Shown: in pieces, positions 1 to 64,000 of the stretch | How the letters are laid out: every line of letters begins with the position of its first letter | Position numbering within the stretch: the first letter of the stretch is position 1 | Origin: an uncultured virus (IMG/VR IMGVR_UViG_3300042559_001567) | Taxonomy: Duplodnaviria; Heunggongvirae; Uroviricota; Caudoviricetes | DNA: 64,000 bases | IMG/VR virus record: IMGVR_UViG_3300042559_001567 | Location: 1-64,000 of that record | Reading direction: 5' to 3' (one strand) | Made by a program: the position numbers and the translations under genes | The notes under the pieces: generated by a model | Databases searched by the model: none | What the model was told of the DNA's origin: nothing | What the model saw: only the letters and a program-made list of their open reading frames with translations

Positions 1-228
1 GTGGCAGATGGATTTTTATCAATACCTGGTGTTGGTGAAAATATTGATTCAGAATTATTAAGAAACGTATGTTCAAATTGTATCTATCATAGTTTAGATT
101 CGGCGGCATTATGGGCTACCCCTGCTGGAGTTGGTATTGCAATCGGAACTGCAGTAGCACCTATTATAGCAGATTTGATATGTACTAGAACTTGTCCTAA
201 TGGATTCAGTAAAGCATTGGGTGCGTAA
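1..228 (+). CDS. 3' end of a hypothetical Cys-containing protein with a hydrophobic segment (probably truncated by window start)
   Basis: Open frame from base 1 to TAA at 226-228; CSNC and CTRTC pairs flank a GVGIAIGTAVA hydrophobic stretch. Confidence 0.6.
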   Translation: MADGFLSIPGVGENIDSELLRNVCSNCIYHSLDSAALWATPAGVGIAIGTAVAPIIADLICTRTCPNGFSKALGA

Positions 229-266
229 TATTAATAAAATAAACTAAAAAACTAAAAACAAATACA

Positions 267-578
267 ATGTCAGAAGAAGTAGAACAATCAGAAGGAACTT
301 GGTCGGGTTTAAAAAAGACAATAATTGGGGTTGCAGGAACATTAGTGACCGCGGCGGGAGTATGGTTATCAACACTTTTAGGTGGTGGTGATAAAGCAGA
401 ACCGGCACCACAACAAGCGGCACCAGTAATAAACATTACAAATTCACAAACTCAACAACAATCGGCGGGTGGTGGTAAGACTGTAATTATTAAAGAAAAA
501 GAAACAGTTAAAGAAAAACCAGCTCCTGTAAAAAAGAAAGAAGGTGATGAGTTTAAAGAAGAGGCTCCTAAATGGTAA
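267..578 (+). CDS. Single-pass membrane protein, hypothetical
   Basis: N-terminal TM helix (TIIGVAGTLVTAAGVWLSTLL), then a Q/P-rich linker and charged tail; A-rich leader before ATG. Confidence 0.75.
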   Translation: MSEEVEQSEGTWSGLKKTIIGVAGTLVTAAGVWLSTLLGGGDKAEPAPQQAAPVINITNSQTQQQSAGGGKTVIIKEKETVKEKPAPVKKKEGDEFKEEAPKW

Positions 579-587
579 AAATTTAAA

Positions 588-743
588 ATGGAACAGGGAT
601 TAAGTTTTATAGCGGTAATCGTATTATGTATGATAGCTATGTTTGTATTTAATTCCCAATCGATGTTTTTAACATTTTTTATTGGGGGTTGTAGTTATTT
701 ATTAATAAGAGGTAGAAAAAAGGGATGGTCTTGGAAAAGATAA
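588..743 (+). CDS. Small 51-aa two-TM membrane protein (not in ORF track)
   Basis: Manual translation MEQGLSFIAVIVLCMIAMFVFNSQSMFLTFFIGGCSYLLIRGRKKGWSWKR; fills the gap between neighbours. Confidence 0.65.
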   Translation: MEQGLSFIAVIVLCMIAMFVFNSQSMFLTFFIGGCSYLLIRGRKKGWSWKR

Positions 744-757
744 AAAATAATAATAAT

Positions 758-1003
758 ATGAATAATATAAAATACTACATACTAAGATATTGGGTTTCTA
801 TAATTTTTTTAGGATTAGCGATCTATTTTTACGAACCAATACAATCAATAACACATTGTTCACCAAACACATTAAGTAGTGATACTCCTAAAACCATTTT
901 GGGTTTGGGTGAAATGACTTTAATGTGGATACTAATGGCAATAGCTCACGGTGCTAATTCCTGTTATTGTGATATAAAATCTCTTTTAAAAAAAAATAAA
1001 TAA
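758..1003 (+). CDS. Small two-TM membrane protein
   Basis: Track ORF 725..1003; ATG at 758 preferred because it avoids overlap with 588..743; two hydrophobic segments. Confidence 0.65.
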   Translation: MNNIKYYILRYWVSIIFLGLAIYFYEPIQSITHCSPNTLSSDTPKTILGLGEMTLMWILMAIAHGANSCYCDIKSLLKKNK

Positions 1004-1005
1004 AA

Positions 1006-1635
1006 ATGGCAGAAAACAAACAACCACCAAGTGGTTTTAAAGATTTATTAAGTAATATGATGGCCAGAAGATGGTACATCACCGCATTGGTATTGGGTGG
1101 ATTCATGTTTATTATAGGAGGAATGTTCTTTGCTATATTAAATAAATCAGCAATAGAAGGAGAATGGAAAGAACTTCTTCTATTATTGTTAGGAGCTTTC
1201 ATCGGTTCTTATGGTAAAATAATTGACTATTGGTTTAGTGATACCGATAAGGATAAGATGTTAGTTCAGAAAATGGATGAAGAAGATGGCACATCATTAA
1301 GCAATACCGCCGATTTACCACCAACTCCACCAAACAACACTCCAATCATACCAGAGGAGTTTCAAACCGCTATTGAAAACTCAAAAATAGAAAAGGTAAA
1401 TGATACGTTTGAACAAGTACCAACCGTTCAACCAAGAACTGGTGTTGAAGTTGATGAAGATGGTGATGGTACAATGGATGGTATAGATTTTGATGGTGAT
1501 GGTAAAATTGATATGTATTTTGCACATAGACAATGTGAACACGTTTGGGGTGACTTGGATGGTGACGGAATCGAGGAATGTTTAAAGTGTGGTAAAATAA
1601 AAGATGAAAATGCAGAAATGCATATGGAAGGATAA
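1006..1635 (+). CDS. Two-TM membrane protein with DxDGDG Ca-binding-type loops and a C-terminal Cys/His metal site
   Basis: Two TM helices; DEDGDG, DFDGDG and DLDGDG motifs; CEH...CLKC. Confidence 0.75.
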   Translation: MAENKQPPSGFKDLLSNMMARRWYITALVLGGFMFIIGGMFFAILNKSAIEGEWKELLLLLLGAFIGSYGKIIDYWFSDTDKDKMLVQKMDEEDGTSLSNTADLPPTPPNNTPIIPEEFQTAIENSKIEKVNDTFEQVPTVQPRTGVEVDEDGDGTMDGIDFDGDGKIDMYFAHRQCEHVWGDLDGDGIEECLKCGKIKDENAEMHMEG

Positions 1636-1660
1636 TAAATAAAATTAAAACAAGACAAAA

Positions 1661-1909
1661 ATGAATTTTAAACAATGGGTAATCGAACTCTTCAAAGATG
1701 AAAGAGGTTCAATATCGGTAAAACCGGTAATAGCAATGATAGGTGCTTTATTCCTATGTATAACGATGATTTTAAATTCGTTCTCTCATGCGGATTTTGC
1801 CCCGTCACCTGAATTGGTGAATGCAGTGATGTTAATCACGGGAATTGGAATGGGTGCTGACACTTTGGATAAGTTCTCTCACAAAAAGAAAGATGAGATG
1901 GAAGGTTAA
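1661..1909 (+). CDS. Small two-TM membrane protein (holin-like topology)
   Basis: 82 aa, two TM helices, charged C-terminus. Confidence 0.6.
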   Translation: MNFKQWVIELFKDERGSISVKPVIAMIGALFLCITMILNSFSHADFAPSPELVNAVMLITGIGMGADTLDKFSHKKKDEMEG

Positions 1910-1913
1910 TATT

Positions 1914-1938
1914 AAGGAGGGATAAAACCCTCCTTTTT
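1914..1938 (+). terminator. Intrinsic terminator
   Basis: AAGGAGGG-ataaaa-CCCTCCTT followed by T run. Confidence 0.75.
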
Positions 1939-1969
1939 AATAAAAATTTATTTAAAAAATTAATTAAAA

Positions 1970-2137
1970 ATGGAAGAAAATAATGAAATTGTTACTGTTA
2001 TTGAAGAAATAATTACGGAACCTGAAATTGTTTCAGTTGTTGAGGAAGTTATTCCTGAACCGGAAATTGTTGTTGTAGAAGAAATTATAAATAACACACC
2101 TAAAAGAAAATCCCACCCAAAAAATTGGAAGGGTTAA
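1970..2137 (+). CDS. 55-aa acidic low-complexity protein (not in ORF track)
   Basis: MEENNEIVTVIEEIITEPEIVSVVEEVIPEPEIVVVEEIINNTPKRKSHPKNWKG; three EIV...EE repeats. Confidence 0.55.
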   Translation: MEENNEIVTVIEEIITEPEIVSVVEEVIPEPEIVVVEEIINNTPKRKSHPKNWKG

Positions 2138-2147
2138 GATAAAATGT

Positions 2148-2870
2148 ATGAAAAAATTATTAACATTATTAAGCGTTTTTTTACTAAGCGTTGTTGTTGT
2201 TAACGGACAAACAATAGGTAAAACTAAAACAGAAGACTACAAGGCGGACTTCGAAAAGAAAAGAGATATTAGTGATTATATGGATTACGACGGTCCACAA
2301 ATTCCAATTCAAATATTAAAGGCAGGAATTTCTGATGAGATGTATGAAATGTATCCTGAACTAAAAGAAAAACGTGTTGGTTTGGGGGTTGCTAATATTT
2401 CAATGGAATATCTTGAAAACTTAAACAGATTCAAATTTACTGAGGATAAAACAGAAATTAAGAATCGTATGGTAAAGCAATTCCAAGCATCCCAATCTGG
2501 TATTTCCGAGAATAAATTAGATGGTCGTGGTAAAATAAATTTGGCAAAGTATTTTGTCACTATTGAGTGTTATGATTACTCGGTGTCGGAAGATGAAACC
2601 ATCAACCTTAAAAATGGTATACAAGACAATATGGTGACTCGTATAGGTCTTCAGGTTAGATTTACAGATGCTGAAACAGGTGTTGTATTTGGTGGATCGG
2701 GTTTAGGTGAGGCAACCACAAAAAGAGAGTTAACCCTTTTATCTGATGCAACTGTAGACCCAATAAAATTTAATCAATCAACAATTTCCATAGCAACTAA
2801 AAAGGCTTTAGATATTGCATGTGCTAACATCCTTGATAGAATGATTAAAAAAGGAATATTCACAAAATAG
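2148..2870 (+). CDS. CsgG/HfaB-like secreted protein (curli assembly/transport family fold)
   Basis: Sec signal peptide ending VNG|Q; pattern GLGVANI..EYL..LNRFKFTE, LAKYFV and GLQVRFTDAETG resembles the CsgG/TolB-N-like family; no lipobox Cys. Confidence 0.65.
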   Translation: MKKLLTLLSVFLLSVVVVNGQTIGKTKTEDYKADFEKKRDISDYMDYDGPQIPIQILKAGISDEMYEMYPELKEKRVGLGVANISMEYLENLNRFKFTEDKTEIKNRMVKQFQASQSGISENKLDGRGKINLAKYFVTIECYDYSVSEDETINLKNGIQDNMVTRIGLQVRFTDAETGVVFGGSGLGEATTKRELTLLSDATVDPIKFNQSTISIATKKALDIACANILDRMIKKGIFTK

Positions 2871-2893
2871 TTTAATTACATTAAGAATTATTT

Positions 2894-2922
2894 AAAAGGA
2901 GGTGTAATAACCTCCTTTTTTT
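2894..2922 (+). terminator. Intrinsic terminator
   Basis: AAAAGGAGGT-gtaata-ACCTCCTTTT followed by T run. Confidence 0.8.
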
Positions 2923-2947
2923 ATATTTATAATAAAAGAATAACCAT

Positions 2948-3781
2948 ATGAAAACGTTATTAATATTATTATTACTTATCCCAACTATCGTGTTAGGACA
3001 AGTCTCATCATGGAGAAGTAATCCACCTACACCTCAAAGGTCAACACCATCAATACAACCACCAACTCCACAAAGAAATGATGTTAGTAATTGGAGAAAT
3101 CAACCACCATCAAATGGATATGATAGACCTCTAAGAACAAGACCAGGTTCAAACATAATTGTAAGAGACCCATGGTTAATGAATAATTTTGGATGGGGAT
3201 GGAATAGATGGGATATGTGGGGAGCACCTGCATTTGGTTGGAACTTTTGGAACCCAGGCTTTTACTTAAACGATTGGGGTTATAGACAACCTGCAAGAGT
3301 GTATGTTTATGATAATGGAAAATTGGACACCATTAAAGGTAAGAGACCAATCGTCAGCTTTGGTATTCAGAAAACAGGTGGTAATCAGATTGGTGGATTT
3401 TTTACAATAGGGACTAAAGCATATTTTATTGCTGAATATAACTCAACATTTGAAAGAGATAATTCAACATTCTTTCCTTATGGTAATATAACACAAGTCG
3501 ATTTTCCAATGGTAAGTGATTTGATAGAACAAAGAAATTTCTATGTTGGTGTTGGTAAGAGGATTAAAAGAACGGGTATTCACCTTATGATTGGTAGTGT
3601 GACGGAAGATGTGAAGTGGAGAGGTAAAGATGATATTGGATATATTACTTTCCCAAAATATAAAGATAGATTCGCAACTGTTAAAGTTGGAATATTACAC
3701 GATTTCAAAAATATAACAATAAAGTATGACTATGACCCGGTAATTCGTAACGGTACCTTTGGTTTAGGTATCAATTTTTAA
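2948..3781 (+). CDS. Predicted outer-membrane beta-barrel protein with Pro-rich and Trp/Gly-rich N-terminal region
   Basis: Signal peptide VLG|Q; alternating beta-strand pattern; ends GTFGLGINF (terminal Phe, BAM-type signal). Confidence 0.7.
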   Translation: MKTLLILLLLIPTIVLGQVSSWRSNPPTPQRSTPSIQPPTPQRNDVSNWRNQPPSNGYDRPLRTRPGSNIIVRDPWLMNNFGWGWNRWDMWGAPAFGWNFWNPGFYLNDWGYRQPARVYVYDNGKLDTIKGKRPIVSFGIQKTGGNQIGGFFTIGTKAYFIAEYNSTFERDNSTFFPYGNITQVDFPMVSDLIEQRNFYVGVGKRIKRTGIHLMIGSVTEDVKWRGKDDIGYITFPKYKDRFATVKVGILHDFKNITIKYDYDPVIRNGTFGLGINF

Positions 3782-3782
3782 A

Positions 3783-5240
3783 ATGAAAAAATATATTATC
3801 TCTCTCCTAATATTGTTTTTTTGTGGTAAATCTTTTGGACAAACGTACACTCAAACATTTATTGATAAATGTAGTGGTGAAAAAAAGATAGCAACAACAA
3901 CCATCATAAATGGTAATGCTACTGTGTCTTTTTACAATCAAGTAAGAACATTTTCTCCTATGGAAGTACAAACGGGAGTTGTACAGACTTGGTTATTTAC
4001 AACTAAAGCAACATATGAGGCATTAACTTGTCCTGTAATTAATAATCCAATTGTTCAACAAACGGTAGCAAATGCGGCTGCACAAACCGCAAGTAATGCT
4101 GCAGCATCGGCAGCATCTGCAGCCGCTAGTTCTGCTGCAAGTGGTGCGGCAAGTAGTGCTGCATCATCATCGGCAAGTTCTGCTGCTAGTTCAAGTGCAA
4201 GTTCAGCTGCCGCAAGTTCCGCCGCGTCAACACCACCACCCACTACTCCACCACCAACAAGTAGTAGTTCATCAACACCTCCACCACCAAGTAGTGGAAG
4301 TTCATCATCTTCATCAAGTGGTTCGTCATCAAGTGGTGGATCATCCTCATCTTCTGAAACTAAAACAGAAACAAAAACCGAAACTAAATCGGAGACTAAG
4401 TCAGAATCAAAAACCGAAAGTAAATCTGAATCAAAAGAAGAATCTAAATCTGAAAGTAAATCCGAAGAAAAGAAAGAGGAATCTAAATCGGAAGAGAAAA
4501 AAGAAGAAAAGAAAGAGGAATCTAAAGAAGAAAAGAAGGAAGAGGAAAAGAAAAAAGAAGAGAAGAAAAAAGAAAAGGCGGTCGCAACAAATCCTATGTT
4601 ATTATCTTCTGATTTATCAACAATAGAATCACCTGACGGTAGATGGTTACAATCGGCCACTATTGGGGTATCTAAATCATCCTTGATGGGGGATAAAAGT
4701 TATTCCGCAAATACGGTTATTATGAGTGACCTAAAAACATTTATTGTTAGTGGTGGATACACTAAGATGGATTTCTCAGAAGGTAAATTAAAAGCAATAC
4801 ACTCATATTCTACCGCATTTGCTTATTTGAATGGGAACTACATGAATTTATTAGGTTATACATATATTAAACCAACACCAAAGCATGGTGTATTTGGTTA
4901 TAATTTAGGATTGATAAATTTATTTCTTAAAAATGAAAAAGATAACTATGATTATAACATGTCGTCATCGGTAGTCGCTTTTTGGACTAAACCATATCAA
5001 TATAGTAAAAAGTTGACGGTGTCTCCACAAATATTTACAATGTTTGCACCATTATCTTGGAACACTGTTGCAGGAACGTCCACCGTTAATCGACATATGG
5101 GATTCTTATTAGGTAGTTCGTTTGATTACAAGTTGAGTAAACGATTTGGGTTTAGTTTTAACTACAAATTGAGTGGAAACACATCTCCAGGTTCACCTTG
5201 GTTAAGTAATTTCTTAATAGGGTCAAGAATGGTACTATAA
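3783..5240 (+). CDS. Secreted protein: small Cys-pair N-domain, long Ala/Ser/Pro/Lys/Glu linker, C-terminal predicted beta-barrel
   Basis: Signal peptide SFG|Q; low-complexity linker ~4070-4580; amphipathic strands (FDYKLSKRFGFSFNY) in the last ~210 aa. Confidence 0.7.
   Translation: MKKYIISLLILFFCGKSFGQTYTQTFIDKCSGEKKIATTTIINGNATVSFYNQVRTFSPMEVQTGVVQTWLFTTKATYEALTCPVINNPIVQQTVANAAAQTASNAAASAASAAASSAASGAASSAASSSASSAASSSASSAAASSAASTPPPTTPPPTSSSSSTPPPPSSGSSSSSSSGSSSSGGSSSSSETKTETKTETKSETKSESKTESKSESKEESKSESKSEEKKEESKSEEKKEEKKEESKEEKKEEEKKKEEKKKEKAVATNPMLLSSDLSTIESPDGRWLQSATIGVSKSSLMGDKSYSANTVIMSDLKTFIVSGGYTKMDFSEGKLKAIHSYSTAFAYLNGNYMNLLGYTYIKPTPKHGVFGYNLGLINLFLKNEKDNYDYNMSSSVVAFWTKPYQYSKKLTVSPQIFTMFAPLSWNTVAGTSTVNRHMGFLLGSSFDYKLSKRFGFSFNYKLSGNTSPGSPWLSNFLIGSRMVL
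4070..4580 (+). repeat. Coding low-complexity repeats (SAA, SSS, KSE, KKEE blocks)
   Basis: Visible in DNA and translation; codons diversified. Confidence 0.85.
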
Positions 5241-5308
5241 AAAAAATCCCCGATGATTAAAACCAACGGGGATGTGACAAAAATGAAAATGTACCTCTCT
5301 CCTGATAC
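5239..5308 (-). ncRNA. Candidate ~70-nt small RNA (sRNA-1)
   Basis: Minus-strand TTGACA(5343-5338)-N17-TATAAT(5320-5315) upstream; ends in ATCCCCG/CGGGGAT hairpin plus U run; body complementary to the start region of gene 3783. Confidence 0.5.
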
Positions 5309-5310
5309 AA

Positions 5311-5661
5311 TTAAATTATAGACAATTCTTTTTTATTTGTCAATACTTCATATAAATTTTTTATTTCTGAACATTTTTCATAATCCTCAATACTTTCAAA
5401 ATACGGTAATACGTCTCTTGTTAAAACAATTGTGTCAGTTCTATTAAATTTAAACTCGGTATCCCATTCCAAACCTTGTATAATCGCTTGAATATAAAGT
5501 GTTAATACTCTTTTTTTATTGTCTTTGAAACCATAAAAAACCTCCAAAATATTTTCATAAATTGATTTTTTATTAATATCATAAAAATCAGTGAAATCTT
5601 CATATTTCCCCTTTATGTACATTTTTTTATATGGTGTTCTTGTTTTTTTTGTGTAAGCCAT
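5311..5661 (-). CDS. Hypothetical protein with C-terminal UVR (uvrB/uvrC)-like motif
   Basis: YFESIEDYEKCSEIKNL matches the EdYEkAa.ir pattern. Confidence 0.6.
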   Translation of the reverse strand: MAYTKKTRTPYKKMYIKGKYEDFTDFYDINKKSIYENILEVFYGFKDNKKRVLTLYIQAIIQGLEWDTEFKFNRTDTIVLTRDVLPYFESIEDYEKCSEIKNLYEVLTNKKELSII

Positions 5662-5712
5662 TGTCTAATATTTGGTTAGTGTAATATAAATAATTTTTTT
5701 TTAAAATAAAAA

Positions 5713-6198
5713 TTAATTTTCCTTACTTCTATCCCATTTTGCTTTTCTGGCTTCTGGAGAAAGTATCATTGGCTCGTCTATTGTGTGTTCAATTTTAACC
5801 CTAATACAGGTTTGGGGTAAACCACAGTTCATTAAATAATTATTAATATATCCCATCATATTAGCACTACCGATTGGATTTGCGGAATGAACATAAATTT
5901 GGGGAAGGGGTATCTTTTTGGACATACTTTCAGCCACTAAAAATTTACAACAATCATATCCTGTTTTTTCATTAACTATGTTGTCATAATTTAAAACATA
6001 ATTATTTTTTACATTTGTATAGTACTCAATCATAGACTCATCACCTAAATCATGGTCTAACGAAATAACATCAAAATTTTCTAACCCATATAATCTAATG
6101 GTAGAAACAAAATGTTCATAATTTCTTATAATAACCCAATCAGTTCCAATTGGTGTTCTAACGTCGTCTAAGTATAATCTTTTTTTCTCAGTTTTCAT
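5713..6198 (-). CDS. Cyclic-phosphate-processing receiver-like domain protein
   Basis: LYLDDVR, ISLDHDLG, TGYD and VHSANPIG motifs; overlaps the end of the RNA ligase gene. Confidence 0.8.
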   Translation of the reverse strand: MKTEKKRLYLDDVRTPIGTDWVIIRNYEHFVSTIRLYGLENFDVISLDHDLGDESMIEYYTNVKNNYVLNYDNIVNEKTGYDCCKFLVAESMSKKIPLPQIYVHSANPIGSANMMGYINNYLMNCGLPQTCIRVKIEHTIDEPMILSPEARKAKWDRSKEN

Positions 6199-7396
6199 CT
6201 TTCTTAAATGGTTTTGAATATTCTGGTTTAACTATTTTCCAAATTATGTCATCGACTTTTTCATTATTTCCATTCCACATTGCGAACATAATCGCATGTA
6301 AAACTTTTTGTTGTTTCATAACAAATTCGGCAAATTCTTTTTTAGATGGCTCAGGGCCCCTGTCATTAAATTTTCCATATCTAAAACCATCATGTAATTT
6401 ACCTGCACGTTCTCTTAGTTGAAAACAAGCATATCTTAAATCTCGAACAGTTTCTTTAACCCATTGATTAAATTCGTCCGGAACTTTTTCAAGTAGTTCA
6501 TCAAATGGTTTATTATCTTTCAAATATTCCCATATATCTCTATTTGATACGTTGGTTAAAATTTTGTGAAGTCTAACATATTCTTCTCCTTTAATTTTCA
6601 TACGGAAACCATTATTGAAACGAATGACATAACCTTCCTTGTCTTTAGATATTTCTTCTTTCAATAAGTCATATCCTTCGCCCCAAGTTTTGTACGTTGT
6701 TACAACTTCAAAACCTTGTTCTTGCATAAAAAATATTGAACTATTGGGTAACTCCTCACCACTATCGGTATCTATAACACCAAGAAGAACTAACTTTTCT
6801 TCATTACCATAATTAACAACGATACGATTTTCGGGATAAATAATCTCAAACAAATAGGTTCTTTTTTTACTTAAAGAACTTACATCATATTTGTTATCAA
6901 GAATTTCTTTTCCCTTAATTGCTTGTGGTGATGTGAATGACCCACGAGTTGCCATTATCCATTCACCCTTAGTCTTTGGTGTTGGTTCATAATATGAATT
7001 ATCATAATCAGGTAAGTTGTTCGGGTCAAAAAACCTTTCCATGCCCGTTTCGTAATTATTATTAAACCATATGTTGTATCTCCTTTCATCACTCAATTCG
7101 TATTCGTAATAAAAGAGAATACCTAAAGAACCATCCATTTTTTCATAGACAACATAATCTTCATTTGGGATGTCTTCTGATTTATGTTCTTCGTAGTTGA
7201 AGAATTTCTTAAACGGTCTTGCAACAATTTTTCCTTTTGAGTTGGTTACCAATCCACGACATTGCAAAGTAATCTCATCCCATAATCTTTCATACTGAAC
7301 TTTTGGTGAATAATTCCAAATAGTTAAATCAAGAGTTGGGTGAGTTTGTTTATGTAACAAACCATCAGTATGGTATTTCTGTAAAATTTCCAACAT
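6188..7396 (-). CDS. rnlA: RNA ligase, T4 Rnl1-like
   Basis: CRGLV..ARPFKKFFN, motif I EKMDGSLG, ATRGSF, FEII, EGYV, KIKGEEY. Confidence 0.9.
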   Translation of the reverse strand: MLEILQKYHTDGLLHKQTHPTLDLTIWNYSPKVQYERLWDEITLQCRGLVTNSKGKIVARPFKKFFNYEEHKSEDIPNEDYVVYEKMDGSLGILFYYEYELSDERRYNIWFNNNYETGMERFFDPNNLPDYDNSYYEPTPKTKGEWIMATRGSFTSPQAIKGKEILDNKYDVSSLSKKRTYLFEIIYPENRIVVNYGNEEKLVLLGVIDTDSGEELPNSSIFFMQEQGFEVVTTYKTWGEGYDLLKEEISKDKEGYVIRFNNGFRMKIKGEEYVRLHKILTNVSNRDIWEYLKDNKPFDELLEKVPDEFNQWVKETVRDLRYACFQLRERAGKLHDGFRYGKFNDRGPEPSKKEFAEFVMKQQKVLHAIMFAMWNGNNEKVDDIIWKIVKPEYSKPFKKDEN

Positions 7397-7641
7397 TATC
7401 TAATAGGTTTATAAAATCCAACATTGTAAGTCCATTTTAACCAATTAAAAGACAAGTACACCGCACATATTTTATTTTCAAGTAATGTTTTATGTGATTC
7501 TGGTTCACATGTTTCAAAATAGATATATGCAAAAGGTAATGGGTATACAGCCCATTGATTTTTAAATAAGTGTGAACTAAATTTCATTTTTGTTTTTTTT
7601 TGTGAGATTATTTTAAAATAAGATTCAATAAATTGACTCAT
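7396..7641 (-). CDS. Hypothetical protein
   Basis: 81-aa ORF abutting both neighbours in an operon. Confidence 0.6.
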   Translation of the reverse strand: MSQFIESYFKIISQKKTKMKFSSHLFKNQWAVYPLPFAYIYFETCEPESHKTLLENKICAVYLSFNWLKWTYNVGFYKPIR

Positions 7642-8070
7642 CTATAATTTAATTTCAAACCTATTCTTCATTTGTTGAAGTTTATCTTTTGGGACTCCGT
7701 GGATATTTTCATTACCATGCCTATTCTCTACAATTATTGTATGAACCCTATAATTGTACCTTTCAGCCATTTTAAAATATTCATCCATTTCCCACTCCTG
7801 TGTAAATGTATTTGCAACCACAATTCTCACTTTTTGTTGTCTCATTCTTTCGGAACATCTAAATTGACAATAATTGTGTGCTTCTTTTAATTTTGTTGGG
7901 TCGAAATTATATTCACCATTTTCATCCTCAAAAAAATCATCTGCAGACAATATTTCTTGTGGGTTGTTATTTGGTTGTTGTAATATAACATTGGCAAATG
8001 TTGTTTTACCCGAACCAGGAATACCTCTGAGAAGTATTAAATCGCCTTGTTTTTCTGTATTTGTATCCAT
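7642..8070 (-). CDS. Standalone polynucleotide-kinase-like P-loop kinase
   Basis: LILLRGIPGSGKTT, SADDFF, VANTF, HGVP motifs. Confidence 0.85.
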   Translation of the reverse strand: MDTNTEKQGDLILLRGIPGSGKTTFANVILQQPNNNPQEILSADDFFEDENGEYNFDPTKLKEAHNYCQFRCSERMRQQKVRIVVANTFTQEWEMDEYFKMAERYNYRVHTIIVENRHGNENIHGVPKDKLQQMKNRFEIKL

Positions 8071-8090
8071 TGGAGAGAGATTTAAAAATT

Positions 8091-8126
8091 AAAAATAAGG
8101 TCGGATTGGTTACCGACCCCAATTTT
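8091..8126 (-). terminator. Probable terminator after the lipoprotein gene
   Basis: GGTCGG-attggtta-CCGACC hairpin with A/T tracts on both sides. Confidence 0.6.
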
Positions 8127-8305
8127 TATTTTACGGATGAACCGTCTGCAGGAATTTGTGCAGTTGTTGAATCTGTCGCAGATACTGCGGCAGTGTCTAC
8201 TTGAACCGCAGTTGAGTCAGTTGTTTCAGTTGCGGTTGACCCTGAACCACATGCAGTTAGTGTAAGTGCTACACCAAGTGCTAAGATAAATGTATATTTT
8301 TTCAT
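8126..8305 (-). CDS. Small lipoprotein (59 aa)
   Basis: Start at ATG 8305; MKKYTFILALGVALTLTA|C lipobox; Thr/Ser/Asp/Ala-rich mature part. Confidence 0.8.
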   Translation of the reverse strand: MKKYTFILALGVALTLTACGSGSTATETTDSTAVQVDTAAVSATDSTTAQIPADGSSVK

Positions 8306-8350
8306 ATAATGTAAATATACGAAAATCCGTTGATAAAACCAAATTTTAAT

Positions 8351-8455
8351 AAAAAACCCCAACGAGATGTCGGGGTTTAAGGTCTTTGGGTGGGTTCAAC
8401 CCCACTTACTTATGAAAATAAAACGAAAAGGTAATCGACAAAGAGAACCTCCAAG
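8351..8455 (-). ncRNA. Candidate ~100-nt structured small RNA (sRNA-2)
   Basis: Minus-strand TTG-N19-TATATTTA and an overlapping TATTTATA (8465-8458) upstream; closing stem, GTGGG/CCCAC hairpin, AAACCCC/GGGGTTT terminator plus U run; no credible ORF. Confidence 0.5.
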
Positions 8456-8493
8456 AATATAAATATATATAACTTTAATAAAAAGTCAACTAT

Positions 8494-10512
8494 TTATAAC
8501 AATTTTTTTGAAATTGTTAATTTTTCATCTTTATATTTAAGAGTTATTGGTTCGTTTTCCTTTATATTTCCTCTTAGTATTTCTTCACTTAAAAAATCTT
8601 CACAAAGATTTTGAATGATTCGTTTTAAAGGACGAGCACCATATTCTTCTTGACTGTTTAATTCAAAAATTCTATTTGTAACGGTTTTATCAAAAGTTAC
8701 TAAGAAATTTTTATCTAACAATCTACTGTTTAATTTACCAACCTCTATTTGAATTATTTTCTTAAGAGTTTCTTCGTTAAGTGCATTGAATAATATTACG
8801 TCATCAATACGATTTAAAAATTCAGGATTGAATTGTTGTTTTAATGCCTTTTGTATCATTGATTTTCTTACCTCATACTTTTGAGTTTCGCTCGATGATG
8901 TATTAAAACCAACACCTCCACCAAATTCAGAAACTCTTTTAGCTCCTAAATTGGATGTCATGATAACCAAACAATTTGTGAAGTTTATTTTTCGACCAAA
9001 TGAATCTGTTAAATGTCCTTCATCTAAAATTTGTAATAATAGATTAAAAACGTCTTTATGTGCTTTTTCAATCTCATCAAATAAAATAACAGAGAATGGG
9101 TTGTTTTTAACCTTTTCAGTTAATTGACCACCTTCATCGTATCCAACGTAACCCGGAGGAGAACCGATTAATTTAGAAACATTGTGTCTATCCATAAACT
9201 CACTCATATCAACACGAATGATTTTTTCAGGGTCACCAAATAAAAGATTGGCTAATGATTTCGCTAAATGTGTTTTACCAACACCCGTAGATCCTAAAAA
9301 GATAAATGAACCTATAGGTTTATTTGCATCTTTGATTCCAACACGATTCCTTCTAATTGCTTTTGATATTGTTGTAATTGCTTCTTCTTGTCCAATTACT
9401 TTATCAGTCAATAAGGTTTCCATTTTTAACAGTTTTTCTGTTTCCTTACTATCAAGTTTAGTAATTGGTACACCAGTCATTTCGGAAACTATGGTATAAA
9501 CATCATCAACGGACACAGGAATTTTATTCCCCTTTTGTTTTTCTGACCATTTTACCTTTTCGTTTTCAAGTTTATCAAAAATTTTCTTTTCTTCATCTCT
9601 TAATTTTGCCGCTTGTTCATAATTTTGAGATTTAACAACTTGTATTTTTCTTTCTTTTATCTCATCAATCAATTTTTTTAATTTTTCAATTGATTCGGGT
9701 ACTCTACTCGATACTCTTTTTTCTGAACCTAATTCGTCTATTACATCAATCGCCTTATCAGGAAATTGTCTATCTGTAATGTATCTACCAGAAAGTTTAA
9801 CAATTGTTTCTATTACATTTTCCTCATAAGATACCCTATGAAATGTTTCATATGACTCTTTTAAATTTTTAAGAATCTCAACTGTTTCTGCCATCGTAGG
9901 TTCTTTCAAAATTACCTTCTGAAATCTTCTAACTAATGCGGAATCTTTTTCGATGTGTTTTTTAAATTCATCAAAAGTAGTTGCACCAATACATTGAATT
10001 TCACCACGAGCCAAAGCCGGTTTCATAATATTTGCAGCATCCATCGCACCACTCGCATTACCTGCACCCACCATTGTGTGTAATTCATCAATAAACACGA
10101 TTACATTTGGTGATTCTTGTAATTCGTTTAAAATTGCTTTAATACGTTCTTCAAATTGTCCACGATATTTTGTACCAGCAACAAGTGAAGTTAAATCTAA
10201 AGACATAATTCGCTTATCTAATAAATTTGTTGGACAATCTCCTTTAACAATCATTAAAGCAAGTTTTTCAACAAGTGCGGACTTACCAACACCGGCATCA
10301 CCAACAATAACCGCATTATTTTTCTTTTTACGTGAAAGAATTTGAGCTATTCTTTTCACTTCTTTATCCCTACCAACAACGGGATCAATTTTACCTTCTT
10401 CTGCGAGTTTAATTAAATCTCTTGAGAAGTTATCTAAAATTGGTGTGGTTGAACCTTTGCGTCCCTTTTTAGGGGTTGAGGTTGGTCCGTCCTCAAAGAA
10501 ATCTACTGCCAT
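8494..10512 (-). CDS. clpC: ClpC-type AAA+ ATPase lacking the N-terminal Clp-repeat domain
   Basis: LDNFSRDL..DPVVGR, Walker A GDAGVGKS and GSTGVGKT, VFIDELH, UVR-like M-domain QNYEQAAKLRD, GSPPGYVGY, GGGVGF loop, YGARPLKR. Confidence 0.92.
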   Translation of the reverse strand: MAVDFFEDGPTSTPKKGRKGSTTPILDNFSRDLIKLAEEGKIDPVVGRDKEVKRIAQILSRKKKNNAVIVGDAGVGKSALVEKLALMIVKGDCPTNLLDKRIMSLDLTSLVAGTKYRGQFEERIKAILNELQESPNVIVFIDELHTMVGAGNASGAMDAANIMKPALARGEIQCIGATTFDEFKKHIEKDSALVRRFQKVILKEPTMAETVEILKNLKESYETFHRVSYEENVIETIVKLSGRYITDRQFPDKAIDVIDELGSEKRVSSRVPESIEKLKKLIDEIKERKIQVVKSQNYEQAAKLRDEEKKIFDKLENEKVKWSEKQKGNKIPVSVDDVYTIVSEMTGVPITKLDSKETEKLLKMETLLTDKVIGQEEAITTISKAIRRNRVGIKDANKPIGSFIFLGSTGVGKTHLAKSLANLLFGDPEKIIRVDMSEFMDRHNVSKLIGSPPGYVGYDEGGQLTEKVKNNPFSVILFDEIEKAHKDVFNLLLQILDEGHLTDSFGRKINFTNCLVIMTSNLGAKRVSEFGGGVGFNTSSSETQKYEVRKSMIQKALKQQFNPEFLNRIDDVILFNALNEETLKKIIQIEVGKLNSRLLDKNFLVTFDKTVTNRIFELNSQEEYGARPLKRIIQNLCEDFLSEEILRGNIKENEPITLKYKDEKLTISKKLL

Positions 10513-10567
10513 GTGTTATTAAGTTTTGTTGGTACAAACATAACACATTTAATTCTAAAAAAAAAAT

Positions 10568-10627
10568 AAATGTCAAAATGTCTAAAAAAATGTCTAACCA
10601 ATGTCTAAATGTCAGTTTTAGACATTT
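10568..10627. promoter_or_regulatory. Array of AATGTC repeats (5 direct, 1 inverted) between divergent clpC and hsp20
   Basis: TGTC at 10571, 10579, 10591, 10602 and 10610; inverted GACATT at 10621. Confidence 0.6.
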
Positions 10628-10668
10628 GGTTTACAATTTGTAAAACATATGTTAAAAATATAAAAACT

Positions 10669-11025
10669 ATGATAACATTATTTAAAGACCCATTCTTCAC
10701 AGGATTTGATACTAACAGATTTTTATCTACTCCTGAAACTAACATTAGTAAAAGTGAAACTGAGTATTCGGTTTCGATAAGTGTACCTGGTTTAACCAAA
10801 GACGATTTAAAAATCTCAACAAAAGAAGGTATATTAAAAATCATTTACGAAAAAGAAGAAAGTGATAAAACACATCATTTTATTGGAAGTTTTGTAAAAT
10901 CTTATAATATACCTGACGATGTAAAGGAAAAAGACATTGTCGGTAAGGTTGAAAACGGAGTTCTTGAACTTACTTTACCTATTGATAGGAAAAAATCACT
11001 TGAAAGGTTAATTTCACTTAATTAA
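10669..11025 (+). CDS. Small heat-shock protein Hsp20/alpha-crystallin family
   Basis: VPGLTKDDLKI, F.KSYNIPDDV, ENGVLELTLP; ATG 10669 preferred. Confidence 0.9.
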   Translation: MITLFKDPFFTGFDTNRFLSTPETNISKSETEYSVSISVPGLTKDDLKISTKEGILKIIYEKEESDKTHHFIGSFVKSYNIPDDVKEKDIVGKVENGVLELTLPIDRKKSLERLISLN

Positions 11026-11029
11026 ATCT

Positions 11030-11052
11030 AACCCCCGTTATCGGGGGTTTTT
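11030..11052 (+). terminator. Intrinsic terminator
   Basis: AACCCCCG-ttat-CGGGGGTT followed by T run. Confidence 0.8.
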
Positions 11053-11098
11053 ATTTTGATATTTATTGTGTATATTATAGTACTAAATCAATTATATT

Positions 11099-11344
11099 AT
11101 GGCAATAATTTCAGAAACAATTAATGGAAAGATGATTGACGTTATTATCAATTCATCTAATTTAAAATCAGCTTCATTTAATACAGAAAATGAGGATTTG
11201 ACTGTCACTTTTAATAATGGTGCTATTTATGAGTATAATAAAGTTCCTTGGGCAAAGTTCACTAAGTTTAGACTTGCTGAATCACAAGGAAAATACTTCA
11301 ACGAGAATATCGCCAGAAGTCATAAGTACACAAAAAAAGGATGA
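11099..11344 (+). CDS. KTSC-domain protein
   Basis: SSNLKSASF..LTVTFNNGAIYEYNKVP..AESQGKYFN. Confidence 0.88.
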   Translation: MAIISETINGKMIDVIINSSNLKSASFNTENEDLTVTFNNGAIYEYNKVPWAKFTKFRLAESQGKYFNENIARSHKYTKKG

Positions 11345-12087
11345 GTTTATTTGAAGAACTGATTGAGGATAAAGACGAAGATAAAAAAATTATCAAGTCC
11401 TTTAAACCAAAGGATTCACTATCGGAACAAATTTTTGAAGGTTCTGATGGTGAGTTCTCTATGCGAGATGATATCAGAAAAAATTTATTAAAGATATCAA
11501 ATGACTTTATTGAAAGTCTTGGTATTGAGTTTTTTATTCATGACATAGTTCTTACAGGTTCTTTAGCTAACTACAATTGGTCAAACTATTCTGACGTGGA
11601 TTTACATGTTTTAATTGATTTTAAAGAGACTGATTACAATTTAGATTTACTAAAGGAGTTTTTTGATGCTAAGAAAAATGTGTGGAATGAAAAGCATAAT
11701 ATCACAATTAAAGGATATGATGTTGAATTATATGTTCAGGATATTGATGAAGAACATGTATCTTCAGGAGTATATTCCATTTTAAATGATAAATGGATTG
11801 TTGAACCAGATAAGGTTAAATCCAACATTGATGATAATATGATTCTTCAAAAATCCGAAGAATACATGAAAAAAATCGATTTACTCATTAAGAAGGAAGG
11901 ACCTATTGAATCGATTGAGGGGTTAAGGAAGAAGTTAAAAGAATTTAGACAAAGTGGTTTAGAATCCGGCGGAGAGTATTCTTATGAAAACTTAACCTTT
12001 AAATTACTTAGACGAAATGGGTATATTGAAAAATTATTAAAACTAAAAACAACACTTGTAGATAAGAAATTATCTATAACACAATAA
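11341..12087 (+). CDS. Pol-beta-superfamily nucleotidyltransferase
   Basis: LTGSLANYNWSNYSDVDLH (GS..DxD) and third carboxylate in DVELYVQD; ATGA overlap with KTSC. Confidence 0.8.
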   Translation: MSLFEELIEDKDEDKKIIKSFKPKDSLSEQIFEGSDGEFSMRDDIRKNLLKISNDFIESLGIEFFIHDIVLTGSLANYNWSNYSDVDLHVLIDFKETDYNLDLLKEFFDAKKNVWNEKHNITIKGYDVELYVQDIDEEHVSSGVYSILNDKWIVEPDKVKSNIDDNMILQKSEEYMKKIDLLIKKEGPIESIEGLRKKLKEFRQSGLESGGEYSYENLTFKLLRRNGYIEKLLKLKTTLVDKKLSITQ

Positions 12088-12157
12088 AGAACCTTATTTT
12101 TTTCCCTATATCAATGTATTTATAGGATAAGAATAAGCATATCTAACAATTAATAAA

Positions 12158-13165
12158 ATGGCAGATTTAAAACCACTTGGTAGTGAAAAACTTAACGGAG
12201 ATGACAAATTAAAGAGAATTCTCGAGTTAACCTACTACAACAATAACCAATCATCAACTAAAAAATCCGAAATAGTGAAGGAGTCAACTAATGGGGGTGT
12301 TTATGGTATCGTTAAAGAAAAAGACGGATACTATGTAAAAAGGGGATTAAACGAAAGTTCTCTTGACTACATTGGTGGTATGTTTATGAAAAATAAAAAT
12401 AAATTTTCGTCTTATGCTGAGGCATTTAAAAGATTAGACCTTTTAAAGGGTCAAGAAGATTTACAAGAAGCAACAAAATATGTTTTAAAGCAAACAAAAC
12501 CACAAGAAGAGTCTCCTTTAGCGGAACCTTCTATGGATGCACCTGCAGCACCCGTAGCACCTGACGCTGGTATGGGTGTTCCACCTGCGGCCGAAGAGCC
12601 AATGGGGGATGTACCAGCAGAAGAACCAATGGGTGAATTACCTCCATCAGGTGGTGAAGAAATGGGTGGTGAAGGGAAACGCTCAGATTATATGGCGGAA
12701 GCTCAGAAGTTTGCTGGTAAATTAGGTCAAGAACTAAGAGATTTACAGGATAAAATGGAAAGTGATGACATCAAATACATTTTAAACATGATTATTTCTG
12801 CTGTTGATTTGGATAAATTAGACGATGAAGATATTGAGGACATTGCTAAGAAATTTGAAAGAGAGGAAGAAGAGATGGGTGGAGAAGAACCAATTACAGA
12901 ACCATCTGCAGAAGATGAGGTACCTGCTGAAGAACCAGTAACTGGTGATGAGGACTTAGGTGAAACTATGGATTTATTAAATAGTTTTATAGAATCACCA
13001 ATTGGTGAGGAAGATACAAACGAATTAGATTTAAGTAAATTTGCTGACATTGAAGCAAGTGAGGGACAATCTTATGAGGACGATGTTCAAGAACTTGATT
13101 TAGACGAAATTAAAAACGATATTAATCAGGCAATTAGCGAAAAATTAAGTAAATACTTTAAATAA
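12158..13165 (+). CDS. Acidic hypothetical protein, probably head-associated
   Basis: TATTTATA upstream; acidic/Pro-rich; lies upstream of terminase. Confidence 0.65.
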   Translation: MADLKPLGSEKLNGDDKLKRILELTYYNNNQSSTKKSEIVKESTNGGVYGIVKEKDGYYVKRGLNESSLDYIGGMFMKNKNKFSSYAEAFKRLDLLKGQEDLQEATKYVLKQTKPQEESPLAEPSMDAPAAPVAPDAGMGVPPAAEEPMGDVPAEEPMGELPPSGGEEMGGEGKRSDYMAEAQKFAGKLGQELRDLQDKMESDDIKYILNMIISAVDLDKLDDEDIEDIAKKFEREEEEMGGEEPITEPSAEDEVPAEEPVTGDEDLGETMDLLNSFIESPIGEEDTNELDLSKFADIEASEGQSYEDDVQELDLDEIKNDINQAISEKLSKYFK

Positions 13166-13166
13166 A

Positions 13167-13568
13167 ATGCATCTTATCTATGTTAATGAAATAGGTTCTG
13201 ATTATAAAGGACAAAAACAGTACGAATTTATCTTTAGTAAAAGTACTGAAATTGACATGGATGAGTGGTTTATTATACCAGCATCCGCATCCTCACAACC
13301 TAAATCTCCAGAAATGGAATACGTTGATTTAGTTGGGTTATTAAAAAATACAGACTTACAATTAGAATTAGTTCAAGACTCCGATTATTTCGGAGTTATT
13401 GATGCTGTAGATGGGGTGGTTGCGATGGCTTGGGAAAAATTTGATATGGATTCGGATAGTGAAAGGTTAACCTTTAAATTTGGGGAGTCGATTGATAGTG
13501 TAACAAAAAAATTAAAAATAAGAAGTTATCTTCTTATAAAAGAGGAAATTAAATTCAAAGAAATATGA
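13167..13568 (+). CDS. Hypothetical protein
   Basis: 133-aa ORF in operon. Confidence 0.7.
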   Translation: MHLIYVNEIGSDYKGQKQYEFIFSKSTEIDMDEWFIIPASASSQPKSPEMEYVDLVGLLKNTDLQLELVQDSDYFGVIDAVDGVVAMAWEKFDMDSDSERLTFKFGESIDSVTKKLKIRSYLLIKEEIKFKEI

Positions 13569-14512
13569 AAAGGTCAGAATTAGTTGATAAATTAATCAAA
13601 GAAGGTATGTCAGAAAAGACATTAGTAAAATTTACTGATAAACAACTTAACAACTTAGCTGAAAGAATGATAGGTGAAGCTATCACAACTACCGCAGATG
13701 CATTATCTAAAAGTGCCGCATTACAAAATTTAGCAAAAAAACAAGACATTAAACTTGTTGGTGAAGAAGGAGAAGTTTCTGAAGAATTAAAAGGTAATCA
13801 AAAGAAATTAGATAAGAACCACAATGGTAAAATTGATGGTCAAGATTTTAAAATATTAAGAGGTCAGAAAAAAGAAGTTAAAGAGGGTAAGAAATGTGAT
13901 AGTTGTGGAGAATCTATAAAGGATTGTAAATGTGACCATACACATATGGATGAATCTAAAGAAATAAAAAAATGGATTAATACATTGGCGGAAGAAAGTT
14001 TTCATAGTTTTACATCAAAAAATGAAATTATGGAATTAATCAATGTTAAATTAAACGAATCAGAAGTACATGAGTACGGTCCAAATGTTAAAACTGGACA
14101 CAATGGTTTACCAGAATTTATGACATATGATGCAATTGTGAGTAATGGACCAAAAATTGCACCGAGTAAACCTAAAGTTGATCCAGGTACAAAACCTAAC
14201 AAACCTAAAACACCATTTCAACCTGGACCAAAGGTAAACCCTAATCCTAAAGCATTAAGTGAGGACGATTCTAAAATCACTCCAAGTAAACCTAAGCGTG
14301 ATAACCCTTACTTACCTGACAAACCTAAAACTCCATTCCAACCAAAATCAAAAGTAAATTCTAAATCGTTGGATGAGAACAACCCTAAAATTGCACCGAG
14401 TAAACCAAAGGTTAATCCTGGTACTAAACCAAATAAACCTAAAACTCCGTTTCAACCCGGACCTAAAGTTAATCCTAACCCTAAAGCAACAACTAAGGGA
14501 GATAAAAAATAA
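13565..14512 (+). CDS. Hypothetical head-associated protein with EF-hand-like loop, Cys cluster and three Pro/Lys repeats
   Basis: DKNHNGKIDGQD; CDSCG..CKC; PKIAPSKPKV.PGTKPNKPKTPFQPGPKVNPNPKA repeats. Confidence 0.7.
   Translation: MKRSELVDKLIKEGMSEKTLVKFTDKQLNNLAERMIGEAITTTADALSKSAALQNLAKKQDIKLVGEEGEVSEELKGNQKKLDKNHNGKIDGQDFKILRGQKKEVKEGKKCDSCGESIKDCKCDHTHMDESKEIKKWINTLAEESFHSFTSKNEIMELINVKLNESEVHEYGPNVKTGHNGLPEFMTYDAIVSNGPKIAPSKPKVDPGTKPNKPKTPFQPGPKVNPNPKALSEDDSKITPSKPKRDNPYLPDKPKTPFQPKSKVNSKSLDENNPKIAPSKPKVNPGTKPNKPKTPFQPGPKVNPNPKATTKGDKK
14140..14490 (+). repeat. Three tandem ~39-codon repeats (middle copy diverged)
   Basis: aaacctaaaac(a/t)cc(a/g)tt(t/c)caacc recurs at ~14201, ~14321 and ~14435. 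Confidence 0.8.
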
Positions 14513-14521
14513 TTTACAAAT

Positions 14522-16021
14522 ATGAAATTATCTAAGAAAATTTTGTTATCTTTAATTAACGAAAATTTAAGTGAGATGGCAATGGATTTTGATACTGCTG
14601 ATAGACCAAATCCCGATTTACAATCTAAATTGGCTTCAGGAGATACACCCTTAAAAAAAATACCTTTTCCTAAAACAGGAAACGAACCTAACCAAAATTT
14701 CCAAGAACTTTTGGCTTCCGAAAGATATAGACAAATTGTAAATAATGTTAGACAATATACAAACTATCAAGGTACATTAAACGGTACTGAAATGGGTCCA
14801 TTATTAACAATGATGTATACTGCACATAACAACATCATAAGACTTGAAAATACACATAAAGAGGCTTTAGAACAATTAGCAATTGAAATTGTAAAAGAAG
14901 AAATGGGTATTGGTGAGGAGGTTGAGTTTGATGCAAAAATCGTTGGTATGAATCAAATCGATACGAGTGATTTCAATAGAGAACAAGGTCCTGAACAAAA
15001 TCCAGATGAAGTTGATGTTGAAGATGAGGAAGACGATGAGGAAAATAACCAAGAACAACCTCAAGTTAATCCCGAAAATCAAGAAGTTGAAGAAGAATTA
15101 TATATTGATTTAAAACAATTAGATTTAGAGAGAGCGAAATTAACTTTAATTAATAGTATTATCCAAGGAGCGTCAAAAAGAGGTCATTATATGTACCAAC
15201 TTGTTGGTGAGAAACTTAGAGAAATTACAGGTTCTGATGAATTATATAATGACTATGGAGTGATGATGTCGGTTAACGATGCAAACTATTGGCAATTTAG
15301 TCCTGCAATGATTAAAGGGGCTTCTGATAGTGTTGCTGGTAAAGTTAAAATGGAATTTCCTGGTGATGATGAGACAGGTGAAACCGGTGATGAGGGAGAA
15401 GAAGGTGGTGAAGAACAAGAAGAACAAAAAGTTAAAGTGATTGCGAGAGGAATTAATTTTCCAGTTTTAATACATGAATTAATAAAAGGTGTTTTTGAAA
15501 TATTAGGTAGTCACGGACAACCGGGAGAATACACAAATCCACAAGATAGGGCAATGTATCAACAAGCTCAAAAGTTAGAAAGTACATTAGAAAAAGAAAT
15601 GTGGACATTACTTTTGGGACCTGCAATTTGGGATAGAATTAGAGGACAGTTTCCAGACGAGGTAATTTTGGAAAATGGTAAGCAATTACAGAATTACATG
15701 TTAATGCACATCTTCCAACTACCAGCTAAACAGTTCTTAGTTTTAATGAAAGAAGTTGTTAGTAATAGTGAAAACGGAAAACGTTTAATGACAGATTTAA
15801 TGGCGTCAATTCAACAAATGTTTAACCAACAAGATTATGAAGAATCTTTAAATCAATTTAACGACGAATTGGAAACAATGTCAGACGAGACTGAACCGGA
15901 CGATTTAAAAGATTTTATATTAGGTATACCAGGTATTTCGTTATCAAATGACGATGACGATGACGATGATGACGATTTTGACATTTATAAAGAATTGGGG
16001 TTAGACAGACCTAAAGATTAA
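14522..16021 (+). CDS. Hypothetical acidic protein upstream of terminase
   Basis: 499-aa ORF; FPVLIHELIKG segment. Confidence 0.75.
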   Translation: MKLSKKILLSLINENLSEMAMDFDTADRPNPDLQSKLASGDTPLKKIPFPKTGNEPNQNFQELLASERYRQIVNNVRQYTNYQGTLNGTEMGPLLTMMYTAHNNIIRLENTHKEALEQLAIEIVKEEMGIGEEVEFDAKIVGMNQIDTSDFNREQGPEQNPDEVDVEDEEDDEENNQEQPQVNPENQEVEEELYIDLKQLDLERAKLTLINSIIQGASKRGHYMYQLVGEKLREITGSDELYNDYGVMMSVNDANYWQFSPAMIKGASDSVAGKVKMEFPGDDETGETGDEGEEGGEEQEEQKVKVIARGINFPVLIHELIKGVFEILGSHGQPGEYTNPQDRAMYQQAQKLESTLEKEMWTLLLGPAIWDRIRGQFPDEVILENGKQLQNYMLMHIFQLPAKQFLVLMKEVVSNSENGKRLMTDLMASIQQMFNQQDYEESLNQFNDELETMSDETEPDDLKDFILGIPGISLSNDDDDDDDDDFDIYKELGLDRPKD

Positions 16022-16024
16022 TAG

Positions 16025-16049
16025 AAAGGGAGTTTAACTCCCTTTTTTT
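16025..16049 (+). terminator. Intrinsic terminator
   Basis: AAAGGGAG-tttaa-CTCCCTTT followed by T run. Confidence 0.8.
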
Positions 16050-16061
16050 GTATTTATATAT

Positions 16062-17837
16062 ATGAATTCCAAAATAGAACAACTAAAGGAGTATGCGAAA
16101 ATTATAAAGGATGCACCATATGCGTTAAAAACATATTTGCAAACCTATGACAATACTCAAAAAAAATATGTTCCATTAGAGTTGTTTCCTGACCAAATTC
16201 AATTAATTCAGGATTATGAAAATTATAATGAAAACATAACTAGAAAATATAGACAGGCTGGTGTTACTACGGTAACTGCCGCTTGGATTTCTAAGAAATT
16301 ACAAACCGCAAAGGAAAATGAACCAGAAAGGGTTCTTCTTATTGCAAACAAACGTGACACTGCGGTGGAAATGGCCAATAAAGTTAGAAATTTTATTGAG
16401 CAATGGCCTGAATGGATTAATGTTGGGTTCTCACCCGATAAGAACTCAGAAAGTAGATTTAGATTAAACAATGGGTGTGAGGTTAAGGCGGTAGCAACAT
16501 CTGCAGATGCCTTACGTGGTTATACACCAACTATACTTGTATTTGATGAGGCGGCTTATATTGAAGCGGGTGAGGATTTTTGGGCGGCATCTATGGCGTC
16601 CCTATCAACGGGTGGTAAGATTATTCTTATCTCAACCCCAAATGGTTATGACCCTATCTATTACGGTGTTTATGACCAAGCATTACGTGGAATCAATGAT
16701 TTCCATATAACAGATTTAAGGTGGTTTAAAGACCCTCGTTATACCAAAGATTTACATTGGGTTAAGTGTCAAGACATTTGTCATTACATGTTGAATAGAG
16801 AACAATATAATGATGATGAAGTTGTAATGAAGGATTTTAATCCAGAGAATTATAATGAATATATTGAACAAGGATATAAACCGTTCTCTTCTTGGTTTGA
16901 ATCAATGTCTAAGAAATTTAAATATGATAGACGTAAGATTGCTCAGGAATTGGAATGCGATTTCTTAGGTTCGGGTGATGGTGTTATTCCGGGTGATATT
17001 CAAGAGAACATTGCTAAGAATATGATACGTGTACCTAAAGAAAAATATATGCAGGGTACATTTTGGCATTGGAAGGAACCTGTTCAGGGACATCGTTACA
17101 TTATGGGTGTAGATGTTAGTAGAGGTGATAGTGAAGACTTCTCCTCAATTAATATTATCGACTTTGATGAAAGGGAACAGGTTGCAGAATACATTGGAAA
17201 AATACCTCCTGATGATTTGGCTGCAGTTGCATATAAATGGGGTGTTTTGTATGAGGCATATATTGTTATTGATATTACAGGGGGTATGGGTGTTGCAACG
17301 TCTAGGAAGTTACAAGAGATGCAATATAAAAATCTATACATCGATGGGATAAACACTCAAAATATATGGGAGTGGAATAAAAAGGCCATGGATAAAATCC
17401 CCGGTATAAATTTTAACAATAAAAGAACTCAAATAGTTGCTGCTTTCGAGGAACAATTAAGAAAGGGGTTTTTAGTTAGGTCAAGTAGGTTATTAAATGA
17501 ACTTAATACGTTTGTTTATATAAATGGTAGACCCGACCACATGAAAGGTGCTCACGATGATGCAATTATGAGTATGTCAATGGCGTTATATGCTGCCGAT
17601 ATGTGTTTCAATCAATTACAAAAGAACGAAAACGCAAATAAAGCAATGTTGGAGTCTTGGACGATGTCAGAAAGATCGTATGAACCCAATAAATCGTTTT
17701 ATTCTTACGGTACTGCATTTGACCAAATTGGTTCTATGGGGATTGATAATCAAAATTTATATCACCCAAATAATAATATGAATGTATCAAAGGACGCATA
17801 TAGAGAACATATGTGGTTATTTGGTAAATCAAAATAA
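16062..17837 (+). CDS. Terminase large subunit (T4 gp17-like)
   Basis: RQAGVTT Walker A variant, LVFDEAA Walker B, ISTPNG coupling motif, nuclease GVDVSRG and HDDAIM. Confidence 0.92.
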   Translation: MNSKIEQLKEYAKIIKDAPYALKTYLQTYDNTQKKYVPLELFPDQIQLIQDYENYNENITRKYRQAGVTTVTAAWISKKLQTAKENEPERVLLIANKRDTAVEMANKVRNFIEQWPEWINVGFSPDKNSESRFRLNNGCEVKAVATSADALRGYTPTILVFDEAAYIEAGEDFWAASMASLSTGGKIILISTPNGYDPIYYGVYDQALRGINDFHITDLRWFKDPRYTKDLHWVKCQDICHYMLNREQYNDDEVVMKDFNPENYNEYIEQGYKPFSSWFESMSKKFKYDRRKIAQELECDFLGSGDGVIPGDIQENIAKNMIRVPKEKYMQGTFWHWKEPVQGHRYIMGVDVSRGDSEDFSSINIIDFDEREQVAEYIGKIPPDDLAAVAYKWGVLYEAYIVIDITGGMGVATSRKLQEMQYKNLYIDGINTQNIWEWNKKAMDKIPGINFNNKRTQIVAAFEEQLRKGFLVRSSRLLNELNTFVYINGRPDHMKGAHDDAIMSMSMALYAADMCFNQLQKNENANKAMLESWTMSERSYEPNKSFYSYGTAFDQIGSMGIDNQNLYHPNNNMNVSKDAYREHMWLFGKSK

Positions 17838-17890
17838 GATTCCATTTATCAATAATTTAGTTTATATTGTAAAGAAAAGTATTTATATAC

Positions 17891-19726
17891 ATGGCAGAAC
17901 AGAATCTTACCGTCTTTCAGAGATTAACAAAGGTGTTTGGTTACCCAAATCAAGCAAAACAAAAAAATGTTGCACCACCTTCGTTTAATTTCAACAAAGA
18001 TGAAATATTAAAAACGGATAGTAGAGAAGAATATGAAAAGGCAATGTTACAAGCTCAACAGAGTCAATACATTGCAGATAAGTGGACTAAATTAGACCAA
18101 TCACTTTACAATCAATCTGTTTATTACGAACCAAATAGGTTATCAGCATATTACGATTATGAATCTATGGAGTTTACTCCCGAAATATCTGCGGCGTTAG
18201 ACATTTATGCTGAAGAATCAACAACAATGTCTGAGAAAGGACAAATATTAACAATATTTTCAGATTCAGATAGAGTTAAAAATATATTAGATGATTTATT
18301 TAATAACAAATTAGATGTTAACACTAACTTACAAATGTGGACAAGAGGTCTTTGTAAGTATGGTGACGATTTTGTTTATTTAAAAATAGACCCTGAGAAG
18401 GGAGTTGTTGGTTGTCAACAGTTACCAAATATTGAAATTGAAAGAATTGAGGGTGCGGCATCTAAAACACCGAACTCATATACTGATATTAAAGTTCCAA
18501 CAAGAGAGTTAAGATTTACTTGGAAGAATAAAGATTTAGAATTTCAAGCATGGGAGATTGCACACTTTAGATTATTAGGTGATGATAGAAAACTTCCTTA
18601 TGGAACTTCTATGTTAGACAAGATTAGAAGAATTTGGAAACAATTACTTCTTGCGGAAGATGCAATGTTAATTTACAGAACATCAAGAGCACCTGAAAGA
18701 CGTGTATTCAAAGTATTCGTTGGTAACATGGATGATAAGGATATTGAACCTTATGTACAACGTGTTGCTAATAAATTTAAAAGAGACCAAGTTTCAGATC
18801 CACGTAATGGTAATGTAGATATGAGATATAATCAAATGGCGGTAGACCAAGATTATTTCATTCCTGTTCGTGATCCAGCACAAAGCAATCCAATTGAAAC
18901 ATTGCCGGGGGCTCAAAATTTAGGTGAAATTGCAGATATCGAATATATTCAAAAGAAGTTATTAGCGGCGTTACGTATTCCAAAGGCATTCTTAGGATTT
19001 GAAGAAGTTGTTGGTGAAGGTAAGAGTTTAGCATTAATGGATATTCGTTTTGCGAGAACGATTAATAGAATTCAAAAATCTATTATTCAAGAATTAAATA
19101 AAATTGCATTAGTACATTTATATCTTTTAGGTTTAGAAGATGAGTTAGATAATTTTTCTTTATCGTTAACTAATCCTTCAGCACAATCTGATTTATTAAA
19201 AATAGAACAGTGGAAAGAAAAGATTACACTTTATAAAGACGCAACATCTGACCAATCACAAGTCGGTATTTTACCAGTATCTCACACGTGGGCTAAAAAG
19301 AATATTCTTGGTATGAGTGACTCAGAGGTTATTTTAGATTTACAACAACAAAGACTTGAAAGAGCAATGGGATTTGAATTGACAAATACACAAAACATAA
19401 TTAAACGTTCTGGCGTATTTGACGACGTGGATTCTAAGTATGGTATTTCTGAAGAAGAAAGACAAAAATTAGAAGCTGCAGGTGCAATGGGTGGTGATAC
19501 TGCTGGTGCAGGAGCAATGGATATGGGTGGAGCACCCGCAACCCCTCCATCGGGAGGTGAGGGAGAAGCTCCATTGAGTGAATCTTTTACTAAATCTAAA
19601 AAATCAAAGATATTAAGTATGTTGGGAGAAGAAAAAGAAGGAAAAAATGTTTTATTTGATATGGAAAGAGCTCAACAGAATATTTATGAAATAGAAAATA
19701 AATTGAACGATATTATAAACGATTAA
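17891..19726 (+). CDS. Portal protein (T4 gp20-like)
   Basis: AEDAMLIYRTSRAPERRVF, DYFIPVR, IETLPGAQNLGEIADIEY. Confidence 0.93.
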   Translation: MAEQNLTVFQRLTKVFGYPNQAKQKNVAPPSFNFNKDEILKTDSREEYEKAMLQAQQSQYIADKWTKLDQSLYNQSVYYEPNRLSAYYDYESMEFTPEISAALDIYAEESTTMSEKGQILTIFSDSDRVKNILDDLFNNKLDVNTNLQMWTRGLCKYGDDFVYLKIDPEKGVVGCQQLPNIEIERIEGAASKTPNSYTDIKVPTRELRFTWKNKDLEFQAWEIAHFRLLGDDRKLPYGTSMLDKIRRIWKQLLLAEDAMLIYRTSRAPERRVFKVFVGNMDDKDIEPYVQRVANKFKRDQVSDPRNGNVDMRYNQMAVDQDYFIPVRDPAQSNPIETLPGAQNLGEIADIEYIQKKLLAALRIPKAFLGFEEVVGEGKSLALMDIRFARTINRIQKSIIQELNKIALVHLYLLGLEDELDNFSLSLTNPSAQSDLLKIEQWKEKITLYKDATSDQSQVGILPVSHTWAKKNILGMSDSEVILDLQQQRLERAMGFELTNTQNIIKRSGVFDDVDSKYGISEEERQKLEAAGAMGGDTAGAGAMDMGGAPATPPSGGEGEAPLSESFTKSKKSKILSMLGEEKEGKNVLFDMERAQQNIYEIENKLNDIIND

Positions 19727-19728
19727 AA

Positions 19729-20475
19729 ATGAACAAATTCGGGGTTATAAAAACCAAAATGTTGACGAAATTAACTGAATCTTACGCTAAAGAGAATAAG
19801 AAAGAAGTTAAAGATTTATTAAACACAATCAAAGAAAACAAAGACTTTAAAGAAATGTATTTGTTTTATGAAGAAATTGAAAACAAATACATTGAAGATA
19901 AAGAAACTGCGAAGTTATATGTTGAAGGATTAAATACATATTTTGGTCAACCAATAGGTAATTGGAGTAGTTTAAATATGTTTTGTGAATCTTTAAATAC
20001 TAAGTTGGGTGAGATTGAAATCGAAACCAAAGAATTATACGAATCTTTAGATATGTTATCAGAAAAAGATTCATTATCAAATATTGAAAAGAAAGTTATT
20101 GCAAAAAAGAAATTAGTAGAACATTTAACAACTAAAAAGGAAATCAAAGAATCTAAAGATTCAACTATTGTTCCTAACGAAACATTACTACAAGCGGTAT
20201 TAGCAAACAATTTTAACGTATTATATTCTAACACATTATCAGAATCACAAAAAGAAGAATTAAAAAATATCTTATCAATTTCTTATGATGATTTAGTAAC
20301 TAAAAGTAATGAATTACAAGAATCAATTATTAATCAGGTATCTACACTTTTAAGTGAATCAAACGACTCTGATTTAACCACTAAACTAAATAAAGTAAAA
20401 GATGAAGTTAGTCAAATGACAACATCTAAGTACAACTACTACAGATTAACAGAATTAAAAAATGGTCTTAACTAA
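19729..20475 (+). CDS. Hypothetical helical head-module protein
   Basis: Directly downstream of portal; many L/I-x-E motifs. Confidence 0.7.
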   Translation: MNKFGVIKTKMLTKLTESYAKENKKEVKDLLNTIKENKDFKEMYLFYEEIENKYIEDKETAKLYVEGLNTYFGQPIGNWSSLNMFCESLNTKLGEIEIETKELYESLDMLSEKDSLSNIEKKVIAKKKLVEHLTTKKEIKESKDSTIVPNETLLQAVLANNFNVLYSNTLSESQKEELKNILSISYDDLVTKSNELQESIINQVSTLLSESNDSDLTTKLNKVKDEVSQMTTSKYNYYRLTELKNGLN

Positions 20476-20659
20476 GACCATTTTTTATTTGTTGAACATA
20501 CACAGCTTTTAAAACTTCTTTTCTTCTAGTAACTGAAGGTTTTTCAAATTGTTGTCTTTCCCTCAATTTTTGAATTTGCTTAGTTTTTTGAACCTTTTGT
20601 TTATAGGTTCTAAGTGCACTTTCAATACTTTTTTCTTTTGTTAAATCGATAATAATCAT
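20468..20659 (-). CDS. rpsU: Phage-encoded ribosomal protein bS21
   Basis: SIESALRTYK..LRERQQFEKPSVTRR..KAVY; 63 aa, basic; Tyr at position 54 as in Bacteroidota bS21. Confidence 0.9.
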   Translation of the reverse strand: MIIIDLTKEKSIESALRTYKQKVQKTKQIQKLRERQQFEKPSVTRRKEVLKAVYVQQIKNGLS

Positions 20660-20766
20660 AATATAATAAGTATACTACAAATATATAAAATTATTTTTGG
20701 TTTTGTAAGTTTTTTTTCTTATTTTTTAGATAACACCATAAAATAATATATAATAATGAGAAATTA

Positions 20767-21192
20767 ATGAAAACAGGTAAGTATATCCCATTAGGGACTT
20801 ACAACAATGTAAAAATCGGTTATGGTACCGTAGATTTTAAAAATCTTAAAACCGTTTATTTGAAATTGAATGCATGGGTACAACCAGAAAATGATACTGA
20901 AGATTATAATCAAACCATTTCAAAGACAAGAAGAAAAATAAAAGAATCAATATACAATCTTAAAGATTCAAATTTTAAAGACCAATGTATTGTTGATTTA
21001 GATATAAGAACAAAAGGTATTAAGTTAGAAAAAAGGTCATTCATGAACCTCGAAATAACTTTATATGTTGAGAAACAATTTGATGTTAAATCAAAAGAAA
21101 TTAAAAATACAATTAAAAATTTATTGGTAGATGTTGTTAATGACGGTTTAATTGATAAAAAACTGTTCAATTTTCACAAAAGCAAGAAATAA
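20767..21192 (+). CDS. Hypothetical protein
   Basis: 141-aa ORF; TTGGTT-N17-TATTTT upstream (20697-20725). Confidence 0.7.
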   Translation: MKTGKYIPLGTYNNVKIGYGTVDFKNLKTVYLKLNAWVQPENDTEDYNQTISKTRRKIKESIYNLKDSNFKDQCIVDLDIRTKGIKLEKRSFMNLEITLYVEKQFDVKSKEIKNTIKNLLVDVVNDGLIDKKLFNFHKSKK

Positions 21193-21230
21193 CTTGGTTC
21201 TTGATGTATTTATAGTAATAAAATCTATAA

Positions 21231-21914
21231 ATGAAGATATTAGGACCAAAAGAGACGGGGCACGGAATTTTAATAGAGTACGATGCTGGTCACGTTTCAC
21301 CAGAGGATAACAAACAAATTATTAAAGAGGCGAAGGATATGGACTTTTCACAAGACCTTATCCTTTATGCCGTTTTGCAAAAATACGACACTGCAAATAA
21401 GAATGGAAGGATTTATCCTGAGATGTTACTTAAGAGAGAAAACGAGAAATATCAATCACTTATCAAAAAGGGTGGAGCACTTAATGAATTAAACCATCCC
21501 TCATCTTCACTTATCGACTTAGATAGAGTATCCCATTCAATTCTTGAAACATGGTGGGACGGTAAAATCCTAATGGGTAAAATTAAATTATTCACTTCTC
21601 CAGGTTGGAGAAAGATGGGTATTGTATCTACTAGAGGAGACCAAGCTGCAATGTTAATTATGAACGGAGCAACTTTAGGTATATCTTCTCGTGGTGTTGG
21701 TTCACTTAAAAATGTAAAAGGACAAAATATTGTTCAGGAGGACTTCGAGTTAGTGTGTTTTGATTTAGTATCATCACCATCAACTCCAGGTGCGTATGTT
21801 TTTGCGGACCAATCTGAAAGAGACCAATATCAAGAGTCTGAAGAGAAAAAACCCCAAGTTGAGGATAGAATGAAAAAATTAATGGGAAATTTAGATACTT
21901 TTTTATCTAAATAA
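21231..21914 (+). CDS. Prohead protease (T4 gp21-like)
   Basis: NKNGRIYP, ELNHP, GISSRGVGS, FDLVSSPSTPGA. Confidence 0.92.
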   Translation: MKILGPKETGHGILIEYDAGHVSPEDNKQIIKEAKDMDFSQDLILYAVLQKYDTANKNGRIYPEMLLKRENEKYQSLIKKGGALNELNHPSSSLIDLDRVSHSILETWWDGKILMGKIKLFTSPGWRKMGIVSTRGDQAAMLIMNGATLGISSRGVGSLKNVKGQNIVQEDFELVCFDLVSSPSTPGAYVFADQSERDQYQESEEKKPQVEDRMKKLMGNLDTFLSK

Positions 21915-21999
21915 TAAATTTTATAGGGGTAGTTATATCGAAAAAGAGAATTTTTCATAAAAACGTACTATTTATAAGATAATAAAACAAAATTTCACA

Positions 22000-23175
22000 A
22001 TGACTGAAAAATCAATTTTAGAACAAGCGTTACTTCAAGTACAAACACTTGAAGAAGCCGTAAAGCAAAATGCAAAGGGTATACTTGCTTCAACTATGAA
22101 ACAAGAACTGAATGACTTGCTTAAAGAATCATTGGAAGAAGAGGAAGAAACTGAAAACCCTATGATTGCCGCTGAGCAACCTGAGGACGAAGTTAATCCT
22201 GACGAAGAGGCAGATGATATGTCAGACGATGAAGCAACAGCAGATGATGCTGAAGCTGATGATGCTGAAAATGACGCAACAGACCTCGATAACGAAGATC
22301 CTATGAAAGGTATCGACTCATTAGACTCAGAAATGGGTGATGATGAATTACCTACAGATTCAGAATCAGAAGACGAAGAAGCATCTATGGATGATTTTTC
22401 TGCAGATGATGAAGATGTAATGGACATGACAGGTGCTTCAGATGATGAAGTACTAAAAGTTTTTAAGGCTATGAAACCAGAAGATGGTATTGTAGTTAAA
22501 AAAGACGGTAACAATGTCGAAATGTCTACAGGTGATGACGACTATATTATCAAACTTGATGGTGATGATGAATCAGAAATGGAAGCTCCAGCAATGGAAC
22601 CTGAAATGGACGAAGAAATTATGTACGAAATTGAGTTAGATGAAGAAGACGAAGATTCTGAAGAAATTGAGGTTTCTGAAGAGGAAGAAGAATCTAAAGA
22701 AGGAGAGTTTGGCGAAGCTGCAAGAACATATGGAGCTGACGTTAGAGCACCTCAGGGTAAAAAATACAAAGCTGGTCGTCACGAAATGAATGAAGAAGTT
22801 GAAAACTTAAAAAAGCAAAATTCTGAGTATAAGAAGGCGTTAATCCTTTTTAAAGAAAAACTTAATGAAGTTGCTGTTTTCAATGCGAACTTAGCTTATG
22901 CCACTCGTTTATTCACAGAACATTCTACAACAAAACAGGAGAAATTGAATATATTAAAGAGATTTGATTCAGTTTCTACTATGAATGAGGCTAAAAATCT
23001 ATTCAATACAATAAAAACTGAATTAGGTACAAAAATAACAGTTACCGAATCAGTAGTTGAAAAAATCTCAAACACTCCATCAACATCAACATCTCAAGAA
23101 GTATTATCAGAAGCTAAAGCATATGAGAATCCACAATTCAAGAGAATGAAGGATTTGATGAGTAAAATAAAATAA
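22000..23175 (+). CDS. Prohead core/scaffolding protein
   Basis: Highly acidic with coiled-coil; lies between protease and major capsid genes. Confidence 0.75.
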   Translation: MTEKSILEQALLQVQTLEEAVKQNAKGILASTMKQELNDLLKESLEEEEETENPMIAAEQPEDEVNPDEEADDMSDDEATADDAEADDAENDATDLDNEDPMKGIDSLDSEMGDDELPTDSESEDEEASMDDFSADDEDVMDMTGASDDEVLKVFKAMKPEDGIVVKKDGNNVEMSTGDDDYIIKLDGDDESEMEAPAMEPEMDEEIMYEIELDEEDEDSEEIEVSEEEEESKEGEFGEAARTYGADVRAPQGKKYKAGRHEMNEEVENLKKQNSEYKKALILFKEKLNEVAVFNANLAYATRLFTEHSTTKQEKLNILKRFDSVSTMNEAKNLFNTIKTELGTKITVTESVVEKISNTPSTSTSQEVLSEAKAYENPQFKRMKDLMSKIK

Positions 23176-23209
23176 TAAATAAAAAAACCAAAAAACAAAT
23201 ATTCAAAAA

Positions 23210-24964
23210 ATGGGAGCATTATTAGAATCAGGTATGGTAGGTAACATCGGTCTTAAGCACCTTCGTGTTATCAAAGAAGATACCATCAAAAAATGGGATG
23301 ACTTAGGCTTTTTAGAAGGTCTTAACGGTCACCAAAAAGATAACATCGCGCAATTGTATGAAAACCAAGCGTCTTACTTAATCAATGAAGCAGCAACAGC
23401 TGATGCATCTGGTTCTTTCGAGACTGTAGTTTTCCCAATTATCCGTCGTGTATTCTCTAAATTATTAGCAAACGACATCGTTTCAGTACAAGCAATGAAC
23501 TTACCAATTGGTAAATTGTTCTTCTTCGTACCTAAAATTCAAGAAAGAAACGCAAGTAACGGTCACTATTCTCCTTACGGTATCCCAGGTGGTGCTGGTG
23601 GATCAAGTGCTTCTACTGGTTATACAGGTATTAACTTGTACGATCGTTTCTACGAGAACAGTGATGCAAACGATCAAGGTTTGTTTGATTACTCTAAAGG
23701 AGAGTTTTCAACAGTTTCTTTAACAGGTACATCACTTCACGAATTTGCTGCAGGTGAAGCAGGTAACGGAGTAACTTACACTTCAGGTTCAACTGTAACT
23801 TCATTAGGTTCAGTAATCTTGAAATTAACTGGTTTCTCTAAACCAGGTCAAGGTAAATTAGCAGGTCCAGACGGTAACGAAATGGATACTGAAGAATTTT
23901 TAGCTTCATTATCTTTAACATGTCCTCGTATTGCTGGTTTAAGTGGTAGAACATCATTACCATTTAACGTAGTAACTCAGAAATATGGTAAAGGTATTGT
24001 AGAATACGGTTCAAGAACCGCAGGTGCAAATGGTCTTAAATTTAATGACATTTGTGATGAAGATGGTGCAATCTACTTAAACGTTGATTTACAATCTTAT
24101 TCATCTACTGCAGGTTATTCTAATTTTTCTGTAACAGGTACAACATCTTTAGATGGTACTGACTTTACAGCGGAATACCGTCGTTATGCAACTTTAGAAT
24201 TTGAAGATGCAATCGGTGAAGTTTCTTTTGATTTAGAATCAGTAACAGTTTCTGTAACTGAAAGAAAATTAAGAGCTAGCTGGTCTCCTGAATTGGCTCA
24301 AGACGTTAGTGCATTCCACAACATCGATGCTGAGGCAGAATTGACAGCTTTATTATCAGAGCAAATCGCTGCTGAAGTTGACCGTGAAATCTTACGTGAC
24401 TTACGTAAAGGTGCAGCATGGAAAGCTAAGTGGGATTATAACGAATGGAAATACGGTGGAACTGGTGGAGCAACTCTACAAGGTTACACACAGAAAGATT
24501 GGAACCAAACTTTAGTAACTAAAGTTAACCAAATTTCTGCTCAAATCCACAAGACTACATTAAGAGGTGGTGCTAACTGGATTGTTGTTTCTTCAGAAGT
24601 TTCTGCAGTATTCGATGATTTAGAGTATTTCCACGTATCTAATGCAGCTCCTGAGCAAGATTCATACAACATGGGTATCGAGAAAATCGGTTCTCTTGCT
24701 GGAAGATATCAAGTATATCGTGACCCTTACTTCCCAGCTGGAAAAATCTTGATTGGACATAAAGGAAAATCATTATTGGACGCAGGATATGTATACGCAC
24801 CATACGTGCCATTACAATTAACTCCAACAATGTACAATCCATTCAACATGACTCCTATCAAAGGTATCATGACACGTTACGCAAAGAAAATGGTGAACAA
24901 CCGTTACTTTGGTGTAATCGATGTACAAGGTATTGTAACATTCAATATGGATACATTAAGATAA
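23210..24964 (+). CDS. Major capsid protein (T4 gp23-like)
   Basis: VSVQAMNLP, RKLRASWSPELAQD, DAEAELTALLSEQIAAEVDREI, YAPYVPL, GIMTRY. Confidence 0.95.
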   Translation: MGALLESGMVGNIGLKHLRVIKEDTIKKWDDLGFLEGLNGHQKDNIAQLYENQASYLINEAATADASGSFETVVFPIIRRVFSKLLANDIVSVQAMNLPIGKLFFFVPKIQERNASNGHYSPYGIPGGAGGSSASTGYTGINLYDRFYENSDANDQGLFDYSKGEFSTVSLTGTSLHEFAAGEAGNGVTYTSGSTVTSLGSVILKLTGFSKPGQGKLAGPDGNEMDTEEFLASLSLTCPRIAGLSGRTSLPFNVVTQKYGKGIVEYGSRTAGANGLKFNDICDEDGAIYLNVDLQSYSSTAGYSNFSVTGTTSLDGTDFTAEYRRYATLEFEDAIGEVSFDLESVTVSVTERKLRASWSPELAQDVSAFHNIDAEAELTALLSEQIAAEVDREILRDLRKGAAWKAKWDYNEWKYGGTGGATLQGYTQKDWNQTLVTKVNQISAQIHKTTLRGGANWIVVSSEVSAVFDDLEYFHVSNAAPEQDSYNMGIEKIGSLAGRYQVYRDPYFPAGKILIGHKGKSLLDAGYVYAPYVPLQLTPTMYNPFNMTPIKGIMTRYAKKMVNNRYFGVIDVQGIVTFNMDTLR

Positions 24965-24983
24965 TCTTAGGATTTATCATATT

Positions 24984-25012
24984 AAAAGACCCTCGAGAAA
25001 TCGGGGGTTTTT
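24984..25012 (+). terminator. Intrinsic terminator after major capsid gene
   Basis: GACCCTCGA-gaaa-TCGGGGGTT (G-U pairs) followed by T run. Confidence 0.75.
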
Positions 25013-25052
25013 TATTTAAACTGAAATATTTATATCTATAAACAATTAAAAA

Positions 25053-25373
25053 ATGAACAAAAAACTTGCAAAATTACAAAACATAATTGAGGCTAACCAA
25101 AGATTAAACAAAACATTATTAAATGAACAACACCAACCTAAAAATTTTAGTGTGGGTCAAGTAGTTAATACTAAGAGAGATGTTGATGGCCAAATGTATA
25201 CAATAAAAATTACAGCGGCAGAACCAAATTTTATGGTTGGTACTATAACAGGTCCAGGAACATACGGTGGGGCATCGTTAAAAAATGGACAATCGGGTCT
25301 TGAATTATATTCAGACGCTCCCGGTGTACTAAGTGGTAATTCACAATTAGGTAAATTTACAGTAGTAAGATAA
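25053..25373 (+). CDS. Hypothetical protein, probably head-packaged
   Basis: TATTTATA upstream; N-terminal IIE..LLNE segment before a small beta domain. Confidence 0.7.
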   Translation: MNKKLAKLQNIIEANQRLNKTLLNEQHQPKNFSVGQVVNTKRDVDGQMYTIKITAAEPNFMVGTITGPGTYGGASLKNGQSGLELYSDAPGVLSGNSQLGKFTVVR

Positions 25374-25376
25374 TTT

Positions 25377-25401
25377 AAACCCCCAATTATGGGGGTTTTT
25401 T
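25377..25401 (+). terminator. Intrinsic terminator
   Basis: AAACCCCCA-atta-TGGGGGTTT followed by T run. Confidence 0.8.
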
Positions 25402-25404
25402 ATT

Positions 25405-25436
25405 TTTGGCATATTCCAGAATATTATTTATATTTG
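25405..25436 (+). promoter_or_regulatory. Bacteroidota housekeeping-sigma-type promoter (TTTG-N20-TATATTTG)
   Basis: Matches -33 TTTG / -7 TAnnTTTG; same geometry at 49701-49732 and upstream of 8305. Confidence 0.65.
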
Positions 25437-25440
25437 CATT

Positions 25441-25737
25441 ATGGAATACGAGAATCTTAGATTAGATGTTCTTATTAAACTCATTGATGAAAGGGGTATT
25501 TCTTGTAAAAGCAAGAAGGATGAGATTATAAAATACCTTAAATTGGACGATGAGGATAAATATATCAGAGAAACCACTTATATGAAGGATGGTAATGGAT
25601 ATGCTGTGGGTATTGATATTAAAAATAGAGACCATTTACTACAAATGAGTAAATTAATCGAGAAAAAAGAAGGGAAACATTTAAATAGGTACGAGGATAA
25701 TCGTATTATGTTTTGGTCACCACAAAAATTAATATAA
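25441..25737 (+). CDS. Hypothetical protein with SAP/HeH-like N-terminus
   Basis: LRLDVLIKLIDERGISCKSKKDEIIKYL. Confidence 0.55.
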   Translation: MEYENLRLDVLIKLIDERGISCKSKKDEIIKYLKLDDEDKYIRETTYMKDGNGYAVGIDIKNRDHLLQMSKLIEKKEGKHLNRYEDNRIMFWSPQKLI

Positions 25738-26177
25738 TGAATTGGACGGAATATTTTTTAGAAATTGCAGAGGTTGTAAAACTTAAATCTAAGGACCAAT
25801 CTACACAGATAGGTGCTGTTGTCGTTGGGGAGGGTAGAAACGTCCTTTCTACGGGTTATAATTCCTTTCCAAGGGGTTTAGACGATTCTAAACCTGAACG
25901 TCAGGAAAGACCCGAGAAATACTTCTGGATGGAACATGCGGAACGTAATGCGATTTATAATGCTGCGTTAGAGGGTGTGTCCCTTAAAAACTCAACAATC
26001 TATTTAACATCGGGATTACCTTGTATGGATTGTGCTAGAGGAATTGTTAATTCTGGTATAAAGACGGTATATTGTAAGGAAGTCTGCACTACTAAAAATA
26101 AAGAAAAGTGGGATGAATCCCAAAGTAAGGCCAAACAACTTTTAAATGAGTGTGGGGTTAATATAATTTATTATTAA
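25737..26177 (+). CDS. dCMP deaminase
   Basis: GYNSFPRG, HAERNAI, PCMDC; ATG 25737 overlaps the upstream stop. Confidence 0.92.
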   Translation: MNWTEYFLEIAEVVKLKSKDQSTQIGAVVVGEGRNVLSTGYNSFPRGLDDSKPERQERPEKYFWMEHAERNAIYNAALEGVSLKNSTIYLTSGLPCMDCARGIVNSGIKTVYCKEVCTTKNKEKWDESQSKAKQLLNECGVNIIYY

Positions 26178-27059
26178 TTACCAAGTTTTACAAGCCCAAT
26201 ATCTTGGTTTCCAACGAGGTCCAGGATTTTCACAATTATGTCTAGCTCTAAAAGATTTACGTCTCTGAGGATTATTTTTCTTAATAACCATTCTTTTTCC
26301 TTTCGCAGATTTACCTCCGAAACCGAAATTTACTTTAACGACCTTACCCTTGTCATTCTTGACATACACTTTAAACTTTTTAATATCACCTTGCATGATT
26401 TTGCCAAGTTGAACCTTACGTCCTTGATACTCGGCCTCATTTAACATATTGGTTGATTCAAAATTTGTATTTTGAACAGAACCCGACTCATCTTCATAAA
26501 TTAAAACAGGAGTTTCTTCGTTATATTCAAAAAGTCTTTCAAATTGATCCTCAGATATTTGAATAATTGTTCTTTTTTCTACACTTTCAGATAATCTATC
26601 AGATTCTTTATATCTAAGGGGATTAGACATTTTTTCTGATTGACTAAACAATCTTTTTTTTCTTGTAAACGCAAAACTTCTACTTCTTTCGTCAACATTT
26701 TGTTGTTCATCGAATTTTGTCATTGTTGGTTTATTACCTTTCCCAATTTTTGGGTCTTTCTTTTCTGCGTTTCTTTTTTGAGATGTCATTGCTTTCTTTT
26801 CTTTTTTATCATAAGAAGAAGCTACTTTAGGGGTGTCTTTTGATACTTTTTTAGAGGGTCTACATTTTGGGTAACCCTTTCTTCCCTTTTCACCATCGGC
26901 GTCACTACGACCACATGGAGGATGTTTACCGTCAATTTTACGACTTACATCAACCCATTTTTCTTTAAACCATCTACCTAAGTCTTCTTCTAAGACTTCA
27001 CCATTTTTAATAGATAATTTAATATATCGTAAATCTTCTTCGTTTATGTGTATTTTCAT
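26178..27059 (-). CDS. Two-domain basic hypothetical protein (conserved T4-like phage modules)
   Basis: LGRWFKEKWVD..CGR..YPKCRP domain and AEYQGRKV..FRARHNC..YWAC domain separated by LxE-rich spacers. Confidence 0.7.
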   Translation of the reverse strand: MKIHINEEDLRYIKLSIKNGEVLEEDLGRWFKEKWVDVSRKIDGKHPPCGRSDADGEKGRKGYPKCRPSKKVSKDTPKVASSYDKKEKKAMTSQKRNAEKKDPKIGKGNKPTMTKFDEQQNVDERSRSFAFTRKKRLFSQSEKMSNPLRYKESDRLSESVEKRTIIQISEDQFERLFEYNEETPVLIYEDESGSVQNTNFESTNMLNEAEYQGRKVQLGKIMQGDIKKFKVYVKNDKGKVVKVNFGFGGKSAKGKRMVIKKNNPQRRKSFRARHNCENPGPRWKPRYWACKTW

Positions 27060-27062
27060 AAT

Positions 27063-27521
27063 TTACTTTTTACCACTACAGTATGAACCGGAGCATTGTT
27101 TTTTACCATCTAATCCTTTAATTTTACCCTTACAGACTTGTACTGCGTACCCATTTGCATATGCCGATGGATAAACTTTAAATTTAGATTTGGCTGCGGA
27201 CATTCCTCTTGAACAAAGTTTGTTTCTTTTTTTCTCTGATTCTGACAGATTTTTTTGTTCAAAATAACCATCAATGAAGTTAGCAACCTCCTCAATATCA
27301 TCCGCAGATGTTGTTATATGGTCACCAGCCCAAGCATGTTCTCCTGTGACTAATTTAGGGAAATCGGTTTGGTGTTTAAATGACAGTATTGTTTCAATAT
27401 CATTCTTTATTTTAACAAGGTTACTTAAAACCATGTACGTTCCGTCCTCAGATATGTGAGATTCTTGTTGTTCTTTAACCACCTTACTTAAATGTTTTTT
27501 AATTAATTCACTTATGTTCAT
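27063..27521 (-). CDS. Hypothetical protein with C-terminal basic KFKVYPSAYANG module
   Basis: TATTTATT 3 nt upstream; Cys-rich basic C-terminus. Confidence 0.7.
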   Translation of the reverse strand: MNISELIKKHLSKVVKEQQESHISEDGTYMVLSNLVKIKNDIETILSFKHQTDFPKLVTGEHAWAGDHITTSADDIEEVANFIDGYFEQKNLSESEKKRNKLCSRGMSAAKSKFKVYPSAYANGYAVQVCKGKIKGLDGKKQCSGSYCSGKK

Positions 27522-27535
27522 AATAATAAATATTT

Positions 27536-28906
27536 TTATTTTTCAGATAAAATTTCAAATTTTATATGTTCTTTATAGAAGATTTCTTCTGTATGAGTTT
27601 TTCCTTTTATTTCTATAAAATATTCCCTCGGAATATAAATAGACGTGTCTAATGTAAAAGAATTTTCATTTGTGGTATCTGTCAAAGTCCAATCATGAAT
27701 AATAACATCGGTAACCCCCTCCTTTATAAACATTCTATAATAAACCTCGTCAAATAACACCGTTTTAGGATTGTCAATTGATTTAAAACTTATTACAACT
27801 TTTCTTTTTTCTCCTCTTTTTATCTTATCGGATTGTTTTATACCAAAATATTGTATTGCATATCTTTGTAATTCTGTTTGATTTGCACCAATAGTATATA
27901 ATGAGGTGTATGGTTTAGGTACGAATTTTTGAGTGACATCTGAAATGTCAACACCATCTAAGGTTAAATTTTTCCACTTATCAAAAAAGAATTTTTTACC
28001 GTCACACAAAACACCATCAATTCCAAATGTAACTTTGTAAACTCCCTTTTTGACTTTTGTTGCTGTAAAATTGGACAATCCACTAATAACGGTATTTGTA
28101 CTATCCAATATATCCACCATTGGAAGTTCATCTAAATCATAAAAATTAGAACCTTTTGTAACATACAAATATAAATTTTGGTCAACCCCACCGATAAAAT
28201 TTTGTCTATCATCTTCTATTCTATCATCAAATGTTGATTCCATATAAGGTTCAAAGAACGTTTGGGTGTATTTCGTAAAAAACGCTACAGAGTTATCAAC
28301 CTCGGGACTTAAATCTTGATATAACACCGAAAACGCAATTCCCAATCCGTGATTTGTATCTCCCGATAATATACCATTAACATATCCTGTTATATCGACA
28401 TTAATATCCTCATTACCATTGTCAAAATGCATTGAAGTTACTATAATTGGGTCTGTTGCATATACACCTTGACTTGTCCATTCATTTAAAGTGGTTCTAT
28501 TAAACCAGTTAGATGGTCTCTCATCAAATGTGTGGTTACCAGTTGTAAAATCATAACCAGAGTCTTGGTAATCAAAACCAACACCCTCGTCCCAAAATTC
28601 TGTTATTTTAAAGATTATTAAATCAAAAGAAGTTGCTCTATCTCTTGAGGTACTTCTGTTTTTACCTTTTAGTCCCTCGTCACCAAAAATCGTGTTTGTT
28701 AGATGTAATGTGTGGTTAGTGGTGTTGGTTACAACCAATTCACCCGAGTTTACTTTATTCTGTAAACTGTCTAAATCTAATTTAAATATAAATTTAGAAA
28801 ATCCAGAACCATAAAATATCTCAGTTGTTGGATTTTTAGAGGTATTAACAGCAGAATCCTTTATGATTGTGTTGTTTTTCTCAAAATATGAACGAAAATA
28901 TGACAT
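27536..28906 (-). CDS. Probable virion structural protein
   Basis: Beta-rich 456 aa; late-type motif upstream; next to the spike gene. Confidence 0.6.
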   Translation of the reverse strand: MSYFRSYFEKNNTIIKDSAVNTSKNPTTEIFYGSGFSKFIFKLDLDSLQNKVNSGELVVTNTTNHTLHLTNTIFGDEGLKGKNRSTSRDRATSFDLIIFKITEFWDEGVGFDYQDSGYDFTTGNHTFDERPSNWFNRTTLNEWTSQGVYATDPIIVTSMHFDNGNEDINVDITGYVNGILSGDTNHGLGIAFSVLYQDLSPEVDNSVAFFTKYTQTFFEPYMESTFDDRIEDDRQNFIGGVDQNLYLYVTKGSNFYDLDELPMVDILDSTNTVISGLSNFTATKVKKGVYKVTFGIDGVLCDGKKFFFDKWKNLTLDGVDISDVTQKFVPKPYTSLYTIGANQTELQRYAIQYFGIKQSDKIKRGEKRKVVISFKSIDNPKTVLFDEVYYRMFIKEGVTDVIIHDWTLTDTTNENSFTLDTSIYIPREYFIEIKGKTHTEEIFYKEHIKFEILSEK

Positions 28907-28930
28907 CTCTTTTTATTTATAAATATCAAA

Positions 28931-30442
28931 TTAGTTGATTCTAATCGATTTATTTAAAATGTCATTTTCAAAAGAGGAATATAACCCCATTAATCTTTCG
29001 TAATTTGGGTCTCCTTTCACTAAAGGACCCATTAAATTATGTTTATGTCCGTTTAATAAATCTATAATTGCTCTTAACAATTCTAATAAATTTTCACCTC
29101 TAACAGTTGAGTATGTGTTTGGTCCAATATCCTTTAAATAATTTTCTTGGGTTAATTCATATTTGTCTAAATTGGTAAAATCAATTGTTTTACCTGAATC
29201 GTTAGTATCTGTAGATATAAGATATATGTTATCCGATTTCAAAGACGCAAAAGTCTGTTCCCCCGGAATGTTTGAATCTTTAAGAACGTTTTCTTTTTTT
29301 GTAACTGGAGTTACCGGCGGTGAAACCTTTGTTCTTGAAAATACCAAACCATTAATTGGACCACATCCTTTATTAATGGTTATTTTATTGAATATAGTTT
29401 TTCTTTCAGTTTTTTGGGTTGTGTCGGATAAAACTCTATTTTTACATTCACTTGTTGGTCTAAAATAAAAAGGATGTAAATCTCCTTCTGAGTATGATGT
29501 ATTAAATTCATTAAGACTCTTTAAGTGTAATGTTTTTAAGACATCTCTTATTGTACAATAAGTTTCTTCGGTATCTTCGGTTGTAAAGGTAAGAGTTGCT
29601 CCCGTTGTTGTCCCATCTAAATTTAATAACTTATAATGGTCTTGAATTAAATCAACATCGGATAGTTTTGGGTTATCCGTTCTATATAAACCACCGAACG
29701 GCTTTGTTAATTTATAAACATATAAACTAACGGTTCTTGTTGTACCGCTAAATTTATCTATTGAATATTCTATAAGATGTGATAAGTCAGATATTGCAAC
29801 GGTGTTCGTGGTTATTTTTTCTTCCTTAAATTCTTTTCTTTTACCAAATTTTTTAAGGTATAGTGTTGATACTTTATTGGACATTAATGGTTGATTTACC
29901 ATTATTGTTTTTTGACCCGTCGATGCATAGTCTTTGGCGATTAATTTACCACCTCTAAGTTGTACACCATTTTCTGTAAAAATAACATCAGAACCGTATT
30001 TTCCATAAACACCAAAGTCTGTTGTTTTTGCGAACGCAGCAACTGATTTAGGATTTTTATATCCATCTGCTTTAGTGGAATCCATAACCGCAGGTCCGTG
30101 TTTTGCTGAAACTCCATATGTTGTATTTTCAACCTGTGCGGAATGTGTTTGTGAATTATAGTCAAACATTGTTGTAAAAGGACCGGCAATATATTCTGTA
30201 TTTACAGTATCTTTATCAGGATTGTAATTTATAATTTTAACCGCTTGACCTTTTTCTGGAATAAAATTAATATTTGTTGGTAGGAATGGATATGCTAAAA
30301 ATAAATCATTATCATCCCATTTTGTGTATTCTAAAGCCTTTTCTTGTTGACTAACCCAAGAACTATATCTAACGCATCTAATTGCACCTAAACCAGCCGG
30401 ATCAAAATTATCAACACAAATACCAATATCTATTATTTTCAT
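28931..30442 (-). CDS. Baseplate hub/spike protein (gp5/VgrG-like)
   Basis: N-terminal GICVDNFDP..G.IR OB-fold-like start, P..GQAV; C-terminal VRGENL..HKH motif. Confidence 0.65.
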   Translation of the reverse strand: MKIIDIGICVDNFDPAGLGAIRCVRYSSWVSQQEKALEYTKWDDNDLFLAYPFLPTNINFIPEKGQAVKIINYNPDKDTVNTEYIAGPFTTMFDYNSQTHSAQVENTTYGVSAKHGPAVMDSTKADGYKNPKSVAAFAKTTDFGVYGKYGSDVIFTENGVQLRGGKLIAKDYASTGQKTIMVNQPLMSNKVSTLYLKKFGKRKEFKEEKITTNTVAISDLSHLIEYSIDKFSGTTRTVSLYVYKLTKPFGGLYRTDNPKLSDVDLIQDHYKLLNLDGTTTGATLTFTTEDTEETYCTIRDVLKTLHLKSLNEFNTSYSEGDLHPFYFRPTSECKNRVLSDTTQKTERKTIFNKITINKGCGPINGLVFSRTKVSPPVTPVTKKENVLKDSNIPGEQTFASLKSDNIYLISTDTNDSGKTIDFTNLDKYELTQENYLKDIGPNTYSTVRGENLLELLRAIIDLLNGHKHNLMGPLVKGDPNYERLMGLYSSFENDILNKSIRIN

Positions 30443-30639
30443 TTCTTAATTCTTTTCTCTATTTCATTATTTACATTATTATATAAAATTTCAATAGATT
30501 CTAAATGTCTTGTTAAATCTATAATTAAATTTTTTGTTTTTTCGTGTTCACCATATAATTCATTAACCACAACAAATAAATCTTTATTTGATTTATTTTT
30601 AGGGTCTTTTGCTATTTCAATTAAATTTTCTTTTTCCAT
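30439..30639 (-). CDS. Small coiled-coil hypothetical protein
   Basis: 66 aa, coupled to neighbours. Confidence 0.65.
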   Translation of the reverse strand: MEKENLIEIAKDPKNKSNKDLFVVVNELYGEHEKTKNLIIDLTRHLESIEILYNNVNNEIEKRIKK

Positions 30640-30640
30640 G

Positions 30641-32548
30641 TTAAAACATTTTTCCTGAACTTGTTATAATACCCGGTGGAATTATAATTGGTAATCCAAA
30701 CGGTGTTGGTATAATAACCTCTTGTGTTGATACTTGTATAAAACTGTTTGCGTCGTGTTCTTCGGTTTGACCATCAATTACAGATTTAACTAATGCAGTT
30801 AAATTATTTGATTCTCCAAAAATTGGACCTGTACTAATTCCAGAAGATTCTAATTTTTCAGTAATATTTAATAACGCTCTATCCGTACTAAAACCAGGTA
30901 AATAATGAGACAACCCTAACAAAAATCCTGGCACTTGAGCACCTCCAGTAAGACCTCCAGTAATACTAGAAATACCACCCTTTAAGGCTAAATCTATTGA
31001 TTGAGATATAATTTTAAATAATGAATCACAATTATCTAACCCCAATTCTAATAATTTTGTTAATAGTGCAATTAACGATGTTATAATAAGATAATAACGT
31101 TTTGCTTTATTTTTTAATATTTTTAATGCTAATCTTTGTAAGAAATTTAATAAATCTATTTTAACTCGTTTCCAAAACTCAGATAAAAATTTCCAAAGTA
31201 GATTTCTAATAATTTCATTAAATAATTTACTCAATTTTTTCATTATTTCTTTTGCGGATTCAACCAATCCCCCAACACCAGCAACAACTGATTTGTATAT
31301 AATAACAATTGGTAGCATATATTTCGGTGCCAATACGGAACCTATTAATGCCTTTGGTAAATTTAAAATAAAAGTGTTTAATAATGATAAATGAAAATTA
31401 TCTGGCGGTATAGACGAGTCTGATGTCTCATGTGCTGCAGCCGCGGCATTTAACAATGCATTATTAACAGCATCGTTTAAATTTTTCTTATTTGATAAGT
31501 AAACAAAATCTTCAAAGTGAGAGGTGTCAGCCACAGATTCAAAATTGTTACAATCTTTAAATCTCAATACTTTTTTATATCTCGCACTTTCATCATCCAA
31601 ATCAATACCCTCAACATTATCAAAATCAAAATAAAATTCAATGTCTTCATCATTTTCATTAAATTCAGTGGTTGGATTTTGATTTGTACCTGTAGATGTT
31701 GGGTTGTTACATAATGCACATAATTTTGCCAATAATCTATTTAATTCATTAAAACCTTTATCAAATAAAGGAGGTTCGGTACCATCTCCTTGTAATGTCA
31801 TTAACATTGCTGTTTTTGTAACACCACTGATGTCTAAAAACTCTATATTAGTGTAGTATGTTGTTAAAAATTCATCAACTTTGGTTACACTAAAATTATC
31901 AAATGTATATTTTTGAGTTGATGCATTCCAATTAATGTCAAATATTGGGTCGGGGTCCTTTGTATAAAATGTTTGTGGTGAAGTAAAACCACTATAAAGT
32001 AATTGGTTCATTTTAACTAACCCTCTATCTTTATTATCTTCGTAAACAATTTTACCACTATTACTAACGGGTGAAACTGTTAATACATTCATAAAATCAA
32101 ATTCAGAAGGTGATATGGTCACACTACTAATTAAAGATTTATTTGTACCACAAATACCGTCTCCGGCAAATAAAACCTTTTTAACACTATCCATAACAAT
32201 CTGTTTTGAACTTTTTAAAGTTTCATTTATAGAATCGTTTGTGTGTTGTCTAAGTCTTTGTTTGTTTGTACTTTTTTCGTTAATCTCTATCTTATTGTTT
32301 GTTCCTAAAAACCCCTCAACGGTATCGATTAATTCACCAAAAATATCCTTGTTGTTCTCTTTTTTCTTTTTTCTTTTTTCAGCAAAATCTGAAAGTTTTT
32401 TACCAAAAAGGGCATCAGTTGTTGGTAAGTCCTTTAAGAATTTATCACTTTTCTCATTGAAACTTTTCTCACCGTCGTCGGCAATTCTCTTAACCGCATC
32501 AATTTTGGCCTTTATTTTGGACTTCTGTTCTTTTATTTTAGATGCCAT
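30641..32548 (-). CDS. Hypothetical protein, possibly structural
   Basis: 635-aa ORF in the late operon with the spike gene. Confidence 0.7.
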   Translation of the reverse strand: MASKIKEQKSKIKAKIDAVKRIADDGEKSFNEKSDKFLKDLPTTDALFGKKLSDFAEKRKKKKENNKDIFGELIDTVEGFLGTNNKIEINEKSTNKQRLRQHTNDSINETLKSSKQIVMDSVKKVLFAGDGICGTNKSLISSVTISPSEFDFMNVLTVSPVSNSGKIVYEDNKDRGLVKMNQLLYSGFTSPQTFYTKDPDPIFDINWNASTQKYTFDNFSVTKVDEFLTTYYTNIEFLDISGVTKTAMLMTLQGDGTEPPLFDKGFNELNRLLAKLCALCNNPTSTGTNQNPTTEFNENDEDIEFYFDFDNVEGIDLDDESARYKKVLRFKDCNNFESVADTSHFEDFVYLSNKKNLNDAVNNALLNAAAAAHETSDSSIPPDNFHLSLLNTFILNLPKALIGSVLAPKYMLPIVIIYKSVVAGVGGLVESAKEIMKKLSKLFNEIIRNLLWKFLSEFWKRVKIDLLNFLQRLALKILKNKAKRYYLIITSLIALLTKLLELGLDNCDSLFKIISQSIDLALKGGISSITGGLTGGAQVPGFLLGLSHYLPGFSTDRALLNITEKLESSGISTGPIFGESNNLTALVKSVIDGQTEEHDANSFIQVSTQEVIIPTPFGLPIIIPPGIITSSGKMF

Positions 32549-32928
32549 TATAATCTATAGTTAGTTTCGTTTTTATTGTCACCGTCATTAACCAACTTAT
32601 CCAATAAATCTCTATCCTCCTCAGATAATGTTAATTTACCCATAGGTCCACCTTTACCACTACCCGTTCCTTGGGTCTGTTTAAGGAGTGCACTTTGTAA
32701 TTTTACAAGGGATATTTTCTTTTCGGTAAGGTCATTTAAAACCTTTTGTTGTTCTTTGATTACGGGACCAATAACACTCATATCTTCAGCATCTTTCATA
32801 AAAGAAAGCATTTTTTTCATAATAATTGAGGCGGTGTTTCGGTTCTCAACTACATCATTATATATCTCCTGCATTAAAGCCAATGCAGAATCAACATCTA
32901 ATGATATTAAATTTCTTTGTGTTCTCAT
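32548..32928 (-). CDS. Hypothetical helical protein
   Basis: TATTTATA 3 nt upstream; 126 aa. Confidence 0.7.
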   Translation of the reverse strand: MRTQRNLISLDVDSALALMQEIYNDVVENRNTASIIMKKMLSFMKDAEDMSVIGPVIKEQQKVLNDLTEKKISLVKLQSALLKQTQGTGSGKGGPMGKLTLSEEDRDLLDKLVNDGDNKNETNYRL

Positions 32929-32942
32929 ACCTATAAATAGAT

Positions 32943-33641
32943 TTATTCTAAAAATCCACCCAAAATCCCGTCGTACATCTTTTTGAATTTTTTTAGAGAT
33001 ATTCTAATTTCTTTGGTGGAAAGGGATGTCATTTCTCGTAATGATAATAAAATTAGGTTTTTGTTAAATTTATTACCGTCACCAACTTGGAATATTCTAT
33101 CAAAATTATTAAAAATTTCAAGTAACGCATAACCTAATTTCTGTTCGTTATCTGTTAGGTCTTCTTTTTCCATAAACTCCTCTAAGGATATTGTTAGTTT
33201 AATAATAACATCCCGATAGTCTACGATATACTCATCAATAACATAGGATAAATCCGTTCTATCCTCAATGTCAGATGATATATCATCATAAGAAACTTGT
33301 CTATTCTGTTCTTTTGTGTCTTTCTGTATTGCCCCCATTAGGTAGTTTTTACAGATTGTCCCAAAATAGGAGTATGCTTTATGATTTTTTGTGTGATCAA
33401 ATTTGTGAATTTTAGTAATTAAAAACGACATTGTATCGTTATGAATTTCCTCAAATTCTAAATCTTTTCTGTAAAGTTTATAACGTCGAATAATTGATTC
33501 GACCATTATAATTAGGGGTTCTCGTAAATATTCGTTGAATATCTTGTTTTTTTCTGCATCGTCACTACTTTCAAGGTAACTGACTACCGCCTTCTCTTGA
33601 TCCTCCCCAAAATAAATTTTTTGGGTACGTTTTCTCGGCAT
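32943..33641 (-). CDS. Phage sigma factor, T4 gp55-like (late transcription)
   Basis: Region-2-like segment KIHKFDHTKNHKAYSYFGTICKNYL. Confidence 0.7.
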   Translation of the reverse strand: MPRKRTQKIYFGEDQEKAVVSYLESSDDAEKNKIFNEYLREPLIIMVESIIRRYKLYRKDLEFEEIHNDTMSFLITKIHKFDHTKNHKAYSYFGTICKNYLMGAIQKDTKEQNRQVSYDDISSDIEDRTDLSYVIDEYIVDYRDVIIKLTISLEEFMEKEDLTDNEQKLGYALLEIFNNFDRIFQVGDGNKFNKNLILLSLREMTSLSTKEIRISLKKFKKMYDGILGGFLE

Positions 33642-34420
33642 TAAGCTGGTTGATAATTTACATCTCGTTTATTTTTAAAGAAAAATTCTTTCTTTGCTGT
33701 GTCCAACCAAAATTTAACTTCGTTTTCAGATAGAATCATTTTTTCCTCATTTTTATATTTCCAAAATAATGAATCTTCTCTTAGATTTACGTGTTGATAT
33801 CCCGCCTTAGGAACTGTCATTATTCTAACACCATTGTGTGTTAATCTTAATAAGAATTCATAAACAAATGTTAATTTAATATTTTCTTTAAATTTACCAT
33901 TGTCTTTAATGACTTGTGTTTTAAATAATCCACCGCTTGTTTGATAATTTTGGAAATCTAATAAAACTTCGTTATCGATAAATCCTTGCATATCGGTAAA
34001 ACCATATGCCCAAGCAGATTCATTAGTATAATTAATAAATTTACCCTCTACATTAATATCTTTAACTATTGGTAAAAATACAGAAACATCTGTAAAGACT
34101 TTACTATATTCGTTCATTGATTTTAACCAAACTGGTTTAAATTCGTCATCAATTTCTAAAATTGTAAACCATTCAGTATCACAATTGTCAATACCTAAAT
34201 TTACTTGTGAACAAAAATCGGTCTCACCTTTATTTGTAACAATCGTTATTTCTAATTTATTTGATAAATCTTTTAAATCTTTTTTTAATGATGTTGGACA
34301 AACAATAGAAACTTTTACATCATTATGAAAATCTTCGACTGATGATAGTGCGTTATTTAACATTTCCTTATAATCATCAGATAAGGTATGAATTGGTAAA
34401 ATTACTGTTATATTTTTCAT
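33641..34420 (-). CDS. Glycosyltransferase, GT-A/GT2-like
   Basis: ITVILPIH start, VNLGI, WFTILEIDD. Confidence 0.8.
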   Translation of the reverse strand: MKNITVILPIHTLSDDYKEMLNNALSSVEDFHNDVKVSIVCPTSLKKDLKDLSNKLEITIVTNKGETDFCSQVNLGIDNCDTEWFTILEIDDEFKPVWLKSMNEYSKVFTDVSVFLPIVKDINVEGKFINYTNESAWAYGFTDMQGFIDNEVLLDFQNYQTSGGLFKTQVIKDNGKFKENIKLTFVYEFLLRLTHNGVRIMTVPKAGYQHVNLREDSLFWKYKNEEKMILSENEVKFWLDTAKKEFFFKNKRDVNYQPA

Positions 34421-35484
34421 GCTGTAGTTTCTTCTTCTTTTAATTTATTAAGTGCATTCTCGATAGATTCCACTCTTTTATTTATTAGTGATTTGAAAAT
34501 TGATAGTACATTGTTTTTTGTTATATCAAGACTATATGGTAATAAAGTATCCTTCATTTTTTCCTTAACCTCATCACTTAATTCAACTCCTTCAACCCAC
34601 GCCAATACATAAGTTGCTAATATTTCTACCAACTTATTGATATCATATGTCCACATTCCATTTTCGTCTAACCATTCAGGTTCAATATTTGGTATTTTAC
34701 CAACAACAGGAACTCCACATTTCATCGACTCCAATGGGAACGTACCAAACGTAGAGTCATCGTCAACCCAAACAGAAACCATACATTCTTTTAATGCGGT
34801 TGCAAATTCATCATAAGATAATTGAACCATATCTTTAAATGTTATCCAACGTAATTGTGGGTATTTTAAATAAAATTCAGATATGATTCTTCTATGAATT
34901 AATCTATCTCTTGAACTAATTGCAATATATGGTTTTAATGGTAATGATATTGGTTTGAAATTTTCACCTATAATTGGAGGGATAACAAAAACTAAAGATT
35001 CTGGAAATATATCTAAAATATATTTCTTAGTTTCTTCTGTTGTTGTAATAACTCTATCAAAACCATAATCACTCCAACGACTACCAATTGGTAGATTTTC
35101 AAAAATATAATCTTTTTGTTGTATTAACATTACCTTTACACATTTAACGCTAGATAATTGTTCTAATGCGTTTGAATAATATTCAGGTACTACAAGTACG
35201 TCATCTATTTTTATTTCTATTTTATCTTCTTTGATTGTAACAACACTTAATTCGTCATATGTGCTACCTAACCAATTACTAACTCCAGTATAGCTTTTAT
35301 CCTCTACTAATATTTTAACATTGTAATCGTTTTGTTTCAATATCAATGCCATATCGTAGATATGCTTTACAGATGCTCTTGCGTTATTTCTTGTATCATA
35401 TGTTAAAAAATATATGACATTTTCTTTTGTTGCGAGTCTTCCTAATGAGGACTCTAATTTTTCAATGTTTTCTTTATTATTCAT
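34417..35484 (-). CDS. Glycosyltransferase, GT-B-like
   Basis: LVVPE; TFGTFPLESMKCGVPVVG (variant of EgFglpplEAm.cG). Confidence 0.8.
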   Translation of the reverse strand: MNNKENIEKLESSLGRLATKENVIYFLTYDTRNNARASVKHIYDMALILKQNDYNVKILVEDKSYTGVSNWLGSTYDELSVVTIKEDKIEIKIDDVLVVPEYYSNALEQLSSVKCVKVMLIQQKDYIFENLPIGSRWSDYGFDRVITTTEETKKYILDIFPESLVFVIPPIIGENFKPISLPLKPYIAISSRDRLIHRRIISEFYLKYPQLRWITFKDMVQLSYDEFATALKECMVSVWVDDDSTFGTFPLESMKCGVPVVGKIPNIEPEWLDENGMWTYDINKLVEILATYVLAWVEGVELSDEVKEKMKDTLLPYSLDITKNNVLSIFKSLINKRVESIENALNKLKEEETTA

Positions 35485-35770
35485 CGTCTTCGTTTAATTC
35501 TTCGATTAAGATTTTATATTTTATTAGGGTGTTAAATGCTATTTTAAATGATGTGGTGGTTGAGTTTTGTGCAAACGCACCCATCTCTTCATCAACATCA
35601 TCTACCTCACCTAAGATTCTTTCTAAACACATTTTAATAATTTCATATTTGAAAATGTTTATTTCTAAAGTATCTTCTTCTTCTTCAGTTTTTATTTTGT
35701 TTCCTGTTCTACATTTTTCTGTGATTCCGTCAAGGTCAATGTAGTAGTATTTTCCGAAAATTTCGACCAT
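35477..35770 (-). CDS. Hypothetical protein
   Basis: 97 aa; overlaps the upstream gene by 79 nt. Confidence 0.65.
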   Translation of the reverse strand: MVEIFGKYYYIDLDGITEKCRTGNKIKTEEEEDTLEINIFKYEIIKMCLERILGEVDDVDEEMGAFAQNSTTTSFKIAFNTLIKYKILIEELNEDDE

Positions 35771-36342
35771 GGTTCTTGTATTTCAGTTAATTTAGTTATT
35801 TCTTTATTATAAGTAAAGTGTCCGTTATATTTGCTATTGAATTTTATTCCTGTTTTATTTTCAGGACACGAATCTAAAATTTGTTTATTATCAGTTATCC
35901 AAGCATCACATAAGTCCCACGTATTTTTAATATCCTCAGTTTTAATAAATTTTATATTATTACCAAGAAAACCATTTTTTGATAGAAAAAATAAAGTAGC
36001 GGGCTTTGCTTTACCCAATTCATTTAAACCAACCAACGTAAAATTATGTTCTTTATTTTCGAACAACAATTTATGTAAATCGGTAAATGTTGTTGAATAA
36101 CTTAAACCAGCGTGACCAAATATCTCAATAGGATATTCCATAAAAAGAAAAAATTCGAATTCGTCTTGTGATTGAAACCTATAATGATTAAACAAATCAT
36201 CATTTTTAATTGGCTCAACAACACCGTATTCGAACTTATTTTCGTTCTCAAAATCAGATGCTAGATATGCATCATTATAGTGGTAGTCAAATTTTTGTAT
36301 TGTGTTTCTTAAAACACCATCGATACTAATGAATATTTCCAT
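35692..36342 (-). CDS. HAD-fold 5'(3')-deoxyribonucleotidase-like protein with degenerate motif I
   Basis: IFISIDGVLRN (DxD becomes SxD), WITDN, KFNSKYN. Confidence 0.6.
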   Translation of the reverse strand: MEIFISIDGVLRNTIQKFDYHYNDAYLASDFENENKFEYGVVEPIKNDDLFNHYRFQSQDEFEFFLFMEYPIEIFGHAGLSYSTTFTDLHKLLFENKEHNFTLVGLNELGKAKPATLFFLSKNGFLGNNIKFIKTEDIKNTWDLCDAWITDNKQILDSCPENKTGIKFNSKYNGHFTYNKEITKLTEIQEPWSKFSENTTTLTLTESQKNVEQETK

Positions 36343-36379
36343 ATAAGAAATATAACATTATCGAGATTATAAGTAAACC

Positions 36380-37111
36380 CTATTCGTATCTATTTAGTAT
36401 TTCACCGATGATTGGATTTCGTACAATATCCTCCATACCAAATTCAAATATTCCAATCCCCTTTACATCTTGTAATCTTTTCTTTGCATCAAATAAACCA
36501 GATTTTGTTTTATCTCTAAATTTATCCGATTGCTCAAGATCACCTGAAATAAAGAATTTTGAATTGTATCCAATACGAGTTAATAACAACTTAATTTGAG
36601 ATGGTGTAGCGTTTTGGGCTTCTTCAAACACTAATATTGTATTATCTACGTTCCACCCTCTCATGTACGCAAGTGCCGCCACTTCAATATAACCCATATC
36701 TTTTAAAGTTTCACGAGCCTCTTTACCGATAATCTTATTTAAAAGGTAATATGATGGATAAATGTATGGGTCTAATTTCTCTTCTAAACCTCCCGGAAGG
36801 GACCCTAATTTCTCCTCAGCTTCAACTGCGGGTCTAACTATAATTATCTTCTCATACTTGTTAGAATCGTCGTATAATAGGTCTACGGCTCGTTTCATCG
36901 CTATGTAGGACTTACCCACACCCGCAGGACCGAAACATAATGTAATTTGATTTTCTCCAAGAATGTCCCAATAGGTTTCTTGATTCTTAGTTAGGAACTT
37001 TTCTTTTGGTCTTTTTATTATTTGTCTAATCTTATCTTTATGAGATATTTTCTTATCTTCAACTACAACGGGAACTGAGTAGTTTTTCCCAACCTTAGGT
37101 TTTAATGCCAA
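36380..37111 (-). CDS. phoH: PhoH-family ATPase
   Basis: GPAGVGKS, RPAVE..LGSLPG, YMRG, EEAQN, GDLEQSD, DIVRN. Confidence 0.93.
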   Translation of the reverse strand: MALKPKVGKNYSVPVVVEDKKISHKDKIRQIIKRPKEKFLTKNQETYWDILGENQITLCFGPAGVGKSYIAMKRAVDLLYDDSNKYEKIIIVRPAVEAEEKLGSLPGGLEEKLDPYIYPSYYLLNKIIGKEARETLKDMGYIEVAALAYMRGWNVDNTILVFEEAQNATPSQIKLLLTRIGYNSKFFISGDLEQSDKFRDKTKSGLFDAKKRLQDVKGIGIFEFGMEDIVRNPIIGEILNRYE

Positions 37112-37158
37112 AACTTTTAAATTTTAAATTTCAATTGTTATTTTATATAAATATCTCA

Positions 37159-37758
37159 CTATTGACCTGTGGACCCAAATCCACCCGTTCCTCTTTCAGT
37201 ATCGGATAATTCATCTGATTCGACCATTTTAACTTGTGGGTAGGGTAATATAATAATCTGAGCACCCCTATCTCCTACTTTGTATTTAATTGAGTCTAAT
37301 CCGTTCGTTTTCTTGAATGTTGCCTGTATTTCACCTCGATACCCACTGTCAATTACACCCACACAGTTTGATAAAATCAAATCTTGGTTACGTACTGATG
37401 AACGCGGAAATACTAAACCAACGAAATTTTTTGGAATTTCCATTGAGATTCCAAATCCATAGGAAACACTAAAAGATGTGTTTTCAATTTCTCTTGTAAT
37501 TGTTAAATCCATACCAGCATCACCAACTTTAGAATAAGATGGTATAACGGCATTATCACTCAATTTTTTAACTTTAACAATTAATGAATTATTATATATC
37601 GGTGTTTCTTGAGTTTCATTTTTAATGTCGGTATTAATTTTATTTAAAACACCATTTAATTCATTAATAAAATTAAAATCCAAATCATCATCATTAGATA
37701 ATTCTGTTTCAAACTCTTTTAATTTTTTTATATAGTCCTCAATTTCTTTTTTATTCAT
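37159..37758 (-). CDS. dut: dUTPase (trimeric) with ~55-aa N-terminal extension
   Basis: AGMDL, PRSS, GVIDSGYRGEI, AQIII, RGTGGFGSTG. Confidence 0.93.
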   Translation of the reverse strand: MNKKEIEDYIKKLKEFETELSNDDDLDFNFINELNGVLNKINTDIKNETQETPIYNNSLIVKVKKLSDNAVIPSYSKVGDAGMDLTITREIENTSFSVSYGFGISMEIPKNFVGLVFPRSSVRNQDLILSNCVGVIDSGYRGEIQATFKKTNGLDSIKYKVGDRGAQIIILPYPQVKMVESDELSDTERGTGGFGSTGQ

Positions 37759-37972
37759 TTTTTAGTTTTTTTTCTAATATCCATTTATCTAATTTCTTAA
37801 CTCTCTCTTTTAAGTCATTATCTTGTGGTCTTAAACAACACTCGACAAATACATCCGTTACACGTTGTAATTCCTCAAATGTAACTTGAACACCAACTGT
37901 ATTAAGGTATTCTAAAGCCATTTTACTTTGCGATTGTCGCATTATCTGTATATCTCTACCGTAGAAATCCAT
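37751..37972 (-). CDS. Hypothetical protein
   Basis: 73-aa ORF in operon. Confidence 0.65.
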   Translation of the reverse strand: MDFYGRDIQIMRQSQSKMALEYLNTVGVQVTFEELQRVTDVFVECCLRPQDNDLKERVKKLDKWILEKKLKNE

Positions 37973-37994
37973 AATTCAGTTGGTGTGTTTGTTA

Positions 37995-38228
37995 TTAAGC
38001 CTTGTAATATTCCGGCGTGTTCTTTTTGTCGATAACACATTCAATTGCCATTTTTGCAACTGAAATACTTTCGCTTGTTCGAACATCTCCGGCTCTATAT
38101 TTTGACGCAACAATTGTCGCTTCTTCAACAGTTTCCGCTTCGATAATGTACTTTAATTTTTGAAGACGGGCGTTTCCGTTTCTGTCCATTTGTTCGGTTT
38201 CATAACCGATAGTTACTAAGTAATGCAT
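37995..38228 (-). CDS. Small hypothetical protein resembling the Bacteroidota DUF4494 family
   Basis: Y.V.I.YE...NG....KYIIEAETVEEA pattern (recognised by eye). Confidence 0.5.
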   Translation of the reverse strand: MHYLVTIGYETEQMDRNGNARLQKLKYIIEAETVEEATIVASKYRAGDVRTSESISVAKMAIECVIDKKNTPEYYKA

Positions 38229-38239
38229 ACGTGTTTGTT

Positions 38240-39463
38240 TTATTTATTTATAATTGATTTGAAAAATTCTACTCTATCTTGACACACTTTTTTTAGTGAG
38301 TATGTGTCTTTAACTGTTTCATATAAACGGTTTCCTAAGTCTTCAATCATATTTGGATTTTCAACTAATCGTTTCATATGTCTCGCCCAATCTTTGTGAT
38401 TCTTTTTTGTACCTACCAATAATGCGTTTCCTTTATCATTAAAATTACCTTCGTTTACCGCAGACAATAAATCCAAAGTGAATGGGTCTGTATCACTTGC
38501 AATCAAAGCCTTTTTATAAAAACCAGCTTCAATGACTTTTAATTGTGATTTATTTGCATTAAACACAGATTCAACTAACGGAGCCAAAGATACGTCAAAA
38601 GTGTTATAGTTTGTTGCATATGTGTTTATTTCTTTTGTCCATCTTCTTCTATATGGTTCATTTTCATCATCATATGGAATTTCCATAAACGTATTAAGAT
38701 ATGATTTATATTCTTCACTTAAAACTTTATAATCATCTGTAAAGAACTTTTCATATTTGAACCAAACAGTTTCATGTGGTTTAATTGGTCTATTTCTACG
38801 ATTACCTTTATCGTCAATTTCCATTACATTACCTCTTAAATCAAATCCACATAAAACAAATTGTACTTTATCTTTAAATAAATTATGTGTCGCGGAAATA
38901 CCACTTGCCATTAACTCAATATCGTGTAAATGTGATGACCCACCTAACCAACCGAATCTAACTTTATCTGATTTAATTGGATTTAGTTTAAACTGAGGTT
39001 CTTCATTGTTCACGGCATTTGGAAAAATAACAATGTTTTTAACACCTAATCTTTCTTTAATTGTTTTAGCAAAGATGGAAGTTGTTGTGGAAACATAATC
39101 GGCAATTTTAAGTAACTCGATTTTTTTCTCACCCATTTTAGAAATTTTTATTTGTTGGTACATTGGATGTCTTTGGTCAACAAACCATAAATCATCAATG
39201 TCCATTACAACTTTAATTCCTTGTTTCTTTAACCATAAAACTCTATTAACGTTATCTTCGTGAGTTGTTTGGTGTATAAAACTATGAAACACAACAATGT
39301 CATAATTTAAAAACGCTTCATCATTATTTTCAACATTATATGAAATGTCAACATGAAATTCATCCATGTGATTATCACCAATATATTTGTATGGATCCAT
39401 TATCCTAAATTTACCCACACCATGGGCATCGGACGGAATAGCTAAAATTCTCAATTTTGACAT
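38240..39463 (-). CDS. Glycosyltransferase, GT-B-like
   Basis: MDIDD, FGWLGGSSH..D, DVSLAPL..FNANKSQLKVIEAG. Confidence 0.85.
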   Translation of the reverse strand: MSKLRILAIPSDAHGVGKFRIMDPYKYIGDNHMDEFHVDISYNVENNDEAFLNYDIVVFHSFIHQTTHEDNVNRVLWLKKQGIKVVMDIDDLWFVDQRHPMYQQIKISKMGEKKIELLKIADYVSTTTSIFAKTIKERLGVKNIVIFPNAVNNEEPQFKLNPIKSDKVRFGWLGGSSHLHDIELMASGISATHNLFKDKVQFVLCGFDLRGNVMEIDDKGNRRNRPIKPHETVWFKYEKFFTDDYKVLSEEYKSYLNTFMEIPYDDENEPYRRRWTKEINTYATNYNTFDVSLAPLVESVFNANKSQLKVIEAGFYKKALIASDTDPFTLDLLSAVNEGNFNDKGNALLVGTKKNHKDWARHMKRLVENPNMIEDLGNRLYETVKDTYSLKKVCQDRVEFFKSIINK

Positions 39464-39514
39464 TATGTTACTTTATATGTCTAAAATATAACTAAAAAAA
39501 TTGGAAAAACAAAA

Positions 39515-40099
39515 TTACTTGGCTTTATTTACGCCAGTAATTTTACCCTTAAAAATAGAATCACCAACTTTTAATACTAAATTTTCATTTATAGTTGATG
39601 TTGTTTGGGCGGTTAGAATTTGATTTAATTTTTCATCCAATACTTTACGTATGGTGTTTTCAATAAGAACCGCAATTGCACCCATATCAATATTACCACC
39701 TGAAGATTGTTGTCTTTGTGGTTGTACTTGTTGTTTTTTAGTTGCAACACCTTCTTGTTCCATTAATCGTTTTGCTCCCTTAATAAAATCCATATCAAGA
39801 GTATCGTTTAATGAAATTTGGTTCATTTGTTGTATTGGACTTTCAATCATAGCCCTTTTAATTGCGTCGGGTAATTTAGAATTTTGTATTTTATCAATTG
39901 AAGGGGAACCTATTGGTCTTGTTGGAGTTGATTGATATTCAGTATTGTTCATTACATCTTCAGGAGAAGATAATAACATAGATTCATTAACGTGACCTCT
40001 TTCATAATCTCCTCCATCTACTTTATTCATAACTTTTTTGGCCTGAACTAATTTTTTCATTAAATCGTTTTGTGATATACTTCCTTTACCTTGTGACAT
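39515..40099 (-). CDS. Hypothetical protein
   Basis: 194-aa ORF. Confidence 0.7.
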   Translation of the reverse strand: MSQGKGSISQNDLMKKLVQAKKVMNKVDGGDYERGHVNESMLLSSPEDVMNNTEYQSTPTRPIGSPSIDKIQNSKLPDAIKRAMIESPIQQMNQISLNDTLDMDFIKGAKRLMEQEGVATKKQQVQPQRQQSSGGNIDMGAIAVLIENTIRKVLDEKLNQILTAQTTSTINENLVLKVGDSIFKGKITGVNKAK

Positions 40100-40134
40100 G
40101 ATAATAATATTTTCTTTTTTAATTATAACTATTT

Positions 40135-40857
40135 TTATAGTAACATTAAACTCTTAATTCTTTTTAAATTTTCTTGAAGATTGTTATCCTCCTCAGGGTT
40201 TTGAGTTGGTTTATCTTCTGGTTTTGGTTGTGGTAAGTCCTCTGGTTTTGGTTCTTCCTTAGGAGGTTCCTGTGCTTTTGTTGGTTTTACTTCTGGTTTT
40301 GGTTGAGGTAATTCTGTTGGTTTTGGTTCCGGTGTTTTAACTTGTGGTTGGGGTTTTTCAACATTAACATCAGGTTTTTCAATAGGTGGTTTAACTGTGG
40401 TTTTTGGTTCAACTTTTGGTTGTGGTTTTTCGACTTTTTTGGTTTTGGGTTGTTTAGTCCAATCAGTTGTTACATATGTAACACTTAATCCATTGTCATC
40501 ACCTTCTTTATAACCCGGTCTCTTCTCGTTAAAAATTTCATCGGTCACATTAGTTCCACTCATCCTACTCAACATAAACGTTCTCCATCCATGTTTTGCA
40601 AACCCCTTTTTTGAGGTTGATGGGGGTTGAACATATGCTCTCATAACCAAATTACCTTTTTTACTTAATCCTAATGCAACGACTTCTGCCTTTACTCTAT
40701 AACCCGGTTTCACACTATCTTTTTTAGGTTTTCTTGGTCCAGAATAATAAAACGTAATTTTTTTCCTATTTTTGATGGCATCAACAATAGGTTTCGTTTT
40801 AGTTGTTTTAAGTATAGATTGTTCTTCGATTATGTCAAAGATTGTATTATTTAACAT
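40135..40857 (-). CDS. Standalone WYL-domain protein with Pro/Lys/Glu-rich tail
   Basis: AIKNRKKITFYY..R....ALG..LVMRAY..GWRTFMLSRM; no HTH. Confidence 0.75.
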   Translation of the reverse strand: MLNNTIFDIIEEQSILKTTKTKPIVDAIKNRKKITFYYSGPRKPKKDSVKPGYRVKAEVVALGLSKKGNLVMRAYVQPPSTSKKGFAKHGWRTFMLSRMSGTNVTDEIFNEKRPGYKEGDDNGLSVTYVTTDWTKQPKTKKVEKPQPKVEPKTTVKPPIEKPDVNVEKPQPQVKTPEPKPTELPQPKPEVKPTKAQEPPKEEPKPEDLPQPKPEDKPTQNPEEDNNLQENLKRIKSLMLL

Positions 40858-40860
40858 AAA

Positions 40861-41238
40861 TTAAAAATCAGGGTAACCTTTTGATTCATTGTATTTATTT
40901 CTAGCAACAACGTCAGTTCTTGTTTTAATATCGGTTAATGAACCAACTTGTCCGTTAACATCACCTTTACCAAATTCATCCCCATCAGATAGGGCGTCCT
41001 TATTAACAGATGAATATTCATTACCGTTGTTGTATCTATTTCGTCCTAAATTATCGATTCTGTTTTGTATATCAATGGAGGAACCAACTTGTCCATTAAC
41101 GTCACCCTTACCCTTTTCGTCTCCATCAGACAAGGCGTTCTTATTAACTGAAGAATAACCGTTACTACTATTGTAACTATTCTTACTAATAACTTCTTTT
41201 CTAAGTTTTTCTGCTAAAATTTCTAATTGTGTTGCCAT
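40861..41238 (-). CDS. Hypothetical protein built from a 47-aa tandem duplication
   Basis: YSSVNKxALSDGDExGKGDVNGQVGS occurs twice. Confidence 0.75.
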   Translation of the reverse strand: MATQLEILAEKLRKEVISKNSYNSSNGYSSVNKNALSDGDEKGKGDVNGQVGSSIDIQNRIDNLGRNRYNNGNEYSSVNKDALSDGDEFGKGDVNGQVGSLTDIKTRTDVVARNKYNESKGYPDF

Positions 41239-41239
41239 A

Positions 41240-41737
41240 TTAATATGATATTAATTTTTTAAATTTTTGAATTTGTTCAAACAATCCAAGAGATGATATT
41301 GGACTTATTGTATTTTTATGTGAATTACTTTTTAATAAATTGGTTGGTATTTTAAAAGTTTCATCTTTAGTATGTGATTTAAGATGACTATTCTTTCTTT
41401 CTCCACCTATACTACCAATTTCATCAGCTCTTTTTCTTGCGTCTTTGACATTACTAACTAAATCTCTTTCTCCCTGTAAATGTTGTTTAGACCACTTATC
41501 CATTAAATCTCCGCCGGATAAATCATATTTAACCCTATCTACCGACTTATCCATTTTTTGGAAATCGTGGATAATTCTTTTAAGTTGACCATATTTTACA
41601 GTTTTATCTGTTAAAAGTTTTTGTGCTCTTTGTACACCATGTACGTGTTGTCCACCCAAACTCTTAATAGTGTGATTAATTTTGTCCAATATGTTTTGAG
41701 GTATGTTGAATACCCTATCTTTTAAATCTTTATTCAT
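41240..41737 (-). CDS. Basic hypothetical protein
   Basis: 165 aa; C-terminal LFEQIQKFKKLI. Confidence 0.7.
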   Translation of the reverse strand: MNKDLKDRVFNIPQNILDKINHTIKSLGGQHVHGVQRAQKLLTDKTVKYGQLKRIIHDFQKMDKSVDRVKYDLSGGDLMDKWSKQHLQGERDLVSNVKDARKRADEIGSIGGERKNSHLKSHTKDETFKIPTNLLKSNSHKNTISPISSLGLFEQIQKFKKLISY

Positions 41738-42473
41738 TATCTTTTAAATGTTTCATAATATCATTAATTGATAATTTATGACTATTCATTGTATTTTTCA
41801 ATGATTTTAATTGTTTTAAAACAATTGGGTTAATTTCTTTTTCTTCTGTTTGTTCGTCTTTTGAAACGATTTCATTGTCTTTTGCCCTTTTAGATAAAAC
41901 ACTTTCGATATATTCCTCCATGAATTTTTTAGGATTCTCAACCAATCTTACCTTATCCGCGGGTAATTTTTTATCATAACCCATTTGAGCTAACCTATCT
42001 TCAGCTTCAGGTTCATCTAAACCTAATTCACCTTTAAAATGGTCTTCAGCATCCTCATAATCAGCATCTTTTGCCATCGTGTCGTCAAATCCTAACGCTT
42101 TACTCATATCCGATTCAGCCCAATATCTCATTGTTGATCCACCAACATTAGCCATTCTACCCATAGAACCATGAGCCGCCTTTGCAACATCATCACTTGT
42201 TTTCTTTTGTGTGACACCTTTCGTATTAAAATCAGTTGGTTTTTTGCCTGTAGCAATATTTCCGTATTTGTCTACAATTTCATCGACCTCTGTCTCTACC
42301 TTATCAGGTATTTCGTCATAATTTGTTTTATCAGAGAATTCCTTAGCCCATTTACTCCATTTCTTCTTTTCTTTCTTAGGTTTACCCTTTTCATTCGCCT
42401 TAGCGTAGAAGAACCTTTGTTGTGCTTTTGATGCAAATTTCTCCTCAATTACCTGTTTTATAAAATTATTCAT
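41730..42473 (-). CDS. Hypothetical protein, probably head-packaged
   Basis: Late-type motif upstream; VIEE then KFASKAQQRFFYA module. Confidence 0.7.
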   Translation of the reverse strand: MNNFIKQVIEEKFASKAQQRFFYAKANEKGKPKKEKKKWSKWAKEFSDKTNYDEIPDKVETEVDEIVDKYGNIATGKKPTDFNTKGVTQKKTSDDVAKAAHGSMGRMANVGGSTMRYWAESDMSKALGFDDTMAKDADYEDAEDHFKGELGLDEPEAEDRLAQMGYDKKLPADKVRLVENPKKFMEEYIESVLSKRAKDNEIVSKDEQTEEKEINPIVLKQLKSLKNTMNSHKLSINDIMKHLKDNE

Positions 42474-42488
42474 CTAAATCGGTTTTAT

Positions 42489-42521
42489 TATAAATATCAA
42501 ATCTTATGAAAGATATTTATA
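42489..42521. promoter_or_regulatory. Back-to-back pair of TATTTATA late-type motifs serving divergent genes
   Basis: TATAAATATC(42489)...GATATTTATA(42521) inverted repeat; supports ATG 42527 as the true start. Confidence 0.7.
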
Positions 42522-42526
42522 GAAAC

Positions 42527-43681
42527 ATGAATAGACAGAATATTTTAAATTTTTATGGGTTAAAATTAGATTTAAGGTTGGATTCTTCCGAATTATATGA
42601 TTTTGAATTATCAAAAGACGTGAATTATGATTCCGACGTTTTAGATTTAACAAATGAAATTATATATACAGGATTAACAATAGATTCTTCATGTTATACC
42701 AATTTTACAACTCCGTGGTCAATACCAATTAACGAGAGATATACAGGTCATACATGTAATTTCAACATTAGAAGACGTACTGAAAAGGGTTGGACTTTGG
42801 ATTTTGTTTTTAATAAGGAGAATATACCTTGGTCGGGTGGTACTACATTTTACTATTGGGGTATTAGTGGGGAAACGGTACAATCTAACTATGCTGACAA
42901 CAACCTTTCCTTTTCGTTTACGGATGACCGTAGAATAAAATGGGAATCTTATAGGTATTCTGGTTTATGTGATTCAAGTTCGGGTTATACTGAGAGTTAT
43001 TATATATCTTCAGGACAAACCCCTGTTTTATGTAGTGGTGGTACTTCAATGGATTTTAATATAACCATTACTTTCGACAGATATAAACACTACGAAGGTT
43101 GTGAGATTGAAAACGACGGTGGGTGGAACGATTTAATAAGAGGTCCATACCCTATTTCTTATACTGGGTCATCAACCGGAACTACAACAACTCAAATAAC
43201 AACTGGCTATACCATAACAAACTCAATAGATGTATTATCGGGGGCAACACCAACATATGAATTTATTGAGAAATTAAATAGAGAGTGGGCTTCAGAAAAA
43301 CAGAGAAGGTTGGGTACGTTAAAGATATTTTTAAATGGAAATTTAATTTATAAAGTAAAAGATTGGGAGGAAATAATACCTTCACTAAGAGAATCTGAAA
43401 ATAAAATTGTACAAATATGGGGTGGAGGAACCAGTGGTATACAATCATTACATACAGGGAATACACAATTTAATGTTTATCAAATAAAATATTTTGAAGA
43501 ACCATTAAATTTCCCGAGAGTAAGACACCATTATCTGACCGAAATAAAACCAAATTTTGACATTGTTGAATGTTATGAAGATTGTTTAGACACATTAAGT
43601 GGTGTATTTTCAAACGCATTACTGACAGAGGATGGTGAAGACATAATAACTGAAAATAATAATGATATCATACTATTTTAA
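42527..43681 (+). CDS. Probable virion structural protein (LamG/ConA-like beta-sandwich features)
   Basis: GTLKIFLNG, IWGGG, IKYFEEPL; C-terminal LLTEDGEDIITE. Confidence 0.6.
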   Translation: MNRQNILNFYGLKLDLRLDSSELYDFELSKDVNYDSDVLDLTNEIIYTGLTIDSSCYTNFTTPWSIPINERYTGHTCNFNIRRRTEKGWTLDFVFNKENIPWSGGTTFYYWGISGETVQSNYADNNLSFSFTDDRRIKWESYRYSGLCDSSSGYTESYYISSGQTPVLCSGGTSMDFNITITFDRYKHYEGCEIENDGGWNDLIRGPYPISYTGSSTGTTTTQITTGYTITNSIDVLSGATPTYEFIEKLNREWASEKQRRLGTLKIFLNGNLIYKVKDWEEIIPSLRESENKIVQIWGGGTSGIQSLHTGNTQFNVYQIKYFEEPLNFPRVRHHYLTEIKPNFDIVECYEDCLDTLSGVFSNALLTEDGEDIITENNNDIILF

Positions 43682-43694
43682 ACTATTTATTTAA

Positions 43695-44027
43695 ATGGCA
43701 GGAAAAAAAATAACAGAACTATCTAGTTCAATTGCTCCAAGTTTAACCGGAGTTACCGCGGTTGCATTTGGTGGTACAACATATAAATCGACATTATCCA
43801 CACTTAGACAAACGTTAGTTGATAGTGGTTCACATTATTTTACCGGTAGTCAATATATTAGTGGTAGTTTATCGTTAACAGGTTCATTAAATGTTACTGG
43901 CAGTGCAAATGTAAACGGAAGTAATATTATGTCATCAAATACCGTTAATAAACTCGAAACTATTACATCATCATCATATGCATCGATAACACCAGTTAGT
44001 GGTACATTGTATATTATAATAAATTAA
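43695..44027 (+). CDS. Short tail-fibre-like structural protein
   Basis: MAGKKITEL start; TGS beta repeats; GTLYII end. Confidence 0.55.
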
Positions 44028-44028
44028 A

Positions 44029-45192
44029 ATGAGTTTATTTACAAACGCATCAGATATTAAGTTTAATGGTAACACACCATCTTTTGTTTATTTAAATGGA
44101 AACATAATTTGGTCTTCGGTTGTAACTCCAATACTTACTCAAAGTATTACACCAACTAATACTATGACACCAACCGGAACGGCAACCCCCACACCAACTC
44201 AAACACCAACTAATACTGTTACACCAACTCAAACACCAACTAATACTGTTACACCTACCGGAACACCAACTCCAACTCAAACACCTACTATTACTTTAAC
44301 ACAAACAAATACAGTAACACCGACCAACACACCCACACCAAGTATTACTCCAACAATTAGTTTAACACCAACTAATACGGTAACACCTACAAATACCATT
44401 ACTCAAACACCAACTCAAACACCAAGTGAAACTCCAACGATGACTCCGTCGGAAACACCAACTCAAACACCAAGTGAAACTCCAACGATGACTCCGTCGG
44501 AAACACCAACACAAACGCCAACACAAACGATAACTCAAACACCAACAAATAGTCAAACTCCAACGGTAACTCCTTCTGAAACGCCCACAATGACCCCATC
44601 AGAAACACCAACCATGACACCAACTAATACAGTAACACCAACACCTAGTATTACACCTACCATTACTTTAACACCAACGATGACTCCGTCGGAAACACCA
44701 ACAATGACACCAACAATGACACCAACAATGACTATGACGCCAAGTCCAACATCACCAATGGTAGTTACTAGTGAATGGTATTTAACGGGCGATGAGGGTT
44801 TATTTTTTGGACAGACGAGTGCAACTTTCGATGGTAATGGTGAATCACTTTTCACATATAATCCTACAGGACAGCCTAGTGATATAGTTGTTACATATAA
44901 TCCTAATTTTATTAGTAATACATTTGTTATACTTCGTTTTAACACCAAAAATAGTGCGGGTGTTGATTATTTATCATTATTTCAAAGCATTAAAGATAAT
45001 GGAGGTACAGTGTCATTAACACAAGGTTCGAACACCGCAAGATATTCACTTGCTCCGGGTTTTAACTATATATTTAATCAACCAACATATAATACATTTA
45101 TTATATCTGAGACAGGCGGAGTAACACAAACACAAGATTCACCTAATCCATTTGTAAAGAATTTACCAATAACAATAACATTTAGAGGATAA
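44029..45192 (+). CDS. Mucin-like Thr/Pro-repeat protein, probably virion surface
   Basis: ~200 aa of TPTNT/TPSET/TPTQ repeats between two small domains. Confidence 0.75.
44124..44757 (+). repeat. Coding TPxx tandem repeats
   Basis: e.g. acaccaactcaaacaccaagtgaaactccaacgatgactccgtcggaa duplicated exactly at ~44407 and ~44455. Confidence 0.9.
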
Positions 45193-45222
45193 ATAATATT
45201 AAAAAAACAATATTTATAACAT

Positions 45223-45591
45223 ATGGAATTCTTTATAAGACAAGGGGCATCTGACCCAATATTAAAAATGAGGATGATTGATGACGGTAAAAACGACAAA
45301 TCATCATTTAATGATATGCTCGAAAGTGCAGACATCACATTTGAAATGTCTGACGTTAAAACAGGGGAACCCGTAATATTGAATAGTGATTGTTTAGTGA
45401 CAACGAGAACAAAATTATATAACCAAACAACCGAGGAATATTATATTACACATAGATTTACTGAAACCCAAACTTCAGAAATGGGTAAATTTGAGGGTAA
45501 AATAACTATACAATTTTTAGACACAAACGGAAACCCAACAACAAAATTGATATTACCCGTTAAAGAAAAATTATACATCAACATTTTTTAA
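45223..45591 (+). CDS. Small structural protein, BppU-N-like
   Basis: FFIRQG..P.L..., ITFEM, GKFEGKITIQF, LILP. Confidence 0.55.
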   Translation: MEFFIRQGASDPILKMRMIDDGKNDKSSFNDMLESADITFEMSDVKTGEPVILNSDCLVTTRTKLYNQTTEEYYITHRFTETQTSEMGKFEGKITIQFLDTNGNPTTKLILPVKEKLYINIF

Positions 45592-45682
45592 TACCGATTT
45601 TAATTCTTATATTTACAGATGAAAACAAGGCAAACTACTGATTTTCAGTAAGCTAATACGTCACATTTAAAAAAATTATAAG

Positions 45683-48586
45683 ATGAAAGAAGTTATCTCT
45701 CAGGAAGTTATAGAAAACTTCCTTAACGGTGGCGACCCCGAAGAGTTCATTGTCGGAGTCGAATACGACTACCCCACCAACACAATTTACAAAATTATTC
45801 AGGACCCCGAAAAGGGAAAGATTGTAAAATCAGATTCATTTACCCCGTTTATGTGGGTTGGTGATTTATCAGGTTTAGGTTTTTACAATAATTCAAAATC
45901 CATACAAAAAAAACGTATGGGTGAATTTGGTATTCTAATTGAAAAATTAGATACTCATGGAGATGAACGACTTGAGTCGGGTATGAAATATTTGGTAAAA
46001 AGTCTTAAATCGTATACCGATTTAATTTCATTTTTCAGAATGGGTGGTATTAATCCGTGGGATGAAAAATATAGACAACATTTTACGGTTTTATCACCGG
46101 TAGAACAATATCTTGTTCAAACGAAAAAAAGATTATTCAAAGGTATTGATGATTATGGTGGTGTTAATCGATTTGTATTTGATATTGAAACCACAGGTCT
46201 TGACCCTGAAACTTGTGTTATTATATTAATTGGGGTTAAAGATAATCGTGGTTTAAACGTAACAATTCCCGCCTTTGGGGAAGACGGAGAAAAAAAATGT
46301 ATTGAAAGATTTTTCCAATATATAAGGGACTTAAAACCAACAATCATTGCTGGTTACAACTCCGCATTTTTTGATTGGCCATTCATATTAAAACGTGCGG
46401 AAATTCTTGGTGTTGATGTTGATGGAATGACTCAAATTTTCACGTCCCAAGGAATGAAAGAAAAAGAGGGAATGTTAAAATTGGCAAATGAAGTTGAGCC
46501 ATATAAACAACATATTATTTGGGGTTTTAATATCATTGATATTGCACATTCAGTACGACGTGCTCAAGCAATCAATTCTGAAATTAAATCATGGGGTTTG
46601 AAATACATTACCACATATTTGGAAAAAGAAAAACCTAATCGTGTGTATGTTGAAGGTAGTAAAATATCAAAAATATATCTAGATAATGAAAGTTATTATG
46701 TAAATCCAAAAACAGGTGGATATAAACAAATAGGTGAGCCAGGTACCGAAGATTTATTACGAAAATATCCTGGCAAGTTTGAGATATGGCCAGGTAGGAA
46801 AATTGTTGAGCAATATCTTGATGATGACCTTTATGAGACAATGGTTGTAGACGATTCATTTTCTCAATCAACATTTTTATTGTCAAAACTTGTACCAACA
46901 ACTTATGAAAGGATTGCAACAATGGGTACGGCAACATTATGGAAAATCATTATGTTAGCTTGGTCTTATGAAAATAATTTAGCAGTACCATCTAAAGATG
47001 AGAAACGAGCCTTTACTGGTGGATTATCTCGTTTATTAAATGTTGGTTATGCAAAGAATATTGTTAAATTTGACTACTCATCGCTCTACCCATCAATTCA
47101 ATTAGTGTATGATGTATTTCCCGCGTGTGATGTCATGGGAGTACAAAAATCGATGTTGAAATATTTCCGTAACATTCGTATTAAATATAAGCATCTTGCC
47201 AGTGAATTAAAAGATAGCGACCCTGTTGCTGCTGAAATGTACGACCGTAAACAATTACCAATTAAGATTTTTATTAATGCATATTTTGGTTCATTATCTG
47301 CACCACACGTATTCCCTTGGGGGGAAATGGATTCAGGTGAAACTATTACTTGCATTGGTCGTCAGTGTTTACGTATGATGATTATGTTCTATATGCAAAA
47401 GGGTTATAAACCTCTTGTAATGGACACGGACGGTGTGAACTTTGAAACACCTGATAGTGCATTAGACGCTGTGTATGTTGGTAAAGGTTTAAATGAATTA
47501 GTAATAGAAGGTAAAGAATATAAAGGTATTGAAGCTCACACCGCAGAGTTCAATGACATATTCATGAGAGGTGAAATGGGTTTAGATATTGACTACACCG
47601 CACCATCTTGCATTAACGTATCTCGTAAGAATTATATTATTAAATTAATTAAGAAAGGCAAGGAGAAAATTAAATTAACAGGTAACACAATTAAATCAAA
47701 AAAATTACAAACATATATTGTTGAATTTTTGGATGAAGGTTTTAAATATTTGTTAAATGGTGACGGACATTCTTTTGTGGAACTATATTACAATTACGTA
47801 GAAAAAATATATAATAAAGAAATACCATTATCTAAAATTGCAAATAAAGCTCGTGTTAAACAATCTATTAATGAATATAAAAAACACGTACAAAAAACAA
47901 CTAAATCAGGTTCTTTAATGTCTCGTCAAGCACACATGGAATTAATAATTCAAAATGATTATCCTGCCGGTTTAGGTGATACAATATACTATGTTAATAA
48001 TGGTATAAAAAAATCATCTGGAGATGTGGAAAGAAAAACTAGATGGACAAAAAAGGAAATGATTGAGTATTTTGAAAGTATTGGTAGTGAAATGCCGAAA
48101 GACCACGCAGTTATAAATGTTAATTGTTACATGATTGATGAAAAGGAAATTACAAATAATCCCGATTTAAAAGGTGATTATAACGTTCCTCGTTATCTTA
48201 GTAATTTTAACAAACGTGTTGAGCCTTTATTGGTTGCATTTAACCCAAACATTAGAGAAGATATTCTTATTGAAGACCCAAAGGATAGACAATACTTTAC
48301 TAAATTACAATGTGAACTTGTTAATGGTTATCCATTAAAAGAAAGTGGACAAGATAAGTTTGATGAGGTAATGACACTTTCAGATAGTGAAGTTATTTTT
48401 TGGAATAGAGTGGGTAGAGATCCTTATTTTATGTATGTTGAAGATAGTCTAAAATTAGTTGACCAAAATTGGGTGGAACATAATAGAAAAGTGGTATCAC
48501 TACAAGCTGAAAGTACAATCAGTAATGAGGATGAAATCATTGAAAATGATGGACACGATTACGCTTACCACGCAATAGAAGTTTAG
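45683..48586 (+). CDS. Family B DNA polymerase
   Basis: Exo FDIETTG, GYNSAFFD, YLDDD; polymerase DYSSLYPS, KIFINAYFG, MDTDG, KNY. Confidence 0.95.
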   Translation: MKEVISQEVIENFLNGGDPEEFIVGVEYDYPTNTIYKIIQDPEKGKIVKSDSFTPFMWVGDLSGLGFYNNSKSIQKKRMGEFGILIEKLDTHGDERLESGMKYLVKSLKSYTDLISFFRMGGINPWDEKYRQHFTVLSPVEQYLVQTKKRLFKGIDDYGGVNRFVFDIETTGLDPETCVIILIGVKDNRGLNVTIPAFGEDGEKKCIERFFQYIRDLKPTIIAGYNSAFFDWPFILKRAEILGVDVDGMTQIFTSQGMKEKEGMLKLANEVEPYKQHIIWGFNIIDIAHSVRRAQAINSEIKSWGLKYITTYLEKEKPNRVYVEGSKISKIYLDNESYYVNPKTGGYKQIGEPGTEDLLRKYPGKFEIWPGRKIVEQYLDDDLYETMVVDDSFSQSTFLLSKLVPTTYERIATMGTATLWKIIMLAWSYENNLAVPSKDEKRAFTGGLSRLLNVGYAKNIVKFDYSSLYPSIQLVYDVFPACDVMGVQKSMLKYFRNIRIKYKHLASELKDSDPVAAEMYDRKQLPIKIFINAYFGSLSAPHVFPWGEMDSGETITCIGRQCLRMMIMFYMQKGYKPLVMDTDGVNFETPDSALDAVYVGKGLNELVIEGKEYKGIEAHTAEFNDIFMRGEMGLDIDYTAPSCINVSRKNYIIKLIKKGKEKIKLTGNTIKSKKLQTYIVEFLDEGFKYLLNGDGHSFVELYYNYVEKIYNKEIPLSKIANKARVKQSINEYKKHVQKTTKSGSLMSRQAHMELIIQNDYPAGLGDTIYYVNNGIKKSSGDVERKTRWTKKEMIEYFESIGSEMPKDHAVINVNCYMIDEKEITNNPDLKGDYNVPRYLSNFNKRVEPLLVAFNPNIREDILIEDPKDRQYFTKLQCELVNGYPLKESGQDKFDEVMTLSDSEVIFWNRVGRDPYFMYVEDSLKLVDQNWVEHNRKVVSLQAESTISNEDEIIENDGHDYAYHAIEV

Positions 48587-49698
48587 ATTACATTAAACGG
48601 ACTTGGCATTGCTCTAAACTTAAGTGCTTTATTTAAATTCTCCGCTTCTGAACCTTTTCTTTCAAGAATTTTTTCAGGGCGGAGTCTTTCTAATCTAGCC
48701 ATAAGTTCCTCAACCAATTTCATTCTTTCGTCTTTACCTTCAGTCAATAAAGAACTATAATCTAATTTAACAGCACTGTCAGGAACTTGTAAATCACCTG
48801 AGAATTTACCCCAAATACGACCTAATCCTTCTTTAGAATAACCTATTAGGTATTTTCTTACCCAATTTTGAGATGGTTTATTTAACTTATCCCAAGTAAG
48901 TTCTTCGGTCATAACATCAGAAGGTAATTTAATAACATCTTTGTTTTTTTGTAGACAAGTGTCTCTATCCATGGTATCATAATACCAATACCATACTTGA
49001 TAGTTTTTATTAGCGTTATTACCAAAATCGTATTTTCCACCAGGCACGTTGTATAAGTGAATATATTTTTTACCTTCAGGTCCCGCAGTAATCCTATATG
49101 TTAAATCCCCACCAATTATTCTATTTTTAATACTTCTATCTTGCATTCTTAAAAGAAGGTCAAAAGCTGGTAACATAAAGTATGAACCTGAAGACCCAAC
49201 CTGAGCAAATCCTCCCACACCACCAAAACCAACACCTCCAAGACCACCGAAACCACCTAAAAACGGGTCAACGATTGAATCGGTTAACTCGGCTCTTGTA
49301 AACCATAATAGTTCGTTTATTTCACGACCAGCAGGTATTTCATATGTTTGTGTACCACCTGTAAGGGTAAAAAAATCTTTTTTAAGTTCGTTATCACCAC
49401 CGGCCTGTAAACCAACTATTTTGGAATATGAATAAGTGTATTGTGTCTCATAATCTAAACTTCTTGTAGTAAACGCTCTAGAAAGGGATTGTGTATCAAC
49501 ATCTAATCCGGCCAATGCGGACCATTGAGATTCAATCAACCAATCACTAACGTATTGTTCATATTCAGACAAGGAAAACTCTAAAAAAGTATCCATTTGT
49601 TCTTCAGTAAGTTCAATGCCACGAACGGGCATCCCCAATAGGTGAAAAACCTGTGTATATAATTTGTCCTTTTCAGATTGTGAAATAATTGTAGCCAT
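48583..49698 (-). CDS. Neck/head-completion protein (gp13-like)
   Basis: LGMPVRGIELTEEQ, WVRKY..KEGLGRIWGKF motifs; late-type motif upstream. Confidence 0.65.
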   Translation of the reverse strand: MATIISQSEKDKLYTQVFHLLGMPVRGIELTEEQMDTFLEFSLSEYEQYVSDWLIESQWSALAGLDVDTQSLSRAFTTRSLDYETQYTYSYSKIVGLQAGGDNELKKDFFTLTGGTQTYEIPAGREINELLWFTRAELTDSIVDPFLGGFGGLGGVGFGGVGGFAQVGSSGSYFMLPAFDLLLRMQDRSIKNRIIGGDLTYRITAGPEGKKYIHLYNVPGGKYDFGNNANKNYQVWYWYYDTMDRDTCLQKNKDVIKLPSDVMTEELTWDKLNKPSQNWVRKYLIGYSKEGLGRIWGKFSGDLQVPDSAVKLDYSSLLTEGKDERMKLVEELMARLERLRPEKILERKGSEAENLNKALKFRAMPSPFNVI

Positions 49699-49737
49699 AA
49701 TTTGGTATATTTCAATAAATAGTTTATTTTTGGTATT

Positions 49738-49947
49738 ATGACTACAACGAATAAACTAAATGAACTATTAATCCTTTGTGGAATAAATAATATTGTTTTT
49801 ACATATCAAAAAGAGGAAGGCGGGAACTACGTCAACTTTAATGAACCTGAAAAAACAATAGTTGTTAACGTATCGGATTATGAAGATAAGGAGTTGGATT
49901 CTTTATTGGATAAAAAAATTGGTGAGTTAAAAGAGTTGTTTAAGTAA
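49738..49947 (+). CDS. Small hypothetical protein
   Basis: TTTG-N20-TATTTTTG promoter directly upstream. Confidence 0.6.
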   Translation: MTTTNKLNELLILCGINNIVFTYQKEEGGNYVNFNEPEKTIVVNVSDYEDKELDSLLDKKIGELKELFK

Positions 49948-51678
49948 GTCCTTACTAAAGGATTCTGAATATTCTCCGTCACCCATTACTTGGTCAATAA
50001 TCCCCTTTTTCTTTTGTAATATATTGTAAATTATTTTTTCTACCGTGTTTTCAAAAACGGGATAATAAACTAATACACTATTTTGTTGACCATAACGATA
50101 TGCTCTATCTTCTCCTTGTGAGTGGTCAGCAGGTACAAATGATAAGTCATTCATAATAACAACTTCAGCAGAGGTTAATGTTATACCAACACCCGCAGCT
50201 TTAATATTACCAATGAAGACTTTGATTTTATCTTCGGTTTGGAATCTATCAACATTTTCTTGTCTCTTATCTTTATTCATTCTTCCATCAAGTGTTACTG
50301 AAACTTTCTTATATTTCTCATGTAACATATCTAATGACATTGTAAAGTTTGTAAATACAATTACCTTTTTACCTTGTTCTAAACACTTGTCAATCAACTC
50401 ACAAGTATAAGGGATTTTTTCGTAAGCAATAAGTTGTCTAATTTTCATTAAACGATTTAACGTAACTGTGATTGTTTCATCATTTTTCTTATCGGTACTA
50501 ATACGAGTAAATTCTTCTAATTCCTCATCATACATTTTACTAGTCAATTCAACAAACACTGGTGTAACAATTTTTTCAGGTAAGTCAAGAATGTCAGTCT
50601 TCATTCTTCGTAAAACAAGATTTTTCGTTCGTTCACGAAGTTCATCTAAATTACTTGCACCACTTGTATTCCAAACCTTACGATTACCGACATTGAATTG
50701 GTAACCTTTACAATATCTGCGAACATAGGATTGCCAATTTAATGCTAATGGTGATTCTACAATCTTTAATAAATTGAAATAATTAATTGGTCTTGATGTC
50801 ATCGGTGTACCAGTTAATAACCAAACTTTTGGGATTGTTTCTAAAACATCATTTAATAAACGAGTTCTGTTTGCTGTGGCATTTGATATATAGTGAGCCT
50901 CATCTACGATTGCCAAGTCAAAATTGGCATTAACCAATAATTTATAATCGTCGCTATCTTCACTCTTGTCTGTAGTGTGGTAGTTTTTAATAATATCATA
51001 ATTAATAATGTAGAAATCAAAAGTAGAACCCCATTTACGTCCTTCGACAATTAAAACTTTTCTATCTGAATAGTTTTTTATTTCCCTTTCCCAATTTATT
51101 TTTAATGATGCGGGACATACTATAAGTATCTTTCTTGCTTTACTTTCTAAAGACGCAATAACCGCAGATGTTGTTTTACCAAGACCCATATCATCCGCTA
51201 AAATAAATTTATCGTTCGCTAATAATTTTTCAATTGCAATCTTTTGATGGTCCATCGGGGGTCTTGAATTGTATTTGGTATAATCAATTACCCTATCTAA
51301 TTTTTTTTCTTCTTGAACAACCGCCGCTTTTGGTAACCACATTGCACTTAATTGGTCAATTTCTAAAACCTTACCCCATATATGAAACGCCTTATCTGAT
51401 TCACATAATAATTTTTCACACCAAATTTTGGTCGGTGGAGTTGTTAATAACCTATCCTCCATTATCTTTTCACCGAAAGTACTAACAATGTTAATATGTT
51501 TTCTGGCAATTTTTGGAGTTACTTCATGATATTTCTGTACATATTCAGATTGGGGTCTCGTTAACTTAAAATTCTTAACATCTTTAAATTTTCTTTTCCA
51601 ATCTAATAATTGATTATTAGAACCTTCATATGTTGAAAGTATATTTCTAGCCTCAATTTCGGGAATCTTTGTTTCCAT
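49927..51678 (-). CDS. SNF2-family helicase/translocase
   Basis: DDMGLGKT, VCPASL, DEAH, LTGTP, LRRMK, GVGITLT, QGEDRAYRYGQ. Confidence 0.92.
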   Translation of the reverse strand: METKIPEIEARNILSTYEGSNNQLLDWKRKFKDVKNFKLTRPQSEYVQKYHEVTPKIARKHINIVSTFGEKIMEDRLLTTPPTKIWCEKLLCESDKAFHIWGKVLEIDQLSAMWLPKAAVVQEEKKLDRVIDYTKYNSRPPMDHQKIAIEKLLANDKFILADDMGLGKTTSAVIASLESKARKILIVCPASLKINWEREIKNYSDRKVLIVEGRKWGSTFDFYIINYDIIKNYHTTDKSEDSDDYKLLVNANFDLAIVDEAHYISNATANRTRLLNDVLETIPKVWLLTGTPMTSRPINYFNLLKIVESPLALNWQSYVRRYCKGYQFNVGNRKVWNTSGASNLDELRERTKNLVLRRMKTDILDLPEKIVTPVFVELTSKMYDEELEEFTRISTDKKNDETITVTLNRLMKIRQLIAYEKIPYTCELIDKCLEQGKKVIVFTNFTMSLDMLHEKYKKVSVTLDGRMNKDKRQENVDRFQTEDKIKVFIGNIKAAGVGITLTSAEVVIMNDLSFVPADHSQGEDRAYRYGQQNSVLVYYPVFENTVEKIIYNILQKKKGIIDQVMGDGEYSESFSKDLLKQLF

Positions 51679-51726
51679 ATTAAAATATAAATAATTAGAA
51701 CGTAAGATTAAACTATTTATTAGGAT

Positions 51727-52239
51727 ATGAACAATAAATTACCAATTACCAGATTGTCTAAATTCTTCTCTCAAGACGACTTTGATATCAATATTCAAAT
51801 GGGTAGGGAATATCTTCATGGGGATTTAAACATGAAATTAGTCCTTTATCGTGTCGATAGGAGTAAAACAGACAATGACGCGGTCTATGCTGAAGCGGGT
51901 GCGGATGAGATAAAGTACTTTCCACCTGTTGAGATTAATGCATTGGTTAAAATTGAAGAACCGAAGAATGTTACATATAAATCTGGTATGGTTAGATATA
52001 ATGAGCCGGGAAATTTAACATTGTCGGTTTATATAACACATTTGGAAGAATTGAATGTGGATATTAAGTACGGTGATTATATTGGTTATCCCGATTCGGA
52101 GGAGAAATTGAGGTTTTATACTGTCTCAAATGATGGTAAGGTAACCTCAGATAATAAACACAAAATGTTTGGATTCAAACCACATTATAGAACTATAGTT
52201 TGCGTACCAACACAACAAAACGAATTTAGAGGAGTATAA
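51727..52239 (+). CDS. Head-closure/neck protein (gp14-like), putative
   Basis: Size, position before tail terminator and sheath, late-type motif. Confidence 0.5.
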   Translation: MNNKLPITRLSKFFSQDDFDINIQMGREYLHGDLNMKLVLYRVDRSKTDNDAVYAEAGADEIKYFPPVEINALVKIEEPKNVTYKSGMVRYNEPGNLTLSVYITHLEELNVDIKYGDYIGYPDSEEKLRFYTVSNDGKVTSDNKHKMFGFKPHYRTIVCVPTQQNEFRGV

Positions 52240-52240
52240 C

Positions 52241-53497
52241 ATGGGAATACCTAAAAGAAAAAACAACATTGATGTTTATGGTGGTGCGAAAGAATCGTTC
52301 CAAGGTGAACGAGTTATGGAGAGAAGACAGGAATTATTGGATAGGATTACCAAGTCAGATTCCTATTTACCTGATTCTATACTTCATGATGATTTGGATG
52401 GTGGAATGTTAGATTTTATAAAAACAAATTTTGTTGTTGTATCTGATGGGAATCAAATCCCAATCATACCAAAAATACTTACAATACAAAGATGGGGTGA
52501 ATTTGCAAACAATTGGGAGTTTTCTGATGACGATGGTAATGTTAAAGTACCATTTATTGCAATTATTAGAAAACCTGACGTTCAGCCAGGTACGAATCCT
52601 GTAACACAAAGAACAATACCTGATAGAAGAACATTCCATTATGCATCTGTCCCAACATGGAACGGAACACAAATTGGTGCCGACATATATAAAATGCCAC
52701 AACCAGTTGCTGTGGATATAACTTTTGAGGTTACAATAGTGTGTCATAAATTTAGGGATTTAAATAAATTTAATAAAATTGTTTTACAAAAGTTCTCTTC
52801 AAGACAGGCTTACACATCTGTAAAAGGACATTACATACCAATAGTTTTAGAGGGTATTGAAGATAATAGTCCTATAGATACAGTTGATGGTCGTAGATTT
52901 TATATTCAAAATTATAAATTTGTAATGTTGGGTATTTTAATAGATAGTGAGGAATTTGAGGTTAAGCCGGCAATTAGTAGATTTTTTCTATTAAATGAAT
53001 TTATAAATCAAAAACCAGGCAGTAAAAAATTTATTAATAAGTTAATTGATGTAACTGTGGCCACTTTTCCTGCTGATGGAATTCAAACACAATTTAGTGT
53101 TGGTGAAAGTATAGGAACGTTATTCAACGCATCGGTAAACGGTCTTGTACAAGAGAGGGATACGGATTATTTTCACGTCGCATACACATCAAAAATTACA
53201 TTTTCTGAACCACCACCTGAAGGTAGTTCGATTGCCATAACATATTATAAGGGTAGAAATAGTGTAATTATCGACACTTATGGTTCCTTATTACAAGTTA
53301 CAACGGAATATTTTACATATAATGGATCAACATTAGAATTTACATTACATAACTCCATCAATAGTATCATAACTGTAGACATAAACGGTCTATTACAAGA
53401 GGAAGGTTCAGGTTTTGATATAACTAGTGACCAAAGAATAACGTTGAGTGGTGCACCTGTAATTGGGTCAAGAATAGGGGTTACGTATCTTTATTAA
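52241..53497 (+). CDS. Tail terminator/sheath stabiliser (gp15-like) with C-terminal beta repeats
   Basis: PQPVAVDITFEV; two VNGL.Q..DY/F repeats. Confidence 0.6.
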   Translation: MGIPKRKNNIDVYGGAKESFQGERVMERRQELLDRITKSDSYLPDSILHDDLDGGMLDFIKTNFVVVSDGNQIPIIPKILTIQRWGEFANNWEFSDDDGNVKVPFIAIIRKPDVQPGTNPVTQRTIPDRRTFHYASVPTWNGTQIGADIYKMPQPVAVDITFEVTIVCHKFRDLNKFNKIVLQKFSSRQAYTSVKGHYIPIVLEGIEDNSPIDTVDGRRFYIQNYKFVMLGILIDSEEFEVKPAISRFFLLNEFINQKPGSKKFINKLIDVTVATFPADGIQTQFSVGESIGTLFNASVNGLVQERDTDYFHVAYTSKITFSEPPPEGSSIAITYYKGRNSVIIDTYGSLLQVTTEYFTYNGSTLEFTLHNSINSIITVDINGLLQEEGSGFDITSDQRITLSGAPVIGSRIGVTYLY

Positions 53498-53652
53498 TCA
53501 TCACCATACATGTCCTTCTTTTTTGGTTTACACAAGTCTTCTATAAATTTTTCTAAGACTTTGTAAATTTTTAATCCGTTCTTTTCACAATGGACTTTTA
53601 ACATCTCGTGGTGTTTTTCACTGATTTTTACATTTTTCTGTTTGTTTTCCAT
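53494..53652 (-). CDS. 52-aa ribbon-helix-helix-like DNA-binding protein (not in ORF track)
   Basis: MENKQKNVKISEKHHEMLKVHCEKNGLKIYKVLEKFIEDLCKPKKKDMYGDD. Confidence 0.7.
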   Translation of the reverse strand: MENKQKNVKISEKHHEMLKVHCEKNGLKIYKVLEKFIEDLCKPKKKDMYGDD

Positions 53653-53779
53653 AATGAAAGATAGTTTTAGATATAAAAAGATAATTTACTATCTTTTTTA
53701 AGAAAAGTACGGAAATCTTTGGTAAAAACAAAGATATTTATAGAATAACTAATAAAAATAATTAACCAAACAACAATCG

Positions 53780-56659
53780 ATGGCAAATTCAAACAGAGTA
53801 TTCGTTTCTCCAGGTGTCTACACATCTGAGAAGGATCTAACATTCGTGGCTCAAAGTGTCGGAGTAACAACATTGGGATTAGTAGGTGAAACCTTAAAAG
53901 GTCCAGCTTTCGAACCAATTTTAATAGGAGACTTCGACGAATTCAAAACATACTTTGGCGGTACCTCTCCAGAAAAATATGGAGACGGATCTAATAACCC
54001 AAAATATGAGTTACCTTACGTAGCTAAATCTTATTTACAAGAGTCAAACCAATTATTCGTAACAAGAGTACTTGGATTGACTGGATATAAAGCAGGTAAA
54101 ACATTCGCAATAAAAACATTAGGTGGTATTTCACCAACAGGTGCTACTTGGGATTCAAGTTATAGTACGTCTGGAAGTACTACTATGTCTGCAACAACCG
54201 CAACAATTACCGGAAGTACAATATATGGTGAGTTATCGGGTAAAACTTCAACAGAAGGAGTATCTATAACAAGTTATATAGTATCAAATTTTAGTGGTTT
54301 TACAACTACAGATGACGGTAAATGGTTTACAATTGGTTTAATGCCTTCAGGTGTAACATTACCTAGTACGACATTACAAGTTGTATCGCCTTTAACAGGT
54401 AAACTATACAGTGAAACACCTAATAATAAAGAATGGTACAATACTTTCTTTAATTCAGGTGCAACAATTAATCAACTTTATTCATATAAATTTGCTTGGA
54501 ATTCAGGTACTACTAGATTTGATGTTGTAAAATACACATTTGGTGCTGAGGTTAATACCGATTATGATAGTATATCTGTGGCAACATTAAGATCAAGAGG
54601 TCGTTATGCTTCAGAGATATTAACTTATGAAGTTACGGGCACCACACAAGTTTCATTGGCCGAAGTTACAGATATTGAATTAAATCCATTAGGTGAATTT
54701 CAAATTAATGTTACAGGAACAACAGGAGGTGCAAAATCATTTAATTGTACTTTAGATACAACGTCAACAAAATACATTAAAAAAGTATTAGGTTCTGATG
54801 TATTTGACAAGTCATATGAAGATTTTCCTCTTTATGTTTATGAATCTTATCCTAATTTAGTTAAATCCGCTTATGAAAGAGGATTGATTAGAGGTTTAAG
54901 TACAACTAAAGTTTTTAATGATGAAGGTTCTAACTTTTTAGGTCAATGGTCAACATCTTTATCTCCAATGGTGGTTTCAGAAGTTCGTGGTGGAAAAGTT
55001 TCAGATTTATTTGAAGTAATAACAATTTCAGACGGTGAAGGTTCTAACTACCAAGTTAAAATAACAATCCAAAACATTAATTTAGATTCAGGTGAATTTG
55101 ACATTGTTGTTCGTGATTTTAACGATACTGATGACAATATGGTTGTTCTTGAAAAATATTCAAGATGTTCTATGAATCCTGACATGCCAGGTTTTGTTGG
55201 TAGAAAAATAGGTACCGCCGATGGTGAGTACGAATTACGTTCAAAATATATAATGTTATCTTTAGCTGATAATCATCCATCGGATGCGTTCCCTGCAGGA
55301 TTTAAAGGATTTGTTAATAATGCAAACTTTAGTGGAACAACATTAGGTAGTGTAATTTATAAAACTGAATATATCGATGCTGGTGATGTAGTAACATATA
55401 ACGCAGACGGTACTGAAAATATTGAGTCAGGTGATAAGGTAAAGAAAGTAATGTTAGGATTATCATCACAAGTCGGATTTGATAAGGATTTATTTAAATA
55501 TAAAGGTACAAGTGGTACAACTGAAACTTTCGGATTCCACTTATCTGTTAATGCTACCGATATTACAGGAACTACATACCAATGTACACCTTACGATTTA
55601 GAAGGTATAACAAAAGGAGCGTTAGAAAATATTGCATATCGTAAATTTACATTTGCAACATGTGGAGGTACAGATGGTTGGGATATCTATAGAACATCAA
55701 GAACCAACACCGACGGTTATATATTTGGTAAAACAACTTACAACAATAATAAAACAACTGGTGCGTATAGTGGGGTGTTTAACGCTGATAATGGAAACTC
55801 TGACTATTATGCTTATTTAGACGCTATAAACACATTTGCTAACCCTGAAGCGGTTGATATTAACGTATTTGCAACTCCAGGTATTAACTTCCGTGACCAT
55901 AGTTCTTTAGTTAATCAAGCAATTGATATGATTGAGAATGATAGAGCAGATTCATTATACATTATGAACTCTCCTAACATTACGGGAACAACCGCAGCTG
56001 CTGACGTTGTTGGTGAATTAGATACAGTATCTATTGATTCTAACTATTCTGCAACATATTGGCCTTGGATTCAAGTAAGAGATACGGATAATGCAACTCA
56101 ACTATATATCCCACCAACAGGTGAGGTATTGAAGAATATCGCATTAACCGACAACGTTTCTTATCCTTGGTTCGCAGTCGCGGGTTATTCAAGAGGTTTG
56201 GTAAATGCCATTAAAGCAACCAAAAAATTAACTTTAGACGAAAGAGATGAATTATATAAGAATAGAATCAACCCAATTGCAACTTTCTCTGATACAGGTA
56301 CAATTATTTGGGGTAACAAAACACTTCAAGTAAGAGAATCTGCATTGGATAGAATCAACGTAAGAAGATTATTATTGAGAGCAAGAAAATTAATTTCAGC
56401 AGTTGCGGTAAGATTGTTATTTGAACAAAATGACGAGCAAGTAAGACAAGAGTTCTTAAGATTGGTTAACCCTATCTTGGATTCAATTAAAAAGGAAAGA
56501 GGTTTGTACGAATTCAAAGTTACTGTTTCTAGTGACCCAGAAGATATTGATGCAAACACATTGAGAGGTAAAATTTATATTAAACCTACTCGTTCTCTTG
56601 AATTTATTGATGTTGAATTTGTAATCACTCCAACAGGAGCCTCATTTGAGAATATCTAA
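53780..56659 (+). CDS. Contractile tail sheath protein (gp18-like)
   Basis: FVSPGVYTSEKD, YWPWIQV, PWFAVAGYSRG, RINPI, WGNKTLQ, INVRRL, PTRSLEFI. Confidence 0.95.
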   Translation: MANSNRVFVSPGVYTSEKDLTFVAQSVGVTTLGLVGETLKGPAFEPILIGDFDEFKTYFGGTSPEKYGDGSNNPKYELPYVAKSYLQESNQLFVTRVLGLTGYKAGKTFAIKTLGGISPTGATWDSSYSTSGSTTMSATTATITGSTIYGELSGKTSTEGVSITSYIVSNFSGFTTTDDGKWFTIGLMPSGVTLPSTTLQVVSPLTGKLYSETPNNKEWYNTFFNSGATINQLYSYKFAWNSGTTRFDVVKYTFGAEVNTDYDSISVATLRSRGRYASEILTYEVTGTTQVSLAEVTDIELNPLGEFQINVTGTTGGAKSFNCTLDTTSTKYIKKVLGSDVFDKSYEDFPLYVYESYPNLVKSAYERGLIRGLSTTKVFNDEGSNFLGQWSTSLSPMVVSEVRGGKVSDLFEVITISDGEGSNYQVKITIQNINLDSGEFDIVVRDFNDTDDNMVVLEKYSRCSMNPDMPGFVGRKIGTADGEYELRSKYIMLSLADNHPSDAFPAGFKGFVNNANFSGTTLGSVIYKTEYIDAGDVVTYNADGTENIESGDKVKKVMLGLSSQVGFDKDLFKYKGTSGTTETFGFHLSVNATDITGTTYQCTPYDLEGITKGALENIAYRKFTFATCGGTDGWDIYRTSRTNTDGYIFGKTTYNNNKTTGAYSGVFNADNGNSDYYAYLDAINTFANPEAVDINVFATPGINFRDHSSLVNQAIDMIENDRADSLYIMNSPNITGTTAAADVVGELDTVSIDSNYSATYWPWIQVRDTDNATQLYIPPTGEVLKNIALTDNVSYPWFAVAGYSRGLVNAIKATKKLTLDERDELYKNRINPIATFSDTGTIIWGNKTLQVRESALDRINVRRLLLRARKLISAVAVRLLFEQNDEQVRQEFLRLVNPILDSIKKERGLYEFKVTVSSDPEDIDANTLRGKIYIKPTRSLEFIDVEFVITPTGASFENI

Positions 56660-56679
56660 TCTAAAAGGAGATATAAAAA

Positions 56680-56710
56680 TAGGAAGGGGGTCTTTGGACC
56701 TCCTTCTTTA
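56680..56710. terminator. Terminator after sheath gene (possibly bidirectional)
   Basis: AGGAAGGGGGTC-tttg-GACCTCCTTCTT. Confidence 0.7.
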
Positions 56711-56719
56711 TTTGTGGAA

Positions 56720-56735
56720 CGTTCCACGTGGAACC
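56720..56735. promoter_or_regulatory. parS-like palindrome cGTTCCACGTGGAACc
   Basis: 14-bp core identical to the parS variant TGTTCCACGTGGAACA; extra half-site GTGGAAC at 56714-56720. Confidence 0.65.
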
Positions 56736-56767
56736 TTTTGTATAATGATTGGATTGTTTTACTGCAC

Positions 56768-56876
56768 CCAGTATATACTAGTATAATCTAGAACTGGTTA
56801 TACTAGTATTTATTTAATATTGAATAAATTATTAAAAAATAGATATATTATTTATTACTGGAACTAGAATACTGGA
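56768..56876. repeat. Iteron-like TACTAGTA/ACTGG/CTAGAA repeats around an AT-rich tract (candidate origin)
   Basis: TATACTAGTATA 56774-56785, TATACTAGTAT 56799-56809, CTAGAACTGG, TACTGGAACTAGAATACTGG. Confidence 0.55.
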
Positions 56877-56999
56877 GGGTTTGTAAAAAACTACGAAAAA
56901 TAATTGATAAAATCAAGTACCTAACCAAAAATAAATTTATTTCCAAATAACACATATTTATAAGAAGTATAAAATAACAAAAAATTTAACAAATACAAA

Positions 57000-57488
57000 A
57001 TGGCAGATTTACTAATGAAAATGCCGGTTCCTTACGAACCGAAAAGACAGAACAGATTTATTCTTAGATTCCCTTCATCTTTGGGAATTAACGAATGGTA
57101 TGTATCTTCAACAAAAAGACCTTCAGCTAAAATTAACTCAACAGAGATTCCTTTCTTGAATACTTCAACTTATGTTGCTGGTAGATTCACTTGGGAAGAA
57201 ATGAGTGTTACTTTTAAAGACCCGATTGGTCCTTCAGCTTCTCAAGCGTTAATGGAATGGTTCCGTTTACATGCGGAATCAGTAACAGGTAGAATGGGAT
57301 ATGCTGCCGGATACAAAAAAGACATTGAACTTGAAATGCTTGACCCAACAGGAGTTGTTGTTGAAAAATGGATTATCCAAGGTTGTTTCTTAACAAGTTT
57401 AAACTTTGGTGATTTAGATTACAACAACGATGCTTTAGCTCAAATTACTTGTAACTTGAGAATGGACCGTTGTATCCAAGTATACTAA
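57000..57488 (+). CDS. Tail tube protein (gp19-like)
   Basis: EPKRQNRF, YVAGRFTWEEMSVTF, KWIIQGCF..FGDLDY; follows sheath. Confidence 0.88.
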   Translation: MADLLMKMPVPYEPKRQNRFILRFPSSLGINEWYVSSTKRPSAKINSTEIPFLNTSTYVAGRFTWEEMSVTFKDPIGPSASQALMEWFRLHAESVTGRMGYAAGYKKDIELEMLDPTGVVVEKWIIQGCFLTSLNFGDLDYNNDALAQITCNLRMDRCIQVY

Positions 57489-57506
57489 TAGTTTCTATTT
57501 AATATT

Positions 57507-57558
57507 AAAACCGATAATCAAATTAGTAAATCTGTCTAATGGGTTGTCGGTTTTTTTT
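57507..57558 (+). terminator. Long-stem terminator after tube gene
   Basis: AAAACCGATAATC...GGTTGTCGGTTTT followed by T run. Confidence 0.7.
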
Positions 57559-57602
57559 ATGCAAAAACTTTACTTTAATCTACTTATAGTTTAAATTGTA
57601 CT

Positions 57603-58352
57603 ATGGAAGAATTTAGAATTGACCCCAACATTGCTTATGACGTAGTTGAATTACCAAGTAGAGGTATTCATTATACAAATAACAAAAAATCGGTAAGAAT
57701 CGCATACTTAACCGCCGCAGATGAGAATATCTTATCATCCCCAAGTTTAATTGCAACTAATAAAGTTGTTGACGAATTACTAAAAAGAAAAATTTTAGAT
57801 AAAGATTTACCTATCGATGATTTGGTTGAGGAGGATAGACAAGCGATTTTAATATTCTTAAGAAATACCTCATTTGGTAGTGATTATAAAGTTACATCAA
57901 CAGACCCAAAAACAGGAGAACAGTTTGATTTTGAATTAGATTTATCAACAGTAAAAACAAAAGACTTTAAATTAGTTGCAGATTCAAATGGTGAATATTC
58001 TTATTTCATGGAAAAATCAAAATTAGATATCACATTTAATTTTTTAAATAAGAAACAAGAAAAGGAAATAGACGCAATTAGAGATAGTTGGAACGGTAAC
58101 GGAGTGGCTCCAATTATCACTAAACAACTTGAAATGATGATTAAATCGGTCGCGGGCAATAAAGACCTAATGAATATTAGAAACTTTGTTGAGAACATGC
58201 CGATTAAGGACTCACAAGATTTTAGAAAATTTATCAACGAAAATAAACCGGGGTTAGACTTAACCCAAACAGCAATCACCCCGTCAGGAGACACAATCCA
58301 AGTTGAAATTGGATTCGGGGTTGAGTTTTTTCGTCCTTTCTACGGATTATAA
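57603..58352 (+). CDS. Baseplate hub/tail assembly chaperone (gp26-like)
   Basis: VELPSRG..Y, LTAADENIL, DRQAILIFLR..SFG..Y, ends GVEFFRPFYGL. Confidence 0.75.
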   Translation: MEEFRIDPNIAYDVVELPSRGIHYTNNKKSVRIAYLTAADENILSSPSLIATNKVVDELLKRKILDKDLPIDDLVEEDRQAILIFLRNTSFGSDYKVTSTDPKTGEQFDFELDLSTVKTKDFKLVADSNGEYSYFMEKSKLDITFNFLNKKQEKEIDAIRDSWNGNGVAPIITKQLEMMIKSVAGNKDLMNIRNFVENMPIKDSQDFRKFINENKPGLDLTQTAITPSGDTIQVEIGFGVEFFRPFYGL

Positions 58353-58485
58353 AAAGGGACAGTTAGACGAGATTTTATTTTTAGTTAAAAGAGGATTCTC
58401 ATATGGAGATATCCTTTCTATGCCCGTCTATATCAGACGTTATTATATACAATATTTAATATCATTAGAAAATGGAAATAATTAA
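58303..58485 (+). CDS. gp51-like/chaperone C-terminal extension ORF in the +1 frame, probably reached by frameshift
   Basis: FSYGDILSMPVYIRRYY motif; no ATG near its 5' end; overlaps TTT TTT CGT C. Confidence 0.6.
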   Translation: MKLDSGLSFFVLSTDYKKGQLDEILFLVKRGFSYGDILSMPVYIRRYYIQYLISLENGNN

Positions 58486-58502
58486 ACATCTATTTATATG
58501 AT

Positions 58503-60431
58503 ATGGGATTATTAAGCAGAATACCTAGTGGAATTACAAATGAAAGCGCTTTCAAAATTGCGTTTGCCGACGCGTATCAAAAAGAATTTGGTAAAGCATA
58601 TAAGGGAGACAGCTCCGATGGAGCATCATTAGCAGGTACATGGAAGTTATATAATGAAAAATTAGGTACAACAAATACACCAATAACGGATACCAAACAA
58701 AATTTTGGAAATAAGGCTGTTGATTTTGTAAGAGGAACAATAGACACACAAAAAACACAATCATCACAATACGCCGAAGGTGAAATGTTTAGAATTAGTA
58801 ATATGTTAGATATTATTAATAAAAAAGGACAGGTAACTGGAGGACTAATGGGGATGGCTAGTAGATTGGTTGAAGAAGTTGGTGGTGGAATAGCAACTCA
58901 ATTAAAACAAGAAGCTCAATTAAGAACAGATATCAACGAAAAAGTTGGTATGCAAGGGGAACTTTCAAAAGGTCTAAGAGAAGAAATAATAGACGCATAT
59001 CCATCAACACTTAGATTAGGATATGGGATGCAACAACTAACTGATATGATGACAAACATGATGTCAGAATCGGGTAGATTTAATCTCATATCAAAAGAAA
59101 CAATAGGTCAAGCGGCAGCAACCGCAAGGTCTTTTGTTGGAGATTTAAGTGAAATGGGTAGAGTATTTGGTCAATTTGAAAAAGTCGGTTTAGGTGCTTC
59201 AGACGCAACCAAGGCCATTGATACTGCTGGTAAATCTTCATTATCTTTAGGTTTGAATAGTAAAAAAACAACACAAGATTTAAGAGACAATTTAGGAAAA
59301 TTAAATGAATTTGGATTTGCAAATGGTGTACAAGGATTAAATAGAATGGTTCAAAAGGCCAATGAATTTAGAATAAGTATGGATTCTGTTTATCAGATTG
59401 CGGATAAAGTGTTTAGTCCTGAAGGTGCGTTAGAATTAAGTGCAAATTTATCGGTATTGGGAGGTGCTATGGGTGACTTTGGTGACCCAATAAAATTAAT
59501 GTACATGGCAACCAATAATGTGGAAGGATTACAAGACGCATTAATTGGTGCTGCGGGTTCATTAACCACATATAATCAAGAACAAGGTAGATTTGAAATT
59601 ACAGGTGTTAACCTAAGAAAGGCCAAAGCAATGGCAAGTGAATTGGGTATATCGTATCAAGAATTGGCTAAAGGTGCAATAGCGGCTTCAGAAAGAACTG
59701 CCGCTGCGAGTGCTTTAATGACAAGTGGATTAGTAATGGAAGATAAAGAAAGGGAATTCTTAACTAACTTATCACAAATGAAAGATGGTAAAATGGTTAT
59801 TGAAGTTCCTAAATCTTTAATGAGTGAATTAGGTGGACAAACAGAAGTTATTTTAGAAGATTTAACAAATGCACAAAAAACTACATTATTAGCAAACCAA
59901 GCCGCATTTGAAAAAATGTCTACAGAAGACATTGCAAGAGGACAGTTAAGTGCTATGGAAAACATAGAAAGAGATATTGGATTCATGGCCGCTACAACAA
60001 GAGGTCGTGTAGTTAATATGGCTAAATCTGCAGCCGAAGCTGCGGGTTTAACGGGGGAAGATGCTCAGAAATTCGTCAAAGAAACTGCAGATAATGTCTC
60101 AAAGGGTACGGTTCAAATGAGTGATAACTTTAATAAGTTGGTTGGTAATTACATTAGCGAACTTAAAGGTGAAAAACCAAAATCACAAGGTACTGCTACA
60201 ACACAAACAAATGCGATGAATGTTGCGGAGGCAGAAAAGAAAGCTGCGGAAGCTAAACAAGCGGCCGCAAATACCTCATCAACAAAAGTTGTGAAAGTTG
60301 AAGTTTCAGCTAAATCATCTGAAGCATTAATGGATGGTTGGACTAGACAAATTATCAGAGATGCAAGTGTAAAAGAAGATTTTATAAACACAGGTAATGA
60401 TGAATATACAGCACCACCAAAAACTAAATAA
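58503..60431 (+). CDS. Tape measure protein, putative
   Basis: Ala/Gly/Met-rich helical 642 aa following tube and chaperone genes. Confidence 0.7.
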   Translation: MGLLSRIPSGITNESAFKIAFADAYQKEFGKAYKGDSSDGASLAGTWKLYNEKLGTTNTPITDTKQNFGNKAVDFVRGTIDTQKTQSSQYAEGEMFRISNMLDIINKKGQVTGGLMGMASRLVEEVGGGIATQLKQEAQLRTDINEKVGMQGELSKGLREEIIDAYPSTLRLGYGMQQLTDMMTNMMSESGRFNLISKETIGQAAATARSFVGDLSEMGRVFGQFEKVGLGASDATKAIDTAGKSSLSLGLNSKKTTQDLRDNLGKLNEFGFANGVQGLNRMVQKANEFRISMDSVYQIADKVFSPEGALELSANLSVLGGAMGDFGDPIKLMYMATNNVEGLQDALIGAAGSLTTYNQEQGRFEITGVNLRKAKAMASELGISYQELAKGAIAASERTAAASALMTSGLVMEDKEREFLTNLSQMKDGKMVIEVPKSLMSELGGQTEVILEDLTNAQKTTLLANQAAFEKMSTEDIARGQLSAMENIERDIGFMAATTRGRVVNMAKSAAEAAGLTGEDAQKFVKETADNVSKGTVQMSDNFNKLVGNYISELKGEKPKSQGTATTQTNAMNVAEAEKKAAEAKQAAANTSSTKVVKVEVSAKSSEALMDGWTRQIIRDASVKEDFINTGNDEYTAPPKTK

Positions 60432-60452
60432 ATCTATTTATTATAAAATATA

Positions 60453-63400
60453 ATGCCAAGTTACTTAGACTTTAATTCGACTAAAAAATTCAGAGATTAT
60501 ATATTAGGTAAAACACTTAATGTACCTAATGGTCCACAGACTTTTAGTAATGCATCATTTTCAGTTGATAAGTTAAGTGACATGTCTAATAAAGACAATG
60601 GAGACGTTGTTTTAAACGATTCTACAAGTAGAAAGACACAAGTTGATAACATATCTAATTTAAATGTTAATCAACCTTCTGACAATTATTTAATTGTTGA
60701 AGATTTAAATACAGTATTAATACAAAGAAGAAGTAATGGTTTAAATCTTTATCCTTATTTCCCAACAAATACACCAACGTATAATTTAGTTGGTATTATG
60801 GGTTCATCAAAATATGATAATGAATCTGAATTATTTAAATTTGCGGCTAACAATATTAAAAACAATCCTGATGGACCTGTTCTTTCAAGAATATCAAGAA
60901 ATATTGATACAGCAACAAATGGTAGATTAAGATTATTGGATGCTCTTAATGGTAATACCGCAACTGCGTTTAACATAGTTACGGGTAGAGAACCATTGGT
61001 TGACCCTAATAATAAAATTACAGTAGCAAGAACTTTACCGGGTAAAGCAATTGATTTTTTACAAACCATTTCAGGAACACAATTACCATTTAGTGAAATA
61101 CCTGGCGATTATTTATCGAATCCAGCAAATCCTGTAAATATAAGACCACAAGCAAGAACTGAAGTTGGTAAATTATTTCAAGATGTTACAGGTGTACTAG
61201 GTTCATTAATTGGTATAAAAAGAAGACCAAGGTTATCAAGAAAACCTTCGGACTTATTAATCGAATATATGGGTGACGGTCAAAAAAATAGATTATTTGA
61301 TACGTTAACATTTAACAAATATGCACCAAATTATACAACAACCGCAAGATCACAAAACACCTCAAAATTATTTAATTTTATTGACAGAGCAGCACAAGGT
61401 GTAAAAAATATTTTAGGTGTTGAAGCACCTGCGGGAATAGCATATATAGGGGACGATAGAGGTGAAGATGTAAAATATGCGATGGGTGATTTTAATGATA
61501 GACCCGTTAGAAGTCCATATTATCTTTCAATAATGTTTGATAGAGTTTCTGCCGAATTATTTCACAGAAGTAAAAACATTACTGAGGGAGGTAAAATTAC
61601 CGGTAATCTTACATGGATTAGTAAAAATTCTAAAAATAAATTAGGTTCAGGTAATAAAGAATGGGGTAGTGAATCATCAACATTTGACGATTCAAAATCC
61701 ACCGCATTTAATTTTAGAGAAGATTCTATATTAGGAACTACACAGGAAATTTTAAATTCGATGCCATCCGACGGAGGATCAATTTCACATGTTGGAAATG
61801 TAATCGACCAAACAAGTAGAGTATTTGGAGAAGGTGATTTAAGAATATCAAAAGGTTCTGCAATCAAATACACAAATAAATTTTCAGGTGAAGAAAGTGG
61901 TGTTGAATATTGTAGAGTATGGACAAAGGATAGGTCATATATGCACTATTCCGATACCATGAAAAGAACAGGTAATGTAAGAAAATTTGACGGTAGTGTA
62001 ATGGGAGGAGGAAGTACACCGTGGAATTTAAATTATGCACCAATGTCTAACGGTAATAAATCTTTTGATGGTTCAACAAATATAGTTGACAAGTATCCAT
62101 ATGGAGGAGGTTTTTACGCTAAAAAGTATATGTTCTCAATTGAGAATTTGGCTTGGAAAACATCTAATAGAGATGGTTTTAAAGTTACCGATTTACCGGC
62201 TTGTGAAAGGGGTAATAACGGAGGTCGTGTTATGTGGTTCCCACCATATGATTTAAAAATGAACGAACAGAATAGTGCAAGATGGGAGGAGAACTCTTTT
62301 TTAGGAAGACCGGAACCAATTTATACTTATCAAAATACATCAAGAAGTGGTACAATATCTTTTAAAGTTGTTGTTGATCACCCAAGTATTTTAAATTTAT
62401 TAGTTAGAGAACACTTCAAAGGAATGTCGGATGAAGAGGCGGATAATTACATTAATGCATTTTTTGCTGGATGTGAAGAAATTGATTTTTATAGTTTAAT
62501 ACAAACATATACAACTTTAGATAGTGACGATATTAATCTAATAAAACTATATTTAAATTCTTCTAAACCACCACAGGAAATTAAAAAATACAAATATACC
62601 ACAACACCAGTTACATTTCCTAAACCCGATAAAGGACAAAATGGAGGTAAAGACACAACGGTACAATTTGATAAGAGATTTTATTTTGCAAACGATTATC
62701 CTAAAAAAGATGGTTCAACAAAAGGATCAACAAATTTAACGTACACACAATTATATGAACAGTATGTTAAACAAAAAGTAACATACACTGGAAATACTGT
62801 TATCGATTTAGGTGAATTAGTGGTAGGAACAACCGAAAATCATAAAAAAGATAGATTGGTTATTTTTGGTAAAGAATCTATTGATTCTGCAACAAGTGGA
62901 GCCACAATTAGTAAAGAAGCACAAAAAATTGCAACAGGGTTTGATGAATTAACAAGTGGGTATACAGAATACAATACAAAATTAGCTGCATTAAAATCTG
63001 ATATTACAGGTAAGACGGTTAGCGAAGTTACTTTTTCAATTTCATCATCAACTTCAGAAGTTGCAGATAGTACATATAATTTTTATTTAGGTGTTAGAAG
63101 AGGACATAGTATTTTTCAAGATATATTCAAAGGAATATCAAATGGTAAAACACCTGAACTAAAATGGTTTAACGATACCGTTTTAAAACCATATGAAAAA
63201 ACAGGAACCAATCAAAAACCAGGAGAATTTGTAAAAGAATTTACATTTAAGGATTTTGGTTATGACGTAGATGGTAAGTTTATTTTTAAATTTAATACAA
63301 ATGGTGAAGATACCACTTTAAAAAACACAGGTGGTAAAGATAATTTAAATTGTAATCAAAAAATATTAACAAGACAAGGTCTTAAAGATACATCACCTAT

Positions 63401-64000
63401 TGCATTTTATTGTAGACAAGCTAGAGTTAAATTTGATTATAAGAAGAAACCTGAACAACCACAGGAAATTACAGTACCAAATATACCGGTTCCAATAACA
63501 ACAATTGAACCAGATGGTACAACGACTGTACCGAATAGGAAACCTACTATAGATGTGATGAAGAGAATCATTATGAAAACATTATCGGAGTGTCATTACT
63601 TTAAAAAGTTAGAAGAAGATTCACCAGTTGCATTTACCTCATTAAAAGAAAAATTAAGATATTTCCATCCGGGTTTCCATTCAACAACACCCGAAGGATT
63701 AAATAGTAGATTAACATTCTTATTGCAATGTGTAAGACCTGGAGATACAATCCCAATTAAAGGAGTTTCGGACCCATTAGATGTGGGAGCAAGAAATACT
63801 TCATTTGGTCCACCACCTATTTGTGTTTTAAGAATTGGTGATTTTTACCATTCTAAAGTTATTATTAGAGATGTTGGAATTACATATGAAGATAGTACTT
63901 GGGATTTAAATCCAGAAGGAATTGGTGTACAACCAATGATTGCTAATGTAAGTTTACAAGTTTCATTTATTGGAGGACAAGGTTTAGAAAAACCTGTTGA
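60453..64000 (+). CDS. Large baseplate/tail-initiation protein, truncated by window end (>1180 aa; not in ORF track)
   Basis: ATG 60453 (MPSYLDFNSTKKFRDY..); start, an internal segment and window end are in frame; WFPPYDL..LGRPEPIYTY and PPICVLRIGDF..WDLNPEGIGVQPM segments. Confidence 0.75.
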   Translation, partial: MPSYLDFNSTKKFRDYILGKTLNVPNGPQTFSNASFSVDKLSDMSNKDNGDVVLNDSTSRKTQVDNISNLNVNQPSDNYLIVEDLNTVLIQRRSNGLNLYPYFPTNTPTYNLVGIMGSSKYDNESELFKFAANNIKNNPDGPVLSRISRNIDTATNGRLRLLDALNGNTATAFNIVTGREPLVDPNNKITVARTLPGKAIDFLQTISGTQLPFSEIPGDYLSNPANPVNIRPQARTEVGKLFQDVTGVLGSLIGIKRRPRLSRKPSDLLIEYMGDGQKNRLFDTLTFNKYAPNYTTTARSQNTSKLFNFIDRAAQGVKNILGVEAPAGIAYIGDDRGEDVKYAMGDFNDRPVRSPYYLSIMFDRVSAELFHRSKNITEGGKITGNLTWISKNSKNKLGSGNKEWGSESSTFDDSKSTAFNFREDSILGTTQEILNSMPSDGGSISHVGNVIDQTSRVFGEGDLRISKGSAIKYTNKFSGEESGVEYCRVWTKDRSYMHYSDTMKRTGNVRKFDGSVMGGGSTPWNLNYAPMSNGNKSFDGSTNIVDKYPYGGGFYAKKYMFSIENLAWKTSNRDGFKVTDLPACERGNNGGRVMWFPPYDLKMNEQNSARWEENSFLGRPEPIYTYQNTSRSGTISFKVVVDHPSILNLLVREHFKGMSDEEADNYINAFFAGCEEIDFYSLIQTYTTLDSDDINLIKLYLNSSKPPQEIKKYKYTTTPVTFPKPDKGQNGGKDTTVQFDKRFYFANDYPKKDGSTKGSTNLTYTQLYEQYVKQKVTYTGNTVIDLGELVVGTTENHKKDRLVIFGKESIDSATSGATISKEAQKIATGFDELTSGYTEYNTKLAALKSDITGKTVSEVTFSISSSTSEVADSTYNFYLGVRRGHSIFQDIFKGISNGKTPELKWFNDTVLKPYEKTGTNQKPGEFVKEFTFKDFGYDVDGKFIFKFNTNGEDTTLKNTGGKDNLNCNQKILTRQGLKDTSPIAFYCRQARVKFDYKKKPEQPQEITVPNIPVPITTIEPDGTTTVPNRKPTIDVMKRIIMKTLSECHYFKKLEEDSPVAFTSLKEKLRYFHPGFHSTTPEGLNSRLTFLLQCVRPGDTIPIKGVSDPLDVGARNTSFGPPPICVLRIGDFYHSKVIIRDVGITYEDSTWDLNPEGIGVQPMIANVSLQVSFIGGQGLEKPV

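Follow-up and report, generated by a model that had tools for sequence, protein, structure and literature searches.

The window analysed here, a DNA stretch of 64 kb, is the first part of a 116-kb linear virus record that is 37% complete and has a genomic G+C content of 32%. It contains T4-like terminase, portal, protease, capsid, sheath and tube genes, and a bS21 gene (20468-20659, minus strand; PF01165, 48 bits) is located between the genes for the portal and the prohead protease. PMC9723584 describes a reverse-strand bS21 gene among terminase, portal, protease and capsid genes in freshwater phages whose predicted hosts are Bacteroidetes, and the window has the gene order given there for bS21-encoding Bacteroidetes phages. 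The predicted host phylum is Bacteroidetes, taken over from the prediction made in that source for phages with the same gene order.

The putative RNA unit described here sits where a plus-strand run of genes whose starts are signal-peptide-like, the envelope cassette, meets a minus-strand run that codes for a kinase, an RNA ligase, cREC and a 116-aa ORF. The last cassette gene, gene 3783, is predicted to end in an outer-membrane beta-barrel: the C-terminal 216 aa of its product give a predicted beta-barrel with a pLDDT of 90.2 in an alignment-based model (33 in a single-sequence model), and the best folds for the barrel model are the NanC and FapF porins (E about 2e-6). The model and the fold search back the beta-barrel that a preliminary description of this DNA had assigned to the gene. 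A CsgG-like identity of gene 2148 found no support in Pfam, PHROGs or PDB sequence searches. Elsewhere in the window, a sigma-like protein (32943-33641, minus strand) has weak matches to Sigma70_r2 (below the cut-off) and to a PHROG late sigma family, and 13565-14512 and 44029-45192 encode internal-repeat proteins (a Pro/Lys-rich triplicate and a Thr-Pro-rich tandem array, respectively). The features at the junction of the two runs are as follows:

3783..5240, plus strand: last gene of the envelope cassette, with a signal-peptide-like start, a low-complexity linker and a predicted C-terminal beta-barrel
5311..5661, minus strand: 116-aa ORF, with the promoter-like element in its 3' end and TATTTAT 24 nt ahead of its start
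5315..5343, minus strand: promoter-like element TTGACA-17-TATAAT, overlapping the final codons of the 116-aa ORF
5239..5309, minus strand: predicted small RNA of about 70 nt, both ends predicted
5290..5309, minus strand: 5' hairpin in the consensus fold of relatives, with a purine loop (5296-5303) as first pairing block
5274..5289, minus strand: U-rich linker, second pairing block, complementary to the first bases behind the TATTTAT motif
5239..5273, minus strand: intrinsic-terminator-like hairpin and U tail, directly adjoining the opposite-strand stop codon of gene 3783

The predicted RNA unit and its conservation

The promoter-like element lies exactly where the preliminary description had placed it (5343-5315 on the minus strand, in the end of ORF 5311..5661), and is the sole 12/12 promoter match in positions 1-16000 and one of two in the 116-kb contig. 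Folding of positions 5230-5309 gives a z-score of -3.8, with none of 200 shuffles equally good. In the version of the RNA found in this window, the 5' half does not take the consensus 5' hairpin as its minimum-energy fold but a different pairing. The terminator hairpin is supported by folding and covariation; a simple terminator scan did not list it, probably because of an internal mismatch. The unit has no match in an annotated phage collection, and a search of the window against Rfam, with the C4 family covered, gave no match (best permissive match 22.5 bits versus a cut-off of 54).

Relatives were collected as 285 loci from viral sequence scans, and the unit was detected by a DNA profile. 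The full unit is present in 185 of these loci, in related phages of the bS21 type, and occurs in 64 distinct versions in which the promoter-like motif, the 5' hairpin, the U-rich linker and the terminator-like hairpin recur. TA...T is found at spacer 17 in 64 of 64 distinct versions, among them all 44 whose ORF has ended ahead of it. Because the -35 hexamer was part of the selection of versions, its conservation is partly circular; locus L108, which has the RNA and no TTGAC, was left out of the counts. In all 64 versions, at least 80 open codons lie upstream in frame with the -35 hexamer, and a stop codon follows 6-45 nt after its start. Among the matches listed, and judged by eye, the RNA is missing at 4 of 29 homologues of the 116-aa gene, and these four also lack TTGAC at the gene end. 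A short extra ORF on the strand of the RNA separates the RNA gene from the barrel gene in L049, L053, L059, L061, L063 and other loci; in these relatives, the RNA keeps its place at the end of the 116-aa gene.

The predicted structure covaries among relatives. In an alignment of 46 versions, 94.3% of cells are paired, and two-sided changes number 81, compared to 23 for shuffles and no more than 20 for slid controls. Most of the covariation is carried by the terminator hairpin (95.5% paired, two-sided changes in 8 of 10 pairs) and less by the 5' hairpin (92.4% of cells paired, two-sided changes in 2 of 6 pairs). The unit is single-copy in all four genomes searched, i.e. its own contig and three records of 251-336 kb. 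In GTDB bacterial genomes, 20 exact pattern matches scored at most 25.7 bits with the model R1, while true copies score 43-80; because of these far lower scores, we treat the matches as chance. As in trans-encoded small RNAs, the unit has a conserved promoter and terminator of its own at the level of sequence, L108 being without the -35. We are highly confident that the unit is a real, conserved element.

A second conserved non-coding unit is present at 8345-8470 (minus strand), after a ClpC-like gene, and consists of TATTTAT, about 80 near-constant nt and a terminator-like hairpin. It occurs in most distinct relatives among those listed from 80 loci, folds with a z-score of -2.6, and has no Rfam match and no convincing target among 112 starts. 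This unit is likely a late structured RNA.

Complementary sites in the envelope cassette

Over 10,575 bases, the window and locus L208 have identical sequence; the locus extends a further 9.7 kb upstream (20 kb in total). The sites that are complementary to the RNA are as follows:

L208:2924-2951 (about window position -6810, outside the contig), plus strand: cassette leader, main predicted target, best non-self duplex
3779..3812, plus strand: candidate secondary site in the barrel gene (start codon, codons 5-9), rank 3 of 113
1654..1665, plus strand: candidate secondary site, start of the 82-aa gene 1661, 12-mer at 1654
8072..8081, minus strand: possible weak kinase site, rank 4 of 113

With -30.6 kcal/mol, the duplex at L208:2924-2951 is the best non-self duplex on both strands of the 20 kb of L208. 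The site lies directly behind a TATTTAT motif, 74 nt ahead of the first cassette gene and about 12 kb from the RNA gene. TATTTAT, which is the T4 late promoter word read on the opposite strand, lies ahead of 31 of the 102 ORFs of the contig (examples: 16062, 17891, 27521, 43695 and 81209), including those for terminase and portal at a distance of 4 nt, and from this distribution we infer a late promoter and transcript start. At 10 of these ORFs, the motif is only 4-5 nt before the ATG, which suggests that many late mRNAs are nearly leaderless.

This arrangement recurs in relatives. More than 11 kb of upstream sequence is available for 44 loci, of which 28 are distinct. In a plus-strand scan of these 28, the leader site is among the top three upstream matches in 24 and ranks first in 22. 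The remaining four loci ended too early, and three leaders fetched afterwards gave duplexes of -37.5 to -38.9 (the L155 leader is not among them). The predicted main duplex spans 21-36 base pairs across relatives, contains bulges and loops, and in 24 of 24 cases starts at the TATTTAT motif, 2-5 nt into the extracted site, for coding and non-coding sites alike. The linker is complementary to the first bases after TATTTAT in 22 of the 24 lineages, while L195 and L206 pair via a differently worded linker. In 14 of the 24 lineages, the first gene is nearly leaderless and the main site is made up of its AUG and the codons that follow, and in the other 10 the site lies in a leader of 73-97 nt. The first cassette gene has two corresponding forms, one of 170-180 aa that is nearly leaderless and one of 214-217 aa behind the structured 73-97 nt leader, in which the AUG is often buried. 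L208 (leader) and L240 (coding site) are sister lineages with a support of 93. The leader of the L208 lineage (L208:2923-3000) reads like a decayed signal-peptide frame, and a tRNA-like cluster is visible by eye directly upstream of it (L208:2400-2640, minus strand). A conserved uORF in the leader was left aside, the two closest versions differing in frame (by eye).

The RNA and its main site change together. Over 24 lineages, the mean duplex energy is -32.7 for cognate and -21.2 for non-cognate combinations, and 255 of 268 swaps between RNAs and leaders favour the cognate pair, with 6 favouring the swap and 7 ties, in a comparison that favours cognate pairs because leaders were chosen partly by their duplex energy with the cognate RNA. 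The loop GGAGAG goes together with CTCTCC or CTCTCTC in the target, and the RNA tail TTGCC with TGGCAA at the head of the target, each with agreement in 24 of 24 lineages. On a seven-marker tree, these loop and tail traits have undergone four and two joint changes, and there are three and two independent pairs, respectively, all of which agree and which are too few for significance. As for trans-encoded small RNAs, complementarity to distant mRNA sites exceeds chance and co-varies, with independent contrasts too few for significance. For the RNA of this window, the cognate leader ranks 8th of 24, and its main duplex belongs to the weaker ones. Five of five genomes have a single copy of the target motif, and 34 loci that have the first gene and no detected RNA contain it in two cases only (by eye), both at a contig end. 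Judged by this complementarity, the RNA has its strongest and most conserved predicted partner not in gene 3783 but in the cassette mRNA, at the predicted 5' end, and it is very likely that the RNA pairs with the cassette mRNA.

The preliminary description had proposed the start of gene 3783 as the target on the basis of two ordered blocks, 3780-3789 matching 5280-5289 and 3800-3808 matching 5295-5303. Both blocks are present, and the site takes its place as a probable secondary one, while the predicted main target is the cassette leader outside the contig. When 113 start regions (112 ORF starts and the leader) are ranked by energy, the order is the leader, a lipoprotein-like gene at L208:8845 (-28.7), gene 3783 (-25.1), the kinase gene, a 550-aa gene and gene 1661. 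Cassette sites take the first three places, and the energies in first and third place are matched by 0 of 60 shuffled RNAs. In shuffles of the RNA for individual sites, the observed energy is reached by 0 of 1000 at gene 3783, 4 of 1000 at gene 1661 and 10 of 1000 at the kinase gene.

Both secondary sites follow the RNA across relatives, the tag in gene 3783 tracking the loop and the A-run of gene 1661 tracking the U-run. CTCTCTCCT occurs twice in the contig with both strands searched, in the RNA itself and at 3800. The barrel tag is present in 27 of 34 loci with a GGAGAG loop (the other 7 lack it), in 0 of 21 loci with other loops and in 0 of 36 without detected RNA. It uses CTC, which makes up 1.3% of Leu codons, and in L087 and L096, with the loop GGAGAGGUA, it reads Pro for Ser, restoring a perfect 9-mer. 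An independent-pair test for the barrel site gave 5-6 pairs with none opposite and is not significant. At gene 1661, the 12-mer at 1654 is confirmed; the longest Watson-Crick run averages 11.9 for cognate and 9.1 for non-cognate combinations over 31 loci, and the U-run of the RNA equals the A-run after GAC in 23 of the 24 loci in which both are 5 or 6 long. Two independent pairs at this gene, neither opposite, are not significant. These patterns of complementarity suggest that the RNA has genuine secondary targets at 3783 and 1661.

A pairing site just before the kinase ATG is present at 8081-8072 as previously noted and proved weak: the energy is matched by the 10 of 1000 shuffles mentioned above, and the tag is found in 14 of 35 versus 1 of 22 loci, with energies of -13.4 for cognate versus -12.1 for non-cognate combinations, in a comparison confounded by differing gene contexts. 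The kinase site is possible but weak as a predicted target. The cassette genes L208:8498, 2148 and 2948, used as controls, have no cognate bias in energy; on run length, control gene 2148 reaches 40 of 20000 permutations, which indicates that permutation values are inflated by kinship. The 550-aa gene was left as lineage-specific, with a cognate bias in energy (5 of 20000 permutations) and none in longest run (7934 of 20000). In the 336-kb relative, one further copy of the 9-mer TCTCTCTCC is matched to no gene start.

Mode of action and competing readings

Based on these data, we suggest a model in which transcription of the predicted RNA would initiate at the promoter within the 116-aa gene, at its 3' end, and stop at a terminator that the RNA shares with this gene. 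Its target would be the first ~30 bases of the cassette messenger, 9-13.5 kb away, together with start regions inside the cassette. If TATTTAT is a late promoter, the mRNA would begin with the main site. Pairing would be nucleated by the purine loop and the U-rich linker, extend to 21-36 base pairs at the main site and involve one or two blocks of 9-15 nt at gene 3783, gene 1661 and the lipoprotein-like gene. In the 14 of 24 relatives with a nearly leaderless first gene, the duplex would mask the AUG. By contrast, in the lineage of this phage, with its 74-nt leader and the AUG in a hairpin, the duplex would mask the single-stranded 5' end and may affect ribosome loading or mRNA decay; IstR-1/tisB provides an analogy for action via a 5' loading site. 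The outcome would be delayed or dampened synthesis of exported proteins that load the host export machinery. Because the RNA and its matches change together across relatives, we consider it rather likely that a trans-acting antisense RNA of about 70 nt acts as a brake on the envelope cassette.

Co-folding bears on the sign of this effect. For 13 of 14 near-leaderless lineages, the AUG region is predicted to become closed on binding. Where the first gene has a leader (10 lineages), the first 14 nt are closed, while access to the first AUG is nearly unchanged in 8 of them, this phage included (predicted access 0.27 without and 0.34 with the RNA). The small shift in these eight lineages speaks for a reading in which the pairing is real and its sign or direction is another, i.e. 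pairing serves to protect or activate the cassette mRNA, or this abundant mRNA, with its 5' end or by 3' run-through, is a sponge for an RNA that acts on host mRNAs. Run-through would fit the plus strand, which has no U-run directly after the terminator hairpin, so that transcription of the cassette could continue across the RNA gene. We nevertheless regard this reading as unlikely given the closure of the AUG region in the near-leaderless lineages, the overlap or direct contact of the secondary sites with start codons, and the changes of the loop along with the sites in the phage.

Repression by an antisense RNA must also be weighed against a feature that acts in DNA, namely an imperfect inverted repeat that brackets the cassette (a duplication relic whose copies recombination keeps similar, or inversion or protein-binding sites) and lies in an ordinary 3' UTR. 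G-U pairs have no bias toward the RNA strand (stronger in 12 of 24 lineages; 24 versus 22 G-U pairs), so that the G-U test does not separate RNA pairing from DNA repeats; moreover, the two copies flank the cassette in inverted orientation, and the unit is at the end of a long ORF in 64 of 64 versions. However, no inverted cassette was found, and the unit is on the minus strand in 150 of 151 cassette-oriented loci, the exception having been kept in the orientation of its record. The bulged and looped match, the constancy of spacer 17 in TA...T outside coding sequence and the retention of the 5' hairpin also argue against this explanation, as do the third and fourth sites inside the cassette, which co-vary with the RNA, including a length change and an amino-acid change. 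Overall, we find a DNA-level feature improbable.

The version put forward in the preliminary description, an early RNA with the start of gene 3783 as its main target and host mRNAs beginning with AUGAAAA as further targets, is in our view very improbable. The site at 3783 ranks third of 113 and tracks the loop, as this version would have it, but the tag is missing in 21 of 21 loci with another loop, while the leader site is kept in every loop type examined. Host targeting is rejected because the word UUUUCAU occurs in 3 of 64 RNA versions and, in the phage sequences on which this evaluation is based, ATGAAAA starts are barely favoured (mean -12.2 versus -11.2 kcal/mol for other starts; 13 of 15 rank 18th or lower of 112). 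Early timing is likewise unsupported: Bacteroidetes are reported to be without classical -35/-10 promoters (PMC7366714), pattern counts for a common "early" promoter class are not enriched in three large relatives (27, 19 and 14 versus 26, 20 and 28 in controls), and the 116-aa gene is preceded by TATTTAT, the putative late motif. With this motif ahead of the 116-aa gene, the RNA could also arise late as the 3' end of that mRNA.

That an ordinary terminator, a fortuitous promoter-like sequence and cheap A-rich matches coincide by chance would suit a genome with 32% G+C, in which promoter-like sites are not enriched (64 versus 77 in shuffles) and the A-rich 10-mer of the second block occurs four times in the contig, but conservation and co-variation largely refute this explanation and leave it a negligible probability. 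Separately, a CsrB/RsmZ-type, CsrA or anti-SD function of the loop was rejected because the loop is not invariant: GGAGAG is missing in 21 of 55 barrel-linked versions, and the loop varies with the target.

Relation to known RNAs and significance

The RNA unit resembles c4, DapZ/MicL, GibS and MicA/RybB in predicted action, pairing or layout, and it belongs to none of their families. MicA and RybB repress outer-membrane protein mRNAs. They share with the RNA described here the choice, predicted in the present case, of several envelope-protein mRNAs and of pairing at the start and first codons, the "five codon window" (PMC9486967); they differ in that the targets here are the phage's own, and Rfam revealed no sequence kinship. 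The likeness to MicF and MicA noted before holds for a predicted outer-membrane protein start being among the targets and does not extend to sequence homology in Rfam. Like c4 of P1/P7, the RNA is phage-encoded, predicted to act in trans, of similar size (about 70-77 nt) and predicted to pair through a loop with a phage mRNA near its translation start (PMC12197685). However, c4 serves temperate-phage immunity and targets the ant mRNA (PMC12197685), whereas here the predicted target is an exported-protein cassette of a T4-like phage, the main site is a predicted mRNA 5' end and there is no Rfam match.

DapZ, MicL and MicX have a promoter just upstream of a stop codon and a terminator in common with the mRNA, and MicL represses an envelope lipoprotein (PMC9438474). 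As far as sequence can tell, the RNA unit has the same layout, with a promoter in the 3' end of an ORF and a shared terminator. These three RNAs are, as described in that source, chromosomal RNAs of Proteobacteria with short seeds, whereas the unit is phage-borne with a main duplex of 21-36 bp plus short sites. GibS of Bacteroides thetaiotaomicron pairs in two blocks over start codons and comes from the same predicted host phylum, in which Shine-Dalgarno sequences are not used (PMC7366714); in contrast to the RNA unit, to which its sequence is unrelated, GibS is chromosomal and has metabolic targets (PMC7366714). SviR of the satellite PLE is also a trans-acting RNA and lowers translation of lytic-phage genes (bioRxiv 10.1101/2022.04.08.487710), but it is a satellite RNA directed against the helper, while here the phage would regulate itself.

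According to PMC12197685, most phage sRNAs that have been characterised belong to temperate phages and prophages of Proteobacteria. Literature searches showed no description of the RNA unit; the main text of PMC9723584 does not contain the terms "small RNA", "non-coding", "promoter" or "intergenic", and the supplementary tables of that paper as well as the table of 38 uncharacterised phage sRNAs in PMC12197685 could bear on novelty.

We tentatively suggest a broader reading, in which lytic jumbo phages of lake Bacteroidota run a cassette for remodelling the host envelope under their own multi-target small RNA. The RNA would cap the 5'-terminal ~30 nt of a late mRNA and read address tags in signal-peptide codons and start regions, and RNA and tags would be rewritten together from lineage to lineage, even at the cost of amino-acid changes. 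Tags would be gained and lost gene by gene, which may tune the stoichiometry or timing of a surface apparatus.

If true, a self-regulating multi-target small RNA would operate in widespread ~300-kb lake phages of Bacteroidota, a phylum without Shine-Dalgarno pairing. Natural compensatory variants exist for each site, and reporter tests can therefore be designed directly. Finally, the choice of targets would show which cassette genes the phage needs to restrain and may thus provide a lead on the function of the cassette.
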